The position numbers and the translations under genes are program-made. The notes beneath the pieces are model-generated. The model worked only from the letters and a program-made list of their open reading frames with translations, did not search any database and was not told the DNA's origin. From Macrostomum lignano (Eukaryota), in contig NIVC01001847.1 of assembly GCA_002269645.1 (NCBI GenBank), positions 1-64,000 of the forward strand: 64,000 bases of DNA, read 5' to 3'. Positions 1 through 64,000 of the stretch are shown here, piece after piece. How positions within the stretch are numbered: position 1 is the stretch's first letter; every line of letters starts with the position of its first letter.

Positions 1-836
1 TGGTTTGTGAAGATTCTATGGTTTGTGAAGATTCTATGGTTTGTGAAGCTTAATGGTTTCTGAAGATTCTATGGTTTGTGAAGCTTCTATGGTTTGTGAA
101 GCTTCTATGTTTGTGAAGATTCTATGGTTTGTGAGGATTCTATGTTTGTGAAGATCTATGTTGTGAAGATTATATTTTGTGAAGATGCTAGTTTGTGAAG
201 ATTCTATTTTGTGAAGATGCTAGTTTGTGAAGATTGCTAGTTTGTGAAGATTCTATTTGTGAAATGCTAGTTTGTGAAGATTCTATTTTGTGAAGATGCT
301 AGTTTGTGAAGATTCTTATTTTGTGAAGATGCTAGTTTTTGTGAAGATGCTAGTTTGTGAAGATTCTATTTTTGTGAAGATGCTAGTTTGTGAAGATGCT
401 AGTTTTGAAGATTCTATTTTGTGAAGATGCTAGTTTGTGAAGATTCTATTTTGTGAAGATGCTAGTTTGTGAAGCATGCTAGTATTGTGAAGATTCTATT
501 TTGTGAAGATGCTAGTTTGTGAAGATTCTATTTTGTGAAGATGCTAGTTTGTCAATATTCTAGTTTGTGAAGATTCTATTTTGTGAAGATGCTAGTTTGT
601 CATATTCTAGTTTGTGAAGATTCTATTTTGTGAAGATGCTAGTTTGTCAATATTCTAGTTTGTGAAGATTCTATTTTGTGAAGATGCTAGTTTGTGAAGA
701 TTCTATTTGTGAAGATGCTAGTTTGTCAATTATTCTAGTTGTGAGATTCTATTTTGTGAAGATGCTAGTTTGTGAAGATTCTATTTTGTGAAAGATGCTA
801 GTTTGTCAAGATTCTAGTTTGTGAATATTCTAGTTT
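1..836. repeat. Minisatellite, 16-17 bp units (tttgtgaagattctat / tttgtgaagatgctag), truncated by the window start
   Basis: Directly visible tandem array with two alternating unit variants. Confidence 0.95.
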
Positions 837-1289
837 CAACCCCAATGTACTCTATTTTGACTAAAAGTTGAAAATAAAGCTTTTGATTTGAGTAAGCAAT
901 CCAGATTCTCTTTCACGATATCCTTGGCCTACCCGCAGATTTCACACGAAGCTCGATTAAAAATGGCGAATAAAAATGAAATTAACTCCAAAGAGAAGGC
1001 AGCCCGCCACTTTGCCTGCGCACCAAAACGCCCTCAAGGCCAGTGTTGTATGAGTTCGAGTTTAAAATTCTTTCAAGTTTTACAGCTACATGTACATTTT
1101 AAGTTTTGATACAGAATGCGTGCGACTGGCTTTGATTTCATTCAGTTCTGAATCAAGTTTTTGCGTGCAAAGACCAACTGTGAAGTGCAGCGGGTCAGGG
1201 TCAGTGCTTCATCGCGCTTGAGCAGGACTCAATGGCTTGCTGTGGTCTGTCAGCTGACTTCATTGCCATGCTGTTCGCGCATTTTCTTC

Positions 1290-1890
1290 TGCCCTCTACT
1301 TACTCTCATCTACTTTCTCTCCTCTACTCCCTACTATCTACTCTCTCCCCTTTTCTCTCTCCCTCGACTCTCTCCCATATATACTCTTTCTTTACTCTCT
1401 CCACTCTACTCTCCTACACTCTTCCCCATCTACTCTCTATCTTTATCATCTACTCTCTCCCATCTACTCTCTCCCATCTACTCTCTTCCCTCTACTCTCT
1501 CCAATCTACTCTCTCCGCTCTACTCTCTTCATTCTACTCTCTCCAATCTACTCTCTCCGCTCTACTCTCTTCACTGTACTCTCTCCAATCTACTTCTCCG
1601 CTCTACTCTCTTCACTGTACTCTCTCCAATCTACTCTCTCCGCTCTACTCTCTTCACTGTACTCTCTCCAATCTACTCTCTCCGCTCTACTCTCTTCACT
1701 GTACTCTCTCCAATCTACTCTCTCCGCTCTACTCTCTTCACTGTACTCTCTCCAATCTAACTCTCTCCGCTCTACTCTCTACTCTACTCTCTCCCCTCTC
1801 TAGTTTTCTCCCTCTCTCTCTCTCCCATCTACTCTCCTATCTACTCTCTCCCCTCTACTCTACTCTACTCTACTCTACTCCACTCCCCTA
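1290..1890. repeat. Pyrimidine-rich ctactctct-based array with a 42-bp higher-order core
   Basis: Repeated ctctctccaatctactctctccgctctactctcttcactgta; translates as the 14-aa period LSPIYSLRSTLFTV. Confidence 0.9.
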
Positions 1891-4476
1891 CATTCTCGCT
1901 CCTGTCTCCCATATGCCGCATGCCACTTGAAGCGACTTCAGTCTCAGTTTCAACCACCAGCCCAGCAGCCGCACGCTCCTCCCCCCCGCAGTTCGCACCC
2001 CACCCGCGGTGCGTGAAAATGGAAGAAAAAAATTATTGAAACTCTTCTTGGAGAAAAACTCGAATTCGCACCTTCTTTTCCTGATTGACTTTTTCTGGCT
2101 TAACGGGTCCTCCCCTTCAGACAAGAATGATGGAGCATTTTTATCGGAAATAAGTGGGTCCTTTCGCCGCCCCCCCCCCGAGTTCCATTGTCACATTTTG
2201 CCTTTTCTTAACAATATTCACAAAATTTATGACTTTTTATGCGCGAGCAGGTTGTTGGCGTTGACTTCTTTAGAAGACTTCGGGGGGGATGGGTAATTAT
2301 CTTATTTTTTCAACGCCCCATTGACACCTGTGGACGCATCTGCTCAGGCATCAGAGACGATGACGAATGAATGAATAAAAGGATGCTGGAACGGTGAATA
2401 TTGCTGGCTAATTTTATGCAACTTTGACAAACTTTGCGGATAATTTCAGTTGAAATTTTTTTCTGATCAATAATCAGGAGGGAATGTTCGCAAACGACTT
2501 TGGGAGAATCTAAGTTTGAGACTGGTTGGCCTTTTTCGCTCTTCCCATGGGAATTTTTATGCCGAAGCTCAAGTGGCGAGCGGGGGGAAGGGAGAATTTG
2601 AATCGTAAAAAAGTGAGGCTGATGAGGGAATATTTGATGAAGCCAGGCAGAGGCTGGGGCACAAAGACAAGTATTGAGCATAGCCGTGATCGGGGAGAAA
2701 CTGACCACAAACAACAAAGACCGCAATGTATGGAAGGGCGAGTCAGTCGATCTCAGTTGATTGATGAAGGGGGGACTCTGGGATCTCGACTCCGATCTGA
2801 CTTCTACACATAGCGTGTGTCTGTCGCCAAGGCGGGTCGCGGTGGAGCTTCAGCTTGAAACTGACCCCTTAGCGACCGAATCGGGTGTGGGTGTGTGCTC
2901 AGCCGAGCATCCTTCCCACGCTGGGTCTCGGCCTTCCAGTTTATCGCCCTCCCCGCCCGCTTCGGTTGGTCAGCTGCCTGTCAAAACACTCGCTGATCTG
3001 ACGTACTGATGATAAATCGATGGACGTGAAACTGAGACCGGATTGCGGATGAGGAGGAATCTAATGGATTTTTATGTACATTGCATGCGCTGAGTCCCTA
3101 TCTGACATCTGCTGGTTCTCGAGCTGGATTTAGAAAGATGCTCATCTACACATGCGGGTGGGAACTGACACTGAATGTTTTTGGATATCCGTCCGTTTCA
3201 AACATGTTGAGAGTTCCACCTGCCCGCCTCGGATAGCCGTCAAACAACTTGAAAAACCCGTGGATTATGAAAAAAGCACAATTTAAAGTTTTTTTCCAGT
3301 TTCACACTTTCCTATTTATTTCAAACAATGGTATACTAGCCTTGGACTCGGCACTTGCAGTCAGCCACATGTTCGCCCCCAGTCCCCGCACAATATCTCT
3401 CTCGTATCAGGCAGTAAATTCCATAAGGATATCAGTTCTAAGAAAGTATTGCGTAACAGCCAATAAAAAGTTTAGTATATAATAAACAATATCGGCATTC
3501 GACTGGAGTTGAAACTTCGCCTGTATCTAAGGCAGGTGGGGTCAATATTAACTGGCAATAAATCTGTTCTTATTCGAAAAATTAGCACAGCTTTGAAAAT
3601 TCGAATATAGTAGCTCCGGATATGGCTGCGTGATTTTGTACAATGCACACAGATTGCACTGAGGTGTTTATTAAAACATGAAACAATGACATTACCATAG
3701 AAGCTGAACGAATCATCGTTGCGGTTGCTAGGACTACTTGGATTTTTTCAACTGTAGCTGTCAGACCGTGTCCACTATAGTCCTAATCACAGGGTCACAA
3801 TGGGTGACAGTGACTGCGGGACCGCAATGTGACTATTCAATCTATTCAATCTTGATTTGCCTAATTATAGTGGGAAAGAAGATGGAAGGAAAGAAGTCTT
3901 CTTACGCACTGTTTCCAGGGCCTGCAGTGTAACCTGCAGTCAAATTGTGCTCAAAGTTTTTTATTGCTATAGAAAAAATTTATACATACAAGATATCTAT
4001 TGTTACACATTTTTAGTTAAGTCTATATCTTTCTCTGACACAATCCATATTCGGTCTCGGATTTCGACCGAGCAGTTAACAAATATTACGCATCCAAACG
4101 CTCTGACGTCAATCACAAACACATTCTGCACTGGTTTAAAGCGACTTTTTCAATTGTCCTTCTTATCTACATCGAGGGCCCACTTCTAAACCGCGTATTT
4201 GACGACTTTCTGTAAGAGGGACTGCGCAATACCTTTGGTAGAGATTAGTTTCTCAAAATCGCTCTCCATTTCTCTGCCTTACTGATATTGGGTTTCTCGC
4301 AGTTGGTGCGAAAGATTAGCGCTGACTGATAAGATTTAAATGGTTCATGAAGTTCACGATGTGGGGCGATTGTTGGCTAATTAAGGCAGAATAAGACTGC
4401 CTGTGAGATTAGATGGAGATGAGCTTTTTATTGAGACTGGAAGAATGGCGAGTGGAGAGGGAGAAAGGATACAGAT

Positions 4477-5112
4477 GGTACAGAGGGTACAGAGGGTAGA
4501 GAGGGTACAGAGGGTAGAGAGGGTACAGAGGGTAGAGAGGGTACAGAGGGTAGAGAGGGTACAGAGGGAAAAGAGGGTAGAAAAGGCAGAGAGTGTACAG
4601 AGGGTACGGAGGGTACAGAGGGTAGAGAGGGTACAGAGGGTAGAGAGGCTACGGGGTACAGAGGGAATAGAGGATAGAAAGGGCAGAGAGTGTACAGAGG
4701 GTACGGAGGGTACAGAGGGTACGGAGGGTACAGAGGGTAGAGAGGGTACAGAAGATAGAGAGGGTACAGAGGTTAGAGAGGGTACAGAGGGTACAGAGGG
4801 TAGAGAGGGTACAGAGGGGAGAGAGGGTACAGAGGGTACAGAGGGGAGAGAGGGTACAGAGGGTACAGAGGTTAGAGAGGGTACAGAGGGTACAGAGGGT
4901 AGAGAGGGTACAGAGGGGAGAGAGGGTACAGAGGGTAGAGAGGGTACAGAAGATAGAGAGGGTACAGAGGTTAGAGAGGGTACAGAGGGTACAGAGGGTA
5001 GAGAGGGTACAGAGAATAGAGAGGGTACAGAGGGTACAGAGAATAGAGAGGGTACAGAGGATAGAGAGGGTACAGAGGGTACAGAGGGTACAGAGGGTAC
5101 AGAGGGTACAGA
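4477..5112. repeat. Purine-rich 9-bp minisatellite (gagggtaca / gagggtaga)
   Basis: Visible tandem array; source of the spurious VERVQR/TEG ORFs. Confidence 0.95.
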
Positions 5113-5543
5113 AGGGAGATATGAGTGATAGGAGAAGCAAACTGAAAATTCGTTCTAATTTTTGATTTTCGTAAAAACTGAATAACTGGAATCAATGCAA
5201 GGTTATTGATTTAATTGGCCTTGAACAGCGCAGTTATTCACATTTTGTTGTCTCTGAATTTTTATTAAGAGGCTAGGAAAAATTGGAAAATTGAAGTTAC
5301 AAATTTGAATAGTTGAATGCTTATATTGCATTTTTGTACATAATTATGAGCGGACAAGCTAGTTAATTAGACTAATAAAATTGACAGAGCACAGAGTTGA
5401 TTTATCTATAAATAAAACGGAGAATGCAATTTATGTACAATCAGTGCAATATGCTCTGTGGCGCGGGTATGTATTGTACATACAAAGGAATGTGGAAGAA
5501 GAGAGTAACTAAGCGCTATGTTGAACTGCATTCTACTCATTGC

Positions 5544-5963
5544 TCATGCTCGGGACTTGCCCAGCAGCAGGAGGCCCAGACGGCGCTGGATGTCGGCGGG
5601 CAGCGGCGTGTCGGCCAAGGGGCGTCGCTGGCTGGACTCGAGCCGCTGTCTATGGCCGAAAGGGTCAGTGTAGTCGAGAGAGCGCAGCTGCTCGGAGCCG
5701 TCCTGTCGGATCTCCAGGAGGCTGCCGTCGCTGAACAGGACCCTGGTGTCGTTGTCGCTCAGCTGCTGCACATCCGCCACCTGCAGCAGCGGCTGAGTCG
5801 GAATTGGAACCGGTGTCGGAGTCGGGGTAGACTTCGATGATGAGGTCGCGGGTTCGAGCCCCGAATCGGCTGGCGCTCGACCGATAGTGGCGGGGAAGCA
5901 GCAGCGGCCCGGCGAGGACAGGGCGGCCAGCGCGGATTCGACTCGTTTCACCTGGTCGAAGGT
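5544..5963 (-). CDS. PLK4: PLK4 exon 8 (end of PB2, PB3, stop)
   Basis: ttccAG acceptor; [12 protein letters not shown]...FPATIGRAP continues the PB2 helix; PB3 motif follows. Confidence 0.88.
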   Translation of the reverse strand, partial: TFDQVKRVESALAALSSPGRCCFPATIGRAPADSGLEPATSSSKSTPTPTPVPIPTQPLLQVADVQQLSDNDTRVLFSDGSLLEIRQDGSEQLRSLDYTDPFGHRQRLESSQRRPLADTPLPADIQRRLGLLLLGKSRA

Positions 5964-8900
5964 CTGGAATTAGCAAACGGGTATTAGAAATAATTAGCTC
6001 CGGATTTTGGGAAGTTCTTCCCACCCCTAGCGACCAAACCGATTCCCTCATTAGCCACCGGAGGGTGAATGACTTGAGCTTGCTTCGGCGAGCAAATTTT
6101 GCTCTCCTAATCTCAAGAGGATTCTCCATTCGGCTCTCTCTTGTCTCGCCTAAATCCCATGCGAAATATGCCTTGACTATATTGCCCGGTCAGATATGGC
6201 ACGCAGAGGAGGGGAGCTCGCCCTTAATGAGACACGCGGCCGCCTCTTCCGCCCGGGAATATTGATTAGATGAGGCGGGAATTATTTAGGAGCTGGAGAG
6301 AGGGATAAAATTTTGTGGCGCGGCTCGGGAATCTATATTGGACCAACAATGGCCACCCGCACGGCAACTAATTAAGGCGCTCAGAGCTCTGGGTGTGTCC
6401 GGCGCGGGTCAGCCAGCTAGCAACAGAGCTGCCCCCTCCCCCGCCCACCTGAGGGACGGCCGTGAGCAGTCTCTCAACATCCTCTCTGTGTGAGTGTGGG
6501 AGAGCGATTGAGTAAGCGGTTTCACAACACACACAGAGTGAGGGGTGACCTATGGCTACCAGTCGATCCACCCACCAGCTGTGACGGCCTCACAAAGCTC
6601 TCTCCCATCCAGCCTCCAATCTATTCATCCATTATTAGCCCCATCAGTCCAGGGGTTTAATTAGCATTGCCGAAATTCAAAGCTATAATATACACACACA
6701 GTAACTCGGGGGTAGGGCGATTTCGGCAATCAATTTTGGCAAAATCGGGCAAGCGGATGAAGGCAAAACACTGGACGGGGGGCAGGGATTGTGCTTGATG
6801 GGCCGCTGGCTCACCTCATTAACATAATGCAGAATCTCCGCTTCATCTGGCGACAAGCTGCGCAGCTCGACCGGCTTGCCGTCGACTGTCATTCGAAGTC
6901 CGCCATTGCGTCGACCTGCCCGACGGCCGTTGTAGAAGTACACGGCAAAGTCGGGCTCCGGGTCGCTGTTCTCGAACAGCACGCACCTGGCTCGGTCCGT
7001 GTGCAGCACAACCTTGGCGGTGTTGCTGCGCAGGATGCTGATGAAGGAGTCTGCGAGTTGGTAGAGTCGGGCAGCTCGGTCTGGCAGATCCGGGAAGATG
7101 AACTTCTCAGCTGATGACCAGTCCAGGCTGTCTTGCTGCTGCTGTTCGCTGATCAGAGCAACGTGTCGGCCATCTGGTTCGATTCTCAGCACCCTTCTTG
7201 GTGGCGTGGACTTCCTTCCACCGACTTTGAACTGTTCGACTGTGAGGTCACCATCGGCAGTCAGGCTGAACACGGTCGGGCCCTTGACAACCCGACACGG
7301 CTCCAGGCGGGCGGTGCTCAGCGGGTTCTGCGGCAGTCGACGTCCGCGCTGAGAGCCCAGCGAGGAGGTCGGGTTGGATGAGGCGCAGGACTGCGGACCG
7401 TCTGACACGGTGTCGAGAGGCTGCTGATGCTGCTGATGCTGTTGAAGCCTTGGAGCCGCCACAGGAGCCGCCTGCGGACCCAGCGGGCTGCCCTCGGACT
7501 GGACGGCGCTTGAGTAGCCTTCGCTGTGCCTGGAGTGCCCGGTCAGAACTCCTCCTGTGGCGGCGGTGGCGGCGTTGCTGGCGGCTCCTCCGGCCTGCCG
7601 ACCGTCTGAGTGGCACCGCCGCAGGCTGGCGGCCGTCTGCAGATGCGGCGTTGAAGCTGCTGCTGGCGCCGGTCGATGCTGGCGCTGCTCAACTTGATGA
7701 AGCTGAGGCCGGGACAGCGACACGGAGGCCGGAGTTGATGGCGTGGCGACCGATGAGGCGGCGGCAGGGATGGGGGTGGAGGCGGCCAGACAGTGCGAGC
7801 CGCTCTGAACCGAATCGTTGCCCGAATCGTTGCTGGCGCTTCTCTCCTAGAAGATTCGCAGAATTGGAACAATTAATAGTTATTGTTGAAGACCGAATGG
7901 AGAATGGAAAAATATGATTTTTTTCTCTCTGTGGAACAATTGTCGTTACTCCATTAAATTCTAATAATAATAACCGCCCCGTTTTGGTTGACGAAGTTCG
8001 AAAAATGGACCGGGGGACTGTGATGAGTCCGCTTTTGTTTTGTCCGAACCGAAGCTCAACAAGTGCCTTGGCAACCAGATTTTTAGAGAGAGAGATAGGG
8101 GCTACTGATGGGCACTTGATAGGATTGAACCTCTACACACTTTCATTTCTCACCTGCACTCAAAACTTTTCCAACGCTCGAGTATCGAGTGCTCAAAAAT
8201 AGGCGAGAGTGATGCATGGGATACAATCGATCCGCTATTCCCCACCCTCTGCAGTCCATCTGGTTTCTATAGGGTATGCAACAGCGGCTCTCAAGAGCTG
8301 TGAATGGCAGAGTAACAGCATATATAGCATCGGGGTCTATAGATTCTCAAAATATTAAAATATAGGAGTTTAATTTTCTTCCCCGCGAATCCTCTCCTCT
8401 GCAAGCAACAGCGCTTGTTGCGTCCATTTTGCTTTCATCGCAATCCCTGGTTGCTAGGATGACCAGTTGGCCAGTCCCTCTGGCTCGCTCGGTCAAGGGA
8501 AGCTGAGCTGAGGCATTTCGGCTTTTTAGAATGGCTTTTGAAGGATAATAAATATTTACAATCGAGGAGGGGGGATCTGGAAGCCGGTGAGAGGAGACGG
8601 CGAGCAATCTCTCCCACAGCTCAAAGTCTTACGCAATAAGTTGGTCACTTTTTGTTATACGGCGTCATCCCCGAGACGGGAGGGCGGACAGACGGGGCTA
8701 TCGCAACAGCTTAGGAATTCCCATCCATCTCATGCCATGGATACTGGGATCAGGGGGTGTAGGGGCGTCGTTATCGAAGATAAGACGAAATCCTTCATGT
8801 GTTTGGGGGGCGGCTGGCCTCTGTGTGTGATAGAGATTTTGTCTACAGTAGCCACCCACCTGTCGGCAGATATCGACAAATTCCCTGACAGTGTGACATG

Positions 8901-11900
8901 ATGGCTTCTACCATGGGATCTGTGATGAGTGCCATTTTTGGGATCTGTGATGATGAGTGTCATTTTTGGGATCTGTGATGATGAGTGCCATTTTTGGGAT
9001 CTGTGATAAGTGCCATTTTTGGGATCTGTGATAAGTGCCATTTTTGGGAGCTGTGATAAGTGCCATTTTTGGGAGCTGTGATAAGTGCCATTTTCGGGAT
9101 CCGTGATGAGTGCCATTTTTGGGATCGGTGATAAGTGCCATTTTTGGGATCCGTGATGAGTGCCATTTTTGGGATCTGTGATAAGTGCCATTTTTGGGAT
9201 CCGTGATGAGTGCCATTTTTGGTTTTTTGACCTGGCAAAGAGCACTCACATGCGCCTTGTCCCGCATAAACGGGTGCTGAAGAACTTGAGCCAGAGTCAG
9301 TCGCTCTTTCGGTCTCTCCCGCAGCAGTTTAGCAATCAGGTCGATGGCCTCGGGGTGCAGGCTGCCCGGGATATCGTACTTCAGCCGTCTGGCGTTGTCT
9401 ATGGTCGACTTCGGGTCCTTGGTGTCAAACGGCGCCTTGCCAACCAGCATGGTGTACAACATCACGCCCAACGACCAGACGTCCACTTCTGGACCTTGCA
9501 CTCCTTGACTGCTGACCTCCCTGCAGTGGCATGCAAGGTTCAATGTTTGATTGTTTGAAAATATGATATCATAAAAATCAAATTGCGCATAGTAAAATTG
9601 AAACAATATATAGACTGTTTTTATTGCTCAAATTTCAACAACTGCTCATGTTCACTCATGCAGCGCGATCTGTCTGGCTGATGTTGGCTGATCTGGATTT
9701 TAAGCCAAAGTGTCTACAGAACTGAACTCTGACTTTTCCCCACACTTTGGAAGCGCCAGAGCGTGCCACCTAAGCTGCGGAACCACAGCAAGATTTCCTC
9801 CTTGTCCAGCTGGAGGTGCTGGGGTCTGAAGATTTCGCAACGCCAACGCATCCTGAAGCCGGCGCTCAAGCCTCGGGGGCAAATTTATGGAGAGACATTG
9901 AGTAAAAGCAGATTTGTTCTTGAATCTTATTTTGAATCAATTTGTTGGTTTGCCGTCTCGACTGACTTGAGCTGACAGCCTTTGCACCTAAACTCATTGG
10001 CGGAACCTGACAATCTCTGGCAAGACTGTTAGTCGCAATTCCCGAGGTTCTTCTGCCCGAATTCATTGCTAACGAAAAAATCCCAATCAAGCATTGACCC
10101 AATCAGGTAGAAAACTGATCAATTAGAAATTCCAGTTGCTCAACGGGATGGTTTTAGAGAGATAGCGATGGCAAAAATAGTCAGGTTGAACAGATCAATT
10201 AGCATAAAATTAGCATTTTTACAACTATGTGTTGTCGGTGTTTTAATTAACAATGTAACGTCGGCTTGAGAACTCACGGTGAGATGTAGTTTGGAGTGCC
10301 GCACATGGTCTTGTTGGTCCGGTCCTCCGACAGTTCAGCGGCTAACCCGAAGTCCGAGATCTTCTGCAGGAAAAAAGACAGAAAGAAAAAAATTGTCACT
10401 TCCTCTGAACGTTTTGGAAGCGCTGTTTAAGGAGTGCCGTTTTGGGGGCGCCGTTTAGGGAGCGCCGTTTTGGGGGCGCCGTTTAGGGAATGCCGTTTTG
10501 GGGGCACCGTTTAGGGAGCGCCGTTTTGGGAGCGCCGTTTTGGGGGCGCCGTTTAGGGAGTGCCGTTTTGGCGGCGCCGTTTTGGGGCGCCGTTTGGGGG
10601 CGCCGTTTAGGGAGTGCCGTTTTGGGGGCGCCGTTTAGGGAGTGCCGTTTTGGGGGCGCCGTTTTGGGGGCACCGTTTTGGGGGCGCCGTTTAGGGAGCG
10701 CCGTTTTGAGGGCGTCGTTCTGGGAGCGCCGTTTTTCTGGGGTCGCTAATTACAACACTCTTTCCTACACACCAAACACCAATTCATACCCAATGCAACT
10801 CACCACTTTGCAGTCTTCAGTGAGCAGCAGGTTTGCCAGGGTGAGATCCCTGTGAATGATTCCGCTCCGATGCAAATAGCACAGGCCAGCAACGATCTGC
10901 TTAAGAAAGTAGCGAACTACAAAAGAATGGTTTTGGGGTGATGTTTTTTTTAATTATTGATTGATAGATTCCTTGATTTACGCTTCTAAACTGTTGGGAC
11001 TATCGCTCGGACTAACCTTTGTCTTCGCTAAGACAGCCATTGCGTCGTACATAGTCGTGCAGATTTCCGCCCTGGCACAGTTCCAGCACAATGTAGACAT
11101 TGGCGGTGTCCTCAAAGTATGAGTAGAGCTGCAGTGTGTGGCGCATGTGTGTGGGGTGGAGTTTTTAGTTACCGGCGATAGAACATGTGATGGAGTATAC
11201 GGGATAGCAAAACTGTCACCACAGACTCTTTAAAAACCGCTTGACCACCCACTGGCTGATTAAAGAAGCGCCATTGCGCTCCACTTGAAGAGCATTCCAA
11301 GCAAAAGCCAACATCAACGCGCTATCTGTCTTCACTGACCAGCTGCCGAGAGTAATCGAGGTGTCACTGAACTGTTGATTAATTTAATTATTTAAAGAAT
11401 TTGCTCAACACCCCTACCCCCCATACTATTCAGTCTACCTGAGTCTACCACTTGAAAATCTCTTTTTAACGAATCGGTAGGGTAAAGACACACCTGCATA
11501 GGCCATGGGTACCAAGGGACTGCATGTGAGGCGGGAATGCTGCATGCATTTTTCTGTTAGAAGCTTTTGCTTACTCTAGGTCACTCAGTGTGTACACAAT
11601 CCTTCGTCTCAACTCTCGTGCCATTTTCTCTCTTTCCTTCTCTTCAACGTTTCACTGCACTCTGCTGCGCATGGGATGTACACTTGCTGTACAGTGTGCC
11701 TCTCTCTGTCTACTCACCTGCAAGCAGGCTGGCTCTCTCTCTGCCTCACCCGTCCACCTCATCTCCTGCTACTGCAGGAAAGACTGCCTGTCTGTCTGAC
11801 TAAGCAAGAGCGCACTGAGTTATCTTTCCTGCCTATGCTATAGTTCTATTGAAATCTAGCACAAAGCACCGAGTTCCAGCAGTGTTAGATTAGTTTGAGT

Positions 11901-13238
11901 TCAAATTTTGCTCACCTGCAGCACAAACTGATGCCTCAGCCGTTGGTGAATGCTGATCTCGCTGATCACGCGGCTCGTCATATTGCGTTGGTGGACCTTC
12001 CGTTTGTCCAACTGTACAATGCGGGGGTGTTGTGAATGGGAGACGTGGCATTGTAGGTTATTGCGAGACAAAATTGGAAATCCAATTCAACTTTTGTTGA
12101 ATCTAAATGTTGACTTTTTAATAATCGCTTAGTGGTCAGCGTTCTCACGTCTGTTTTGTCACTCGTAACTTTCATATTGTCAATGCTATAGAGTCGCACC
12201 ATGTACACTAATATATGTTTATTCTATACCTAACTCTTTCAACTTTCAAATTATAGGCATGAAAATTTTCAATAGATATAATTTGTTAGTTTATGCATGT
12301 CACGCTTTGTTGTCTCAGTGTCAAACCTTGATCGACGGTCTCTAAAAGTTTAAAATTCCAGTCAAATTTTCAATTGTTTGCTCAACTTAAAACAAATTTC
12401 TATTTTAGGATTCGATTTTTGGAATTTGGCGAATCCCGTATATAGATTTATGAAGCTTTCTGTGGTCAGTCAGTGAGTCTGTCACTGCGCCCATCCTTGC
12501 GGGTGCCAGGTGATTAGATGATTCGGGAGATTACAGTGTGGGTTAGGGATATACCGCAGAATCGGCCTTCCAGCCTGCACCAATACTGCAGAGTCTCCGC
12601 GATGGTCAAGGCTGTGACAGGATCTCTGGGTGGTTACCATCTTGATAAGAGTAGGACAGGGAGGTTGGGGATGCAGGGGCGGGGTCCGGTTGTTTCCCTG
12701 CACTACCATATAGGAGTTGATTGGGCTCCGCCTACATGATATTTCCAGTGTGTAATCCTGCCTCACTAATCTCTCTGACCAATCTAACTCTCCGTCTGAC
12801 CAATGTGATTCTCTTCCCGTTACTAGTCTGACTCTCTCTGATTGACCAGTCTGACTCTCTCCGTCTGACCAGTCTGACTCTCCGTCTGACCATTCTGACT
12901 CTCCGTCTGACCAATATGACTCTCTCTGTCTGACCATTCTGACTCTCCGTCTGACCAATATGACTCTCTCTCAGTCTGACCAGTCTGACCAATATGACTC
13001 TCTCTGTCTGACCAGTCTGACTCTCAGTCTGACCAGTCTGACTCTCTCCATATGAAAAAGTATAAACTAAAAAAGTTCTCACCACTTTGATCGCCACAGG
13101 TTTGCCAGTCCGCTTGCAGGTGGCCTGGTAGACTCTACCGAAACCGCCATCGCCAAGGTGACTACCGAATTCGTAGTCCTCGGCAGCCAGTCCGAGCTGG
13201 TCGCAGTTGAACTCAGACTTTTCTCCACAGTCGGACAT
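5544..13238 (-). CDS. PLK4: Polo-like kinase 4 (SAK), 8 exons, 761 aa: join(13238-13083,12011-11916,11128-11017,10916-10804,10363-10278,9520-9250,7846-6815,5963-5544)
   Basis: All seven introns are GT-AG with matching phases (2286 nt total). Kinase motifs [40 protein letters not shown]; DSGNDS degron; cryptic polo box (PLSTARLEP..., [25 protein letters not shown]); PB3 (VLFSDGSLL...LPADIQRRL). Confidence 0.95.
6815..7846 (-). CDS. PLK4: PLK4 exon 7 (DSG degron, linker, PB1 and most of PB2)
   Basis: ttctAG acceptor, GTGAGC donor; in frame with ORF 6683..7723. Confidence 0.88.
8912..9221. repeat. 25-bp minisatellite (tgccatttttgggatctgtgataag) in PLK4 intron 6
   Basis: About 12 visible tandem copies. 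Confidence 0.93.
9250..9520 (-). CDS. PLK4: PLK4 exon 6 ([18 protein letters not shown]...HPFMRDKAH)
   Basis: ctgcAG acceptor, GTGAGT donor; kinase C-lobe. Confidence 0.92.
10278..10363 (-). CDS. PLK4: PLK4 exon 5 ([29 protein letters not shown])
   Basis: ttcctgcAG acceptor, GTGAGT donor; DFG and activation loop. Confidence 0.92.
10425..10737. repeat. 14-15-bp GC-rich minisatellite (gggggcgccgtttt / gggagcgccgttta) in PLK4 intron 5
   Basis: Visible tandem array lying between exons 4 and 5 (fourth intron in transcript order). Confidence 0.9.
10804..10916 (-). CDS. PLK4: PLK4 exon 4 (...[17 protein letters not shown])
   Basis: ttttgtAG acceptor, GTGAGT donor; catalytic loop. Confidence 0.92.
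11017..11128 (-). CDS. PLK4: PLK4 exon 3 ([23 protein letters not shown]...)
   Basis: ctgcAG acceptor, GTTAGT donor; hinge region. Confidence 0.9.
11916..12011 (-). CDS. PLK4: PLK4 exon 2 ([32 protein letters not shown])
   Basis: tacAG acceptor, GTGAGC donor, alphaC Glu; 96 nt. Confidence 0.9.
12766..13050. repeat. Degenerate ctctccgtctgaccagtctgact-type minisatellite in PLK4 intron 1
   Basis: Repeated tctgacca motif; it extends ORF 12732..13238 spuriously. Confidence 0.85.
13083..13238 (-). CDS. PLK4: PLK4 exon 1 ([10 protein letters not shown]...VAIKV)
   Basis: Gly-rich loop and catalytic Lys; donor GTGAGA at 13082. Confidence 0.9.
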
Positions 13239-13247
13239 TTCAACTCT

Positions 13248-13271
13248 GACGTATGATTGGATCGGGCGGGG
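13248..13271 (-). promoter_or_regulatory. Possible CCAAT box and GC box just upstream of the PLK4 ATG
   Basis: gattgg at 13255-13260 and gggcgggg at 13264-13271; short motifs, weak evidence. Confidence 0.25.
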
Positions 13272-13842
13272 TCAAAATAAAAGAAGGGGAATTATGAGAA
13301 TTAATAAATGTAAATTGCTTGCTAAACGATGCACTGATGCATTTGCTTTTGCAGTTTCTCTTCTGCTTCTTTCGTCGCTCGAGAGGGGGTGTTGGGTATT
13401 AGATAGATGAGGGACTTAAGCCAGAAGAGTCGTTTGGCCCTGGCTTTGAAGGGTTCGGGGTGGAGGTGGGGTGGTGCGGTGAGCCCTCCCAGATCTCAAA
13501 CAACCCCGCCTCGCCTTGTAATTGGGCTAACGGCTCAACCAATGACAGTCGAGCCCGCTCTCACCTGTACTCATGACCCGCGGTTGCCTTCTCTCTTCTC
13601 TCTTCTCTCCTCTCTCCTCTTTTGCCTGCAGCCCGCCTGCTGGTTGCCAGGGGATACGTGAGAAACACGCCCGCTAGCAGGCAAGCAGTAGAAGGATTTT
13701 GAGTACAGTGCTGTACTGAATAGGAATGTGCATTCTGTTGGGCAGTGCACTCTCGTACAGTACGTGTGAGCCGAGCAGAGTTAACCAGTGCGGGATTTAC
13801 ATTCAGATTGTCGAAGGATGAGATTCTGATTCGTAAGATTTC

Positions 13843-14275
13843 AAATCTCAGGTGTGAGATTATCAAAAAAGAGTCCAATCTCAGGTCGAGATTATCAAAA
13901 GAGTCCAAATCTCGGTTTTGAGATTATCAAAAGATTGAAAATCTCAGGTGTCAGATTATCAAAATAGTCCAAATCTCAGGTGTGAGATTATCAAAATAGT
14001 CCAAATCACAGGTGTGAGATTATCAAAAAGTCCCAATCTCAGGTGTGAGATTATCATAAGATTCCTTATCTCAGGTGTGAGATTCTCAAAATAGTCCAAT
14101 CTCAGGTGTGAGATATCAAAAGATTCCAAATCTCAGGTGTGAGATTATCAAAATAGTCCAAATCTGAGGTGTGAGATGATCAAAGTAGTCCAAATCTCAG
14201 GTGTGAGATAATAAAATATTTAAAATCTCAGGTTTGAGATGAACAAAAGAGTCCAAATCTCAGGTGTGAGATTCT
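13843..14275. repeat. ~32-bp minisatellite with an internal inverted repeat (aatctcaggtgtgagatt-atcaaaa-tagtcca)
   Basis: About 13 copies; each has a 7-bp stem aatctca/tgagatt. Confidence 0.9.
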
Positions 14276-15005
14276 TTTTTCAAAGAATCCAACTTAGAAT
14301 CGAACTGAGATATCAATAAGATTCTCAAAGCAGGCTCCCTGCTGCGCAGGTATTGGTTGGACCCCACATTATGCAGGTGTCGCTTGTTAAGCACGCGCAG
14401 GTCCGTCGGTTCCTCCATCCTGGGCTCCTTTCCGTCATCAAGTCGTCCCAGCCTCCTCAGTAGGTCTGTCACACGAGACATGGTTGGTTAAATGCATGGA
14501 ATTATCAGTATTTCAGTTTGTGTAGTGTTATAATATACACAAATATATTGAAGATTGGCTAGTAAGGTTATATAAGAAGAGGGTTAATTAAACCCCTTTA
14601 ATTGCTAATTATTTCAATCTTTGACCCGCGTGGCAACCGCCTTAGGTATAGAGAAGCGATTCGAGCAAATTGAATCTATCAGAATTTGACCTGTTGTTTA
14701 TAATTGCCGGTCAGGGGGATGCAACGGTTATTAAAGGCCTCATCAATACAGCAGCACACCTGTTAAGGTTTGGTGATGACTTTTTAAAATGCAGCCTTTC
14801 GTTGCCAGGGTGGACCATTTGTGAAGCTAATTTTCTACACCATGCTCCAAAACGATCGATCGAAAATTAAGTATAATTTATTAGTCAGAGAATAAATTGT
14901 CTCAGCATCATAAAATGCTTTCTATACAGTCAGATAAACATTGAGTCCTGCCCTCATGCACTTATTTATAATATTTTTGTATTTTTGCGTATATATACAT
15001 GATCT

Positions 15006-16190
15006 GTTAGTCTATCTACCGAATCTATACAATTGTCTACCAAATTATACAACTGTCTACCGAATCTATACAACTGTCTACCGAATCTATTAATCTGTCT
15101 ACCGAATCTATACAACTGTCTACCGAATCTATCAATCTGTCTACCGAATCTATCAATCTGTCTACCGAATCTATTAATCTGTCTACCGAATCTATCAAAC
15201 TGTCTACAGAATCTACCTAACTGTGTACCGAATCTATCCAACTGTCTACCGAATCTATCAATTTGTCTACCGAATCTACCTAACTGTCTACCGAATCTAT
15301 ACAACTGTCTACCGAATCTATCAATCTGTCTACCGAATTTATCAATTTGTCTACCGAATCTATCAAACTGTCTACCGAATCTATTAATCTGTCTACCGAA
15401 TCTATCAAACTGTCTACCGAATCTATTAATCTGTCTACCGAATCTATCAATTTGTCTACTGAATCTATACAACTGTCTACCGAATCTATCCAACTGTCTA
15501 CCGAATCTATCCAACTGTCTACCGAATCTATACAACTGTCTACCGAATCTATCAACTGTCTACCGAATCTATCCAACTGCCTACCGAATCTATCAAACTG
15601 TCTACCGAATCTATCCAACTGTCTACCGAATCTATCAATCTGTCTACCGAATCTATCAACTGTCTACCGAATCTATCAAACTGTCTACCGAATTTATCAA
15701 TTTGTCTACCGAATCTATCAAACTGTCTACCGAATCTATTAATCTGTCTACCGAATCTATCAAACTGTCTACCGAATCTATTAATCTGTCTACCGAATCT
15801 ATCAATTTGTCTACTGAATCTATACAACTGTCTACCGAATCTATCCAACTGTCTACCGAATCTATCCAACTGTCTACCGAATCTATACAACTGTCTACCG
15901 AATCTATCAAACTGTCTACCGAATCTATTAATCTGTCTACCGAATCTATCAAACTGTCTACCGAATCTATTAATCTGTCTACCGAATCTATCAATTTGTC
16001 TACCGAATCTATCCAACTGCCTACCGAATCTATCAAACTGTCTACCGAATCTATCCAACTGTCTACCGAATCTATCAATCTGTCTACCGAATCTATCAAC
16101 TGTCTACCGAATCTATCAAACTGTCTACCGAATTTATCAATTTGTCTACAGAATCTATTAATCTATCCACCGAATCTAGGATTCTGTCTA
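15006..16190. repeat. 20-21-bp minisatellite (ctgtctaccgaatctatcaa)
   Basis: More than 50 visible copies; source of the LPNLSIC/STESI ORFs. Confidence 0.97.
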
Positions 16191-17029
16191 CCAAAACAGA
16201 TACCAAATAAATCAAAGGTTCCTGAGGTCGTATATTGAACAAACCAACTCGTTTTTTTATAGAAAAAAAAACGTGCGAAAAATTAAACACCTATAACTGT
16301 AAGGTGTCTCAGAGTTATTGAAAAATCAAAATTATGTTGTCCACAAGCAATGTCTGCAACAACAACAGTAATAGCAAGTCTAGGAACAAAATAGTATCAA
16401 AGAAGAAAAAAATGATGTAAAAAATGGAATTCGGTCCGGCATCCCACACTTTGTGTTGCTGTGGGCCATTGTTATATAAAATGAAAATATAATTTTGAGA
16501 ACCTGCAGGGTTGCAACTCAGGGCGAACGGAGACTGACAGGGATGGGGAAAAATCACTTTCCCCCAATCGCCATCTGAAATCTCCCACAGACAATTGCCA
16601 CTGCCTCTGATTCATGCTGTGTCTGTTTGAACATATTCAAATCAATAGCCAATAGGTCTCAGCCTCCCGGGCCCGCATCAACCCAAAGGTGAAGTTGAGG
16701 GTCGCCATCGCCAGACGCAATTTCGCTTTAAAAAATCATTCATCTCCTCAACCTCAATAAAGAAGATATTAAAGAAACGAAAAGAAAACACGGAATCTTT
16801 TGTTAAAGTTTTGTTGCCTGGCTGGTGCTTCAATAAAGGGAAGTTTGTCAACTTTGTCTGTCTGCGAGAAATCACGTACATGATGTACCTGGGCTACTGG
16901 CTATTCTAAGAAATGAAGGCAAAGAAAGTGGGAGTGGATTTCCTACAACGAGACGGGGTGATTTACAGTGCTCCTGGCAACTGCTGTCTTCCCAGAGGAT
17001 GTTATCTGTCACTCTTAAACAGGTTAACC

Positions 17030-17875
17030 GCTTTTTGGATTGGCGCCATTAAAATAATTTTTGATTTGGCGCTATTTAAACGGTTTTGGCGCGATTGAAA
17101 CATTTTTGGTTTTGGTGCGATTGAAACAGTTCTGGTTTTGGCGCCATTGAAACAGTTTTTGTTTTGGCGCCATTGAAACAGTTTTGGTTTTGGCGCCATT
17201 TAAACAGTTTTGGCGCCATTGAAACAGTTTTTGTTTTGGCGCCATTGAAACAGTTTTGATTTGGCGCCATTTAAACAGTTTTGGCGCCATTAAAACAGTT
17301 TTGGTTTTGGCGCCATTGAAACAGTTTTTGTTTTGGCGCCATTGAAACAGTTTTGGTTTTGGCGCCATTGAAACAGTTCTGGTTTTGGCGCCATTGAAAC
17401 AGTTTTTATTTGGCGCCATTTAAACAGTTTTGGCGCCATTGAAACAGTTTTGGTTTTGGCGCGATTGAAACAGTTCTGGTTTTGACGCAATTGAAACAGT
17501 TTTGGTTTTGGCGCCATTGAAACAGTTTTTGTTTTGGCGCCATTGAAACAGTTTTGATTTGGCGCTATTTAAACAGTTTTGGTTTTGGCGCCATTGAAAC
17601 AGTTTTTGTTTTGGCGCCATTGAAACAGTTTTGGTTTTGGCGCCATTGAAACAGTTCTGGTTTTGGCGCCATTGAAACAGTTTTGATTTGGCGCCATTTA
17701 AACAGTTTTGGCGCCATTGAAACAGTTTTGGTTTTGGCGCCATTTAAACAGTTTTGGCGCCATTGAAACAGTTTTGGCGCCATTGAAACATTTTTGGCGC
17801 CATTAAAACATTTTTGGTTTTGGCGCAATTGAAACAGTTTTGGTTTTGGCGCCATTGAGTTTTTGCGCCATTGAA
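17030..17875. repeat. ~20-27-bp minisatellite (ttttggcgccattgaaacagtt...)
   Basis: About 35 visible copies. Confidence 0.95.
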
Positions 17876-18546
17876 AAATTGAAGAATTCGGACTGTGGTG
17901 CAAGAGAATTTTGCTCGTAGTTTTAAACTTTCTAGACTCCATTAAGCAACTGCTGTGTCCGCAAACATTTGGCGTAACGCAATCGATAAAAGAGCGGAAA
18001 ATGATGCAATCCATCGGGCTCAAACTCACCGCTATGTAGCTCCGTCTCAGTCGCAGTTTCCCTATCTCAGATCTGCAGGGGTTGCGCGAAGTGCAATTTT
18101 CAGAGATCCCATCCCTGATTTACCTGTCAGATAAAGCGGGCAGGCTGTTCAACTTTGAACTCAACAGATGGAGGGAGATGGAGGGAGACTGCACGCAGAA
18201 CATGGGGGAAATGAAGTGTTTGCACCATCATACATAGCCTAAATCTGTATAGAGTCTATTGAGTTCGAGCACGGTCAATCGTTGAAATCTATTTTGATCT
18301 TTGAGAAGAAACTGTCAGGCTTGACCACAGATGTGCTCGCATGTGTCTGCTGTCTTCTTGTCCGGAGAGTCTTTGAGTCTGCAAAGACAGATTGGCTTGA
18401 CTAATTGTCTAACTGACTGACTAACAGTCTGACCCAGTCTTCTACGAAATGTCACACTTGATATCGGATACTCGATTTCCACTCTCTACATTTCTCTTCA
18501 CAAAGTACATCTTTCATTAGCTTCGCTTCCGTACAAGCTAAACTAT

Positions 18547-18650
18547 CCTCTCTAACCCCTCCTTTCTAACCCCTCCTCTCTAACCCCTCCTCTCTAACCC
18601 CTCCTCTCTAACCTCCTCTCTAACCCTCCTCTCTAACCCTCCTCTTTAAC
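18547..18650. repeat. 14-bp minisatellite (ctaacccctcctct)
   Basis: About 7 copies. Confidence 0.85.
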
Positions 18651-19186
18651 CTCTGTGCATAAAACTCTGATCTTTTAGCTTTTAAACGTTCTCTAGCTTA
18701 TTGATTGAAATTATACCAACAATAATTTTCGATATTGTTACTCTAAGTAGTAAAATTAGACACAAGTTTTTTATCTCGAAAAAATGCATAGTTTAAGCCT
18801 GCCGAGTTTGAATGAAATTGAATAATTTCTATAGCTCTGTACCTGTGTGTGTATTAGCAAATATTGTACAATGGAATGAAGATATAATAGCTTCACCCAC
18901 TGAGTACAGTGCTATAGCTTGAGTCTCAGCTCTATTCCAAAAATTGTACACCATAAAAAGTATAGTGTAAAAAGTGTACTGTATCGTTTTCGGCGATGGA
19001 TGAGAGGCAATGTCATTTTTAGCTACAGACCTCATCTCAGTTTTTAAAAAGTAAACTTGCTTGTTTTTATTGTTACGAAGAAAGCTATTTGCAAGAGATA
19101 AATCTAATAAGCCTTGTTGCTTCAGCATTATTTTAAAGGACAATTAACCTTCAAGGTTCAATTCGTAAGTTATTGCTATATTGTTT

Positions 19187-20146
19187 ATCAGTATCAAACT
19201 CAGGGGTGTCGGCATCAAACTCAGGGGTGTCGGCATCAAACTCAGGGGTGTCGGTATCAAACTCAGGTGTGTCGGTATCAAACTCAGGGGTGTCGGCATC
19301 AAACTCAGGGGTGTCGGTATCAAACTCAGGTGTGTCGGTATCAAACTCAGGTGTGTCGGTATCAAACTCAGGGATGTCGGTATCAAACTCAGGCGTGTCG
19401 GTATCAAACTCGGAGTGTCGGTATCAAACTCAGGTGTGTCGGTATCAAACTCAGGGATGTCGGTATCAAACTCAGGCGTGTCGGTATCAAACTCGGAGTG
19501 TCGGTATCAAACTCAGGTGTGTCGGTATCAAACTCAGGTGTGTCGGTATCAAACTCAGGGATGTCGGTATCAAACTCAGGTGTGTCGGTATCAAACTCAG
19601 GGATGTCGGTATCAAACTCAGGGATGTCGGTATCAAACTCAGGGATGTCGGTATCAAACTCAGGTGTGTCGGTATCAAACTCTTGGGTGTCGGTATCAAA
19701 CTCAGGAGTGTCGGTATCAAACTCAGGTGTGTCGGTATCAAACTCAGGGATGTCGGTATCAAACTCAGGCGTGTCGGTATCAAACTCGGAGTGTCGGTAT
19801 CAAACTCAGGTGTGTCGGTATCAAACTCAGGTGTGTCGGTATCAAACTCAGGGATGTCGGTATCAAACTCAGGCGTGTCGGTATCAAACTCGGAGTGTCG
19901 GTATCAAACTCAGGTGTGTCGGTATCAAACTCAGGGATGTCGGTATCAAACTCAGGCGTGTCGGTATCAAACTCGGAGTGTCGGTATCAAACTCAGGTGT
20001 GTCGGTATCAAACTCAGGTGTGTCGGTATCAAACTCAGGTGTGTCGGTATCAAACTCAGGTGTGTCGGTATCAAACTCAGGGATGTCGGTATTAAACTCA
20101 GGGGTGTCGGTATCAAACTCAGGCGTGTCGGTATCAAACTCAGGGT
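19187..20146. repeat. 21-bp minisatellite (ggtatcaaactcaggtgtgtc) with a higher-order structure
   Basis: About 45 copies, ending about 50 bp before the TRP start codon. Confidence 0.97.
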
Positions 20147-20194
20147 GTATCCCTAAGCACCCAGTGACTCCAGCACTTTTTTTATTCTCCAGCC

Positions 20195-23100
20195 ATGGCC
20201 GAGCTCAGACTAGTACTCGAGTACTCATGCCCAGACTCAGACTACGAGCGGCTAAAACGAGCCATTGAATCGAGCGTCCAAGCTGGCCAAGAGGAAATTC
20301 TGCGGGCCTTGGTTAGCAACGATGGTCGCAACCTCAACGACTTCGGCGTGGACGTTCTTTTCGAAGCGGTGGAAGACATCTCGGATCTGTCCGTGTTGAA
20401 GTTCCTTCTGCGCAGGTTGGGCGGCGAAGCCATCGGCCAGGTGCGTAACGAGCTGAATCTGAGCGTCGTACACCTCGCCGCGCTCATCCAAGACCGCGAG
20501 CTGGCCGCGGAGACGATGCAGACGCTGCGCAACGCTCTGGGCGACGGCTGTTTCTCGGTTGTAAGCGGGCTGAACAGCACCGCGGCTCACTTTGCCGCCA
20601 AGAACAGCAACGGTCACGAGGTGCTGATATGGATCCTCGACAATCTTGGCCAGCAGGCGCTTACAGTGAAGGACTCGTTGGGCGACACAGCTGTGCACCT
20701 GGCCGCCGAGTTCCAGACTGACGAGTGCATGCGGCTGCTCAAGGCCAAACTGCCGCAGAGAGTCTGGCAGGCGCGCGGGGCGCTGCGCCGGACCCCGGTG
20801 CACCGGGCTGCGCTTAATTGCACCGGTGAACAGAGCGGTGACACGCTCAAATGGATGCTAGAGAATCTCGAGCTGGAGGTATTTAAGAAGCCTGACGCTG
20901 AGAACAATACGGCTGTTCACCTGGCCGCTCGACACCAGGGATTCGAGTGCATGCAGATGCTGCAAGATCGCCTTGGCGCCAGCTGCTTCTTAACTCCCGG
21001 CTATCAACTGCAGACGGCGGTGCACATGGCGGCCAGGAATGAGAACGGCTACGCCGCTCTTGAGTGGTTCGTGACAAACATTGGAAGCATCGATCATCTC
21101 TTAATTAAGGACGCCAACGGAGACACGGCTGTGCATGTCGCTGCCGAATATCAGGACGACGAATGCATGCAATTGTTTTCAACCCGGCTACCACCCGAGC
21201 ACAACGTCTGGCAGATGGAGGGAGGCTTGAAACGTACCCCGGTGCATCGGGCGGCACTCAATGAGAAGTCGGTCTTGACTCTTCACTGGATTCTGGACTA
21301 TCTTGCCAAGCGGCCGGCGATTTTTCAGCTGAGGGACGCACAGGGCGACACGGCGATTCACTTGGCTGCACAGGTGCAGAGCGACGAATGCATGGAACTG
21401 CTTTCTCAGCATCTGACACTAGAAAATCCGGTGTGGAACACCGCCGGAGCGAAAGGCCGAAAACCAGTTCACTGTCTAGCGGCCAATGCAATTCAACGAG
21501 AGTTCTTGAAGGTCCTGGTTGATAAGCTTGGTTCATCAGCTCTTACTGAAGTAGATGAAGAACTGCTAACTGCTATTCACTTAGCTGCCTCCTATCAAAG
21601 CCTCGCTTTATTCCAGTCGCTGGTTAGTTGCGCAGGCAAGGACTCCATTACGCTCAGAGACAAACACGGTTGGACTCCACTGTTCATGGCCACAGGCAAC
21701 GAGCGTCACGAGAAAGATGAATCTGTGTTCTTCTGGATGATGAACCAACTGAAGGGAAGTCAGGAGCAAGAACTGGCCAGCAAGGATAGCGACGGTAGGA
21801 CTTGTCTGCATTTGTGCGCCCGCAACAGAGCCTTCGGGGCCCAGATGTTTGTTCAATCGGCGCCACAGCACCAGTTCGACGACCCCTCCGATGCGGTCGC
21901 GGCGTCAGTTGACAAGAACGATAGAAATCCGCTGTTTTTGGCCTGTCTGTTGAAGAACTTCAACTTTTTCAAAGCGGAATTTATCGACGTGAAACGGCAT
22001 ATGTGCATCGATTCGGTGGGAAACACACTGCTACATGCGCTGTTCCTCACCTCTGAGTCATTCCCTAACCGGGACTTTGACGCGGACGAGTTTGTGTCAG
22101 CGGTCAAGAAGCTCATCGATGGAGGCGTTGATCCCAAGGTGGAGAACAATGTCAAGAAGAATTGTTTGATGAGCGCTGAGTTCAGTCAGCGCACGCTATA
22201 CGACGTGTTGGTGAGGCTTTCCCACCTGCCGGAATTGAAAGAGGCATTCAGTAGGCTGCAGAGAAACTCCGACGGCTTGCATGTTGTTCACGTGTTTTCC
22301 GGCCGTTACGACATCAGATTCTTAGAAGCTCCATTGAAGCAGCTTTTCACGCTGAGCTCTGACAAACTGTTAAATATTCGAGTGTCGTCGGGCTCGCTTA
22401 GCGGAGCAACTTGTCTGCACTTTGCCTGTGAAGCCGGTCACGAGGAAAACCTGAGGTTTCTAATTGGCAAAGGTCTCTGCGATGCAAGGCTTGGTTGCGA
22501 GACAGCTTCCGGTCAGACGTGCGTTGACTTTGCGTGCAACAAAGGAAAGCTGGACGTACTTAGAAGCGCCGCTGCCGATGCTGGCGTCGATCTGAGGGAG
22601 ATTCTGCTGCTGGTCGATCCGGTCAAGAAGGCACTGCAGCTGCCAGACAAAACCAGTGCCAGGAATCTGCTGTCCCTATTCACTGACCCTGTCCTGAGAT
22701 CCGATATTGAGAGAGACAGAGGATTGCCCACAGCTGGGGATGAAGCTGAAGGACAGGCATCTGCTGCGGAGTCTGCCGACGTTAAGCTGCTCATCCGAGC
22801 TCTGGAACTTGACTCTACAGAGATGCTTCGAAGCCTTGTAGTGCTGGATTACGTCACTGGAGACACGGATGATCGTCTTATCAAGGCGTTGCGCAAACGA
22901 TATCAGTCAAAGAATCCTAGCCAGCAAAAGTACTTTCCAAATATGGAAACACTGGATTTAATAGCTACTACTCGGACAGAATTATCGCTACTGGATTGCG
23001 TCATATTCTTTGATAAGGCAAACCTGCTATCCGACTTGATGGTTCTGCCACAGTTTGACATCATACCTCAGACACTGCGGCTGCTAATCAACATGACACC

Positions 23101-24538
23101 TCAAGTTGAGATGCGAAGAGGAAGACATGAACAATTGAGCGAAATGATGAAGCAAGCCCTGAACGTTCTCACTAATGTTCTCGAGCAGTTGTACGTCAGA
23201 GCCGATCAGAACGAGCGTGAACTTTTGTTCCGCTACTTGACTGCGGACTTCAAGAAGGATGAAGTGAGCGGTCCGAAGTTTCAGGCTCCGTTAAAAAAAT
23301 TCGTCGATAAAAAGGGCAAAGTTGTGGCTCCGTTTTCGGGCCCGGCGGAATGCTTCTCGGTCATGCAGCTGGTCGACACAGTCGATTGCGACGAGCTGTT
23401 TGCAACCAACTGCCTCAGCAGCATGATCGACGAACAGTGGAAGAAACCGCCTCCTCTGTCGTGGCGTACAAGCAGTAGCAGTCAACCGTGCTGCCCGAGC
23501 TTCAATAGCAGTTGCAGTCCTGGCAGCCGACCTGACGGAGTCCCTAGCTTTTTATTGTCAGTTCGATTTCGAGTCTGGATTCACATGGTCTTCTTCCTCT
23601 TCTTTCTGTGCTTCTTCTCCTGGTACGTAACGGATTTTGGCCAGTCGTTGAAGTCGCAGGCCGCGGCTGTGCACATTGTTGATGCAGTCATGTGGATGTT
23701 CGCTTTATCATTCGCCACGCAGGAGATAAATGACATGGTTAATAGGGGAGAACTCAAAGATACCTACGCTTGGGGAAGGCATCTGAAAGTACCCAGGTAC
23801 TTCACAGATTTATTTAATTATTTTGATCTGGCCGCAATCTTACTGCTGTTGGCTGGGCTCATACTCAAAATAGTGAGCACGGGAGGCGATACAACCAGCC
23901 TGCACAATGCCCAAGTAGTACTGAGCGCATCGTTTCTGCTCTGGGGATTTCGGTCGGTATCCCTGCTTAGCTACTTCAAGGTCACTGGACCAAAAATATC
24001 GATGCTGAAAAGCCTTCTATTAAGCGACTTGGCCCCATTCCTGATCATAATGCTTGTGCTGGTCTATTCGTTTGGCATATTCTACGTGAACTTGCTATTT
24101 CCCGTGACCCTCTCTACTGCGAGCATTTTACGCGACTCGGAGTCAATAGCCAAGCAAGTGTTCTCCCTGCCGGTCTCGCTGGCGTTCGGCTTCTTTGAAG
24201 GCGCCGAGAGCGTAGTGTGCAACGGGTCCAGACAGACTCTGGAGGCGTGCTCAGACCATGCCGGCTACCGGGCGTACAGCGGCCTGCTAATGTTCCTCTA
24301 CTTGCTAATCGTGAACATAGTGATGTGGAACCTGCTAATTGCACTGTTTAACCTGACAGTCACCAGCATGGACACCAAAGCAGAGGTGATTTGGCGTAAA
24401 AATCTGTACGAGATGCTGGTCGAGTTTTCCGAGGTCAGCCCGTTTCCACCGCCGTTTTCGTTTCCTCATTACATTTGCAAGCTGGGGCGGTACGCGTGTC
24501 GGCGTCTGGAGAACCGTCGTTCGGTTCAACCGGAAGAG
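20195..24538 (+). CDS. TRP cation channel, exon 1: about 18 ankyrin repeats plus 6-TM TRPM-like pore and TRP box (reading through the donor gives the 1468-aa ORF ending at 24601)
   Basis: Repeated TAVHLAA/TPVHRAA ankyrin motifs; hydrophobic S1-S6; GPKISML..DL, NIVMWNLLIALFN, IWRKNLY..EF and PFPPPF motifs; strong acceptor and Kozak-like context before the ATG. Confidence 0.92.
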
Positions 24539-25488
24539 GCAAGTACAATCAACACTTTGAATTATGATTTAAAAGACCATGCAAATTTTGCTGTGGGCTG
24601 ATTTTCCGCTGCAAATGCAAAGGTAAGGAAGCTTCCAGTTTTTTAGCACTAAATTCCCAATGTATCACCTTCTGGGCTTACGAATTCCAAATGAGGCGCA
24701 AAGCTGACTATGAACATGTTTCGTTTGAGATGCACTCATAAATTTATCAAGCCGTTTTTCATGAAATACTACCGGGAGACCGGCAAACATGTAAAGTTCC
24801 TTTTGGCGAAGTGTCTGTTGTTCCTGTCTCTTTAACGGTAGAACTACCAAGGAGGGGACCCTTGCAAATTTTTCGTTGCGCTGGAATGACGCAAACCAGG
24901 CACTGGAATTTCAAGTGCTTCAAATTTCTAAGCACTCTCTCAAGCATTCAGTCGTCTTCCAGACGCCGTCGCCTGCTTTACCGGTCTGTAGCTATCAAGC
25001 GACTGTGGACACCCAATTGTGAATTTCTTTGTTGTCTCTGGTCAAGCCCCGGTGTTCTTGAATTTCGTGTGCCAGAGCTGTGACTCCGTTCCGGCGCGCA
25101 GCAAAAAAACTGTTCCCCTTTTTTGGTCGTTCAATTAACGGGCGGAAATGGTTGTAAATTTCCTACTGTTAATGCACTTCTTTAGGATTATTAGCGGGTA
25201 CTACGTTCCATAGACCTATTCAGCGCCAGGCAAAAGAAGTAAAAATTTGTCAAATATTTGTTTAGAAAACACAACCTGTACTCTTGAGCGCTGCCATTCT
25301 CCGAATAATATTTTTCCTTAGACTTTTCTCGACGTCAACTCGACGTCGACGTCAACGTCGATGTCGACGACGAAGTATCGTGTTGTTAATTTTACTGTCG
25401 ATTATCGATAGAAATAAGTACCTTAACAGTTTTCGACGAATCTTACACTTAAATGGTAACAGCTTTCATCTTCTCGCAATGAATTTAG

Positions 25489-25824
25489 AAGCAGAGTCCA
25501 CCCTGGTGGCAGGAACGCAGTAGTTTTCACGACTATCCCAACGACTATCGGCAGTTTCTGGTGTACCAAGCTGAGCAGCTCCGCCAGTGCCGCCCCCGAC
25601 TGCGGCAGGGCGTTGAGCGGCACAGAGACGCATTCGAGGCGCTACGAGCGCACACGGAGAAAACTGTTGACGGAACTCGCGACGAGCTTGCCAGGATGGT
25701 GAAGCGAGAAACTCTGGACATCAGAGAGCAGCTTCACAGACTGCGACGTAATCAAAAAAAGCAGCAAAAGCAGCTGTCGCAGGTGCTCGATTTGTTGAAG
25801 CATTCACAAGCGGCAGCAAAATAG
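25489..25824 (+). CDS. TRP channel exon 2: C-terminal helix and coiled coil (KQSPPWWQ...YRQFLVYQAEQLRQ...KHSQAAAK*)
   Basis: Open frame from tttAG at 25488; phase 0 matches the AG|GCAAGT donor at 24538/24539; coiled-coil-like tail as in TRPM channels; spliced product about 1559 aa. Confidence 0.75.
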   Translation, partial: KQSPPWWQERSSFHDYPNDYRQFLVYQAEQLRQCRPRLRQGVERHRDAFEALRAHTEKTVDGTRDELARMVKRETLDIREQLHRLRRNQKKQQKQLSQVLDLLKHSQAAAK

Positions 25825-27498
25825 TGAACTTTTCTAATTCTCTTAATAGTAATTCTTATTTTGCTGTCCACAAATCTTCATTAAAACGTTACATATTCCC
25901 CTTGACAGTTGCAGAGGATACTTGCTTTTATATGTTACATGCATGTACTGTAGTTTGTAGATTCCCATATATCAAATTTTTATGTACAGCTTTATATGCT
26001 CAATAACTTTGCCGTAAAGGTATAGTTATATATAGCTATTAAAGTAAGTAACGACAGTAGATCAAAGCAAGCAAAAACAAAGTTATTTAGCAACTGTCAC
26101 GAATCAAGTGTTCACGAATCACAAATCGAGAGTGTATGTAATAAGGTGACCTTTACGAATGCCTGGTAGCATCTATACAGTATTTAATTGATAGAGCAAC
26201 AGGTGGATTACGTACCTTTTCAGACTTTTATGTATCCCGAGTATTTTTCAATCGGAAAATGCGAAAAAATTAGTATTCAGACGTTTCACTTCTCCAATTA
26301 ATTTGAATAACTCTGATTGCGTACTTTACTCTTAGGGAAATTCAGTAGTTTCTATTACAGACGGCTAGCTAGAGAAATATCAAGCACTCAATCGAAGTAC
26401 CTGGCGTTACATTACAATTCGGAAATCAACTTTCAATATTTTCCAATACTTTAAGTGTGTACTCACGGTGAGCTGTTACCATTAAAGCACTCTCGGAATT
26501 GAGTTTTGGCTGCTGTATTTTGGAGTTTTGCGATGGTATTGCGAAAAGTTATCATCTTTATCAGAGATTATAGCTACATGTAAGTATTGAGGTCGGCTGA
26601 GTGCTCTATTATAATTTATATGTAGATGTCAAGCTATTTCCAAAAGGCAAATTATAATTCAGAGGTAGAGTGGAATAAGACTAATAGACTAGTAGACTAA
26701 GTAGATAGTAAAGATCTCATCAACCAGGCCAATCTTTAGCTAATCAGAATTTCAATTCAACTGATCAACGATTGCGTTGACAATCGAGCTCTACATTCGA
26801 AAGAGCAACCAGTTTTAATTTTCTGGCATCCAATAATTCCGACACTTTTTGGTTGTGACAGCTTCGATTTTCAAACAGTTTCGACAAACTGCGATACAGA
26901 TTCGACAGCTGGCATTACATTTCCAACAAACATTCAATCAGTTCTAACAATTGACAACCAAATCCGTCAAATAGGGGTAGAAATTTTCCTGTTGGCGCAT
27001 TATCGTTTTTTTCTGGTTGAAATTTCCATTCCACAAATTCTATTTCAATCGATATTTTTCAATCGATAAAGACGAGTAAATTAGGCACTAAATATAGGCA
27101 AAGTATCTTCTGCAAACCTTTTACATTAAAATGTATTGACTTTCTTTTACAGGTGGGCCTGAGCCCTGAGATGTATGTATACACAAGCAAATCGAAAGAG
27201 ACAAAAACAAGCAACCTAATCAACCGTAAGAACATCAATGTTCTTTCTTTCAATACTGAATATCGGTATTGGCAATATGACAATATCAATAACCAAAGAT
27301 GCAAAGAAAGAAAAAAATATAAGTCTGAATGGAAATTACAACGTTACAAATGTATTTGAATTTACGGACTTCTTGAACTTTAGGTAGATAAAATAGTTGC
27401 AGTTTTGATAGGATCATAATTTTGTCGCTATAGGGGTTTTTTATGGTGCTGATTTCAAATTTGAGCTTAATTTTTTTGTAGCTTAAAGCCAACCACCG

Positions 27499-27935
27499 GG
27501 ACATGGGGAATGGGGGGTTTTAGGGTGGGGAGAATCTTCATGGGGATTGATTTTACCTACCTAAACTTCAATAGAGGCATGGGGGTCTATGTAGATTAGG
27601 TAGGTAAATTCTAAACCTAAGGGGGGTCTGATGAGGGGGGTGGGCCAATAACCACCAACCATTAGGACATGGGGAATGGGGGTTTAGGGTAGGGAGAATC
27701 TTCATGGGGATTGATTTTACCTACCTAAACTTCAATAGAGGCATGGGGGTCTATGTAGATTAGGTAGGTAAATTCTAAACCTAAGGGGGGTCTGATGAGG
27801 GGGGTGGGCCAATAACCACCAACCATTAGGACATGGGGAATGGGGGTTTAGGGTAGGGAGAATCTTCATCGGGATTGATTTTACCTACCTTAACTTCAAT
27901 AGAGGCTGGGGTCTATTGTAGATTAGGTAGATAAA
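27499..27935. repeat. G-rich direct repeat, ~165-bp unit, about 2.6 copies
   Basis: Units start at 27499, 27665 and 27829 (ggacatggggaatggggg...). Confidence 0.92.
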
Positions 27936-29747
27936 TTCGGAGACTGAGGGTTCCAGAGTGGAAATGTAATGAAGCTTAAATAAAACATTCAGCAAGTTAT
28001 CAAACACCTCCATCGAGAAAAATTATAATCTTATCAAAGTAATTGATATCAGCAGCTATAATTACCTTTCAGAATAGAGAAGACAACGCAGATTAGTAGA
28101 CATTAAGTATACGTAAACATTTAAAGAATGTACAGCTAGTCACAACCATGAGAGAACAAAGCGAATCAAAAGCAGGAGGCGAGGGCGGTGGCGAACCCGC
28201 TTAAAAAATTGAAGCCGATTCCTGGTTAAATTCCAAGTTAAACTGTGAATATTCAAGGTTTATCTAGGAATGACAGTTAAGATCGCTTCCAAGTTAAACT
28301 GACGTTTAAATTAATTGCACTTTAACAATGCCTTCAGATGCGCCGCGCAATAGTTGCGGCTGAGCTGTCGGTTGCACATCGGCCGATTGGGCAGGTGTAA
28401 TCAATTATTATTTTATTATTACTTTAACAAAGCACGGTCAAAAAAGTGAAAAATGGCTGTTAAACTTAGCTAACTGTAAATAAATTTTTAAGTTTAAAGT
28501 TAAAATATAGGCTGAACTTCTGTTACACACATAAATAAAACACAGCATGAAAAGTAATAGATTTGAATGTTATCGCGCGCTGCTCAGATAGTTTTTATTT
28601 TACAAGCGCGCGCATTCACTTGTATTATGAACTGTCGAATTATTGCGCGCAATCTTTTGGGACATAACTTTCAGACCATAATCTATAAGATTTTACTACA
28701 GCCGCATCTGGGGCATGAGTTTAAAATTTTGACGCGGCTGAGACGCGGCAGCAACATGGAAGTGCGCATTCTCTGTTTTTGCCTCAATCTCGAAATTAGC
28801 TTTCGTTTGTTCATTTCTACTATTTAAAGGGTATTAATAACCAAAATAATTAAAGATCTAAGCGATAGGTGTGCAACTATACTACTAGTTACTGTTTAGT
28901 CCTTGGTTTGTGTTTCTTGCTATTTATAAAGAAAAGATATTTTTATATAATATATCTTTTGAATTCTGTCTTGAAACTTTCATAGTACAAGACACATTGA
29001 ACACGAATTATGTTTGATAATTATACTAATGTATATATTAGCAAAATTTTAATTGCATTGTTCTAATAAAAAATAATAGTTAGAAATCTATAAAAAAGCA
29101 TTACTTTTTGTTCCTCTATCCTCAATTTTAGCAGCCAAAAGTTTTAAAATGTAAGAACTATCTCAGCTTTTAGGTAGCTTCATTTTAGAGAGATATTTTT
29201 CATACATATTTGAAATAAACAACTAAAATGGTTCACAGTTTTATAGTCACTCAAAATCCTGCTTATCAATGAAAATTCCTTTTAAGGCATTTAGAATTTA
29301 GTATTGAATCATTATAAAGCAATAAATAACTTTAAATCATTAAATCACACAAATAACCTGTTTGCATGCACTTGCATTTGCACTTTGAGCTCCCATCATT
29401 TGATTTTTATCCTCAGTAGTATTTTGTCCTTGTTATTTTTCATAAAATATTTTTTATTGTGATTAGTGACTTCTAGCTTTATCATGTCAGATAAAAAGCA
29501 ATGTATAAGCTGTTGGGCATGTAGAAGCTGTCAAAAGCGATCATAGTTTTCTTGAATAATATAGGTATATATGTCTGGAACAAGTAGAAAGTTTAAAAAG
29601 TACTAACTGTAAAGTTGTAAAACTGCCAAAGTTGGTAGAAGAAACACAAAGGCTAATAAAAAATGTGCTTCACAAAAATAGTGCAGTACCATCGAAAAAT
29701 ATGACTAATTTTATTTTCACTGTCCTTGCAGTTATTTCAGGTTGCAC

Positions 29748-30929
29748 ATGGAGCACCAATTAAACAAATGGTTTGTAGTTCGCTTTGCTCAGAATGCGAT
29801 GCAAGCCGTCAATGAACAGGACTTGTGCGTCATTATTGCAGGGAGCAAAGAAGAGGCTCCTCTACGTCTATGCTACGGGAGGAAAGTACATGTAGCCGTA
29901 GCTGGACGCTCCTCGAGCAGTTTACAACCCGGGACTCTGATGGTCCCTGCTTTGCCTACCTTTGCGGTGATCAGGAACTGCCTCCCAATCATGGAATAGA
30001 GACGGTGAGAATGATATGCTGGACAGCGCCTGGCACTTATTTGTTACAGTAGGCGGCTAGCTTGCAAAACTATAGATGAGAAAATGTGGTATTAGCGGTA
30101 CAGTATTTGTGTTATGTTTTTTTATGAATTTCCCTAACCTTTTAGGGGCGCCGACAATCGGCAACCGTGCGACTGGAGCAGATGAACAAAAAGCTCGATA
30201 ATTTGATCGAATTGTGCAGCGCCCAGAGTCACGGTGGTAGGACGGTTGGACAGGCTACACAAGAAAACTCGCCTGAGGCTGAACCACAGGACAGGTTGAT
30301 GGAGGAGCAAAATGGCATCGCGACTGGACAGGACGGCGATGAGGCGGCATGTACATGTAATCTGGATGATGAGCTCCCGGCCGTAACAATAAACAAACAG
30401 CGACTCGACATCGCCATTCAGGCTAATGCTGCGATCGATGCTACGGCAGCCACCAAGCTTTGTTACTAAGAAGCTGCTAATCGAACTATTAGGTATGGAG
30501 GCTTTTCAAACTTAATTAACAATGTCTGTCACTTGCTTGCAAATATAAAGAAATGATTATCATAATTTGAAGTTTTAGGTTTTGCAATTTTATAATAATA
30601 AAAGCGCACTAAAGGTTCGCCATTTATAAAAGTTAAACTTCAACGGCACAGTTATATTTGCTGTTTATTATCATATTTCAGATCGTGATGCTCTTACATG
30701 CGACTCCGGCTCCTATATACAAGTACTACTTAAGTAGAAGGACGCAAGACTCAGAATTGGTGAAAATTTTATTGGAGGCCGATTTTTCAATGTTTCTCCT
30801 GTGTACGCTATTGATCGACAATCCTCCGCCAGTACTGAGGCCCAGCTTGAAATGGCGAAGACGCTAGCTGTCCGCGGCGACTTACTCGACGAGCTGCTCG
30901 CCCCCCTAGAAGCTAAGTGTGTCAGCTAA
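29748..30929 (+). pseudogene. Decayed 3-exon gene remnant, possibly coiled-coil plus BEN-like domain (transposon-associated type)
   Basis: Donor ACG|GTGAGA (30004) is in phase with ctaac-ttttAG acceptor (30145); donor at 30492 and ttcAG acceptor at 30681; frameshifts and stops present; domain call is pattern-level only. Confidence 0.35.
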
Positions 30930-32012
30930 CTGCATTCATTTACAAAAAATCTTATAACATAAAAATTTGGATATAATGCGATTCCCAAAAAACACAGCTT
31001 TTTTATTTCTTATTTTCTTTAGCTTCTACTTACAGACATATCGTGAATACATTCACGCATTCGCTCTTTCCCACGCGCATCTCCACTGCTCACTGTTCAT
31101 TTTTCTTACATTATGGTTAAAATTAAATAAAGAAATAATCGAGATTGGAGACCGTGTAAAAATTAAGAAAAAATTCTACGTTTTTGTCATTAAACAGACT
31201 CGTGTCCGTGATAAGAGTTACGTACTTTTGTTAAATTTAATAGTGTGAGAGTTAGCGTTGCTACGGCGAGCAAAATACGGCTGAGATTCGGCGTCAGGGC
31301 TTCTAAATATGAAATTCCCGATTTACTATTGCAAAAAACTTTGCGCACTACTAACCGCAGTAGATAAATTCGGACATAACTCCTAAATTTTCGCGACGCT
31401 CATTAAATTAAACAATTCTTCTGTCTTCCTATAAATTAAACAATTCTTCTGTCTTCCTACTTTAACTAGGAACGTCTTCCGACTTACCTGATTGGCTGGC
31501 TAACATGGAAGAATAAGTGATTTTAAACTAGCGAATATGGCTTCCATTTTCTATGCGGCGAACCGTGAGTCAGCTTTTTTTAAAAACACTAATTTGACGT
31601 GGCATCCTGATGCACTATAACAAACTGAGTGAAGATAAATTAGAATAGACACTCCTTTTATTAGAGTTAAAAATTTAACCTTCTAAATGTTTTTTTACAA
31701 TGAATTTATCATAATTTTAGATAATATTTACGTTTGAGAGCCATGATTCTAAAAAAGTTTAATTTTCAAACATACAATTCTCCGAAACTACTTGCATCAA
31801 ATTATCATCATCATTAATTACATTGAGGATTAACAAATTGAGCTCCTGTTAACTCTGACGGTAATTTTTTGCAGTTTTCTATGCTTTATTATCACTTTGG
31901 ACAGCCTCTAAGACTCTGGCAAAAGTTTTAGAAAAATCGGAAGTATTTTACGTACCTAAAGTTCAAGAAGTCCGAATTTACTTATAAATGCCTAATTAAT
32001 CTCTTTGTTTAT

Positions 32013-32243
32013 CAGTGGCGTAGCCAGGAATTTCAATTTGGGGAGGGGGCGGGTTGGCCTAGCTGGCCATACGGTATACCATGCCTTATGCCATTGCCAC
32101 TTTTGGCGCACTCATTTTGGCGCCGCAGGCTGTCAGTGTCAGGCACTCAATTGCCTCATGGTTTTTGGTATTCCCCGCGCCCAACCCCATCCCCCAGGCG
32201 ATTATGGGGGGGCGGCCCCCCTGGCCCCCTGGCTATGCCACTG
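32013..32243. mobile_element. hAT-type MITE, 231 bp
   Basis: 16-bp TIR CAGTGGCGTAGCCAGG (1 mismatch); perfect 8-bp TSD TTGTTTAT. Confidence 0.9.
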
Positions 32244-32716
32244 TTGTTTATGAGGATAATTATACAAATGTAGCAGCTTCTTGTTCTTAATAATTAACTT
32301 TAATACTAAATTAAAATTGTGAACTTTATTTCTTGCATGTGAGCATCAATGGCTTTTATTCTATCTTTTGATGTTTTTTAACTTTCTGCTATGCCTGCTA
32401 ATGCTATTGAAACAATCTTAGTATTCATACAACATAGAAACATTTTTATTAATAACTAATTAGCTTAAAGTTTCAAATAAATATGTTAATTCTTTTACCT
32501 TATGGTTACTTTTAGTAGTATTATGCATACAAGATTTTAATTATTATTTATTACTTTTTAGCTTATATAAATTACTTTTAGATGACCTTTGTGTTTTGTT
32601 CAAAAGGTAGAAAAGTAATAAAATGTAACAGTGCATTTTAAAATCAATTTTGGAAATAAGTGTAAGATTTCTGTTTCTATATTTTATATGTTAAATTTAA
32701 TAGATTAATGCTTAAT

Positions 32717-32903
32717 CAGTGGCGCAACCAGGGGGGGGGGAGCTAGGGGGGCAGTTGCCCCTCCTTAGGTGGAGGACCAAACAAACATCAAAGGGGGGAC
32801 CAAGCAAATTTTTGCCAAAAACAGAGCCATCCCTCCATTGCCCTCTTCCTGGGACTTAACCTTCAGAATCCATCCCCTTGAAAAATTTCTGGTTGTGCTA
32901 CTG
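32717..32903. mobile_element. hAT-type MITE, 187 bp
   Basis: 15-bp TIR CAGTGGCGCAACCAG (13/15 match); 8-bp TSD TGCTTAAT/TGCTTAGT. Confidence 0.82.
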
Positions 32904-33515
32904 TGCTTAGTAATAATTTATCAGTTAATTTTTAGCAAACTAAACAAATAAAAGTAAAAAAATATTTTTTTAATGCTAACATTTTTGCCATTAACAAGAG
33001 TTAAGATTTTTATTAATGGTGCCTAACACTACCTGCTAAAGGGAAAACTTTTTTTACCTTTGTATTTGGCTTCTATTGTTTCTATTGGAGATAGATTTAT
33101 GTTTTTATCCTCCTCTAATAAGAATCCTAGCTATGCGCTTGATAGCCATAAAGCCATTTTATAGTTTACTAGTTGCTAAAATTGTTTATAAGAATAGACA
33201 ACAAAGTTGAAAAATCAATCAATAAATTGAACTGACAAATTGATATACCATTTAGCCAACTATCTCCTATATAAAGAAGTAAGAATATGTTAATAAATTA
33301 TTTGAAAAGTCTTAAATATTTAGTTTATTTTTTTTAAATCAAATAGTTTGATTAATACCATTATGAAAAAGTAGTCAATGACTTTCTATAATATTTTTAT
33401 GATCTTTTTAAATTATCCATTGATTGATTCTAGCCATCTTGTTAAAATCTTATTTTTTTCATTTAATTTACCATTGACTATACAAGTTTTTAGCTATCTT
33501 ATGATACCCAAGTTA

Positions 33516-34344
33516 CGAGGGGTGTCCCAAAAGTTCCCGGAATGTCTAACGTAACTCTTCAACAGAGCCATGAAATTTCATGCCCATGGTGTCAAATGAA
33601 AGGAAATTTTGTCACAAAGAATACAAAGTTAAAATCATGTTGATATCTTTTCTTATTCAAGAGCTACAGCAAAAAACTTGCACAAAGGTCAGGGGTAGTG
33701 TTACACAACCTCAACAATCTATGGCAATAATTTTTTCATCTCCATTTTTGGAGTTTTTCATTTTGAATTCATTCACAGCAAACTGGCCATCTCTAAAGCG
33801 TTCAATCCATCCGTAAACTGCAGTTTTTTTCAGGCTGTTCTCACCGTGGATGGAGAATAAGTGGTCAGAAATCTTGGCTCCACTCCATCCTACTGACCAA
33901 AGGGCAAAAACTTGACTTCGCTGACTTTCAAGGCTCTAAAGAGAACTCATTTTCGCAAAGAAATTTCAAGTTGAAAGCAAGCGCTTGGTGCGAATTATCT
34001 GCACTCGCGCAAAAGCTCAGATTAGCTTTATGAGCATTTCTGCTTTTTTCCATAGACACTACCATGTCTTTCTGACACGTCAGTAGCACGAATTCAAAAT
34101 GAAAAACTCCAAAAATGGAGATGAAAAAATTATTGCCATAGATTGTTGAGGTTGTGTAACAATACCCCTGACCTTTGCGCACGTTTCTTGCTGTAGCTCT
34201 TGAATAAAAAAAGATATCAACATGATTTTAACTTTGTATTCTTTGTGACAAAATTTCCTTTCATTTGACACCATGGGCGTGAAATTTCATGGCTCTGTTG
34301 AAGAGCTACGTTAGACATTCCGGGAACTTTTGGGACACCCCTCA
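33516..34344 (-). mobile_element. Non-autonomous Tc1/mariner deletion derivative with 255-bp TIRs
   Basis: Inverted repeats 33516-33770 and 34090-34344; TA TSD; internal minus-strand HTH remnant FALWSVGWSGAKISDHLFSIHGENSLKKTAVYGWIERFRDG. Confidence 0.92.
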
Positions 34345-34624
34345 TATAATGCTAATGAACTTATAAACTTATGAACAGCAAAGGAATATGGAACAGGTAT
34401 AGGCTAAGTAGTACAAAATTAATAAAGTATATAAAAAAAGCCTAGGAAATCCTTTTAGTAGCAGAAAATGCCAAGGCTTAGCTTTGCAAGCAGATGGGTT
34501 TTAGCCACAATAGCAAGACTAGTAACAGTGGCTTAAACATACCCATTCCAAAAAAGTTTAAATAGAAGAATAGAGAATCAATTTATCATATCCTATTGCA
34601 GTGACAATTGCCATACTTTTTTAC

Positions 34625-34825
34625 TTTATGCCATGAGTTTTTTATATATATATATATGTATAATTGTATATATATTGTACATTGTACATTGTATATTGTA
34701 CATTGTATATTATATACACAATATATACAATATACACAATATACACAATATATATATATAATTGTATATATATATATATATATTGTATATATATATATAT
34801 TAATATATATTGTATATATATATTC
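34625..34825. repeat. AT-rich compound microsatellite, (ta)n / attgtac / acaatat
   Basis: Low-complexity tract. Confidence 0.85.
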
Positions 34826-35436
34826 TTTTGCTAAAAGCAATCTGTCTACTTTTGTCTCATTAGGTTAAAATAGGCCCCTATTTGAAGTTTTTAACTCTAA
34901 AAACAATATGAATAACTCAACATATTTATTGTTATATAAATTCTAACTTTTTACTTAATTTTATTCTATCTAAATGGTATTTGTTGTTTGATTTTGTCTA
35001 AGCTATTTTTAGTACTATATTAGAGATTTAGTATATTTAGATTAATTATTTCTATTTTTGGTGGTCATACTGGTAGTTAGGTGGTAAGGGCTAAAGTTAA
35101 GATTGAATGTTTTATCACTTTTAAAGAGCTCTTAGGTCCCTATAAAGATTTGAAGACTTAGGAAACAGAGACTTTTGATGCCACAATAGTGTGTATATGC
35201 ATAGTATATTAGCCTAACATATATGCATAGGTAGTCTATTTGTCTATAGAGCAAGGTAGGTCACCCAAAAAATAGATCAAAAGGCCATATCTAGTGTACC
35301 CTTGTATAGTGTGGCATTGGTCTTGCTACCTAGATTGCTACATACTCTGAATGCTACATGCAGCATGGTCGCAAGCATAGCATTCAGTTGCCTCTTCAAG
35401 GCATCTATCATAGTTTAGGTCTCAGTGTAATATATG

Positions 35437-36173
35437 TGTCCTAGGGGTTACTTCTGCCTCTATTAATTATCTCACAATGCCACCAAAAGCTGTCGTAGGG
35501 CTCTTAATTAATCCTTTGTCTAGCCTTACTTGCTGCCACAAAGCTATTTCTTCTTAATAATTCTACTGGTTGTTAATTGTAATTCTACTGGTAGCGCATG
35601 TACTTCTATTGGTAGCGTATGTACTTCTATTGTACTTTCGGGCCTGAGCGGTCTATTGGCACTGTCTATTCTATTCCTATGCTTCCCCTAATATTATTCT
35701 CTCAGTCCTGGGCGTTCCCTGGATCAGAGGGTCACAGCTTATGCTCTTTCTCTGCCCTGAGGCGATCTTTCCCTCGCTCTGAGGCGGTTCTCCTGCCCTG
35801 AGGCGAATTTACTATTACTGCCCTGAGGCGGTTTCTCGCTTGTAGCGGATCTCAATACTACTCCCGATTTGGGGTTTTTACTATAGAAATGAATAAGACA
35901 CTCTGAACAATTTTCTGATCAAGTTTTTAGCTACTGTTAGAACACACGAAAAGCACAAGTTGATTTCTTGGCCCACTCGGGGCTTCTATTTATACTAGAG
36001 TCTCTCATCAAGTCAAACAAATAATTGTGAAAAAATATTTTTGTAAATCACAACATTTAAACAAAAATACTAGTAATTTCTTTTTAGCGCGGATTTGAAC
36101 TAAAGTTTCTAAGAAAACGAGTTACTATTAGCACTATCGTACAGTATCATACTATTATTAATGCACTGTCTCA
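35437..36173 (-). repeat. 3' LTR
   Basis: No difference from 43795..44531 found on manual comparison. Confidence 0.97.
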
Positions 36174-36185
36174 GCTGCCTTCCCT
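36174..36185 (-). other. Polypurine tract (AGGGAAGGCAGC)
   Basis: Immediately precedes the 3' LTR on the minus strand. Confidence 0.8.
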
Positions 36186-36667
36186 AAACGCAAGTTACGA
36201 AAAACAAAAATTTTACAAACAAAAGATGAAATTTTTGGCGTGAGTAAATTGCTCAAAATGCATAAACAAAGGCATAGGCTAAGCAATAATTGTCAGGCAA
36301 AATAAGCTGTATTCATACATAAATTTGTAATAAACAAGGCAATGAAGAAAAATGCTAATATGCAGACAACAAAATTATACAAATGTGAGCTATAAAAGGA
36401 AGGTAGCAAAGTGAACAGCAAAAACTACTGATAAGGCATGTGCAAAAATGGATTTATAAAAGCAATGTATCAAGGCAATGATTAAAAATATACAGTAACG
36501 ATAACTACTAATAATAGTATATAAAAGATGAAATGAAAGCAATATGATTATAGCAATGCAATAGTCAATAGTTAATAGTATGCAGAATAAAAAGACAAAC
36601 TATGAAAGCAGCACAACAATATAGGCACTAGAATAAAAGCATGTCAGTTAATTTCGCATGTTACCGT

Positions 36668-37897
36668 TTAGAAATTGCAGTTTCTGGGAAGGTCCCGGAA
36701 TTCCGGCCAGCCCATCTGCGTGAAGAGCCACCTCAGCTCAATATTCACCAGTTGACGCTGGAAAGGCTGTCGGCTGGCATTGATGTCTCCTCGGACTTGG
36801 TCGGCCACGTACTGCAGAATGGCGAACAATTCGCCGCGCTGATAGCGAGCGCGCAGCTGCCGAAGTCCTGGCCAGATGTATGCGCGTTGAGGCAGCGCTT
36901 GGTCAAGCCTCAGGTGAGCGATGCGCATCATATACGTGCGAATGCCATACATCACCCGCTCCAGCGGGGTGCCATGCATGTCCATCAGTTGCTGCGCCAC
37001 CTCTCGATACGATCTCGTCGGCTGCTGTGGCGCAGGAGGCGGCTGCGGCTGCGGCGTTGACTGTCGTGGCGGCTGCTGCGGTGCTTGCGGCTGACGTGAT
37101 GACGATGGCTGACTTGGCGGTGCTGGCGGTCGTTGCTGAGGCGAAGCTCGGCGTCGCGGTGGTCGATCTGCTGGCGGGTTCGCCAGTTGTACCGTGCGCT
37201 GTCCTTCAGCAGCACACGTCTTGAACACGATTGATTTCACTGGAGCCTTCGCCTGGGCTTCCAGGATAGCGGCGCGCTTCGCCGGTATTGGCTCTGGTCC
37301 TGGCGGTTGGTTTGGCGGTGGCCTCTTCGCGGTTCCTGAGACAGCTCGTGGCCTGGTCGGGTTCCGCAGCGGAGCCTCGCCGATGTCTGGGACTGCGACT
37401 GATGGTCCTGCCGCCTGCTGAACAGATGCTGACTGTTGGATTGGCTCGGTTATTGGCGGCTGATCCGTCAAAGCTGCTGGCTGTTGAGCTGCCGGAGCTG
37501 CTGGCTGCTGAGCTGCCGGAGCCGGAGCTGCGGGCTGTTGAGCTGCCGGCCGAGCTGCTAGCTGTTGAGCTGCCGGAGCCGGAGCTGCGGGCTGTTGAGC
37601 TGCCGGCCGAGCTGCTGGCTGTTGACCGACGATTTGCTCGGCGGCTTGCTCTGCGGCCGGCTCTAGATTATCCATGGACTCATCTAGTCCTAGGAAGTCC
37701 TTAAGAAACTCGTCTAAGTCGTCGTTCATGATTTCTAACCTCTTTAATCGCAATAGTCTAGATAATTGTTCTCGGCCTGAGGTGTGATCGACGGGTCTGG
37801 GGAGCTGTGGGTGTCCGATTACGTATCTGAAAAACTGGACCGCATCTTCGTGTTCGCACGAGTGGGGGTTTAGCAAATTTCTAACGGGCTCGCTCAT
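36668..37897 (-). CDS. Gypsy ORF3, 409 aa, unknown function, not Env-like
   Basis: Intact ORF between pol and the PPT; helical/acidic N-terminus, P/Q/A-rich centre, about 110-aa globular-looking C-terminus; no signal peptide or TM segment visible. Confidence 0.85.
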   Translation of the reverse strand: MSEPVRNLLNPHSCEHEDAVQFFRYVIGHPQLPRPVDHTSGREQLSRLLRLKRLEIMNDDLDEFLKDFLGLDESMDNLEPAAEQAAEQIVGQQPAARPAAQQPAAPAPAAQQLAARPAAQQPAAPAPAAQQPAAPAAQQPAALTDQPPITEPIQQSASVQQAAGPSVAVPDIGEAPLRNPTRPRAVSGTAKRPPPNQPPGPEPIPAKRAAILEAQAKAPVKSIVFKTCAAEGQRTVQLANPPADRPPRRRASPQQRPPAPPSQPSSSRQPQAPQQPPRQSTPQPQPPPAPQQPTRSYREVAQQLMDMHGTPLERVMYGIRTYMMRIAHLRLDQALPQRAYIWPGLRQLRARYQRGELFAILQYVADQVRGDINASRQPFQRQLVNIELRWLFTQMGWPEFRDLPRNCNF

Positions 37898-38125
37898 TGG
37901 CTCACACCGTTACTAAGCGTTGCTAGGATGTTTATGCGGAACGAGTTTCGAACAATACCTGCACAATTCTCTATACTCTACTGTTAGTAATGCGCAAAAC
38001 ATTTTTATTTAATACTGTATATGCAAATTTAATATTTTTGTATTTTTATAAATTTTATGATTTTTACTTTTTATGAGTTTTTTATATTGAGTCTATTTAC
38101 ACATTTTTACATGGATTCGGCTTCA

Positions 38126-41100
38126 TCACTTTCGGTAGTGTGAGTAACGCCTCCGGGGAACAAAGCCTGTTGCGACTGAGTTCTCTCGGGGTCTCAAATT
38201 ATATTGATGTCTTTGTTCGGCTCTTTCATTCTCACCTATCTCTAATGCGTCATCTTCCTCAGCTAACTCAGTTCTTTCACTGTCTGTTGACTCATCTTCT
38301 ATCTCATTCTGCTCAATTTCCTCTTGCTTAACTTCTTCCTCAATTGGCTCGATCTCTCTTGCTCTCCACTGAATTCTTTCGTCTTCCGAACTGTCAGTTT
38401 CTATTATTGGCTCTAAATGATTTTTCTTACTAATCTGTTGCCTTCCCTTATTTTTCGGCTCTCTCTTTTTCTGTTGTTCTCTCTGCCTTCCCCTATTTGT
38501 AGGTTCCGTCTCTTTATTTGGTTCATTCGGCAAATCTATTTGCGAGTTGGGTACTGGAGTGAGGTTGTTTCGATGTACGAGCATCTTCTCGCCAATCCTT
38601 ACTCCGTCTATTTCTCGCTGTACTCGAAATACTGTTTCGGAAAGTCTCGCAAGGACTCTGAATGCTGCTCTTTTCTTGCGGTGAAATTTATGGCTTTCTT
38701 CACTGTGTAACTGCGGATTGTTAATCAATGCGAGGCATCCAACCGGTACATGCTTCGGTGGCTTGTTCTCAGCATTTTCCTCCTTTCTACGGTCCTTTAC
38801 CTTCTCTAGCTTCTTTTGCACGAGTTTCTGTGCTTCTTCGAGCCTTTCAGCATGGTTTAGCACATAGCTCGGATAATCGTGATACTGCTTTGGCCTTCGA
38901 ATAATACTGTCTATCCTAAGATCTGCCTCCCTACCAAATAGCAGGTAGTGCGGCGTGAATCCGGTGGTCTGGTTCACACTAGTGCGCACAGCTACCAGAG
39001 CTGCGGGAATTAGCAAATCCCAGTCGGAATGATCTTTCTCTACTAGACAAGTTACTATTGACTTTATTTGTTTATTGAATCTTTCGACTAGTCCGTTACT
39101 TTGTGCGTGATACGGTGTGGTGCATGTATGCTTGATGCCATACATCCTACAAAATGCTTGGAACTGACGGCTGACGAATGTCTTGCCATTGTCAGTGTGG
39201 ATCCACTGGCATTGTCCGTATTCGCTAAAGATCCTTTCTTGTATGATCTTAATCACTGTATCCGATTTCTGGTTTCGCACTGGAAACGCAAACGGAAACC
39301 GAGTGGTGCTATCTACTACTGTTAGTACGTAGCGATGACCTCTTCGACTCTCTTTTGAGATCGGTCCAATCAGATCAATATGGATCCTATGAAACGGTTC
39401 GCATATTGGAAAGGACTGCACTGGCGCCTTCACCTTATTTCCTGCCTTACTCTCCAAACAAGGAATACATTCCGAAATATACTTCTCTACTGCAGTTGCT
39501 AGCCCTGGTCGCCAAAATCGATCGCGTACACGCTGAAGTGTTTTATCACGACCTAGGTGACCTGCGAGAGGACTGTCATGCAACTCTCGGAATACCTCTT
39601 TCTCTATATTCTCTGGCAACACGACCTTTCGTGTCCCGTCTTCGTCTATGGTCAATAACTCGTCTTCTAGCTTCATCTGCTTATAGAACTTTAACATCTG
39701 CTTCAACTCTCTAGTCGCATCTTCTGGCAATTTCGGCTCTCGGATACTCTGCTCCTTCCAGGCTATCAGCGTCCTCATAGAAGGGTCGTCACGCTGAGCT
39801 GATGTCAGCTGCTCCTTCTTAAGCGGGACGAAGAGATAGTCGGTTAGGAGTTTCCGACAAGCGGTCTCACTAACGTTTTCTTCCGCATCCTCATACACTT
39901 CTTCATCATCAGCGAAGTAATCGCTGGCGTCCTCATACTCTTCTTCTTCATCTTCGAAATATTCTCTTGCATCTTCGTACTCTTCATCGTCTTCTACTTC
40001 TTCTCTAATTGGATCAGTCTGACAGCTCTGGTGCTTACAGCTTGAGATATTGGTCTGACTTCGGTTTACCGTAACGGTAGGAAGTACTGGACCTATCTCA
40101 GCTTTAGTGCACTTTTCTGCCTTAGTCTCCTGATTATCTTCTAATCTTTCTGCGGGTCGTCTGGATAGTCCGTCTGCATTGGTGTGTTTAGCACCGCTGC
40201 GGTGTTCAATGTCATACTGAAACTCACTTAATCTCTCAATCCATCTACCGAGGATTCCCTGCGCTTCAGTCTGGCGAAGTAGCCATAGGATAGCGCGATG
40301 ATCTGTTCTTGCCAGGAATCTCTTTCCGATGAGATAGAATCGGAAGTGTTTCATTCCGTCAACTAATGCTAGCAATTCTTTTCTCGTGATTGGATACCTC
40401 TTTTCTGATTCTTTCATGGCTCTGCTAAAGTACGCGATGGGTCTTTCGACTCCATCGGATTGTATCTGACCTAAGCAGGCTCCGATTCTATCATCACTCG
40501 CATCAGTGTCAAGCACCATTCGAACTCCTTCGTTGTCTGTGAACTCTGGGTAGGCTAAGACTTCGGTTGATGTCATTTTCTGCTTTAGTAGCGCAAAGGC
40601 CTCATCATGGCTCTTAGTCCACTTCTCTTTAAAATTCTGAATTCCCTTCTTAGTTAGCTGGAAGAGCGGGTGCGCTGCTTCCGCGTAATTCTTCACGAAC
40701 CTACAGTAATAGTTACAGAGACCTAGGAAGCTCCTTAATTCTTTAACGTCCTTAGGCGTCGGCCATGACTGAATTGCTTCTATCTTAGCTGGATCTGTCT
40801 TAATTCCTTCTCTACCAACTATGTGTCCTAGATATTTAAGCTCTTTTTGAAATAGATTACATTTCTTCGGCCTTAATTTTAATCCGGCTGTTACTAGTCT
40901 CTGGAACACTTCTCGTAGGTGATCCAGGTGATCCTCAAATTTCGTTGAGTAAGTTACTATGTCGTCAATGTACGACATGGCGAATTTATGTTGAATCCCC
41001 ATCAATACTAGGTTCATTAGTCTCTGGAATGTTCCAGGTGCATTAGATAGTCCCTGCGCCATGACCTGATACTCGAACTGTCCCCTAGTCAAAGTCGAAA

Positions 41101-42649
41101 ATGCTGTCATGAATTTATCCTCTTCCTTAATTGGTACCTGCCAATAACCTGAATTTAAGTCTAAACTACTGAAATATTGACTTCCCGTTAGATGAGAGAA
41201 AGTTTCCTGAATATTCGGCAACGGATACGGATAATAGTTAACTCGAGAGTTCAAGACTCTGAAATCACTGACAATCCTAATTGTTCCATCTTTCTTAGGC
41301 ACTATTACTAATGGCGTCGAATAAGTGCTATAGCACGGCCTTATTAAATTTTTAGCGAGCATATCGTCTAACTGTTCGTCTACTTGCTTCTGCAGATGTG
41401 GTGGTATTCTGCGAGTAGGTATTCTGACTGGCGTCGTATCCTTCAGCGAGATTTCATGGGTCACTAGATGAGTGAGGCCCATCTCCTGGCTTGTCTGCGA
41501 GAATGCTTCCCTATTCTCTTTCAGCAGCTCGACTACCTTTTCTTTCTGCTCTGATGATAGCTCATCTGAGATGTTAATCTCCTGAATCCATTCATCAGTA
41601 TCAGCAGTTTCAGCGCATTTCGCGGATTTAACTTGTCCGGTGTCATTCTTGGTAACGAAGTACGTTAGTTCTTCGGCTTTTAATGGCTTGGCAATGCCTA
41701 CCATTGCTGATTTCCTAATTACTACGTCGTTGTTCTGCCTATTAATCACTTCTACCACACCAGTTCCATCACTCATCGTTAATAAAGTTGGAACCATATC
41801 CAGTGTGTCATCTTTTACTGAGATATGTCCTTTAGTGGTCTCAATCATCATTGGCGTGCCGAAGTTCATTTCTGCTCGTTTAGCTAGTTTGACTGGTATT
41901 CTTAAAGCACTATTAGCTGGCACAACTACCTTGTCGTGACAGTAGACTCGGCACACTCGTACCGGCAATTTAGTAAACTGCATCGGAATGCAAACTCCGG
42001 TTTTTAAAATCATCATCCCTTTGTCAAAGCTCATACTCTCGCAAAAGTTCATAAAGAAATCCATTCCTAGGATATCATCACACTCATGGTTGCACAGCAG
42101 GAAGTCGGTCACAATTTCTACTTCTCCGAACATTATCTTTATTGTCACTTCTCCTTCGATTCGCACAATTGATCCATCGAATGTGGTCACTCTTTGATCA
42201 GATGGCCTGATCTCTTGTTCTCTACATACTCTTCTCCAAGTACTTTTACTTAGAAAGTTACGACCGGCTCCTGTGTCTAACAGAAAGCGAATATTCTGCT
42301 TGCGGATCTTTCCGTCAATGACTGCTTCTCGGCCTTTCTTCTCTGTGCCGGCATCTAAACTTGTCTCTTCTTCTGCACTTTCATTCAGCTTGACGTACTC
42401 TTCTGGCTTCGGAGTACTTTTCTTGTGTAAGCAATCAGGTGCACGCGTAGTATTTACATTCGGTACTGTATGTGCATTCGCATATTTTTTGTTGGGTTTT
42501 CTAAACTTATTATAATTTTCGCATGATTTGTACTTGTACTGCTTATTAACTTTGTACGCATTATTTACAAATTCAGAGGCCTGAATTTTGCTCTGGATTT
42601 CGCTAGAGGGACGTGGCCTCGTTATTCGGCCCTCGCTTCTCAGTTTCCC
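38126..42649 (-). CDS. pol: Pol polyprotein (protease, RT, RNase H, integrase) in the -1 frame relative to gag
   Basis: Frame open from the slippery site; LLDTGA protease, YIDD RT, DASD RNase H, HHCC (HDSPLAGH...CIPC) and DDE (IDLIG, TDNG, VERFN) integrase. Confidence 0.97.
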   Translation of the reverse strand, partial: GKLRSEGRITRPRPSSEIQSKIQASEFVNNAYKVNKQYKYKSCENYNKFRKPNKKYANAHTVPNVNTTRAPDCLHKKSTPKPEEYVKLNESAEEETSLDAGTEKKGREAVIDGKIRKQNIRFLLDTGAGRNFLSKSTWRRVCREQEIRPSDQRVTTFDGSIVRIEGEVTIKIMFGEVEIVTDFLLCNHECDDILGMDFFMNFCESMSFDKGMMILKTGVCIPMQFTKLPVRVCRVYCHDKVVVPANSALRIPVKLAKRAEMNFGTPMMIETTKGHISVKDDTLDMVPTLLTMSDGTGVVEVINRQNNDVVIRKSAMVGIAKPLKAEELTYFVTKNDTGQVKSAKCAETADTDEWIQEINISDELSSEQKEKVVELLKENREAFSQTSQEMGLTHLVTHEISLKDTTPVRIPTRRIPPHLQKQVDEQLDDMLAKNLIRPCYSTYSTPLVIVPKKDGTIRIVSDFRVLNSRVNYYPYPLPNIQETFSHLTGSQYFSSLDLNSGYWQVPIKEEDKFMTAFSTLTRGQFEYQVMAQGLSNAPGTFQRLMNLVLMGIQHKFAMSYIDDIVTYSTKFEDHLDHLREVFQRLVTAGLKLRPKKCNLFQKELKYLGHIVGREGIKTDPAKIEAIQSWPTPKDVKELRSFLGLCNYYCRFVKNYAEAAHPLFQLTKKGIQNFKEKWTKSHDEAFALLKQKMTSTEVLAYPEFTDNEGVRMVLDTDASDDRIGACLGQIQSDGVERPIAYFSRAMKESEKRYPITRKELLALVDGMKHFRFYLIGKRFLARTDHRAILWLLRQTEAQGILGRWIERLSEFQYDIEHRSGAKHTNADGLSRRPAERLEDNQETKAEKCTKAEIGPVLPTVTVNRSQTNISSCKHQSCQTDPIREEVEDDEEYEDAREYFEDEEEEYEDASDYFADDEEVYEDAEENVSETACRKLLTDYLFVPLKKEQLTSAQRDDPSMRTLIAWKEQSIREPKLPEDATRELKQMLKFYKQMKLEDELLTIDEDGTRKVVLPENIEKEVFRELHDSPLAGHLGRDKTLQRVRDRFWRPGLATAVEKYISECIPCLESKAGNKVKAPVQSFPICEPFHRIHIDLIGPISKESRRGHRYVLTVVDSTTRFPFAFPVRNQKSDTVIKIIQERIFSEYGQCQWIHTDNGKTFVSRQFQAFCRMYGIKHTCTTPYHAQSNGLVERFNKQIKSIVTCLVEKDHSDWDLLIPAALVAVRTSVNQTTGFTPHYLLFGREADLRIDSIIRRPKQYHDYPSYVLNHAERLEEAQKLVQKKLEKVKDRRKEENAENKPPKHVPVGCLALINNPQLHSEESHKFHRKKRAAFRVLARLSETVFRVQREIDGVRIGEKMLVHRNNLTPVPNSQIDLPNEPNKETEPTNRGRQREQQKKREPKNKGRQQISKKNHLEPIIETDSSEDERIQWRAREIEPIEEEVKQEEIEQNEIEDESTDSERTELAEEDDALEIGENERAEQRHQYNLRPRENSVATGFVPRRRYSHYRK

Positions 42650-43665
42650 TGGTTATTCGGGCGGTTCTGCATCTGCGGAGCGTTCTGCTTGGCACTCCTG
42701 CACTGCTTTGCAATGTGGCCGATCTTTCCGCAGTTATAGCAAGTCTGCGGCTGTTGTCTCGGCTGACCCTGGTTCGGGTGCTGCTGCCGTGCGAACATTT
42801 GCTGTCGCGCCTGCGCTCCATTGCCATACTGTGGCGGAACGGGCTGCGGCTGCTGCGGCTGGTATCTTTGTGGATACTGCCTGGCTGCCTGAGCGTACGA
42901 ATAATTCTGCGAAAACTGCTGCTGATTATTCTGCATCTTCTCCTCTCTTAGCTCCTGCAAAGCTCTCTTCTGCTGTTCAATCTCGAACTTCTGCTTCCTA
43001 ATGATCTCTTCCAATCTTTCCTGTTCAGCCTTCCTCTGCTGTTCTTGTTCTTCCTCGCTCTTAGCTACTCTCATGCCTGAATTCCTGCGTGACATGTTCC
43101 AAGCTGCCTCCATCCTTCTCAGCATCCTTCTGGCTTCTTGCAGATTAGCTGGCTGAGCAAAGATCAGTTTCTCACGGGTTTCAGGTGGAACTCTCACACC
43201 CTTGATGAACTGTTCCACGATCTCTTCTTCCCGCTGTTCCACAGTCATGTTTGGGAAGGCTCGCGAAGCTAGCTCAATCAGGCAATCAGTGTACGATTCT
43301 ACTGACTCATTCCTGCCTTGCATTCGGCCTCTAAATTCTTCCCTAAACTCTGCTGAACTGCCAATTCTGCCAAAGCGTTCTACAAGTCTTTCTTTAAATT
43401 CTTCGTACTCCAGATCATCTGGGAGGTTCAAACGCTGAACTGCTGCGAATGCAGTAGCCAGGTCGAGGTTCGCGAGAAGCTCTTGCTTCCGGTTATCCTC
43501 TTCGATACCCTCAGCTTCACAGCGCTGGTCGAAGGCAGTCAACCAGATCCTAATATCTTGACCTGGCGTGAATTTCTGAATTTTCACATGCCTTTGTGGT
43601 CCTAACTCTAACCTGTTTCTTAGCTCTTCAGCTAGCATCGCAATCGCATCATTTGCGTTGGCCAT
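42640..43665 (-). CDS. gag: Gag, 341 aa
   Basis: Retrotransposon gag-like region (QGRNESVESY); CCHC knuckle CYNCGKIGHIAKQC. Confidence 0.96.
   Translation of the reverse strand: MANANDAIAMLAEELRNRLELGPQRHVKIQKFTPGQDIRIWLTAFDQRCEAEGIEEDNRKQELLANLDLATAFAAVQRLNLPDDLEYEEFKERLVERFGRIGSSAEFREEFRGRMQGRNESVESYTDCLIELASRAFPNMTVEQREEEIVEQFIKGVRVPPETREKLIFAQPANLQEARRMLRRMEAAWNMSRRNSGMRVAKSEEEQEQQRKAEQERLEEIIRKQKFEIEQQKRALQELREEKMQNNQQQFSQNYSYAQAARQYPQRYQPQQPQPVPPQYGNGAQARQQMFARQQHPNQGQPRQQPQTCYNCGKIGHIAKQCRSAKQNAPQMQNRPNNQGN
42643..42649 (-). other. -1 ribosomal frameshift slippery heptamer G GGA AAC
   Basis: X XXY YYZ pattern directly before the gag stop; pol frame is -1 and open; GC-rich stem follows. 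Confidence 0.85.
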
Positions 43666-43771
43666 CTCTGATCTTGTCAGGTTCTGCTATTTCTCTAGTC
43701 TTCTAAGGTTTTTGCCGTTTCTCTGATCTAAATCTCGCCGTTTCTCTGATCTAATTCGCGCCGTTTCTCTG

Positions 43772-43790
43772 ATCCTTTACGCTGCCACCA
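43772..43790 (-). other. Primer-binding site, tRNA-Leu-like (TGGTGGCAGCG...)
   Basis: 4 nt inside the 5' LTR end; complementary to ...CGCTGCCA-CCA, a typical tRNA-Leu 3' end. Confidence 0.8.
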
Positions 43791-43794
43791 AAGT

Positions 43795-44531
43795 TGTCCT
43801 AGGGGTTACTTCTGCCTCTATTAATTATCTCACAATGCCACCAAAAGCTGTCGTAGGGCTCTTAATTAATCCTTTGTCTAGCCTTACTTGCTGCCACAAA
43901 GCTATTTCTTCTTAATAATTCTACTGGTTGTTAATTGTAATTCTACTGGTAGCGCATGTACTTCTATTGGTAGCGTATGTACTTCTATTGTACTTTCGGG
44001 CCTGAGCGGTCTATTGGCACTGTCTATTCTATTCCTATGCTTCCCCTAATATTATTCTCTCAGTCCTGGGCGTTCCCTGGATCAGAGGGTCACAGCTTAT
44101 GCTCTTTCTCTGCCCTGAGGCGATCTTTCCCTCGCTCTGAGGCGGTTCTCCTGCCCTGAGGCGAATTTACTATTACTGCCCTGAGGCGGTTTCTCGCTTG
44201 TAGCGGATCTCAATACTACTCCCGATTTGGGGTTTTTACTATAGAAATGAATAAGACACTCTGAACAATTTTCTGATCAAGTTTTTAGCTACTGTTAGAA
44301 CACACGAAAAGCACAAGTTGATTTCTTGGCCCACTCGGGGCTTCTATTTATACTAGAGTCTCTCATCAAGTCAAACAAATAATTGTGAAAAAATATTTTT
44401 GTAAATCACAACATTTAAACAAAAATACTAGTAATTTCTTTTTAGCGCGGATTTGAACTAAAGTTTCTAAGAAAACGAGTTACTATTAGCACTATCGTAC
44501 AGTATCATACTATTATTAATGCACTGTCTCA
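43795..44531 (-). repeat. 5' LTR
   Basis: Starts TGAGACAG and ends GGACA on the minus strand. Confidence 0.97.
44346..44352 (-). promoter_or_regulatory. LTR TATA box (TATAAAT)
   Basis: About 180 nt into the 5' LTR; mirrored at 35988-35994. Confidence 0.6.
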
Positions 44532-44657
44532 TATGTATATACAACAGTTATAGAAAGTTTACTAGCTATGGATGTAGATATAGATAGAGTATGAGAAAAA
44601 TATGGTGAAAATATAGAGAGAAAAATGGTATAATTTATGCTTTTTAACTATTTAATA

Positions 44658-45631
44658 CTTCGGGTGTGTCATAAGTAATGTCACTGATGTGAAAACAGAC
44701 GAACTTGCAATCGCGGATTAATAAAACTGTAGCACTCAACAACATAGAGTCCCCCAATATCAATCACCCTCTGGCAATGCTCATACAGCTTGTCCACCTC
44801 AGCCTGCAGGTGTTTTTCCTCCAACTGCCATAACCAGTGCAACGCGGCCTGTTTGACCTCTTCATGGTTTGCAACTCTTCTTGGAAAAGTCAGCCTTCAG
44901 CCATTTGAACAGGAATCTCTTGCAAAAGTTGAAGTCCGGGCTGTAGGGACTCTGTCAGAGCATCACTCGCCGTACAGGCAGAAAATTCGAAACAGCCTTC
45001 AGGTGTGCAGCCGTGCGGTGTCCATCTGCCACAGAACTTCGTCCCGGTGACATGGATTTGACTGGAGAGTGCGCCAGAGGTCTCCAGTGTGCCGGACAAA
45101 GTCGATAAAATACTGGCCATCGACCTTGGTGTTCGGTGGAGTTGTGCAGATGGAGACTCGTTTGTTTGGCGTGAAGGCTACCAGCAGCATGGTCTTCTTG
45201 TCCAAGATGGACTTCCTAGTCACCATCGGCCTGGAGTCTCCAGCTCCCAGCCAGCAGCGATTGTCTGCCTTGCTGCCCTTGCCATCCAGGTGGAGCCAGC
45301 TTTCATCCTCAGCAACCAGGCAGTTTAGGATGTCATTCAAGCCCCGGCTGCTAAACACCTTGTGGATCTGCTTGGTGCGGGCGTCTTGTTGAGATTCATG
45401 GTGATTTTTGTTCGCTGCATAGACGGTTTTTCATCGCGTTGCACTTGCTAAATCTGCTTGGCGTATTCTTGCGATAGCTTGGGCCATAAACAACCTTTGC
45501 ACGTCTCAAATGCACTGCTATTGCTTCACTAAGTATACTTTGCAGCTACACAGGTACACTACCCACAAGTCCATGTGCCTACATATTTTAGACAGAGGCC
45601 TGCAGTGACATTACTTATGACACACCCGAAG
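44658..45631 (-). mobile_element. Degenerate mariner element, 974 bp, with internally deleted transposase
   Basis: Perfect 29-bp TIRs, TA TSD; remnant motifs AEDESW, WQMDTAR and PYSPDFN; frameshifts and stops. Confidence 0.92.
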
Positions 45632-45830
45632 TATCTATAAGATTGCCCTGCAGTTGGACTAAAAATATGCTCATAACTTGGAGTAGATTTCAATGCCAAA
45701 GATTTATTGCTACAATTGTTATTGTAAATGAAAGCCACCCCCTAGCTCTTTCCTTCCCTTCTTTTCTTTTCTAAATCTCTACACTACAACTGTTGTACTA
45801 TCTTGCTTCTGTCCATGCAAACTGCAGATA

Positions 45831-46358
45831 ATGCCCCGGGTATCTGTCGCCCGCAACTTTTGTCCCAGGCAATTCTGCCGCACCCGAGCGGCAGCGGCGC
45901 AGTACTTGCGTCATATGCGGTCACACGGAATGGGCTGCGACTCGGAGACAGAGGAGGCGGCTGCGACCAACTCAGAAGCTGTGAGAGCGGCGGTCGAGCA
46001 GGTCGCGTCTTGCAATGAGTCAGCGATGCAGCCGTGTGCAGCCGGCAGTTCTGCAGTGATGAAGCGTCACGAGTGCGAGTCAGTCGAGAGGACCCCAGCT
46101 TCAAAGAGTGCTGCAACACGACACCGTCGAGCTCAGGGCATCGAGAGACCATTCCAGTGCGACACTTGCCAGAAGAAGTTCATCAGAAAAAGCTACCTAA
46201 AGGCTCACATTAGTGCAGTGCACATAAAGGCGAAACCGCACAAGTGCAAGGTGTGCGGCAAGAGATTTAGTGACAGCAGCAGCCACATTAGGCACTCCAG
46301 GGTGCACACAGGAGAAAAGCCATTCGAGTGCAAGGTGTTCTGCAAAATATTCAGTTAA
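45831..46358 (+). CDS. C2H2 ZNF paralogue A: atypical finger plus 2 intact fingers; third finger broken by a C>F change and a stop (truncated or pseudogene)
   Basis: CDTCQKKF...HISAVH, TGEKPF linker; cluster homology. Confidence 0.7.
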   Translation: MPRVSVARNFCPRQFCRTRAAAAQYLRHMRSHGMGCDSETEEAAATNSEAVRAAVEQVASCNESAMQPCAAGSSAVMKRHECESVERTPASKSAATRHRRAQGIERPFQCDTCQKKFIRKSYLKAHISAVHIKAKPHKCKVCGKRFSDSSSHIRHSRVHTGEKPFECKVFCKIFS

Positions 46359-47078
46359 CCCAGCGATCTGAAGAGGCACTCCAAGCAGCACATTGTTTAA
46401 TGAATATTCAACTTTGCGCTCCGTGATTGCCACTACGTCTGGGTCCTTACTGTGCGCCAGGCATTTTTAATTCACTAGCAGTAGATCAGCAGCTTTTTTG
46501 GCTGTACGTATTAAGAACTGTCCCAAAAATGTCAATGAAAGCGGATTCAATAGCCAGTTAGTTACAGCATCCAATGACCTGTCAGTCTCAGTATCTCAGT
46601 AACTGATTGGTTTCCAGCATTTTCAGTTTTTCACTTCATTACTTATTGTATTAGTACTCACTCATTTTCAGTACTCATTTGAATTCTTCTAACTTTTTGC
46701 AAAAATTCTCTAATCAGAATGTTTTAATCATGATAAATTGCTCATCAGTGTAAATTTAACCATGCACGTCATGTCGTTTAGCAGCAACATTTTCACTCGG
46801 TTAAATCCATCATCAATTGGTTGTCTTAAATTCAAGTAAAGCATGCATGGGATTTTTATCACTTTCATAAAATACAAAATTCTGCTTTTTATTAGTCAAT
46901 ATAACCCAGCAATTGTCTTTATGTTTTCGATATTGGGGATGTTCATTTCCTTTAGATGTCTTTCCATTCCGGATCACAAAGTGACGAAGTCCCTACCGCT
47001 CCGCATTGCAGCTCCGGCAGAGACTGACTTCGAGCATCGGCATCTCCGCACAGATCGCAGCCCCACAGTTTCTCAGAG

Positions 47079-48377
47079 ATGCGCCGGGGCTCTGTCGCCT
47101 GCCCCTTTTGTCCCAGGCGGTTCTGCCGCACCCGATCGGCAGCGGCGCAGTACTTGCGTCATGTGCGGTCACACGGAATCGGCTGCGACTCGGAGCCAGA
47201 GGAGGCGGCTGCGACCAACTCAGAAGCTGGCAGAGCGGCGGCGGTCGAGCAGGTCGAGTCTCGCAATGAGTCAGCGATGCAGCCGTGTGCAGACGGCAGT
47301 TCTGCAGTGACGAAGCGTTACGAGTGCGAGTCAGCCGGGAAGACCCGAGCTTTGAACAGTGCTGCAACACGGCAACGTCAAGCTCAGGCTGTCGAGAGGG
47401 CGTTCCAGTGCAACACTTGCCAGAAGAAGTTCACCAGAAAAAGCCACCTCAAAGCTCACATTAGTGCAGTGCACAAGAAGGCGAAACCGCACAAGTGCAA
47501 GGTGTGCGGCAAGAGATTTAGTGACAGCAGCAGCCTCATTAAGCACTCTAGGCTGCACACAGGAGAAAAGCCATTTGAGTGCAATGTGTGCGGCAAGAGA
47601 TTCAGTCAAGCATGGAGCCTCTCTTCCCACTCAAGGCTGCACACAGGAGAAAAGCCATTTGAGTGCAAGGTGTGCGGCAAGAGATTTAGTGTCAGTAGCA
47701 GCCTCACTAAGCACTCTAGGCTTCACACAGGAGAAAAGCCTTTCGAGTGCAAGGTGTGCGGCAAAAGATTCAATCAAGCATGCAGCCTCTCTTCCCACTC
47801 AAGTCTGCACACAGGAGAAAAGCCTTTCGAGTGCAAGGTGTGCGGCAAGAGATTTAGTGACAGCAGCAGCCTCACTAAGCACTCTAGGCTTCACACAGGA
47901 GAAAAGCCTTTCGAGTGCAAGGTTTGCGGCAAAAGATTCAATCAAGCAAGCAATCTCTCTTCCCACTCAAGGCTGCACACAGGAGAAAAGCCATTTGAGT
48001 GCAATGTGTGCGGCAAGAGATTTAGTGACAGCAGCAGCCTCACTAAGCACTCAAGGCTTCACACAGGAGAAAAGCCATTTGAGTGCAATCTGTGCGGCAA
48101 GAGATTTAGTGACAGCAGCAGCCTCACTAAGCACTCAAGGCTTCACACAGGAGAAAAGCCTTTCGAGTGCAAGGTTTGCGGCAAAAGATTCAATCAAGCA
48201 GGCAGCCTCTCTTCCCACTCAAGGCTTCACACAGGAGAAAAGCCGTTTGAGTGCAATGTGTGTGGCAAGAGATTTCATGTAAGCAGCAACCTCACTAAGC
48301 ACTCCAGGGTGCACACAAGAAAAAGCTATTCGAGTGCCAGGTGTTCTGCAAAAGATTCAGTTAAGGCAGCAATCTGA
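47079..48377 (+). CDS. C2H2 ZNF paralogue B: atypical finger plus 11 fingers, frameshifted 12th
   Basis: Tandem CxxC-x12-HxxxH fingers with TGEKPF linkers; the upstream ATG (46956) frame has a TGA at 47025. Confidence 0.9.
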   Translation: MRRGSVACPFCPRRFCRTRSAAAQYLRHVRSHGIGCDSEPEEAAATNSEAGRAAAVEQVESRNESAMQPCADGSSAVTKRYECESAGKTRALNSAATRQRQAQAVERAFQCNTCQKKFTRKSHLKAHISAVHKKAKPHKCKVCGKRFSDSSSLIKHSRLHTGEKPFECNVCGKRFSQAWSLSSHSRLHTGEKPFECKVCGKRFSVSSSLTKHSRLHTGEKPFECKVCGKRFNQACSLSSHSSLHTGEKPFECKVCGKRFSDSSSLTKHSRLHTGEKPFECKVCGKRFNQASNLSSHSRLHTGEKPFECNVCGKRFSDSSSLTKHSRLHTGEKPFECNLCGKRFSDSSSLTKHSRLHTGEKPFECKVCGKRFNQAGSLSSHSRLHTGEKPFECNVCGKRFHVSSNLTKHSRVHTRKSYSSARCSAKDSVKAAI

Positions 48378-48759
48378 AGAGGCTCTCCAAGCAGCACATT
48401 TTTAACGAATATTTAACTTTGCGCACCGTGATTGTAGAAATGGACACACGATCTTTGTTTTTCTGTGCTCCAGGCGTTTTCAGTGTACGAGTACTTGCAA
48501 TCGTTTAACAGCTTTTTGTTTCTATGTAATTATGCTTTGTCTTGAATCTTTCCTTTAGGATGCATGAGGAAGTTGATACACTGATGAGCTTTTGCTGCCA
48601 AATGTTTTCAGTTTTTTCTCCAGTAGTCACCTTGCGTACTGTACGAGTACTCGGCACTTATGCTACTTCTCGTTTGACTTATTTTAATTTTTGCTTAAAA
48701 AATTCTGCGCACAGTAGGCACGAATATTATAAACTGATAGTTCGGTGATTGTCAGCTTT

Positions 48760-49240
48760 CTAATTAATGAGTTAGCGAAGTCACAAATTGCCAAAGTTAG
48801 GTCGATCTGTAGTTGTCCGATAGCTTTACAACTTGACCAGAATGCAACTCGGCTTGGTGGCTGAATCACTTGGTGCCCTCCGAGTAACCTGTTTCGATGC
48901 ACTTTAATCATAGTGCTCATATGCTGTCTTAATTGTGGAATTTTGAAAAAAATTGCATGCTTTCGGGAATCGAGTCAAGTCTGGTGTTAGCGTGGCGTTT
49001 TGCGAGGAATCTTTCTGTTTCTGCTGTTGGTTTTCTCTGCTGCTGTTTTGACCTTGAAAGACCTTCCAAGTGCTGTGAGCAGAATGGCGGTCTTCAGCTC
49101 GTCGCTTTCATTATCTCGCTTCGCGGCTGTGAGGGAGAGCGCGAAACCAGCAATTCATGTTTTCACTTCTTCATCTGTTCTCATCGAATCGATGGATGCT
49201 GGTGGCTTCAACTCTCCTGTATCAGCCAGCCATGTGTATC
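48760..49240 (-). pseudogene. Degenerate Ty3/Gypsy gag remnant
   Basis: IAGFALSLTAAKRDNESDELKTAILLTALG and LAICDFANSLIRK resemble Gypsy gag; many stops. Confidence 0.45.
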
Positions 49241-50238
49241 GAAGCGTCGGCTTTGAATTAGCTGAGTAGCGACTGAATGATGTATGCGGTTAAGGAGTTA
49301 ATCGTTAGCTGTGTTCCTCTGACACCATGCTGTTTGTTGTCGTGTTAGTAATGAAATCTCAAATCTATGGGCTTGTGTCTCCGATTAGCGGTTTTTCGCA
49401 TGAACACTTAAAGAGGACGGCTCAAAAATGAAAGTATAGAGCATAGTCGGGAGTGCTCAGTAGTCCCTGTCACAAGCTCTTTTTTCACATTGCGCAAGAC
49501 AGTACAGTTAATTAGCACTTGAGAGAATCCCTAGCTACATAAATATTTTACAATAGAATAATTGCTACCAGCTTCACCACCATCTAGAAATTGCACCTTT
49601 AAACTCTGAGTTGGCGCGTCAGCTTGTAGAAGCATTTGACATCGTGCATTCGTCAAAAATGCTGTCCCAGTAAAGTTCCAATAAGCCGGTCTCTCAGACA
49701 GCTGAGAAATGTTTAAATTCTGACACCAAATTTCGTTTTGATTGGCTGGCCTTTAGGCTTTGCTCGTCTTAGCCGGTGGGGCCGCCTACCCACCCTTTTT
49801 GTTACGGCTTTTTAGTATTTCGCTCCGGGTTTGCGCATCCACCTTAAATTGTTCAGTCGCGCAAAGTTGCAGTACAAGTGGCAGAAATCAATGGGTCCTG
49901 CCTGGCAGTCTAGCGATAATTAAATAAAAAACTGTTTATTTTGATTTAGCTAAAACCCCAATCCACACCCGGTAAAACCCGCTTTGGGTCACTATCTCTC
50001 ATGAGCCAAAGATTGCTTATCGGTTTAAATTTAACCATGCACGTACGCTCGTAATGTCGTTTAGCAGCAACATTTTCACTCGGTTAAATCCATCATCAAT
50101 TGGTTGTCTTAAATTCAAGTAAAGCATGCATGGAATTTTTATCACTTTCATAAAATAGAAAATTCAGCTTTTTATTAGTCAATATAACCCAGCAATTGTC
50201 TTTATGTTTTCGATATTGGGGATGTTCATTTCCTTTAG

Positions 50239-51174
50239 ATGTCTTTCCATTCCGGATCACAAAGTGACGAAGTCCCTACCGCTCCGCATTGCAGCTCCGG
50301 CAGAGACGGGCTTCGAGCATCGGCATCTCCGCACAGATCGCAGCCCCACAGTTTCTCAGAGATGCACCGGGGCTCTGTCGCCTGCCCCTTTTGTCCCAGG
50401 CGGTTCTGCCGCACCCGTTCGGCAGCGGCGCAGTACTTGCGTCATGTGCGGTCACACGGAATGGGCTGCGACTCGGAGCCAGAAGAGGCGGCTGCGACCA
50501 ACTCAGAAGCTGGCAGAGCGGCGGCGGTCGAGCAGGTCGAGTCTCGCAATGAGTCAGCGATGCAGCCGTGTGCAGACGGCAGTTCTGCAGTGACGAAGAG
50601 TCCGGAGTGCGAGTCAGCCGGGAACACCCGAGCTTCAAAGAGTGCTGCAACACGGCAACGTCAAGCTCAGGGTTTCGAGAGGGTGTTCCAGTGCGACACT
50701 TGCCAGAAGAAGCTCACCAGAAAATGCCACCTCAAAGCTCACATTAGTGCAGTGCACAAGAAGGCGAAACCGTACAAGTGCAAGGTGTGCGGCAAGAGAT
50801 TCGGTTTCAGCAGCGCCCTCACTACACACTCTAGAGTGCACACAGGAGAAAAGCCATTTGAGTGCAAGGTGTGCGGCAAGAGATTCGGTTTCAGCAGCAA
50901 CCTCTCTTCTCACTCAAGGCTGCACACAGGAGAAAAGCCATTTGAGTGCAAGGTGTGCGGCAAGAGATTCGGTTTCAGCAGCAACCTCTCTTCTCACTCA
51001 ATGCTGCACACAGGAGAAAAACCATTTGAGTGCAAGGTGTGCGGCAAGCGATTTACTCAAATCTCCAACCTCACTATGCACTCTAGAGTTCACACAGGAG
51101 AAAAGCCATTTGAGTGCAAGCGATTTAATCGAGGCAGCCATCAGAAAACGCACGCTCATCGGCACGTAGTGTAA
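50239..51174 (+). CDS. C2H2 ZNF paralogue C: atypical finger plus 5 fingers; last finger lacks VCGK
   Basis: Intact 311-aa ORF. Confidence 0.88.
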   Translation: MSFHSGSQSDEVPTAPHCSSGRDGLRASASPHRSQPHSFSEMHRGSVACPFCPRRFCRTRSAAAQYLRHVRSHGMGCDSEPEEAAATNSEAGRAAAVEQVESRNESAMQPCADGSSAVTKSPECESAGNTRASKSAATRQRQAQGFERVFQCDTCQKKLTRKCHLKAHISAVHKKAKPYKCKVCGKRFGFSSALTTHSRVHTGEKPFECKVCGKRFGFSSNLSSHSRLHTGEKPFECKVCGKRFGFSSNLSSHSMLHTGEKPFECKVCGKRFTQISNLTMHSRVHTGEKPFECKRFNRGSHQKTHAHRHVV

Positions 51175-52316
51175 CGAATATTAAACTTTGCCCTCCGTGG
51201 CTGCAGAAGTGAACTTCGGGGTCTGAGTTCTGAGTGTTCGCCACGCGTTTTTAAGTCACTAGCAATCCATTAACAGCCTTTTTTGTCCGTAAATTTTAAT
51301 GATCATCCTTGAATTGTCCAAAAGTAATGCATACCGTATCTAAACCAATGGTCAGTTGATCAGTGTCAGTACCCACTGATTGGTTTGAAGCATTTTCTGT
51401 TTTAATTAAGCACCTTCATTGACTGCACTGCTAGACCAGTGTTTAATTCTTGTTGCTGCCAAAGGTTTCAATTTGTTGTTTGCTTCTTATTTCATTATTT
51501 TCTGTATTACTCAGCACTCATATTTTATGTTTGACTTATTGTTATTATAGTGTCTCCGCGATTGAATTTTGTAAAGACCAAGCTAAAATTTGATCTCAAA
51601 ACTTGTTTTTCTTCATGTATTTTCGAATTACACTTGCAGCATGGCAATCTTCACTTGTTATTTTTTAATGTCTGTCTGGATTTGTTGGTTTTTATATTAA
51701 TATTAACAAACCACGTGTAGTGCATGGGCCCTCGGGGGGTCTGTCAGGGCAGGAGGGTCTCACACTGCTTACGCCGTTAAGTTGCTTACTGCTTACTGCT
51801 TATCCCTCTAGTTAAGGAGACAAAAAGTTATACTTTACAAATTGGTTCTGGTTCTAGAATCAGAACAAGCAATATGAAAAGCCTCTTAGAGGTAAACTAA
51901 ACTTTTTTGATTTGGCCGAAGCAACAATCAAAGTCGGGTAAAATAAGTTGACTCTGTGGTATAAAAGACAATAGTTTAGAGCAATTGCTTCAGCAGCAAA
52001 AGTTTGAGTTTGATAGCTTGATATGTCAGGAGTTCCGTATATTTTGCCAGCTGCTTGTACAGAGTACACACGTGAGCCATATACTCGTGACTCACCAATA
52101 TCCTATACTATATCTTACGGTAGGCACTTTATAAGCACCAGCGAGTGTCACAACAATAATGGTAGCAACGCAACTTCTGAACTTCATCACGCCAGATCGA
52201 GCTACTGTTTCACAAAGCGTCACTACGTCTTTTCCTACTTTTTTTATAGTACTTGGGTTGGGCACCCGGACCGACCCCAGTTTCTTCACAGGTAAACTGT
52301 GGAATGCAGCTGTCTC

Positions 52317-53050
52317 CTCTCCCTAGCCACCCTATCACTAACCCAACCCACCCTAAGACTCTCCCTAGCCACCCTATCACTAACCCAACCCACCCTAAGA
52401 CTCTCCCTAGCCACCCTATCACTCACCCAACCCACCCTAAGACTCTCCCTAGCCACCCTATCACTCACCCAACCCACCCTAAGACTCTCCCTAGCCACCC
52501 TATCACTAACCGAACCCACCCTAAGACTCTCCCTAGCCACCCTATCACTCACCCAACCCACCCTGAGACTCTCCCTAGCCACCCTATCACTCACCCAACC
52601 CACCCTAAGACTCTCCCTAGCCACCCTATCACTCACCCAACCCACCCTAAGACTCTCCCTAGCCACCCTATCACTCACCCAACCCACCCTAAGACTCTCC
52701 CTAGCCACCCTTTCACTCACCCAAACCACCCTAAGACTCTCCCTAGCCACCCCATCACTCACCCAAAAACCACCCTAAGACTCTCCCTAGCCACCCTATC
52801 ACTCACCCAAACCACCCTAAGACTCTCCCTAGCCACCCTATCACTCACCCAAACCATCCTAAGACTCTCCTTAGCCACCCTATCACTCACCCAAACCACC
52901 CTAAGACTCTCCCTAGCCACCCTATCACTCACCCAAAAACCACCCTAAGACTCTCCCTAGCCACCCTATCACTCACCCAAATCACCCAAAGACTCTCCCT
53001 AGCCACCCTATCACTCACCCAAACCACCCTAAGACTCTCCCTAGCCATCC
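52317..53050. repeat. 42-bp G/C-skewed minisatellite (ctctccctagccaccctatcactcacccaacccaccctaaga), about 17 copies
   Basis: Visible tandem array. Confidence 0.96.
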
Positions 53051-53329
53051 TAGGACTCCACTGCCACTCTACCAGTCACCCTGCTACTCCAATTTTCACC
53101 CTACCTACCCTGCTAACTGTTCAGCAACTTCTCTTAACCCATTTCCTCTGCCATTGCACCTTTTTAGAATAATACCCTATTAAATGATTTTTAATTATTA
53201 GATAACTTATTAAAGAATGAAATTGTTTTGATAGTGTTTCAAACACTGCCCTTCTTTTATTTAATTCTCACCTACCGAATACTCGTAAACTACAGAGTGG
53301 TAAATGCGATTGCCGTTGTGTAAAACATT

Positions 53330-54065
53330 TCTCAGAGGCACTTATGCTCAGCTCCCAAGTCCTTCAAGTAATTCTCTCACAGTTTCGACACTTGGCTCCA
53401 CATGCCAGGCATGACTCTGGCAGATGCTTCTTCATAAAAAAACTGCAGGCCTTGCCCGAAATGCGCATTTGGCCTTGAGCACTGCTTTGATGTCGCATTT
53501 TGTCCTTTGTTGTATTGACTGCTTCCAACTTTCCTTGAGGTCAAGGCACTCTTACTGACTTGCTCTTGCGCTGCAACAGTCTCCACCGCAAGCATCAATG
53601 TTAACGGGCCTTTAATAATCAGTTCTTTCACCACGGAGGCATTGCACAGTCCGGCTGCAAACTGGTCTCTTAGAGCTTCTTGCAGAATGTATTCAAATAC
53701 CACATCTGTCGCAGTCTCGCAGTCGGTTCTCAAAATATGCTTATGGGTACTCGTCTTGCTTCGCTACGGTAAACCTGTGACGCTCAGGCACAAGTTTTTG
53801 TGAGGTGACAAGCTACTTGATTTCATCCTCTAGATTCTCGAATGCATTGACCTCTAGCTTCGCCGGAGGGACCAAGAAGTTCCCTAATTTGTCATACGCG
53901 GCTACCACCATGATGAGGCTTAAAAAGTCAGTCTTGAGTAAGACTCCGTCAACCTTCTCGTCTTTCATGTCCAATTTTCTGCAGACGGCTTCAATCCGCT
54001 AAATGCCTCAGAAATTCCTTCAGTCCAGGGCGACTCCCGCAGGTTCCCTCAAGACAGTGACGCCC
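53330..54065 (-). pseudogene. Degenerate Ty3/Gypsy gag remnant (copy 1, partly deleted)
   Basis: ERHRFTVAKQDE and LQEALRDQFAAGLCNASVVKELI motifs; frameshifts. Confidence 0.75.
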
Positions 54066-54460
54066 TTGTTTTTTCAGTTCGTCCAGAGCCAAACAGACAG
54101 AAGTTTCACGATCGTGCTGCTCAGCTAGCAGTTCTAAATGATAATGTACATTGACACTCGGCAGCTTAAAACGCGCCGTTTTGTTTAATTTCCCAGACCG
54201 TCTCAAATAAGCACGCAGAATTGGGAACGCAGAAAGATGATACAGACAGAAACTGGGTCGGTTTGGGGTAGACGTGGCGGGGAGAGGTAAAAGTGCACTG
54301 CCGGCCTTCTTAACCGGGGGCTAAGGATTGCTCATCAATGCAGATGTACCCGGTCACATTGCCGTTTAGCAATAACTTTTCACCCAGTAAAATGTCCATT
54401 AAAAATTAGTCTATTTACTTTTATTTAAGACTCAGCTATAAGTGTAGTTCACTTCCTTTG

Positions 54461-55080
54461 ATGTCTTTCAATTCCGGATCACAAAGTGACGAAGTCCCTA
54501 CCGCTCCGCATTGCAGCTCAGGCAGAGACTGGCTTCGAGCATCGGCATCTCCGCACAGATCGCAGCCCCACAGTTCCTCAGAACACCGGGGACACCCGGA
54601 GACACCGGGGCTCTGTCGCCTGCCCCTTTTGTCCCAGGCGGTTCTGCCGCACCCGATCGGCAGCGGCGCAGTACTTGCGGTCGGGAACACCCGAGCTTCA
54701 AAGAGTGCTGCAACATGGCAACGTCAAGCTCAGGGCATCGAGAGCCCGTTCCAGTGCGATACTTGCCAGAAGAAGTTTACCAAAAAAAGCCATATCAAAG
54801 CTCACATTAGTGCAGTGCACAAGAAGGCAAACCGTACAAGTGCAAGGTGTGCGGCAAGAGATTCCATGTCAGCAGCGCCTTCACTACATACTCGAGGCGG
54901 CACACAGGAGAAAAGCCATTTGAGTGCAAGGTGTGCGGCAGAAGATTTCGTCGTAGGAGCAACCTCACTTCGCACTCAAGGCTGCACACAGGAGAAAAGC
55001 CATTTGAGTGCAGGGTGTGCAGCAAGATACTAAATAAAGCCAGCATACTGAAGAGGCACTCCAAGCAGCAGGTTTTGTAG
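54461..55080 (+). pseudogene. C2H2 ZNF paralogue D, frameshifted pseudogene with 4 finger remnants
   Basis: Local duplication near 54585-54610, deletion of about 150 bp, 1-nt deletion near 54828, His>Tyr substitution. Confidence 0.85.
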
Positions 55081-56335
55081 AGAATATTCAGTTTCGTGTT
55101 CCGTGATCGCTGAAATAGACTCCGGAAATTTGTTCTTCCTGTGCTCCACGCGTTTTCAATTTATTCGCAATCTTTTAACAGCTTTTTGTTCTTTTGTATT
55201 AGTGATTTTTTGTTGAATTTTTCTGAAGAATGCATTAGGAAGTTGATGCACTAATGAGCTGTTGCTGCCAAAGGAAGTTGATGTTTGCTGTTTTTATAAA
55301 TTATACCGGTGGCATTGAAGTCTATGTTTTGTTTTAATATTTGTCTTGATGTGTGTATAATTGTTTTGATATAGAGATTTTAATAGGCCACGTAAAATGT
55401 CGAATGCAGCTGTTGTCATTGGCATGACTGCTCAGCTGTCAGGGCATTGAGCCGGGCAGCAGAGCGGCAGCGAGACAGAGAGAACCTCTGAGCCGTGTCG
55501 CAGAGTCCTTTGGAAAAAAGTTGAGTTGAGTTGCAGCTAGAATGTAGGTTTTAATGGCTGCCAAGACAGTCAACAAGTTGAGCCAAATTACCGTTCCATG
55601 ACTGCCCCTCAGCACACCGTTGCCTCTTACACTGATGACTGCACAATCTTATTATTATAGAATGAATTTGCCTTCATAATCCTCTTGTTCATTAGTTTCA
55701 TTAGTAAAATAAGCTATGGAGTTGGAATTTCACTTTTTTGCTTTGCTTAAATGCATTCATGCTAAGCTCCCAGATCTAGGCCAGTGGGTTCTCCTTTTTA
55801 ATTTCCCGAGCCGTCTGAAACGGGTAGACAGCATTTGGAATGCAGCAGAGGGACCCTTCAAACAGAATGGGAAGGGATGTAACTGGGTGAGTTTGGTGTA
55901 GACGCGGCTGAAAGGAGTAAGAGTGCAATGGCAGGCCCTCCTGACGAGTGCCAAGGATTTCTTATCGGTACAGCAGATGTACCCGGGCACATTCTCGATT
56001 AGCAGCAAGATTTTCACACGCTTGAATCTTCATCGAAAATTGACTGTTGCAAATTCAAGTATAGCATGCATTCTATATTTACATGTATCACTTTCATAGA
56101 TGTTTATATAAAGTTAGGCTATTTATTTGTTGATGTAACCCAGCTATCGTCTTTATGTTCTCAAAATCAGAAAGCATACTTGTAGTTTAGTTCTTTTAGA
56201 TGTTTTCAATCCCAGTTTACAAACGGATCCAACAAGTGATTAAGATAGTCTACCGCTCCACATTCCTGCTTAGGCAGAGACGGGCCTCGAGCATCGGCAT
56301 CTCCGCACAGATCGCAGCCCCACAGTTTCTCAGCG

Positions 56336-57466
56336 ATGCGCCGGGGCTCTGTCGCCTGCCCCTTTTGTCCCAGGCGGTTCTGCCGTACCCGTTCGGCAGC
56401 GGCGCAGTACTTGCATCATGTGCGGTCACACGGAATGGGCTGCGACTCGGAGCCAGAGGAGGTGGCTGCGACCAACTCAGAAGCTGGCAGAGCGGCGGCG
56501 GTCGAGCAGGTCGAGTCTCGCAATGAGTCAGCGATGCAGCCGTGTGCAGACGGCAGTTCTGCAGTGACGAAGAGTCCAGAGTGCGAGTCAGCCGGGAAGA
56601 CCCGAGCTTTGAACAGTGCTGCAACACGGCAACGTCAAGCTCAGGCTGTCGAGAGGGCGTTCCAGTGCAACACTTGCCAGAAGAAGTTCACCAGAAAAGG
56701 CCACCTCAAAGCTCACATTAGTGCAGTGCACATGAAGGCGAAACCGCACAAGTGCAAGGTGTGCGGCAAGAGATTCGGTTTCAGCAGCGACCTCAATACA
56801 CACTCTAGAGTGCACACAGGAGAAAAGCCATTTGAGTGCAATGTGTGCGGCAAGAGATTCGGTCGAGCATGGGGCCTCTCTTACCACTCAAGGCTGCACA
56901 CAGGAGAAAAGCCATTTGAGTGCAATGTGTGCGGCAAGAGATTTAGTGTCAGTAGCAGCCTCACTCAGCACTCTAGGCTTCACACAGGAGAAAAGCCTTT
57001 CGAGTGCAAGGTGTGCGGCAAAAGATTCAATCAAGCAAGCAATCTCTCTTCCCACTCAAGGCTGCACACAGGAGAAAAGCCATTTGAGTGCAAGGTGTGC
57101 GGCAAGAGATTTAATGACAGCAGCAGCCTCACTAAGCACTCTAGGCTTCACACAGGAGAAAAGCCTTTCGAGTGCAAGGTTTGCGGCAAAAGATTCAATC
57201 AAGCAAGCAATCTCTCTTCCCACTCAAGGCTGCACACAGGAGAAAAGCCATTTGAGTGCAATGTGTGCGGCAAGAGATTTAGTGACAGCAGCAGCCTCAC
57301 TAAGCACTCTAGGCTTCACACAGGAGAAAAGCCGTTTGAGTGCATGGTGTGCGGCAAGAGATTTCATGTAAGCAGCAACCTCACTAAGCACTCCAGGGTG
57401 CACACAAGAAAAAGCTATTCGAGTGCCAGGTGTTCTGCAAAAGATTCAGTTAAGGCAGCAATCTGA
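56336..57466 (+). CDS. C2H2 ZNF paralogue E: atypical finger plus 9 fingers, frameshifted 10th
   Basis: 376-aa ORF; 3' end and flank nearly identical to paralogue B. Confidence 0.9.
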   Translation: MRRGSVACPFCPRRFCRTRSAAAQYLHHVRSHGMGCDSEPEEVAATNSEAGRAAAVEQVESRNESAMQPCADGSSAVTKSPECESAGKTRALNSAATRQRQAQAVERAFQCNTCQKKFTRKGHLKAHISAVHMKAKPHKCKVCGKRFGFSSDLNTHSRVHTGEKPFECNVCGKRFGRAWGLSYHSRLHTGEKPFECNVCGKRFSVSSSLTQHSRLHTGEKPFECKVCGKRFNQASNLSSHSRLHTGEKPFECKVCGKRFNDSSSLTKHSRLHTGEKPFECKVCGKRFNQASNLSSHSRLHTGEKPFECNVCGKRFSDSSSLTKHSRLHTGEKPFECMVCGKRFHVSSNLTKHSRVHTRKSYSSARCSAKDSVKAAI

Positions 57467-57849
57467 AGAGGCTCTTCAAGCAGCACATTTTTAACGAATA
57501 TTTAACTTTGCGCACCGTGATTGTAGAAATGGACACACGATCTTTGTTTTTCTGTGCTCCAGGCGTTTTCAGTGTACGAGTACTTGCAATCGTTTAACAG
57601 CTTTTTGTTCCTATGTAATTATGCTTTGTCTTGAATCTTTCCTTTAGGATGCATGAGGAAGTTGATGCACTGATGAGCTGTTGCTGCCAAATGTTTTCAG
57701 TTTTTTCTCCAGTAGTCACCTTGCGTACTGTACGAGTACTCGGCACTTATGCTACTTTTCGTTTGACTTATTTTAATTTTTGCTTAAAAAATTCTGCGCA
57801 CAGTAGGCACGAATATTATAAACTGATAGTTCGGTGATTGTCAGCTTTC

Positions 57850-58300
57850 TAATTATTGAGTTAGCGAAGTCACAAATTGCCAAAGTTAGGTCGATCTGTA
57901 GTTGTCCGATAGCTTTACAACTTGACCAGAATGCAACTCGGCTATGTGGCTGAATCACTTGGTGCCCTCCGAGTAACCTGTTTCGATGCACTTTAATCGT
58001 AGTGCTCATATGCTGTCTTAATTGTCGAAGGTCGAAAAAAATTGCATGCTCTGGGGAATCGAGTCAAGTTTGGTGTTAGCGTGGCGTTTTGCGAGGAATC
58101 TTTCTGTTTCTGCTGTTTTGACCTTGAAAGACCTTCCAAGTGCTGTGAGCAGAATGGCGGTCTTTAGCTCGTCGCTTTCATTATCTCTCTTCACGGCTGT
58201 GAGGGAGAGCGCGAAACCAGCAATTCATGTTTTCACTTCTTCATTTGTTCTCATCGAATGCGATGGATGCTGGTGGCTTCAACTCTCCTGTATCAGCCAG
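57850..58300 (-). pseudogene. Duplicated copy of the gag remnant at 48760..49240
   Basis: Near-identical sequence downstream of paralogue E. Confidence 0.45.
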
Positions 58301-59813
58301 CCATGTGTATCAAAGCGTCGGCTTTGAATTAGCTGTATAGCGACTGAATGATGTATGCGGTTAAGGAGTTAATCGTTAGCTGTGTTCCTCTGACACCATG
58401 CTGTTTGTTGTCGTGTTAGTAATGAAATCTCGAAATCTATGGGCTTGTGTCTCCGATTAGCGGTTTTTTGCATGAACACTTAAAGAGGACGGCTCAAAAA
58501 TGAAAGTATAGAGCATAGTCGGGAGTGCTCAGTAGTCCCTGTTACAAGCTCTATCTTTCACATTGCGCAAGACAGTACAGTTCATTAGCACTTGAGAAAA
58601 TCCCTAGCTACATAGATATTTTACAATAGAATAATTGCTACCAGCTTCACCACCATCTAGAAATTGCACCTTTAAACTCCGAGTTGGCGCGTCAGATTGT
58701 AGAAGCATTTGACATCGTGCATTCGTCAAAAATGCTGTCCCAGTAAAGTTCCAATAAGCCGGTCTCTGAGACAGCTGAGAAATGTTTAAATTCTGACACC
58801 AAATTTCGTTTCGATTGGCTGGCCTTTAGGCTTTGCTCGTCTTAGCCAGTGGGGCCGCCTACCCACCCTTTTTGTTACGGCTTTTTAGTATTTCGCTCCG
58901 GTTTGCGCATCCACCTTAAATTGTTCAGTCGCGCAAAGTTGCAGTACAAGTGGCAGAAATCAATGGGTCCTGCCAGGCAGTCTAGCGATAATAAAAATAA
59001 ACTGTTTATTTTGATTTAGCTAAAACCCCAATCGAAACCCGGTAAAATTGGTTGAGACTGCGGTGTTAAATGATAACAGCACCGATTGAGTTCGGTTTGA
59101 TCTGTAAGCGTGCACTGTTCAAACAATTGTTTAACGGCATCGTCGCGTTGCGTACGATATTCAAATATACAACAGGCTTTACTTCTATTAACCAGCCTGT
59201 TTTTGAGTCATTCTTTCCCTGAAGCTTGATGGTTCAGGGGTCCTGTATATATAATTTCCAAAGCATCATCACACCAGTATCGGAAGTCACTTTGTAAGCT
59301 CCTTTGTTGCAGGCCCGCGCGATCCAGGCGGACAAGCTCGAAGCCTTTGATAATGATTTTGGAGGCTGGACGGAGCTTGCTCTCTTAGATAGCGGTTTAA
59401 GGCAACTAAAAACTTTTTTATTGTAAATCTATTTTACCAAAGTGAGGACCATGTAGTTATAGTTGAAATTGTTGGTATCTGGTCTCCAGTAGAAAATTGA
59501 ATGAGATAATGGAAGAATTGAGCAAAAATCAAGAAAAAATTGTATGTTAGGAAGTTTACCTGGAAGGCTTTGGCTCACTATCTTTCACGAGCCAAGGATT
59601 GCTCATCAGTGTAAATTTAACCATGCACATCATGCCGTTTAGCAGCAACATTTTCACTCGGTTAAATCCATCATCAATTGGTTGTCTTAAATTCAAGTAA
59701 AGCATGCAATGGATTTTTATCACTTTCATAAAATAGAAAATTATGCTTTTTATTAGTCAATATACCCAGAAATTGTCTATGTTTTCGATATTGGGGATGT
59801 TCATTTCCTTTAG

Positions 59814-61097
59814 ATGTCTTTCCATTTCGGATCACAAAGTGACGAAGTCCCTACCGCTCCGCATTGCAGCTCAGGCAGAGACGGGCTTCGAGCATCGGCA
59901 TCTCCGCACAGATCGCAGCCCCACAGTTTCTCAGAGATGCGCCGGGGCTCTGTCGCCTGCCCCTTTTGTCCCAGGCGGTTCTGCCGCACCCGATCGGCAG
60001 CGGCGCAGTACTTGCGTCATGTGCGGTCACACGGAATGGGCTGCGACTCGGAGCCAGAGGAGGCGGCTGCGACCAACTCAGAAGCTGGCAGAGCGGCGGC
60101 GGTCGAGCAGGTCGAGTCTCGCAATGAGTCAGCGATGCAGCCGTGTGCAGACGGCAGTTCTGCAGTGACGAAGAGTCCCGAGTGCGAGACAGTCGGGAAC
60201 ACCCGAGCTTCAAAGAGTGCTGCAACACGGCACCGTCGAGCTCAGGCTGTCGAGAGGGCGTTCCAGTGCAACACTTGCCAGAAGAATTTCACCAGAAAAA
60301 GCTACTTAAAGGCTCACATTAGTGCAGTGCACATGAAGCTGAAACCGCACAAGTGCAAGGTGTGCGGCAAGAGATTCAGTCAAGCATGGAGCCTCTCTTC
60401 CCACTCAAGGCTGCACACAGGAGAAAAGCCATTTGAGTGCAAGGTATGCGGCAAGAGATTCAGTCGCCGCAGCAACCTCTCTTCCCACTCAAGGCTGCAC
60501 ACAGGAGAAAAGCCATTTGAGTGCAAGGTGTGCGGCAAGAGATTCAGTCAAGCATGGAGCCTCTTTTCTCACTCAAGGCTGCACACAGGAGAAAAGCCAT
60601 TTGAGTGCAAGGTGTGTGGCAAGAGATTTACTGACAGCAGCAGCCACATTAGGCACTCCAGGGTGCACACAGGAGAAAAGCCATTTGAGTGCAAGGTGTG
60701 CGGCAAGACATTTAGTCAAGCATGGAGCCTCTCTTCCCACTCAAGGCTGCACACAGGAGAAAAGCCATTTGAGTGCAAGGTATGCGGCAAGAGATTCAGT
60801 CGCCGCAGCAACCTCTCTTCCCACTCTAGGCTTCACTCAGGAGAAAAGCCTTTCGAGTGCAAGGTCTGCGGCAAAAGATTCAATCAAGCATGCAGCCTCT
60901 CTTCCCACTCCAGGCTGCACACAGGAGAAAAGCCATTTGAGTGCAAGGTGTGCGGCAAGAGATTCGGTTTCAGAAGCAGCCTCTCTTCTCACTCAAGGCT
61001 GCACACTAGAGAAAAAACATTTGAGTGCAAGGTGTGCGGCAAGCGATTTAATCAAGGCAGCCATCTGAAAACGCACGCTAATTGGCACATTGTGTAA
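59814..61097 (+). CDS. C2H2 ZNF paralogue F: atypical finger plus 10 fingers, intact
   Basis: 427-aa ORF; flanks match paralogue C. Confidence 0.92.
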   Translation: MSFHFGSQSDEVPTAPHCSSGRDGLRASASPHRSQPHSFSEMRRGSVACPFCPRRFCRTRSAAAQYLRHVRSHGMGCDSEPEEAAATNSEAGRAAAVEQVESRNESAMQPCADGSSAVTKSPECETVGNTRASKSAATRHRRAQAVERAFQCNTCQKNFTRKSYLKAHISAVHMKLKPHKCKVCGKRFSQAWSLSSHSRLHTGEKPFECKVCGKRFSRRSNLSSHSRLHTGEKPFECKVCGKRFSQAWSLFSHSRLHTGEKPFECKVCGKRFTDSSSHIRHSRVHTGEKPFECKVCGKTFSQAWSLSSHSRLHTGEKPFECKVCGKRFSRRSNLSSHSRLHSGEKPFECKVCGKRFNQACSLSSHSRLHTGEKPFECKVCGKRFGFRSSLSSHSRLHTREKTFECKVCGKRFNQGSHLKTHANWHIV

Positions 61098-62086
61098 CGA
61101 ATATTAAACTTTGCCCTCCTTGACTGCAGAAGTGAACTACCGAGTCAGAGTTCTGAGTGTTCGCCACGCGTTTTTAAGTCACTGGCAATCCATTAACAGC
61201 CTTTTTTGTCTATAAATTTTAATGATCATCCTTGAATTGTCCAAAAGTAATGCATACCGTATCTAAACCAATGGTCACTTGGTCAGTCTGAGTAGCCACT
61301 GATTGGTTTGAAGCATTTTCTGTTTTAATTAAGCACCTTCATTGACTGTACTGCTAGACCAGTGTTTCACTTTCTTGTTGCTGCCAAAGTTTTCAATTTG
61401 TTGTTTGCTTCTTATTTCATTATTTTCTGTATTACTCAGCACCCATATTTTACGTTTGACTTATTTCAACTTCTACAATAATTTCTGTAATCATTGTTAC
61501 TATAGTCTCCGCGATTGAGTTTTGTAAACGCAAAGCTAAAATTTGATCTCAAAACTTGTTTTTTCTTCATGTATTTTCGAATTACACTTGCAGCATGGCA
61601 ATCTTCACTTGTTATTTTTTAATGTCTGTCTGGATTTGTTGATTTTTATCTTAATTTTAACAAACCACCGTGTAGTGCATGGGCGCTCGGGGGTCTGTCA
61701 GACAGGAGGGTCTCGCACTGCTTGCGCCGTTTCGATTGTCTAGCTTTGCAGCTTATTGTGCGCGTCTTAGAGGTAAACTTAACTTTCTTGAGTTGACCGA
61801 AGCAGCAATCAAAGTCCGGTAAAATTAGTTGACACTGCGGTATAAAAGATACCAGCGGCAATAGTTTAGGGTTGATAGCTTTATATGTCAAGAGTTCCGT
61901 ATAGTTTGCAAGCTGCTGGTACAGACAGAGAACACACGTAACGCAACTTCTGAACTTCATCACGCCAGATCGAGTTACTGTTTCACAAAGCGTCACTGCG
62001 CCTTTTCCACTTTTTTATAGTACTTGGGTTGGGCACCCGGACCGACCCCAGTTTCTTCACAGGTAAACTGTGGAATGCAGCTGTCT

Positions 62087-62285
62087 CCTCTCCCTAGCCA
62101 CCCTATCACTCACCCAACTCACCCTAAGACTCTCCTTAGCCATCCTAACACTCACCCAAACCACCCTAAGACTCTCCCCTGCCACCCTATCACTCACCCA
62201 AATCACCCTAAGACTCTCCTTAGCCATCCTAACACTCACCCAAACCACCCTAAGCCACCCTAAGACGCACCCAAACAACCCTAGG
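62087..62285. repeat. Short version (about 4-5 copies) of the 42-bp minisatellite
   Basis: Same unit and flanks as 52317..53050. Confidence 0.9.
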
Positions 62286-62849
62286 ACTCCAATTTTTACC
62301 CTACCTACCCTGCTAACTGTTCAGCAACTTCTCTTAACGCATTTCTTCTGCCATTGCACTTTTTTAGAATTTATCTTTTTAGATTATTTTTAATATTTTA
62401 ATTAGATAACTTATTAAAGAATAAAATTGTTTTGATAGTGTTCCAAACAATACCCTTCTCTTATTTAATTCTCACCTACCGAATACTCGTTAACTATAGA
62501 GTGGTAAATGCGATTGCTGTTGTGTAAAACATTTCTCAGAGGCACTTATGCTCAGCTCCCAAGTCCCTGTCATAACAAGATTTATAATTCACATCGTCCC
62601 ACGCATAGGAAGGTAAAATACCATGCACGAATGCCATGGCGATTGCCGTCCTAATACGCTCGTACTTGTTGAAGCGCTGTAGAGCCGGTGCGCACCTGAG
62701 GGTCTTCTAATGTACAGCCACTCACACTCTCTACTATTCCCTCTCGGTCTCTGTGTACGAGCTACAGCCGGTCGCTCAGTTGCTTTTGGCCAGTTTTTAT
62801 GGACATTATGGACATTATTTATCGATTACGGTTTGTTCTATACTTCTTT

Positions 62850-63870
62850 ATTGCATCTGGTTGACTTTCAAGTCCATGACTACCACAGGTAGTAAGCACC
62901 CACTTTCATCCTTGATCTGCACTCAAACATTTTTAGTGCCACATACTGGTAGATCTTGTCCTCCATACGGTGTTATTAGGCAATTTTGGTCGGTCCAGAG
63001 TAGTTCAGTAGTTCCAGCTGTTGAGCCAGGCTCTTGGGAATGCGGTCACCATTGACCCGAAATCCACCATCATTGCGACGTCTTTACCGTTCAGTTTAAG
63101 ATCAACCCATTGAATTATTGGCTTTGTTTTGTGAAGCGGACTTTGCTCCTCCATGCGAGACGAGACGGTCTTTTAGGGCTTGCAGGCGGCTTCAAAATGA
63201 TTAATTCTCTCACAGTATCGACAGTTGGCTCCACATGCCAAGCATGACTCTAAAAGATGCTTCTTCATTAAAAAACTGCACGCCTTGCCCGAAATGCGCA
63301 TTTGGCATTGAGCACTACTTTGATGTCGCATTTTGTCCTTTGTTGAACTGACTGCTTCCACCTTTCCGTTTGAGGTCAAGGCACTCTTACTGATTTGCTT
63401 TTGCCATGTCAGCAGTCTCCACCGCAAGCATCAATGTTAACGGGCCTTTAATAATCAGTTCTTTCACCACGGAGGCATTGCACAGTCCGGCTGCAAACTG
63501 GTCTCTTAGAGCTTCTTGCAGAATGTATTCAAATACCACATCTGTCGCAGTCTCGCAGTCGGTTCTCAAAATATGCTTATGGGTACTCGTCTTGCTTCGG
63601 TTCGTTAAACCTGTGACGCTCAGGCACAAGTTTTTGTGAGGCTACTTGATTTCATCCTCTAGATTCTCGAATGCATTGACCTCTAACTTCGCCGGAGGGA
63701 CCAAGAAGTTTCCTAATTTGTCATACGCGGCTACCGCCATGAGGCTTAAAAAGTCAATCTTGAGTAAGACTCCGTCAACCTTCTCGTCTTTCATGTCCAA
63801 TTTTCTGCAGACGGCTTCAATCCGCTAAATGCCTCAGAAATTCCTTCAGTCCAGGGCGACTCCCGCAGGT
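62850..63870 (-). pseudogene. Degenerate Ty3/Gypsy gag-protease remnant (copy 2)
   Basis: Same gag motifs as copy 1, plus knuckle-like CRYCERINHFEAAC and protease-like LNGKDVAMMVDFGSMVTAF. Confidence 0.78.
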
Positions 63871-64000
63871 TCCCTCAAGACAGTGACGCCCTTGTTTTTT
63901 TCAGTTCGTCCAGAGCCAAACAGACAGAAGTTTCACGATCGTGCTGCTCAGCTAGCAGTTCTAAATGATGATGTACATTGACACTCGGCAGCTTAAAACG

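Follow-up and report, generated by a model that had tools for sequence, protein, structure and literature searches.

The window analysed here is a stretch of 64,000 nucleotides of Macrostomum lignano DNA, which matches contig NIVC01001847.1 of assembly GCA_002269645.1 at identical coordinates. Read from its sequence, the locus described below is an intact two-exon gene for a TRPM-type channel that carries ankyrin repeats in place of the melastatin/SLOG module. An uninterrupted ORF of 1468 aa (20195..24601, +) contains most of it, and the predicted spliced product has 1559 aa (20195..24538 joined to 25489..25824, +). Coding exon 1 (20195..24538, +) encodes residues 1-1448, comprising the ankyrin array, a linker, S1-S6 and the TRP helix, and matches Ank families and Ion_trans in Pfam. 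Its end was set by the phase-0 donor GAG|GCAAGT and by colinearity with the paralogue P0001. The predicted intron (24539..25488, +) has 950 nt and is of phase 0 and GC-AG type, with the acceptor TTTAG|AAG; GC donors are rare, and at the homologous position of a paralogue locus the intron has the canonical donor GAG|GTAAGC. Coding exon 2 (25489..25824, +) encodes residues 1449-1559 and the stop codon at 25824, where the earlier note had also placed the end of the gene, and was assigned by translation and by homology to the C-terminus of P0001. This exon is supported because P0001 runs on colinearly through the stretch '...PWWQ..YP..Y..FL.YQA..LR..RPRL', and its open frame can be reached from phase-0 donors only. 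The alternative donors TCG|GTTCAA and GCT|GTGGGC are both weaker than GAG|GCAAGT on inspection by hand, and GCT|GTGGGC adds 18 residues without counterpart in the paralogues. Gene-catalogue look-ups returned no record for the product of the window ORF and none for P0001, and the current annotation seems to lack this gene. A 21-bp minisatellite adjoins the start codon. Other ORFs in the window include a retrotransposon pol ORF and a neighbouring zinc-finger ORF.

The N-terminal part of the protein is an ankyrin-repeat solenoid of about 18-20 repeats (20450..22579, +; residues about 86-795), recognised by Pfam (Ank_2, E=1.6e-43), a repeat HMM, AlphaFold2 and structural matches. The HMM finds 16 units from residue 86 to 793, and AlphaFold2 models residues 1-830 (pLDDT 83.8) with about 18-20 helix pairs, in agreement with the roughly 18 repeats counted in the earlier note. 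Since an HMM made from the window's own repeats under-counts ankyrins in relatives, these were scored with a consensus-ankyrin query and Pfam instead. Structural matches of the N-terminal model are ankyrin solenoids only, the best being the 24-repeat solenoids of ankyrin-R/B, the NOMPC array and the 17-repeat Drosophila TRPA1. In the core of the array (20675..21556, +), an identity matrix separates two alternating repeat types, which the note had also distinguished: type A (D..GDTAVHLAA..Q.DECM), at residues 161, 235, 307 and 382, and type B (G..RTPVHRAA.N), at residues 196, 344 and 419. Mutual identity is 54-60% among the type A repeats 161, 307 and 382 and 56% between the type B repeats 196 and 344, against 16-35% across the types. 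The Pfam models LSDAT_euk and TRPM2-domain have no match at E<=1, and SLOG/MHR1-2 was not found in the window protein, while the same test on canonical TRPMs gives LSDAT_euk at 1e-67 in P0033 and 1e-70 in P0036. The Pfam scan and the AlphaFold2 model thus agree with the proposal of a long ankyrin array in place of MHR1/2-SLOG.

A helical linker (22580..23554, +; residues about 796-1120), the putative counterpart of MHR3/4 and pre-S1 of TRPMs, joins the array to the channel and contains the motifs LPDK.SARN, LELDSTEMLRSL, LPQFDIIPQTLRLL and VDCDELFAT. In hhalign comparisons, the linker of the window clade (clade A, see below) matches that of the TRPM_MCLZ group (93%, E=3e-7), which in turn matches SLOG-bearing TRPMs in their pre-S1 region (98.7%, E=2e-16). 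Compared directly, the profiles of the clade A linker and of TRPM MHR4 have no significant match, and homology to the TRPM pre-S1/MHR4 region would be transitive, through the TRPM_MCLZ group only. At the other end of the protein, the exon 2 product has a PWW..YP..Y..FL.YQA motif followed by a helical tail, where a possible coiled coil was located by a heptad test (about 25675..25821, +; residues about 1511-1559). This segment has no Pro or Gly, and its heptad pattern is equalled in 55 of 2000 shuffles. A C-terminal coiled coil, as claimed in the earlier note, is weakly supported, and the window protein has no Pfam match to TRPM_tetra.

The TRPM-type TM core (23555..24469, +; residues about 1121-1425) includes the S1-S4 voltage-sensor-like domain, the S4-S5 linker, the pore, S6 and the TRP helix. 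All the motifs first read as TRPM-like signatures are present, namely GPKI in the S4-S5 linker (1265-1268), NLLIALFN in S6 (1379-1386), the TRP helix IWRKNLYEMLVEF (1399-1411) and PFPPPF (1416-1421). Searched on its own against the PDB with phmmer, the TM region has 89 matches, led by TRPM3 (4.9e-19) and TRPM2 (6.5e-18); the best 60 of these 89 are 59 TRPMs and the 'TRP-like ion channel' 6pw4, without any TRPA, TRPN, TRPC or TRPV chain. For residues 700-1448, AlphaFold2 predicts TM helices (pLDDT 72, pTM 0.63), and the best 50 Foldseek matches of this model are all TRPMs (TRPM3/4/8, E down to 7e-13), with no TRPA, TRPN or TRPC among them. The alignments to TRPM3/4/8 span 650-850 columns for 749 query residues, with high RMSD. 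The channel half, which matches only TRPMs in sequence and in predicted fold, is of the TRPM type, as the earlier note had read it, and not of the TRPA, TRPN or TRPC type.

The five Ca2+-coordinating positions of TRPMs are E1177, D1180, N1208, D1211 and E1410 in the window protein, an assignment made by alignment to human TRPM2, where the site is formed by E843, Q846, N869, D872 and E1073. These positions are kept in 15-16 of 16 clade members, and the second one, which is Gln in hTRPM2 and Asp (D1180) in the window protein, is D, E or N in the clade. Of the residues that line the VSLD ligand pocket, the S4 Arg (R1253) and the TRP-helix Tyr (Y1405) are also conserved. The conserved residues of the TRPM Ca2+ site and of the VSLD pocket argue for a TRPM-like gating. 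The pore filter after the pore helix is FGFFE, which is unlike any characterised TRPM; canonical TRPMs have Y/F-G-E/Q, with Glu or Gln where the window protein has a hydrophobic residue. Because the filter is F-G-F-F-E and not Y/F-G-E/Q, the ion selectivity would be unlike that of canonical TRPMs, and any conduction properties proposed for such a divergent filter are a guess.

Relatives of the window protein were poorly recovered by a word-indexed protein search, which gave 2, 1 and 3 matches and missed paralogues of 50% identity, and these were found by an exhaustive HMMER search with 690 matches. The nearest ~33 are almost all M. lignano proteins with ankyrins and Ion_trans, and this species has at least 21 divergent paralogue clusters with the ankyrin and TRPM-like design. 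Ankyrin-bearing relatives are also found in trematodes and a cestode. The combination is lineage-specific, as had been supposed, since all ankyrin-bearing matches with a named source organism are Platyhelminthes, save one entry labelled, apparently wrongly, as a bacterial MAG. Among 208 relatives, ankyrin and SLOG are mutually exclusive and never occur together. Some of the M. lignano paralogue loci are fragmented (L001).

A neighbour-joining tree (312 columns, 100 bootstraps, unrooted, without TRPC/TRPN/TRPS outgroups) recovers the window clade (clade A) and the TRPM_MCLZ core (clade B) with 100% bootstrap each, the window gene being outside clade B. Clades A and B together are separated from all SLOG-bearing TRPMs with 90% bootstrap in this unrooted tree. 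When the alignment is made wider but shorter, bootstrap support falls to 34% for the split with all ankyrin-bearing sequences, which has no SLOG sequence among its 32-33 members. Clade B has the residues S1 H..H, S2 Y...E and S4 R..[H/Y/F], as mapped by Park et al., and its Opisthorchis sequence has two Ion_trans stretches, agreeing with the published exon 3a/3b duplication. By these diagnostic residues, the taxa and the exon duplication, clade B is probably TRPM_MCLZ. The placement of the window gene in a separate Macrostomum-expanded clade, which would be sister to TRPM_MCLZ and not its orthologue, is well supported by the tree.

The architecture, which the earlier note took as undescribed, is already published for Sm.TRPM_MCLZ (Smp_333650), a TRPM-like channel that has ankyrin repeats at its N-terminus, lacks MHR1/2-SLOG and is encoded by few exons (PMC10788528, PMC11731825, PMC12861061; 2023-2026). 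The novelty claim does not hold because these papers describe the same design, a case that the note itself had named as a refutation. The window gene is an uncharacterised relative of TRPM_MCLZ, not a new kind of channel. TRPM_MCLZ is the schistosome drug target of meclonazepam and a proven ligand-gated, non-selective cation channel; in HEK293 cells, Sm.TRPM_MCLZ has a linear I-V with reversal near 0 mV and gives a Ca2+ signal (PMC10788528). Both have ankyrin repeats for MHR1/2-SLOG and a VSLD, pore and TRP helix of the TRPM type, and both genes have few exons (3 in TRPM_MCLZ and 2 in the window gene). Their pre-S1 linkers are homologous (hhalign 93%), and the VSLD pocket keeps its S2 Glu, its S4 Arg and the Tyr of the TRP helix in both. 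In contrast, TM-region identity to four TRPM_MCLZ-side sequences is 22-27%, the ankyrin region has about 710 residues in the window protein and roughly 250-300 detectable residues in P0051 and P0134, and the group aligns as FEVS where the window filter is FGFFE. Three pocket residues, Sm H831, Y864 and H946, are changed to F, F and S, respectively, and therefore sensitivity to meclonazepam is not expected. The window gene lies outside the TRPM_MCLZ orthogroup proper (Schistosoma, Opisthorchis, Dicrocoelium and a cestode), and does not keep these three meclonazepam-pocket residues.

TRPM2, TRPM3, TRPM4 and TRPM8 are the best sequence and fold matches from S1 through the TRP helix. Canonical TRPMs share with the window protein the S4-S5 GP, the S6 NLLIA.F, the TRP-box Trp, PPP(F/L), the five Ca2+-site positions, a helical C-terminus and, putatively (by the transitive link), the MHR3/4-like linker, at an identity of about 25-30%. 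The window protein differs from them by having about 18-20 canonical ankyrin repeats and no SLOG/MHR1-2, NUDT9-H, kinase domain or Pfam TRPM_tetra match. TRPN (NOMPC) and TRPA1 are also six-TM TRP channels with a long ankyrin solenoid at the N-terminus, and the repeat arrays of NOMPC and Drosophila TRPA1 superpose on the predicted window solenoid, but the window protein has a TM core of another type, two alternating repeat types and a TRPM-like linker. TRPS (soromelastatin, ced-11-like), a divergent lineage that is sister to TRPM and resembles it in the core, keeps SLOG and has no ankyrins, the reverse of the window protein (PMC7306681). TRP reviews describe TRPM and TRPS as ankyrin-free families (PMC7306681), a rule that flatworms break.

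The best explanation, to which we give a probability of about 0.8, is that this intact M. lignano gene encodes a flatworm-specific TRPM-like channel subunit with ankyrins for SLOG/MHR1-2, of a clade sister to TRPM_MCLZ. The subunit would retain the TRPM core, from the MHR3/4-like linker through the S1-S4 voltage-sensor-like domain and the pore to the TRP helix and the helical C-terminus, and a solenoid of about 18-20 ankyrin repeats would have replaced the SLOG/MHR1-2 nucleotide-binding module. It would assemble as a tetrameric cation channel, which intracellular Ca2+ may gate or potentiate, as perhaps may a small ligand in the VSLD pocket. In place of nucleotide sensing, the ankyrin array would act as a docking or force-/partner-coupling module.

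It is improbable that the ankyrin-bearing flatworm channels are the relic of an ankyrin-bearing TRPM/TRPS ancestor, forming a separate family outside canonical TRPM without a secondary domain swap. The unrooted 90% split, which places all ankyrin-bearing sequences on one side and every SLOG-bearing TRPM on the other, and the identity of only about 25-30% to canonical TRPMs fit such a relic, and Himmel et al. infer an ankyrin loss before the TRPM-TRPS split (PMC7306681). However, as the ankyrin-bearing matches with a named organism are all flatworm (save the one labelled bacterial MAG), such a relic would imply losses in every other phylum, and the putative linker homology to the TRPM-specific pre-S1/MHR4, together with the TRPM fold alignment of 650-850 columns, suggests descent from an MHR-bearing TRPM. 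Quite improbable is a recent duplicate that is not expressed or is decaying, a pseudogene in the making, or a fusion that is in fact two neighbouring genes read as one. Neither a stop nor a frameshift interrupts the 1448 + 111 codons, the functional residues are conserved, and the same fusion occurs in M. lignano (at least 21 clusters), in trematodes and in cestodes, the S. mansoni form having been cloned as cDNA; these stand against the absence of the product from annotated genes, the donor GC in place of GT, the very many M. lignano paralogues with some fragmented loci and the minisatellite at the start codon. A fusion by splicing artefact is impossible because both domains are in one exon. 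A true TRPN-, TRPA- or TRPC-type channel with convergent TRPM-like motifs is already largely refuted, since its resemblance to the NOMPC and Drosophila TRPA1 arrays and the NOMPC match in the full-length PDB search (query residues 124-500 only) concern the ankyrins, whereas no TRPA, TRPN or TRPC is among the best 60 of 89 PDB matches of the TM region alone or among the best 50 Foldseek matches, and the protein has a Ca2+ site of the TRPM style and a PPPF segment following the TRP helix.

No published description of the Macrostomum-expanded clade A was found in the literature. Tentatively, clade A may be a TRP subfamily of its own in free-living flatworms, so far undescribed and sister to TRPM_MCLZ, with dozens of divergent M. 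lignano paralogues, long two-type ankyrin arrays and a non-canonical filter, possibly a sensory receptor repertoire, and the two clades may form a flatworm-wide ankyrin-TRPM family ranking with TRPS. One ankyrin-TRPM channel, TRPM_MCLZ, is already a validated anthelmintic target. M. lignano is free-living and genetically tractable, and RNAi and transgenesis exist for it. Its expansion is a safe model for the role of an ankyrin array on a TRPM core and for the evolution of the VSLD drug pocket. On the TRPM_MCLZ side of the tree, P0138 and P0208, which are basal in clade B, come solely from the Logan run DRR639838.

The window gene (20195-25824, + strand) is predicted from its translation to give a spliced product of 1559 aa, which joins an ankyrin array to a TRP channel. 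A single uninterrupted frame of 1468 aa runs over 20195..24601 (+), of which exon 1 takes the part up to the donor at 24538, and exon 2 is open in frame from 25489 (+), reads KQSPPWWQERSSFHDYPNDYRQFLVYQAEQLRQCRPRL...AAAK and stops at 25824, which the earlier note had already given as the end of the gene. The paralogue P0001 is colinear with the window protein from the TRP box into "...GSEPWWQNKKDFSGYPEGYKRFLIYQAKRLREHRPRL" in sequence comparison, and exon 2 is taken as real because of this colinear continuation. The predicted intron at 24539..25488 (+, 950 nt, phase 0) is of the GC-AG type, and its junction, from the donor GAG/GCAAGT (24538/24539) to the acceptor TTTAG/AAG (25488/25489), is the only one that preserves both the reading frame and the spacing seen in the paralogue. 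At the paralogous M. lignano locus L001, an intron with a canonical donor (GAG/GTAAGC) and an acceptor that immediately precedes CCG TGG TGG interrupts the gene at precisely this position. In a look-up of the ORF, the window TRP ORF was absent from database records as a gene product. Upstream, a 21-bp minisatellite at 19191..20145 (GTATCAAACTCAGGGGTGTCG, about 46 copies, 92% match) stops 50 bp short of the channel ATG, and a 26-bp minisatellite 2 kb further upstream, at 17033..17858, has about 34 copies and a higher-order period of 149 bp; the long spurious ORFs at 19114-20268 are due to the minisatellite arrays.

The channel core of the window protein is TRPM-type, as the earlier note had proposed. 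Ion_trans spans residues 1133-1393 (Pfam), and every motif on which that proposal drew is present, namely GPKI (1265-1268), NLLIALFN (1379-1386), IWRKNLYEMLVEF (1399-1411) and PFPPPF (1416-1421). The TM region alone (353 aa) has 89 PDB matches, and TRPMs make up 59 of the 60 best, headed by TRPM3 (4.9e-19) and TRPM2 (6.5e-18) and followed by TRPM1/4/5/7/8. The sole non-TRPM among these 60, 6pw4 (1.3e-8), is labelled "TRP-like ion channel", and no TRPA, TRPN, TRPC or TRPV chain is found among them, while NOMPC is matched in the full-length PDB search via its ankyrins only (query residues 124-500). Residues 700-1448 were modelled by AlphaFold2 together with 20 relatives (pLDDT 72.3, pTM 0.63), and in a PDB search with this model the top 50 fold matches are all TRPM3, TRPM4 or TRPM8, with E down to 7e-13; these alignments span 650-850 columns and therefore reach into the linker preceding S1. 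In profile comparisons this linker matches between the Macrostomum-expanded clade of the window gene (clade A) and the parasite group (93%, E=3e-7), and between the parasite group and SLOG-bearing TRPMs (98.7%, E=2e-16), whereas the direct comparison of clade A with SLOG-bearing TRPMs is not significant, so the linker profiles point the same way transitively only, through the parasite group. On the 60 best PDB matches and the top 50 fold matches, a grouping of the core with TRPA, TRPN or TRPC therefore fails. The C-terminal coiled coil that had also been proposed has weak support: from about residue 1511 onwards, the tail lacks Pro and Gly and has a heptad pattern reached by 55 of 2000 shuffles, but TRPM_tetra has no Pfam match in the protein.

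The N-terminal half is an ankyrin solenoid. Five Pfam ankyrin families cover roughly residues 50-800 (Ank_2, E=1.6e-43), and the reading of about 18 repeats holds, with 16 units found by a repeat HMM between residues 86 and 793 and about 18-20 successive helix pairs when residues 1-830 are modelled with AlphaFold2 (pLDDT 83.8, pTM 0.70). In structure this model is matched best by the ankyrin-R/B solenoids of 24 repeats, the NOMPC array and Drosophila TRPA1 with its 17 repeats, and the search returned no SLOG-like match. The two alternating repeat types are real, since identity is far higher within types, at 54-60% among the repeats starting at 161, 307 and 382 and 56% between repeats 196 and 344, than between pairs of different type (16-35%).

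This architecture, which had been thought an unusual chimera, is already known from the TRPM_MCLZ group (PMC10788528, PMC11731825, PMC12861061). Sm.TRPM_MCLZ (Smp_333650), the meclonazepam target in schistosomes, was cloned by Park et al. (J Biol Chem 2024; PMC10788528); a 2024 review describes ankyrin-repeat modules in Smp_333650 where the NH2-terminal MHR1/2 or SLOG domain is missing (PMC11731825), and the name "TRPM-like" was proposed for the group in 2026 (PMC12861061). TRP evolution papers still describe TRPM and TRPS as ankyrin-free (PMC7306681; PMC13143021). Judged by sequence, the parasite clade (clade B) is the TRPM_MCLZ group, because pocket residues, the variable S4 residue and the doubled Ion_trans all agree. 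Its members have H-x3-H in S1, Y-x3-E in S2 and R-x2-[H/Y/F] in S4, corresponding to Sm H827/H831, Y864/E868 and R943/H946; at the variable S4 position they have F, H or Y, in exact agreement with the publication, and the Opisthorchis proteins have two Ion_trans stretches, in line with the reported exon 3a/3b duplication. The window protein differs from Sm.TRPM_MCLZ in the meclonazepam pocket, with F, F and S in place of H831, Y864 and H946.

The TM region of 89 sequences (312 columns) was placed in a neighbour-joining tree with 100 bootstraps, unrooted and without TRPC, TRPN or TRPS outgroup. In it, clade A, formed by M. lignano paralogues and one metagenomic contaminant, and the core of clade B each have 100% bootstrap, and both together are split from all SLOG-bearing TRPMs at 90%. 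When 125 sequences are aligned over the shorter stretch from S3 to the TRP helix, 23 of 23 ankyrin-bearing sequences fall in one SLOG-free split, with a bootstrap of just 34% in the likewise unrooted tree. The window gene is a new, apparently unannotated member of a clade sister to the known flatworm group. No mention of the Macrostomum expansion of ankyrin-TRPM channels was found in the literature, and the remaining interest lies in the size and divergence of this clade and in its use as a tractable model for the ankyrin-TRPM design.

With residues 851-1448 as query, exhaustive HMMER searching returned 690 proteins at E<=1e-3, of which 27 reach E<=1e-30. Among the 33 closest representatives, 21 have Pfam ankyrins and one, a canonical octopus TRPM, has SLOG; ankyrin and SLOG co-occur in none of 208 collected relatives. 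M. lignano accounts for 21 representatives at 50% identity, all uncharacterised in cluster look-ups, and other ankyrin-bearing matches are from Opisthorchis viverrini, O. felineus, Dicrocoelium dendriticum and Schistocephalus solidus. All ankyrin-bearing proteins with an organism named in the source are from flatworms, except one MAG entry. This entry (P0006/P0155, MEE4247282.1), a 1537-aa clade A channel of the same design that is 42% identical to the window protein, was deposited as part of a "Kangiellaceae bacterium" MAG, from a 5106-bp contig; the DNA is almost certainly of animal, flatworm-like origin and was wrongly binned with a bacterial genome.

The most economical history, given a distribution restricted to flatworms and an MHR4-like linker that has been kept, would be that an ankyrin array replaced SLOG/MHR1-2 in an ancestral flatworm and that the channels later expanded greatly in Macrostomum. 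It is less likely, on unrooted trees, that the ankyrin-bearing flatworm channels are the remnant of an ankyrin-bearing ancestor older than TRPM.

By alignment to TRPM2, the residues E1177, D1180, N1208, D1211 and E1410 stand at the five positions coordinating Ca2+ in TRPM2/4/5/8. Of the 16 clade A members, 15-16 keep these residues, apart from the second position, where clade A has D, E or N and TRPMs have Q. The lining of the VSLD ligand pocket is conserved at the S4 arginine (R1253) and the TRP-helix aromatic (Y1405). The pore filter is F-G-F-F-E in the window protein and generally F-G/T-x-F-E/D across clade A, in contrast to Y/F-G-E/Q-L/V-F in TRPMs. The protein would assemble as a tetrameric cation channel that intracellular Ca2+ may gate or potentiate and on which a VSLD ligand possibly also acts, and its ankyrin solenoid would couple a partner or the cytoskeleton, replacing nucleotide sensing by SLOG.

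Several relatives have features of their own. The L001 paralogue (8160..13400, M. lignano NIVC01001982.1) has the same design, with an ankyrin super-repeat that joins two types in about 74 aa, a linker and a TM core, and its coding is split across several frames; its annotated protein, P0002, ends inside S1, so the public gene model is truncated, and an RT ORF of a non-LTR retrotransposon lies just downstream. P0011 (UniRef A0A1I8IKQ9, 1988 aa, M. lignano) is a family member named "EF-hand domain-containing protein". STIM1-type EF-hand and SOAR domains occur in one of 33 scanned relatives, and could come from a gene-model fusion with an adjoining STIM gene or be a true channel-STIM fusion. P0208 (1072 aa, ankyrin and Ion_trans), at L003 1298..4516 in Logan run DRR639838, shares 60% identity with P0138, whose branch in the tree lies immediately outside the core clade of TRPM_MCLZ; the source organism of this run would show the reach of the group beyond named flatworms.

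Elsewhere in the window, a Ty3/gypsy-type LTR retrotransposon, recognised by its ORFs, occupies 36668..43665 (-), with a gag ORF that encodes a zf-CCHC knuckle (42640..43665, -), an intact pol ORF of 1354 aa with RT, RNase H and integrase (38126..42190, -) and a downstream 409-aa ORF without Pfam match (36668..37897, -). A C2H2 zinc-finger cluster at 47079..61097 (+) contains at least four single-exon ORFs, at 47079, 50239, 56336 and 59814, with 4-10 fingers apiece, of which the one neighbouring the channel gene (47079..48377, +) is on record for M. lignano GCA_002269645.1, contig NIVC01001847.1, with the same coordinates, so that the window begins that contig. An ORF at 6683..7723 (-) has Plk4 polo-box PB1 and PB2 (E=2e-9 and 3e-7) and probably represents one exon of a gene for a Plk4/SAK kinase. 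GC skew is locally strong in 2-kb windows (-0.445 at 52001..54000 and +0.36 at 4001..6000), and these stretches are probably simple repeats.

Follow-up and report, generated by a model that had tools for sequence, protein, structure and literature searches.

The window analysed here is a stretch of 64,000 nt of Macrostomum lignano DNA (contig NIVC01001847.1), and all coordinates refer to it. On its minus strand lies a Ty3/Gypsy LTR retrotransposon, recognised by the TG...CA ends of its LTRs, a target-site duplication, a primer-binding site and a polypurine tract. The 5' LTR (43795..44531) and the 3' LTR (35437..36173), delimited by comparison of the pair, are identical (100%) across 737 bp, and the duplicated target site TATG stands at either end of the element (35433..35436 and 44532-44535); the element had been described as freshly inserted, and these features agree with that description. 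The primer-binding site (43780..43790), which we take to be of the tRNA-Leu type, adjoins the 5' LTR, and is also found beside the LTRs of most relatives. M. lignano Ty3/Mdg4 LTR elements have been assigned to the families Mag, CsRN1, Gmr1/Osvaldo and Mdg3/Micropia (PMC12801592); the supplements of that paper, including an alignment archive that is perhaps partly unreadable, gave no motif match that would place this element among Mag, CsRN1, Gmr1/Osvaldo or Mdg3.

The gag gene (42640..43665, minus strand) encodes 341 aa with a CCHC knuckle and is followed by a pol frame of 1508 codons (38126..42652, minus strand). Pfam identified zf-CCHC in gag and RT, RNase H and integrase in pol, with RT and RNase H ahead of integrase, and the DTG motif of the protease was recognised by eye. 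A slippery heptamer, G GGA AAC (42643..42649), lies in the overlap of the two frames at the end of gag, where a -1 frameshift into pol is likely. A stimulatory hairpin downstream of the heptamer was rejected, as folding there was no better than in shuffled sequences (z = -1.06). Beyond pol come the third reading frame, ORF3, and a U-rich 3' untranslated stretch (36174..36667, minus strand) ending in the polypurine tract. Partial repeats of the primer-binding site and LTR terminus, together with three TGCCCTGAGGC repeats, presumably AP-2-like, occur at the end of both LTRs (in the 5' LTR, 43795-43900 and 44110-44198).

Several other features were recorded in the window. A DNA-transposon-like element of 980 bp, bounded by 32-bp terminal inverted repeats that match perfectly (44655-45634), lies 120 bp from the 5' LTR, and the retrotransposon is adjoined by five or more duplicated blocks that contain C2H2 zinc-finger arrays made of 84-nt repeats (45700-61200). 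At 33514-34346, two 257-nt arms, 97% complementary and 319 nt apart, form a MITE- or foldback-like structure. On the plus strand, one uninterrupted frame (20195-24601; 1468 aa) encodes numerous ankyrin repeats together with an ion-transport domain; it is TRPA-like and apparently intronless.

The ORF3 frame and its predicted product

ORF3 was first read as a 409-codon ATG frame on the minus strand (37897 to 36668), beginning 228 nt past the pol stop. Codons 1-56 are conserved as DNA, but in sister copies they are interrupted by stops and by indels that shift the frame. In 21 of 21 aligned relatives, whose starts were picked by the analyst, an acidic motif equivalent to Met57 forms the start; the upstream ATG falls within a CCAAT box, and in just two of the ten lineages that have it does it lead in frame and without a stop into ORF3. 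Codons 1-56 are probably not protein, and the product would comprise 353 aa from the conserved Met57 (36668..37729, minus strand) rather than 409. The originally predicted ORF after pol is thus real, with a start that probably has to be moved. A longer form is possible, because the database gene model P0006, which represents a sister allele, begins at the upstream ATG and two lineages are open from there.

Four sequencing runs whose identity as RNA is a guess were compared with ORF3: contigs of X1, X4 and X9 covered parts of it with zero differences and those of X8 scarcely any of it, and no junction linking the 5' region to ORF3 was found, a result that demonstrates neither transcription nor a start site. 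GenBank models of M. lignano stem from transcript assembly (PMC5730564), and the presumed derivation of ORF3-matching accessions from it hints that the ORF3 region is transcribed, genomic and subgenomic RNA being indistinguishable. None of the gene ids of ORF3-homologous models appears in the heat-stress supplements of PMC12801592.

The predicted product is a largely disordered hub protein, with an acidic helix in its N-terminal part and a C-terminal domain of five helices; AlphaFold2 renders the rest as disordered, with short low-confidence helices. The N-terminal helix (37685..37729, minus strand), acidic, amphipathic and LxxLL-like, is a candidate activation or docking motif: six to nine of the first 20 residues are acidic in 21/21 relatives, 15/21 have an LxxLL-like match, and a helix at residues 4-12 was predicted with low confidence. 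In the centre (37226..37378, minus strand), alignment and model point to the motif PxRxxT(R/Q)P, present in 19/21 relatives, together with KR, a KRAA-type helix and a basic SxV; we take the KR...KR spacing to resemble a bipartite nuclear localisation signal. Both kinds of feature, the acidic LxxLL helix and the basic patch, occur widely among proteins and are non-specific. All motifs quoted in the original prediction, AKRPPP, PAKRAA, PPRRRA and QQPAA among them, are present in the translation; across the 21 relatives, the basic central motifs are kept, while QQPAA is allele-specific and PPRRRA is not conserved.

The C-terminal domain (36671..37015, minus strand), delimited by profile, AlphaFold2 model and fold searches, is predicted to consist of five helices (pLDDT 91.5, pTM 0.84) and has invariant D, P, L, E, W and W residues across the aligned relatives. 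It is mildly basic, with a net charge of +1 to +10 among relatives. About 112 aa are predicted to be helical with high confidence, matching the roughly 110-aa helical C-terminus first proposed. A homodimer prediction gave a score of 0.00; an alignment was not used, and this result says nothing either way.

Neither an envelope protein nor any other recognised family was found, as the original prediction had held. The maximum hydropathy over 19 residues (Kyte-Doolittle) is 0.63 in this ORF3 and 0.27-1.11 in the 21 relatives, none of which has a hydrophobic segment. An Env or fusogen was rejected for want of a transmembrane anchor, a hydrophobic signal (hydropathy and the acidic N-terminus) and a glycoprotein family match, and no viral glycoprotein fold matched at E ≤0.001 in BFVD or PDB, a lack that does not by itself speak against one. 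Pfam gave nothing for the protein (P0001) and nothing consistent across 27 C-terminal domains, and the best PDB sequence matches had E values of 0.84 and 0.12. Fold searches with the C-terminal domain were equally empty: the best Foldseek matches had E = 2.1 in PDB and 0.83 in BFVD, and VIA-align against 48,161 chains reached at best Z = 7.1 and nowhere ≥8, with generic helical bundles, a result that does not imply that the fold is new. The ESM Atlas gave no usable match. An enzymatic ORF3 (DEDDy exonuclease or GDSL esterase) was also rejected, as there is no Pfam match and the sole folded part is the 112-aa all-helix domain.

A profile search against 1.84 billion representative proteins returned eight, namely five M. 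lignano models, one unnamed protein and two weak matches in repeat proteins (P0010 and P0011), which were dropped as spurious; a host homologue was not among them. The unnamed protein, P0007, is ≤46% identical to anything scored in the genome searched (G000), and the family therefore reaches beyond that genome. Word-index searches found nothing for P0001 residues 290-409 or for A4, and two chimeric gene models for A1. P0006 appears by eye to be identical to the ORF of L061/L062. Three public models (P0004, P0005 and P0012) join ORF3 pieces to unrelated host or transposon sequence and are likely annotation chimeras.

Conservation, selection and exchange of ORF3

In G000, the whole ORF3 protein gave at least 114 matches (102 of 9067 candidates scored) and the C-terminal domain at least 150 (150 of 234 scored). 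From these lists, 80 loci were taken by hand to span subgroups, and 79 of them have the C-terminal domain in element context, the exception being L099, where there was nothing. For a check independent of ORF3, we used 40 of 99 RT matches, namely those outside the first set. Among relatives with RT ≥82% identical, 19 of 20 carry the domain after integrase, and the exception also lacks integrase; at about 75%, one of three carries it and the other two lack integrase. At 64-65%, 0/17 match the ORF3 profile; in 16 of them a different ORF of 183-285 aa directly follows pol, and the remaining one is truncated where its contig stops. The C-terminal domain of this sister ORF aligned with that of ORF3 over 79 columns (E = 0.0098, probability 4%), which leaves homology a weak possibility.

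The third ORF of the sister Gypsy clade (L134-L150, RT 64-65%; 236-285 aa) has a basic N-terminus, acidic helices, a conserved C-terminal domain and a motif that is presumably SIM-like; for this ORF there was no Pfam or database match. In two related elements (L131 and L132), a MULE transposase ORF occupies the place where integrase would sit.

ORF3 is conserved clade-wide under purifying selection. By an in-house Nei-Gojobori script applied to 46 whole-ORF pairs, which are not independent, dN/dS was 0-0.37 in 41 of the 42 pairs with synonymous changes and 0.73, on three changes, in the other; three further pairs were identical and one had a single non-synonymous change only. Comparison of this copy with the nearest open allele gave dS = 1.12 and dN = 0.27 for the C-terminal domain. 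Deep allele pairs are saturated, with apparent dN/dS up to 0.97 in some. Of 46 copies whose LTRs are ≥99% identical, 37 have an ORF3 frame that stays open between the conserved Met and the usual end; L102 is counted among these though it shows a shifted stretch. For the 21 autonomous copies in that set, the numbers with an open frame are 18 for ORF3 and 11 for pol; breaks in recent copies may be partly assembly errors. The version in this copy is a singleton, and its four closest relatives (74-82% identical) are all broken. Retention of the domain in 19/20 RT-selected relatives, dN/dS well below 1 and open frames in most recent copies accord with the conserved gene originally envisaged. Far more confidence attaches to ORF3 being a functional accessory gene than to any of the mechanisms proposed for it.

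The diversity of ORF3 is far older than that of the genes beside it. Many ORF3 versions occur in each of three separate RT lineages, inside which RT has 92-99% identity at the DNA level and the ORF3 domain mostly 52-74%. In 14 of 15 within-lineage pairs, RT dS was 0.03-0.35 and domain dS ≥1.36 or saturated, the pair L104/L105 showing the reverse pattern. The RT and domain trees differ in depth, and not clearly in deep topology. When the 76 domains are grouped by amino-acid identity, a 90% threshold gives 34 types and an 80% threshold 26; 17 of the 34 types have a member with LTRs ≥99% identical, and the L088 type has at least nine copies. From the persistence of many old versions in recent insertions we infer frequency-dependent selection.

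Exchange between elements has a fairly regular 5' limit. In 10 of 13 pairs, identity breaks at -119..-20 from Met, which coincides with the TATA position or lies slightly beyond it; the 3' limit is variable and usually takes in the 3' UTR and U3. The clustering of breakpoints may be mechanistic rather than selective, with the conserved element as the last homology island. L091 and L097, like L104 and L108, differ in little more than ORF3, which identifies ORF3 as the exchanged unit. Within these pairs, different versions have a common U3 (99% and 96% identical, respectively), and L091/L097 also have a common 3' UTR. A strict lock-and-key relation of ORF3 and U3 is doubtful, since different versions can have one U3.

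Among the loci taken, ORF3 is also carried by 25 short elements of about 5-6.5 kb without RT and integrase, with LTRs mostly 99-100% identical; where an autonomous partner was found, the ORF3-LTR part is common to both. These satellites encode a Gag-related protein of 191-197 aa, open in 20/25, for which dN was below dS in all nine measurable of 10 pairs. That pol has been dropped and ORF3 kept suggests a benefit to the carrying copy. The possibility that the satellites are spliced copies of the full element was rejected, as they have their own diverged backbone. The mini-Gag is 34-39% identical to the gag N-terminus, with a variant zinc knuckle and no Pfam match, and could be a capsid modifier or a copy-number control protein. 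The satellite loci are L031, L032, L046, L047, L050, L051, L054, L055, L058, L059, L061-L063, L065, L067, L068, L073, L087-L090 and L092-L095.

Putative internal promoter and U3 motifs

An internal promoter between pol and ORF3 is likely, judging by motifs over first-read codons 1-39 (37782..37903, minus strand): a CCAAT box (37893-37903), an element conserved in the alignment (37829-37855), a degenerate TATA position (37818-37826) and an initiator-like site (37782-37791). Across 20 lineages, TATAWA occurs at -135..-65 from Met in 11 (1.7 expected from shuffles), GCCAAT at -220..-150 in nine (0.7 expected) and the conserved element upstream of Met in 14 (0.05 expected); these expectations overstate the significance, because the windows were chosen after viewing the alignment and the lineages are related. 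In this copy, the CCAAT box and the conserved element are present and the TATA is degenerate; the L104/L106/L108 group lacks all three motifs. Spliced, env-like expression is disfavoured and the promoter reading preferred, because the acceptor-like sites of this copy (TACTAAC and TTTTTCAG) are not conserved across lineages.

The U3 region of the 5' LTR contains promoter motifs compared across LTRs (44344..44474, minus strand): TTCNNNGAA (44464-44474), TTCAAA with a CGCG element (44445-44457), TTGTTT(T)AA-type sites (44414-44423 and 44371-44379) and a TATA (44344-44352). We assume these to be STAT-like, E2F/CHR-like and forkhead-like sites. TTGTTT(T)AA was found in 16/18 LTRs (1.1 expected), TTCNNNGAA in 9/18 (1.4 expected), E2F-like sites in 8/18 (1.1 expected) and the TTCAAA-plus-CGC arrangement in 11/18 (2.2 expected), and a TATA box is common to the U3 regions. 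The TTCAAA-type hexamer alone is not enriched (12/18, 9.9 expected). As for heat-shock control, no canonical HSE was found in 25/25 LTRs.

Possible functions of ORF3

The original prediction proposed a nuclear regulator or silencing suppressor, a role that would fit the predicted anatomy. In the mechanism we favour, and hold to be about evenly poised between right and wrong, ORF3, transcribed from a promoter of its own, would act in the nucleus to activate the LTR or relieve its silencing, probably by overcoming the silencing that the host imposes. The CCAAT/TATA promoter between pol and ORF3 would yield a subgenomic RNA whose 5' end lies some 60-70 nt ahead of Met57, and the basic motifs would bring the protein into the nucleus. 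There, its C-terminal domain would dock at the LTR, more likely via a host factor on the common U3 motifs than at an allele-specific DNA site, and the acidic helix would recruit a co-activator. Counted in favour are the clade-wide position after integrase, purifying selection, the promoter motifs, the anatomy of the protein and the cassette pattern. Counted against it are a predicted C-terminal domain that resembles no known DNA-binding or chromatin fold, the degenerate TATA of this copy and the want of promoter motifs in L104/L106/L108; the U3 common to different versions argues against a strict lock-and-key form.

M. lignano piRNAs silence transposons (PMC4604429). If ORF3 RNA must be made first, rare sequence versions of it would escape piRNAs, and this we propose as the reason for the reshuffling of old versions; template switching at the conserved stretch beside the internal TATA could place them on the current gag-pol. 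The joint proposal, in which a Tas-like activator or anti-silencer is made first, dozens of ancient interchangeable versions persist because rare ones escape piRNAs and satellites with a mini-Gag keep the cassette for its benefit to the carrying copy, is offered as tentative and, taken whole, is doubtful.

Complex retroviruses, which place transactivators in this position, were the analogy first drawn, and the likely internal promoter would bring it closer than was then known. Foamy virus Tas combines an acidic activation region with a folded domain, and the conserved acidic helix of ORF3 is a candidate counterpart of that region. We know of no case in which Tas exists as many exchangeable versions on one gag-pol. 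Like tas, ORF3 is situated downstream of pol and ahead of the 3' LTR. In foamy viruses, tas is accompanied by an internal promoter (PMC7828637), the likeness here consisting in conserved CCAAT/TATA motifs alone. Unlike a foamy virus, the ORF3 element has no env, and LTR activation by ORF3 is hypothesised; unlike Tas, ORF3 has no Pfam or PDB sequence match and no fold match, so that the comparison concerns the way of working only.

Non-Env extra ORFs of LTR retrotransposons are a known category, few with a function, to which this family adds a new protein domain. Bdelloid rotifer LTR elements, likewise of invertebrates and modular, carry non-Env third ORFs, and their ORF3s comprise DEDDy exonucleases, GDSL esterases, Env and small membrane ORFs (PMC5408684); unlike these, the flatworm ORF3 is non-enzymatic-looking, disordered with a small helical domain and without a Pfam match. 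The env of Oikopleura Tor3b/Tor4b is also a third gene of a Gypsy-type element, with an internal promoter in pol or the post-pol gap (PMC4402516); it encodes a membrane glycoprotein, unlike ORF3, which lacks a hydrophobic segment and has a putative promoter. The VANC proteins of plant VANDAL elements are also element-encoded accessory proteins, fast-evolving and sequence-specific in anti-silencing according to titles cited in PMC13547354. VANDAL elements are, however, plant DNA transposons, VANC has a MAIN-related fold to which ORF3 shows no similarity, and no allele-specific target motif was found in ORF3 elements. A description of the ORF3 family was not found in the literature searched, repeat databases lying outside that scope, and a term search of the main text of PMC12801592 met no mention of an extra ORF, accessory gene or non-autonomous element. 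Nor did the literature searched report any LTR element of animals whose activator or silencing suppressor had been put to the test. The evolutionary signal is sharp, with old diversity all in one cassette and gag-pol homogenised. M. lignano offers transgenesis, LTR reporters, RNAi and a piRNA pathway (PMC12801592, PMC4604429), and a retrotransposon-encoded switch against piRNA silencing is a directly testable question there.

The many old versions in recent copies (34 types among 76 domains, 17 with a member at LTR ≥99%) would also be expected of a counter-defence protein that disables a host restriction or small-RNA factor, PIWI or other, away from the promoter in a protein-level arms race. 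A hub-like architecture with short motifs, a U3 not tied to the ORF3 allele and a host with an active piRNA pathway (PMC4604429) are consistent with it. We nevertheless consider it rather unlikely: selection on the protein within alleles is purifying, ORF3 has no similarity to known suppressors, and the satellites, which could obtain a diffusible general suppressor in trans, have dropped pol but retained ORF3.

The U3 motifs bear on a further reading, in which ORF3 manipulates the host cell, driving it into or keeping it in a proliferative state with the LTR active, like the hub proteins of small DNA tumour viruses. E2F-like sites and the TTCAAA-plus-CGC arrangement exceed expectation, and the protein is disordered with several conserved short motifs; LxCxE is absent in 21/21 relatives, however, the hexamer alone is near its expected count, and the many alleles are left without a reason, which makes this improbable. 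A role in RNA or particles, as export adaptor, packaging factor or nuclear-entry helper acting through a signal in its own 3' UTR, has similarly little probability. It would suit the usual divergence of the 3' UTR together with ORF3, the retention of both in satellites and the spacing in the N-terminal helix of this copy, which we take to be export-signal-like. Conservation does not extend to the final hydrophobic position of this spacing, though, L091 and L097 combine a common 3' UTR with different ORF3s, and the C-terminal domain has only a mildly basic charge.

The restriction of deep multi-allelic diversity to a single cassette also resembles phage immunity regions, where comparable multi-type diversity is known. 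ORF3 versions might accordingly be immunity or incompatibility types, each repressing or excluding elements of its own type so that rare types spread. This is very improbable, as no allele-specific target was found, the U3 motifs are common and U3 is identical between some versions, and the L088 type has reached its many copies. That ORF3 is a captured host fragment or neutral passenger without a role in the element would agree with its expression not being demonstrated here, but is so unlikely as to be largely refuted: no host homologue was found among the 1.84 billion representatives, nearly all loci lie in element context, and the frame is retained clade-wide under purifying selection.
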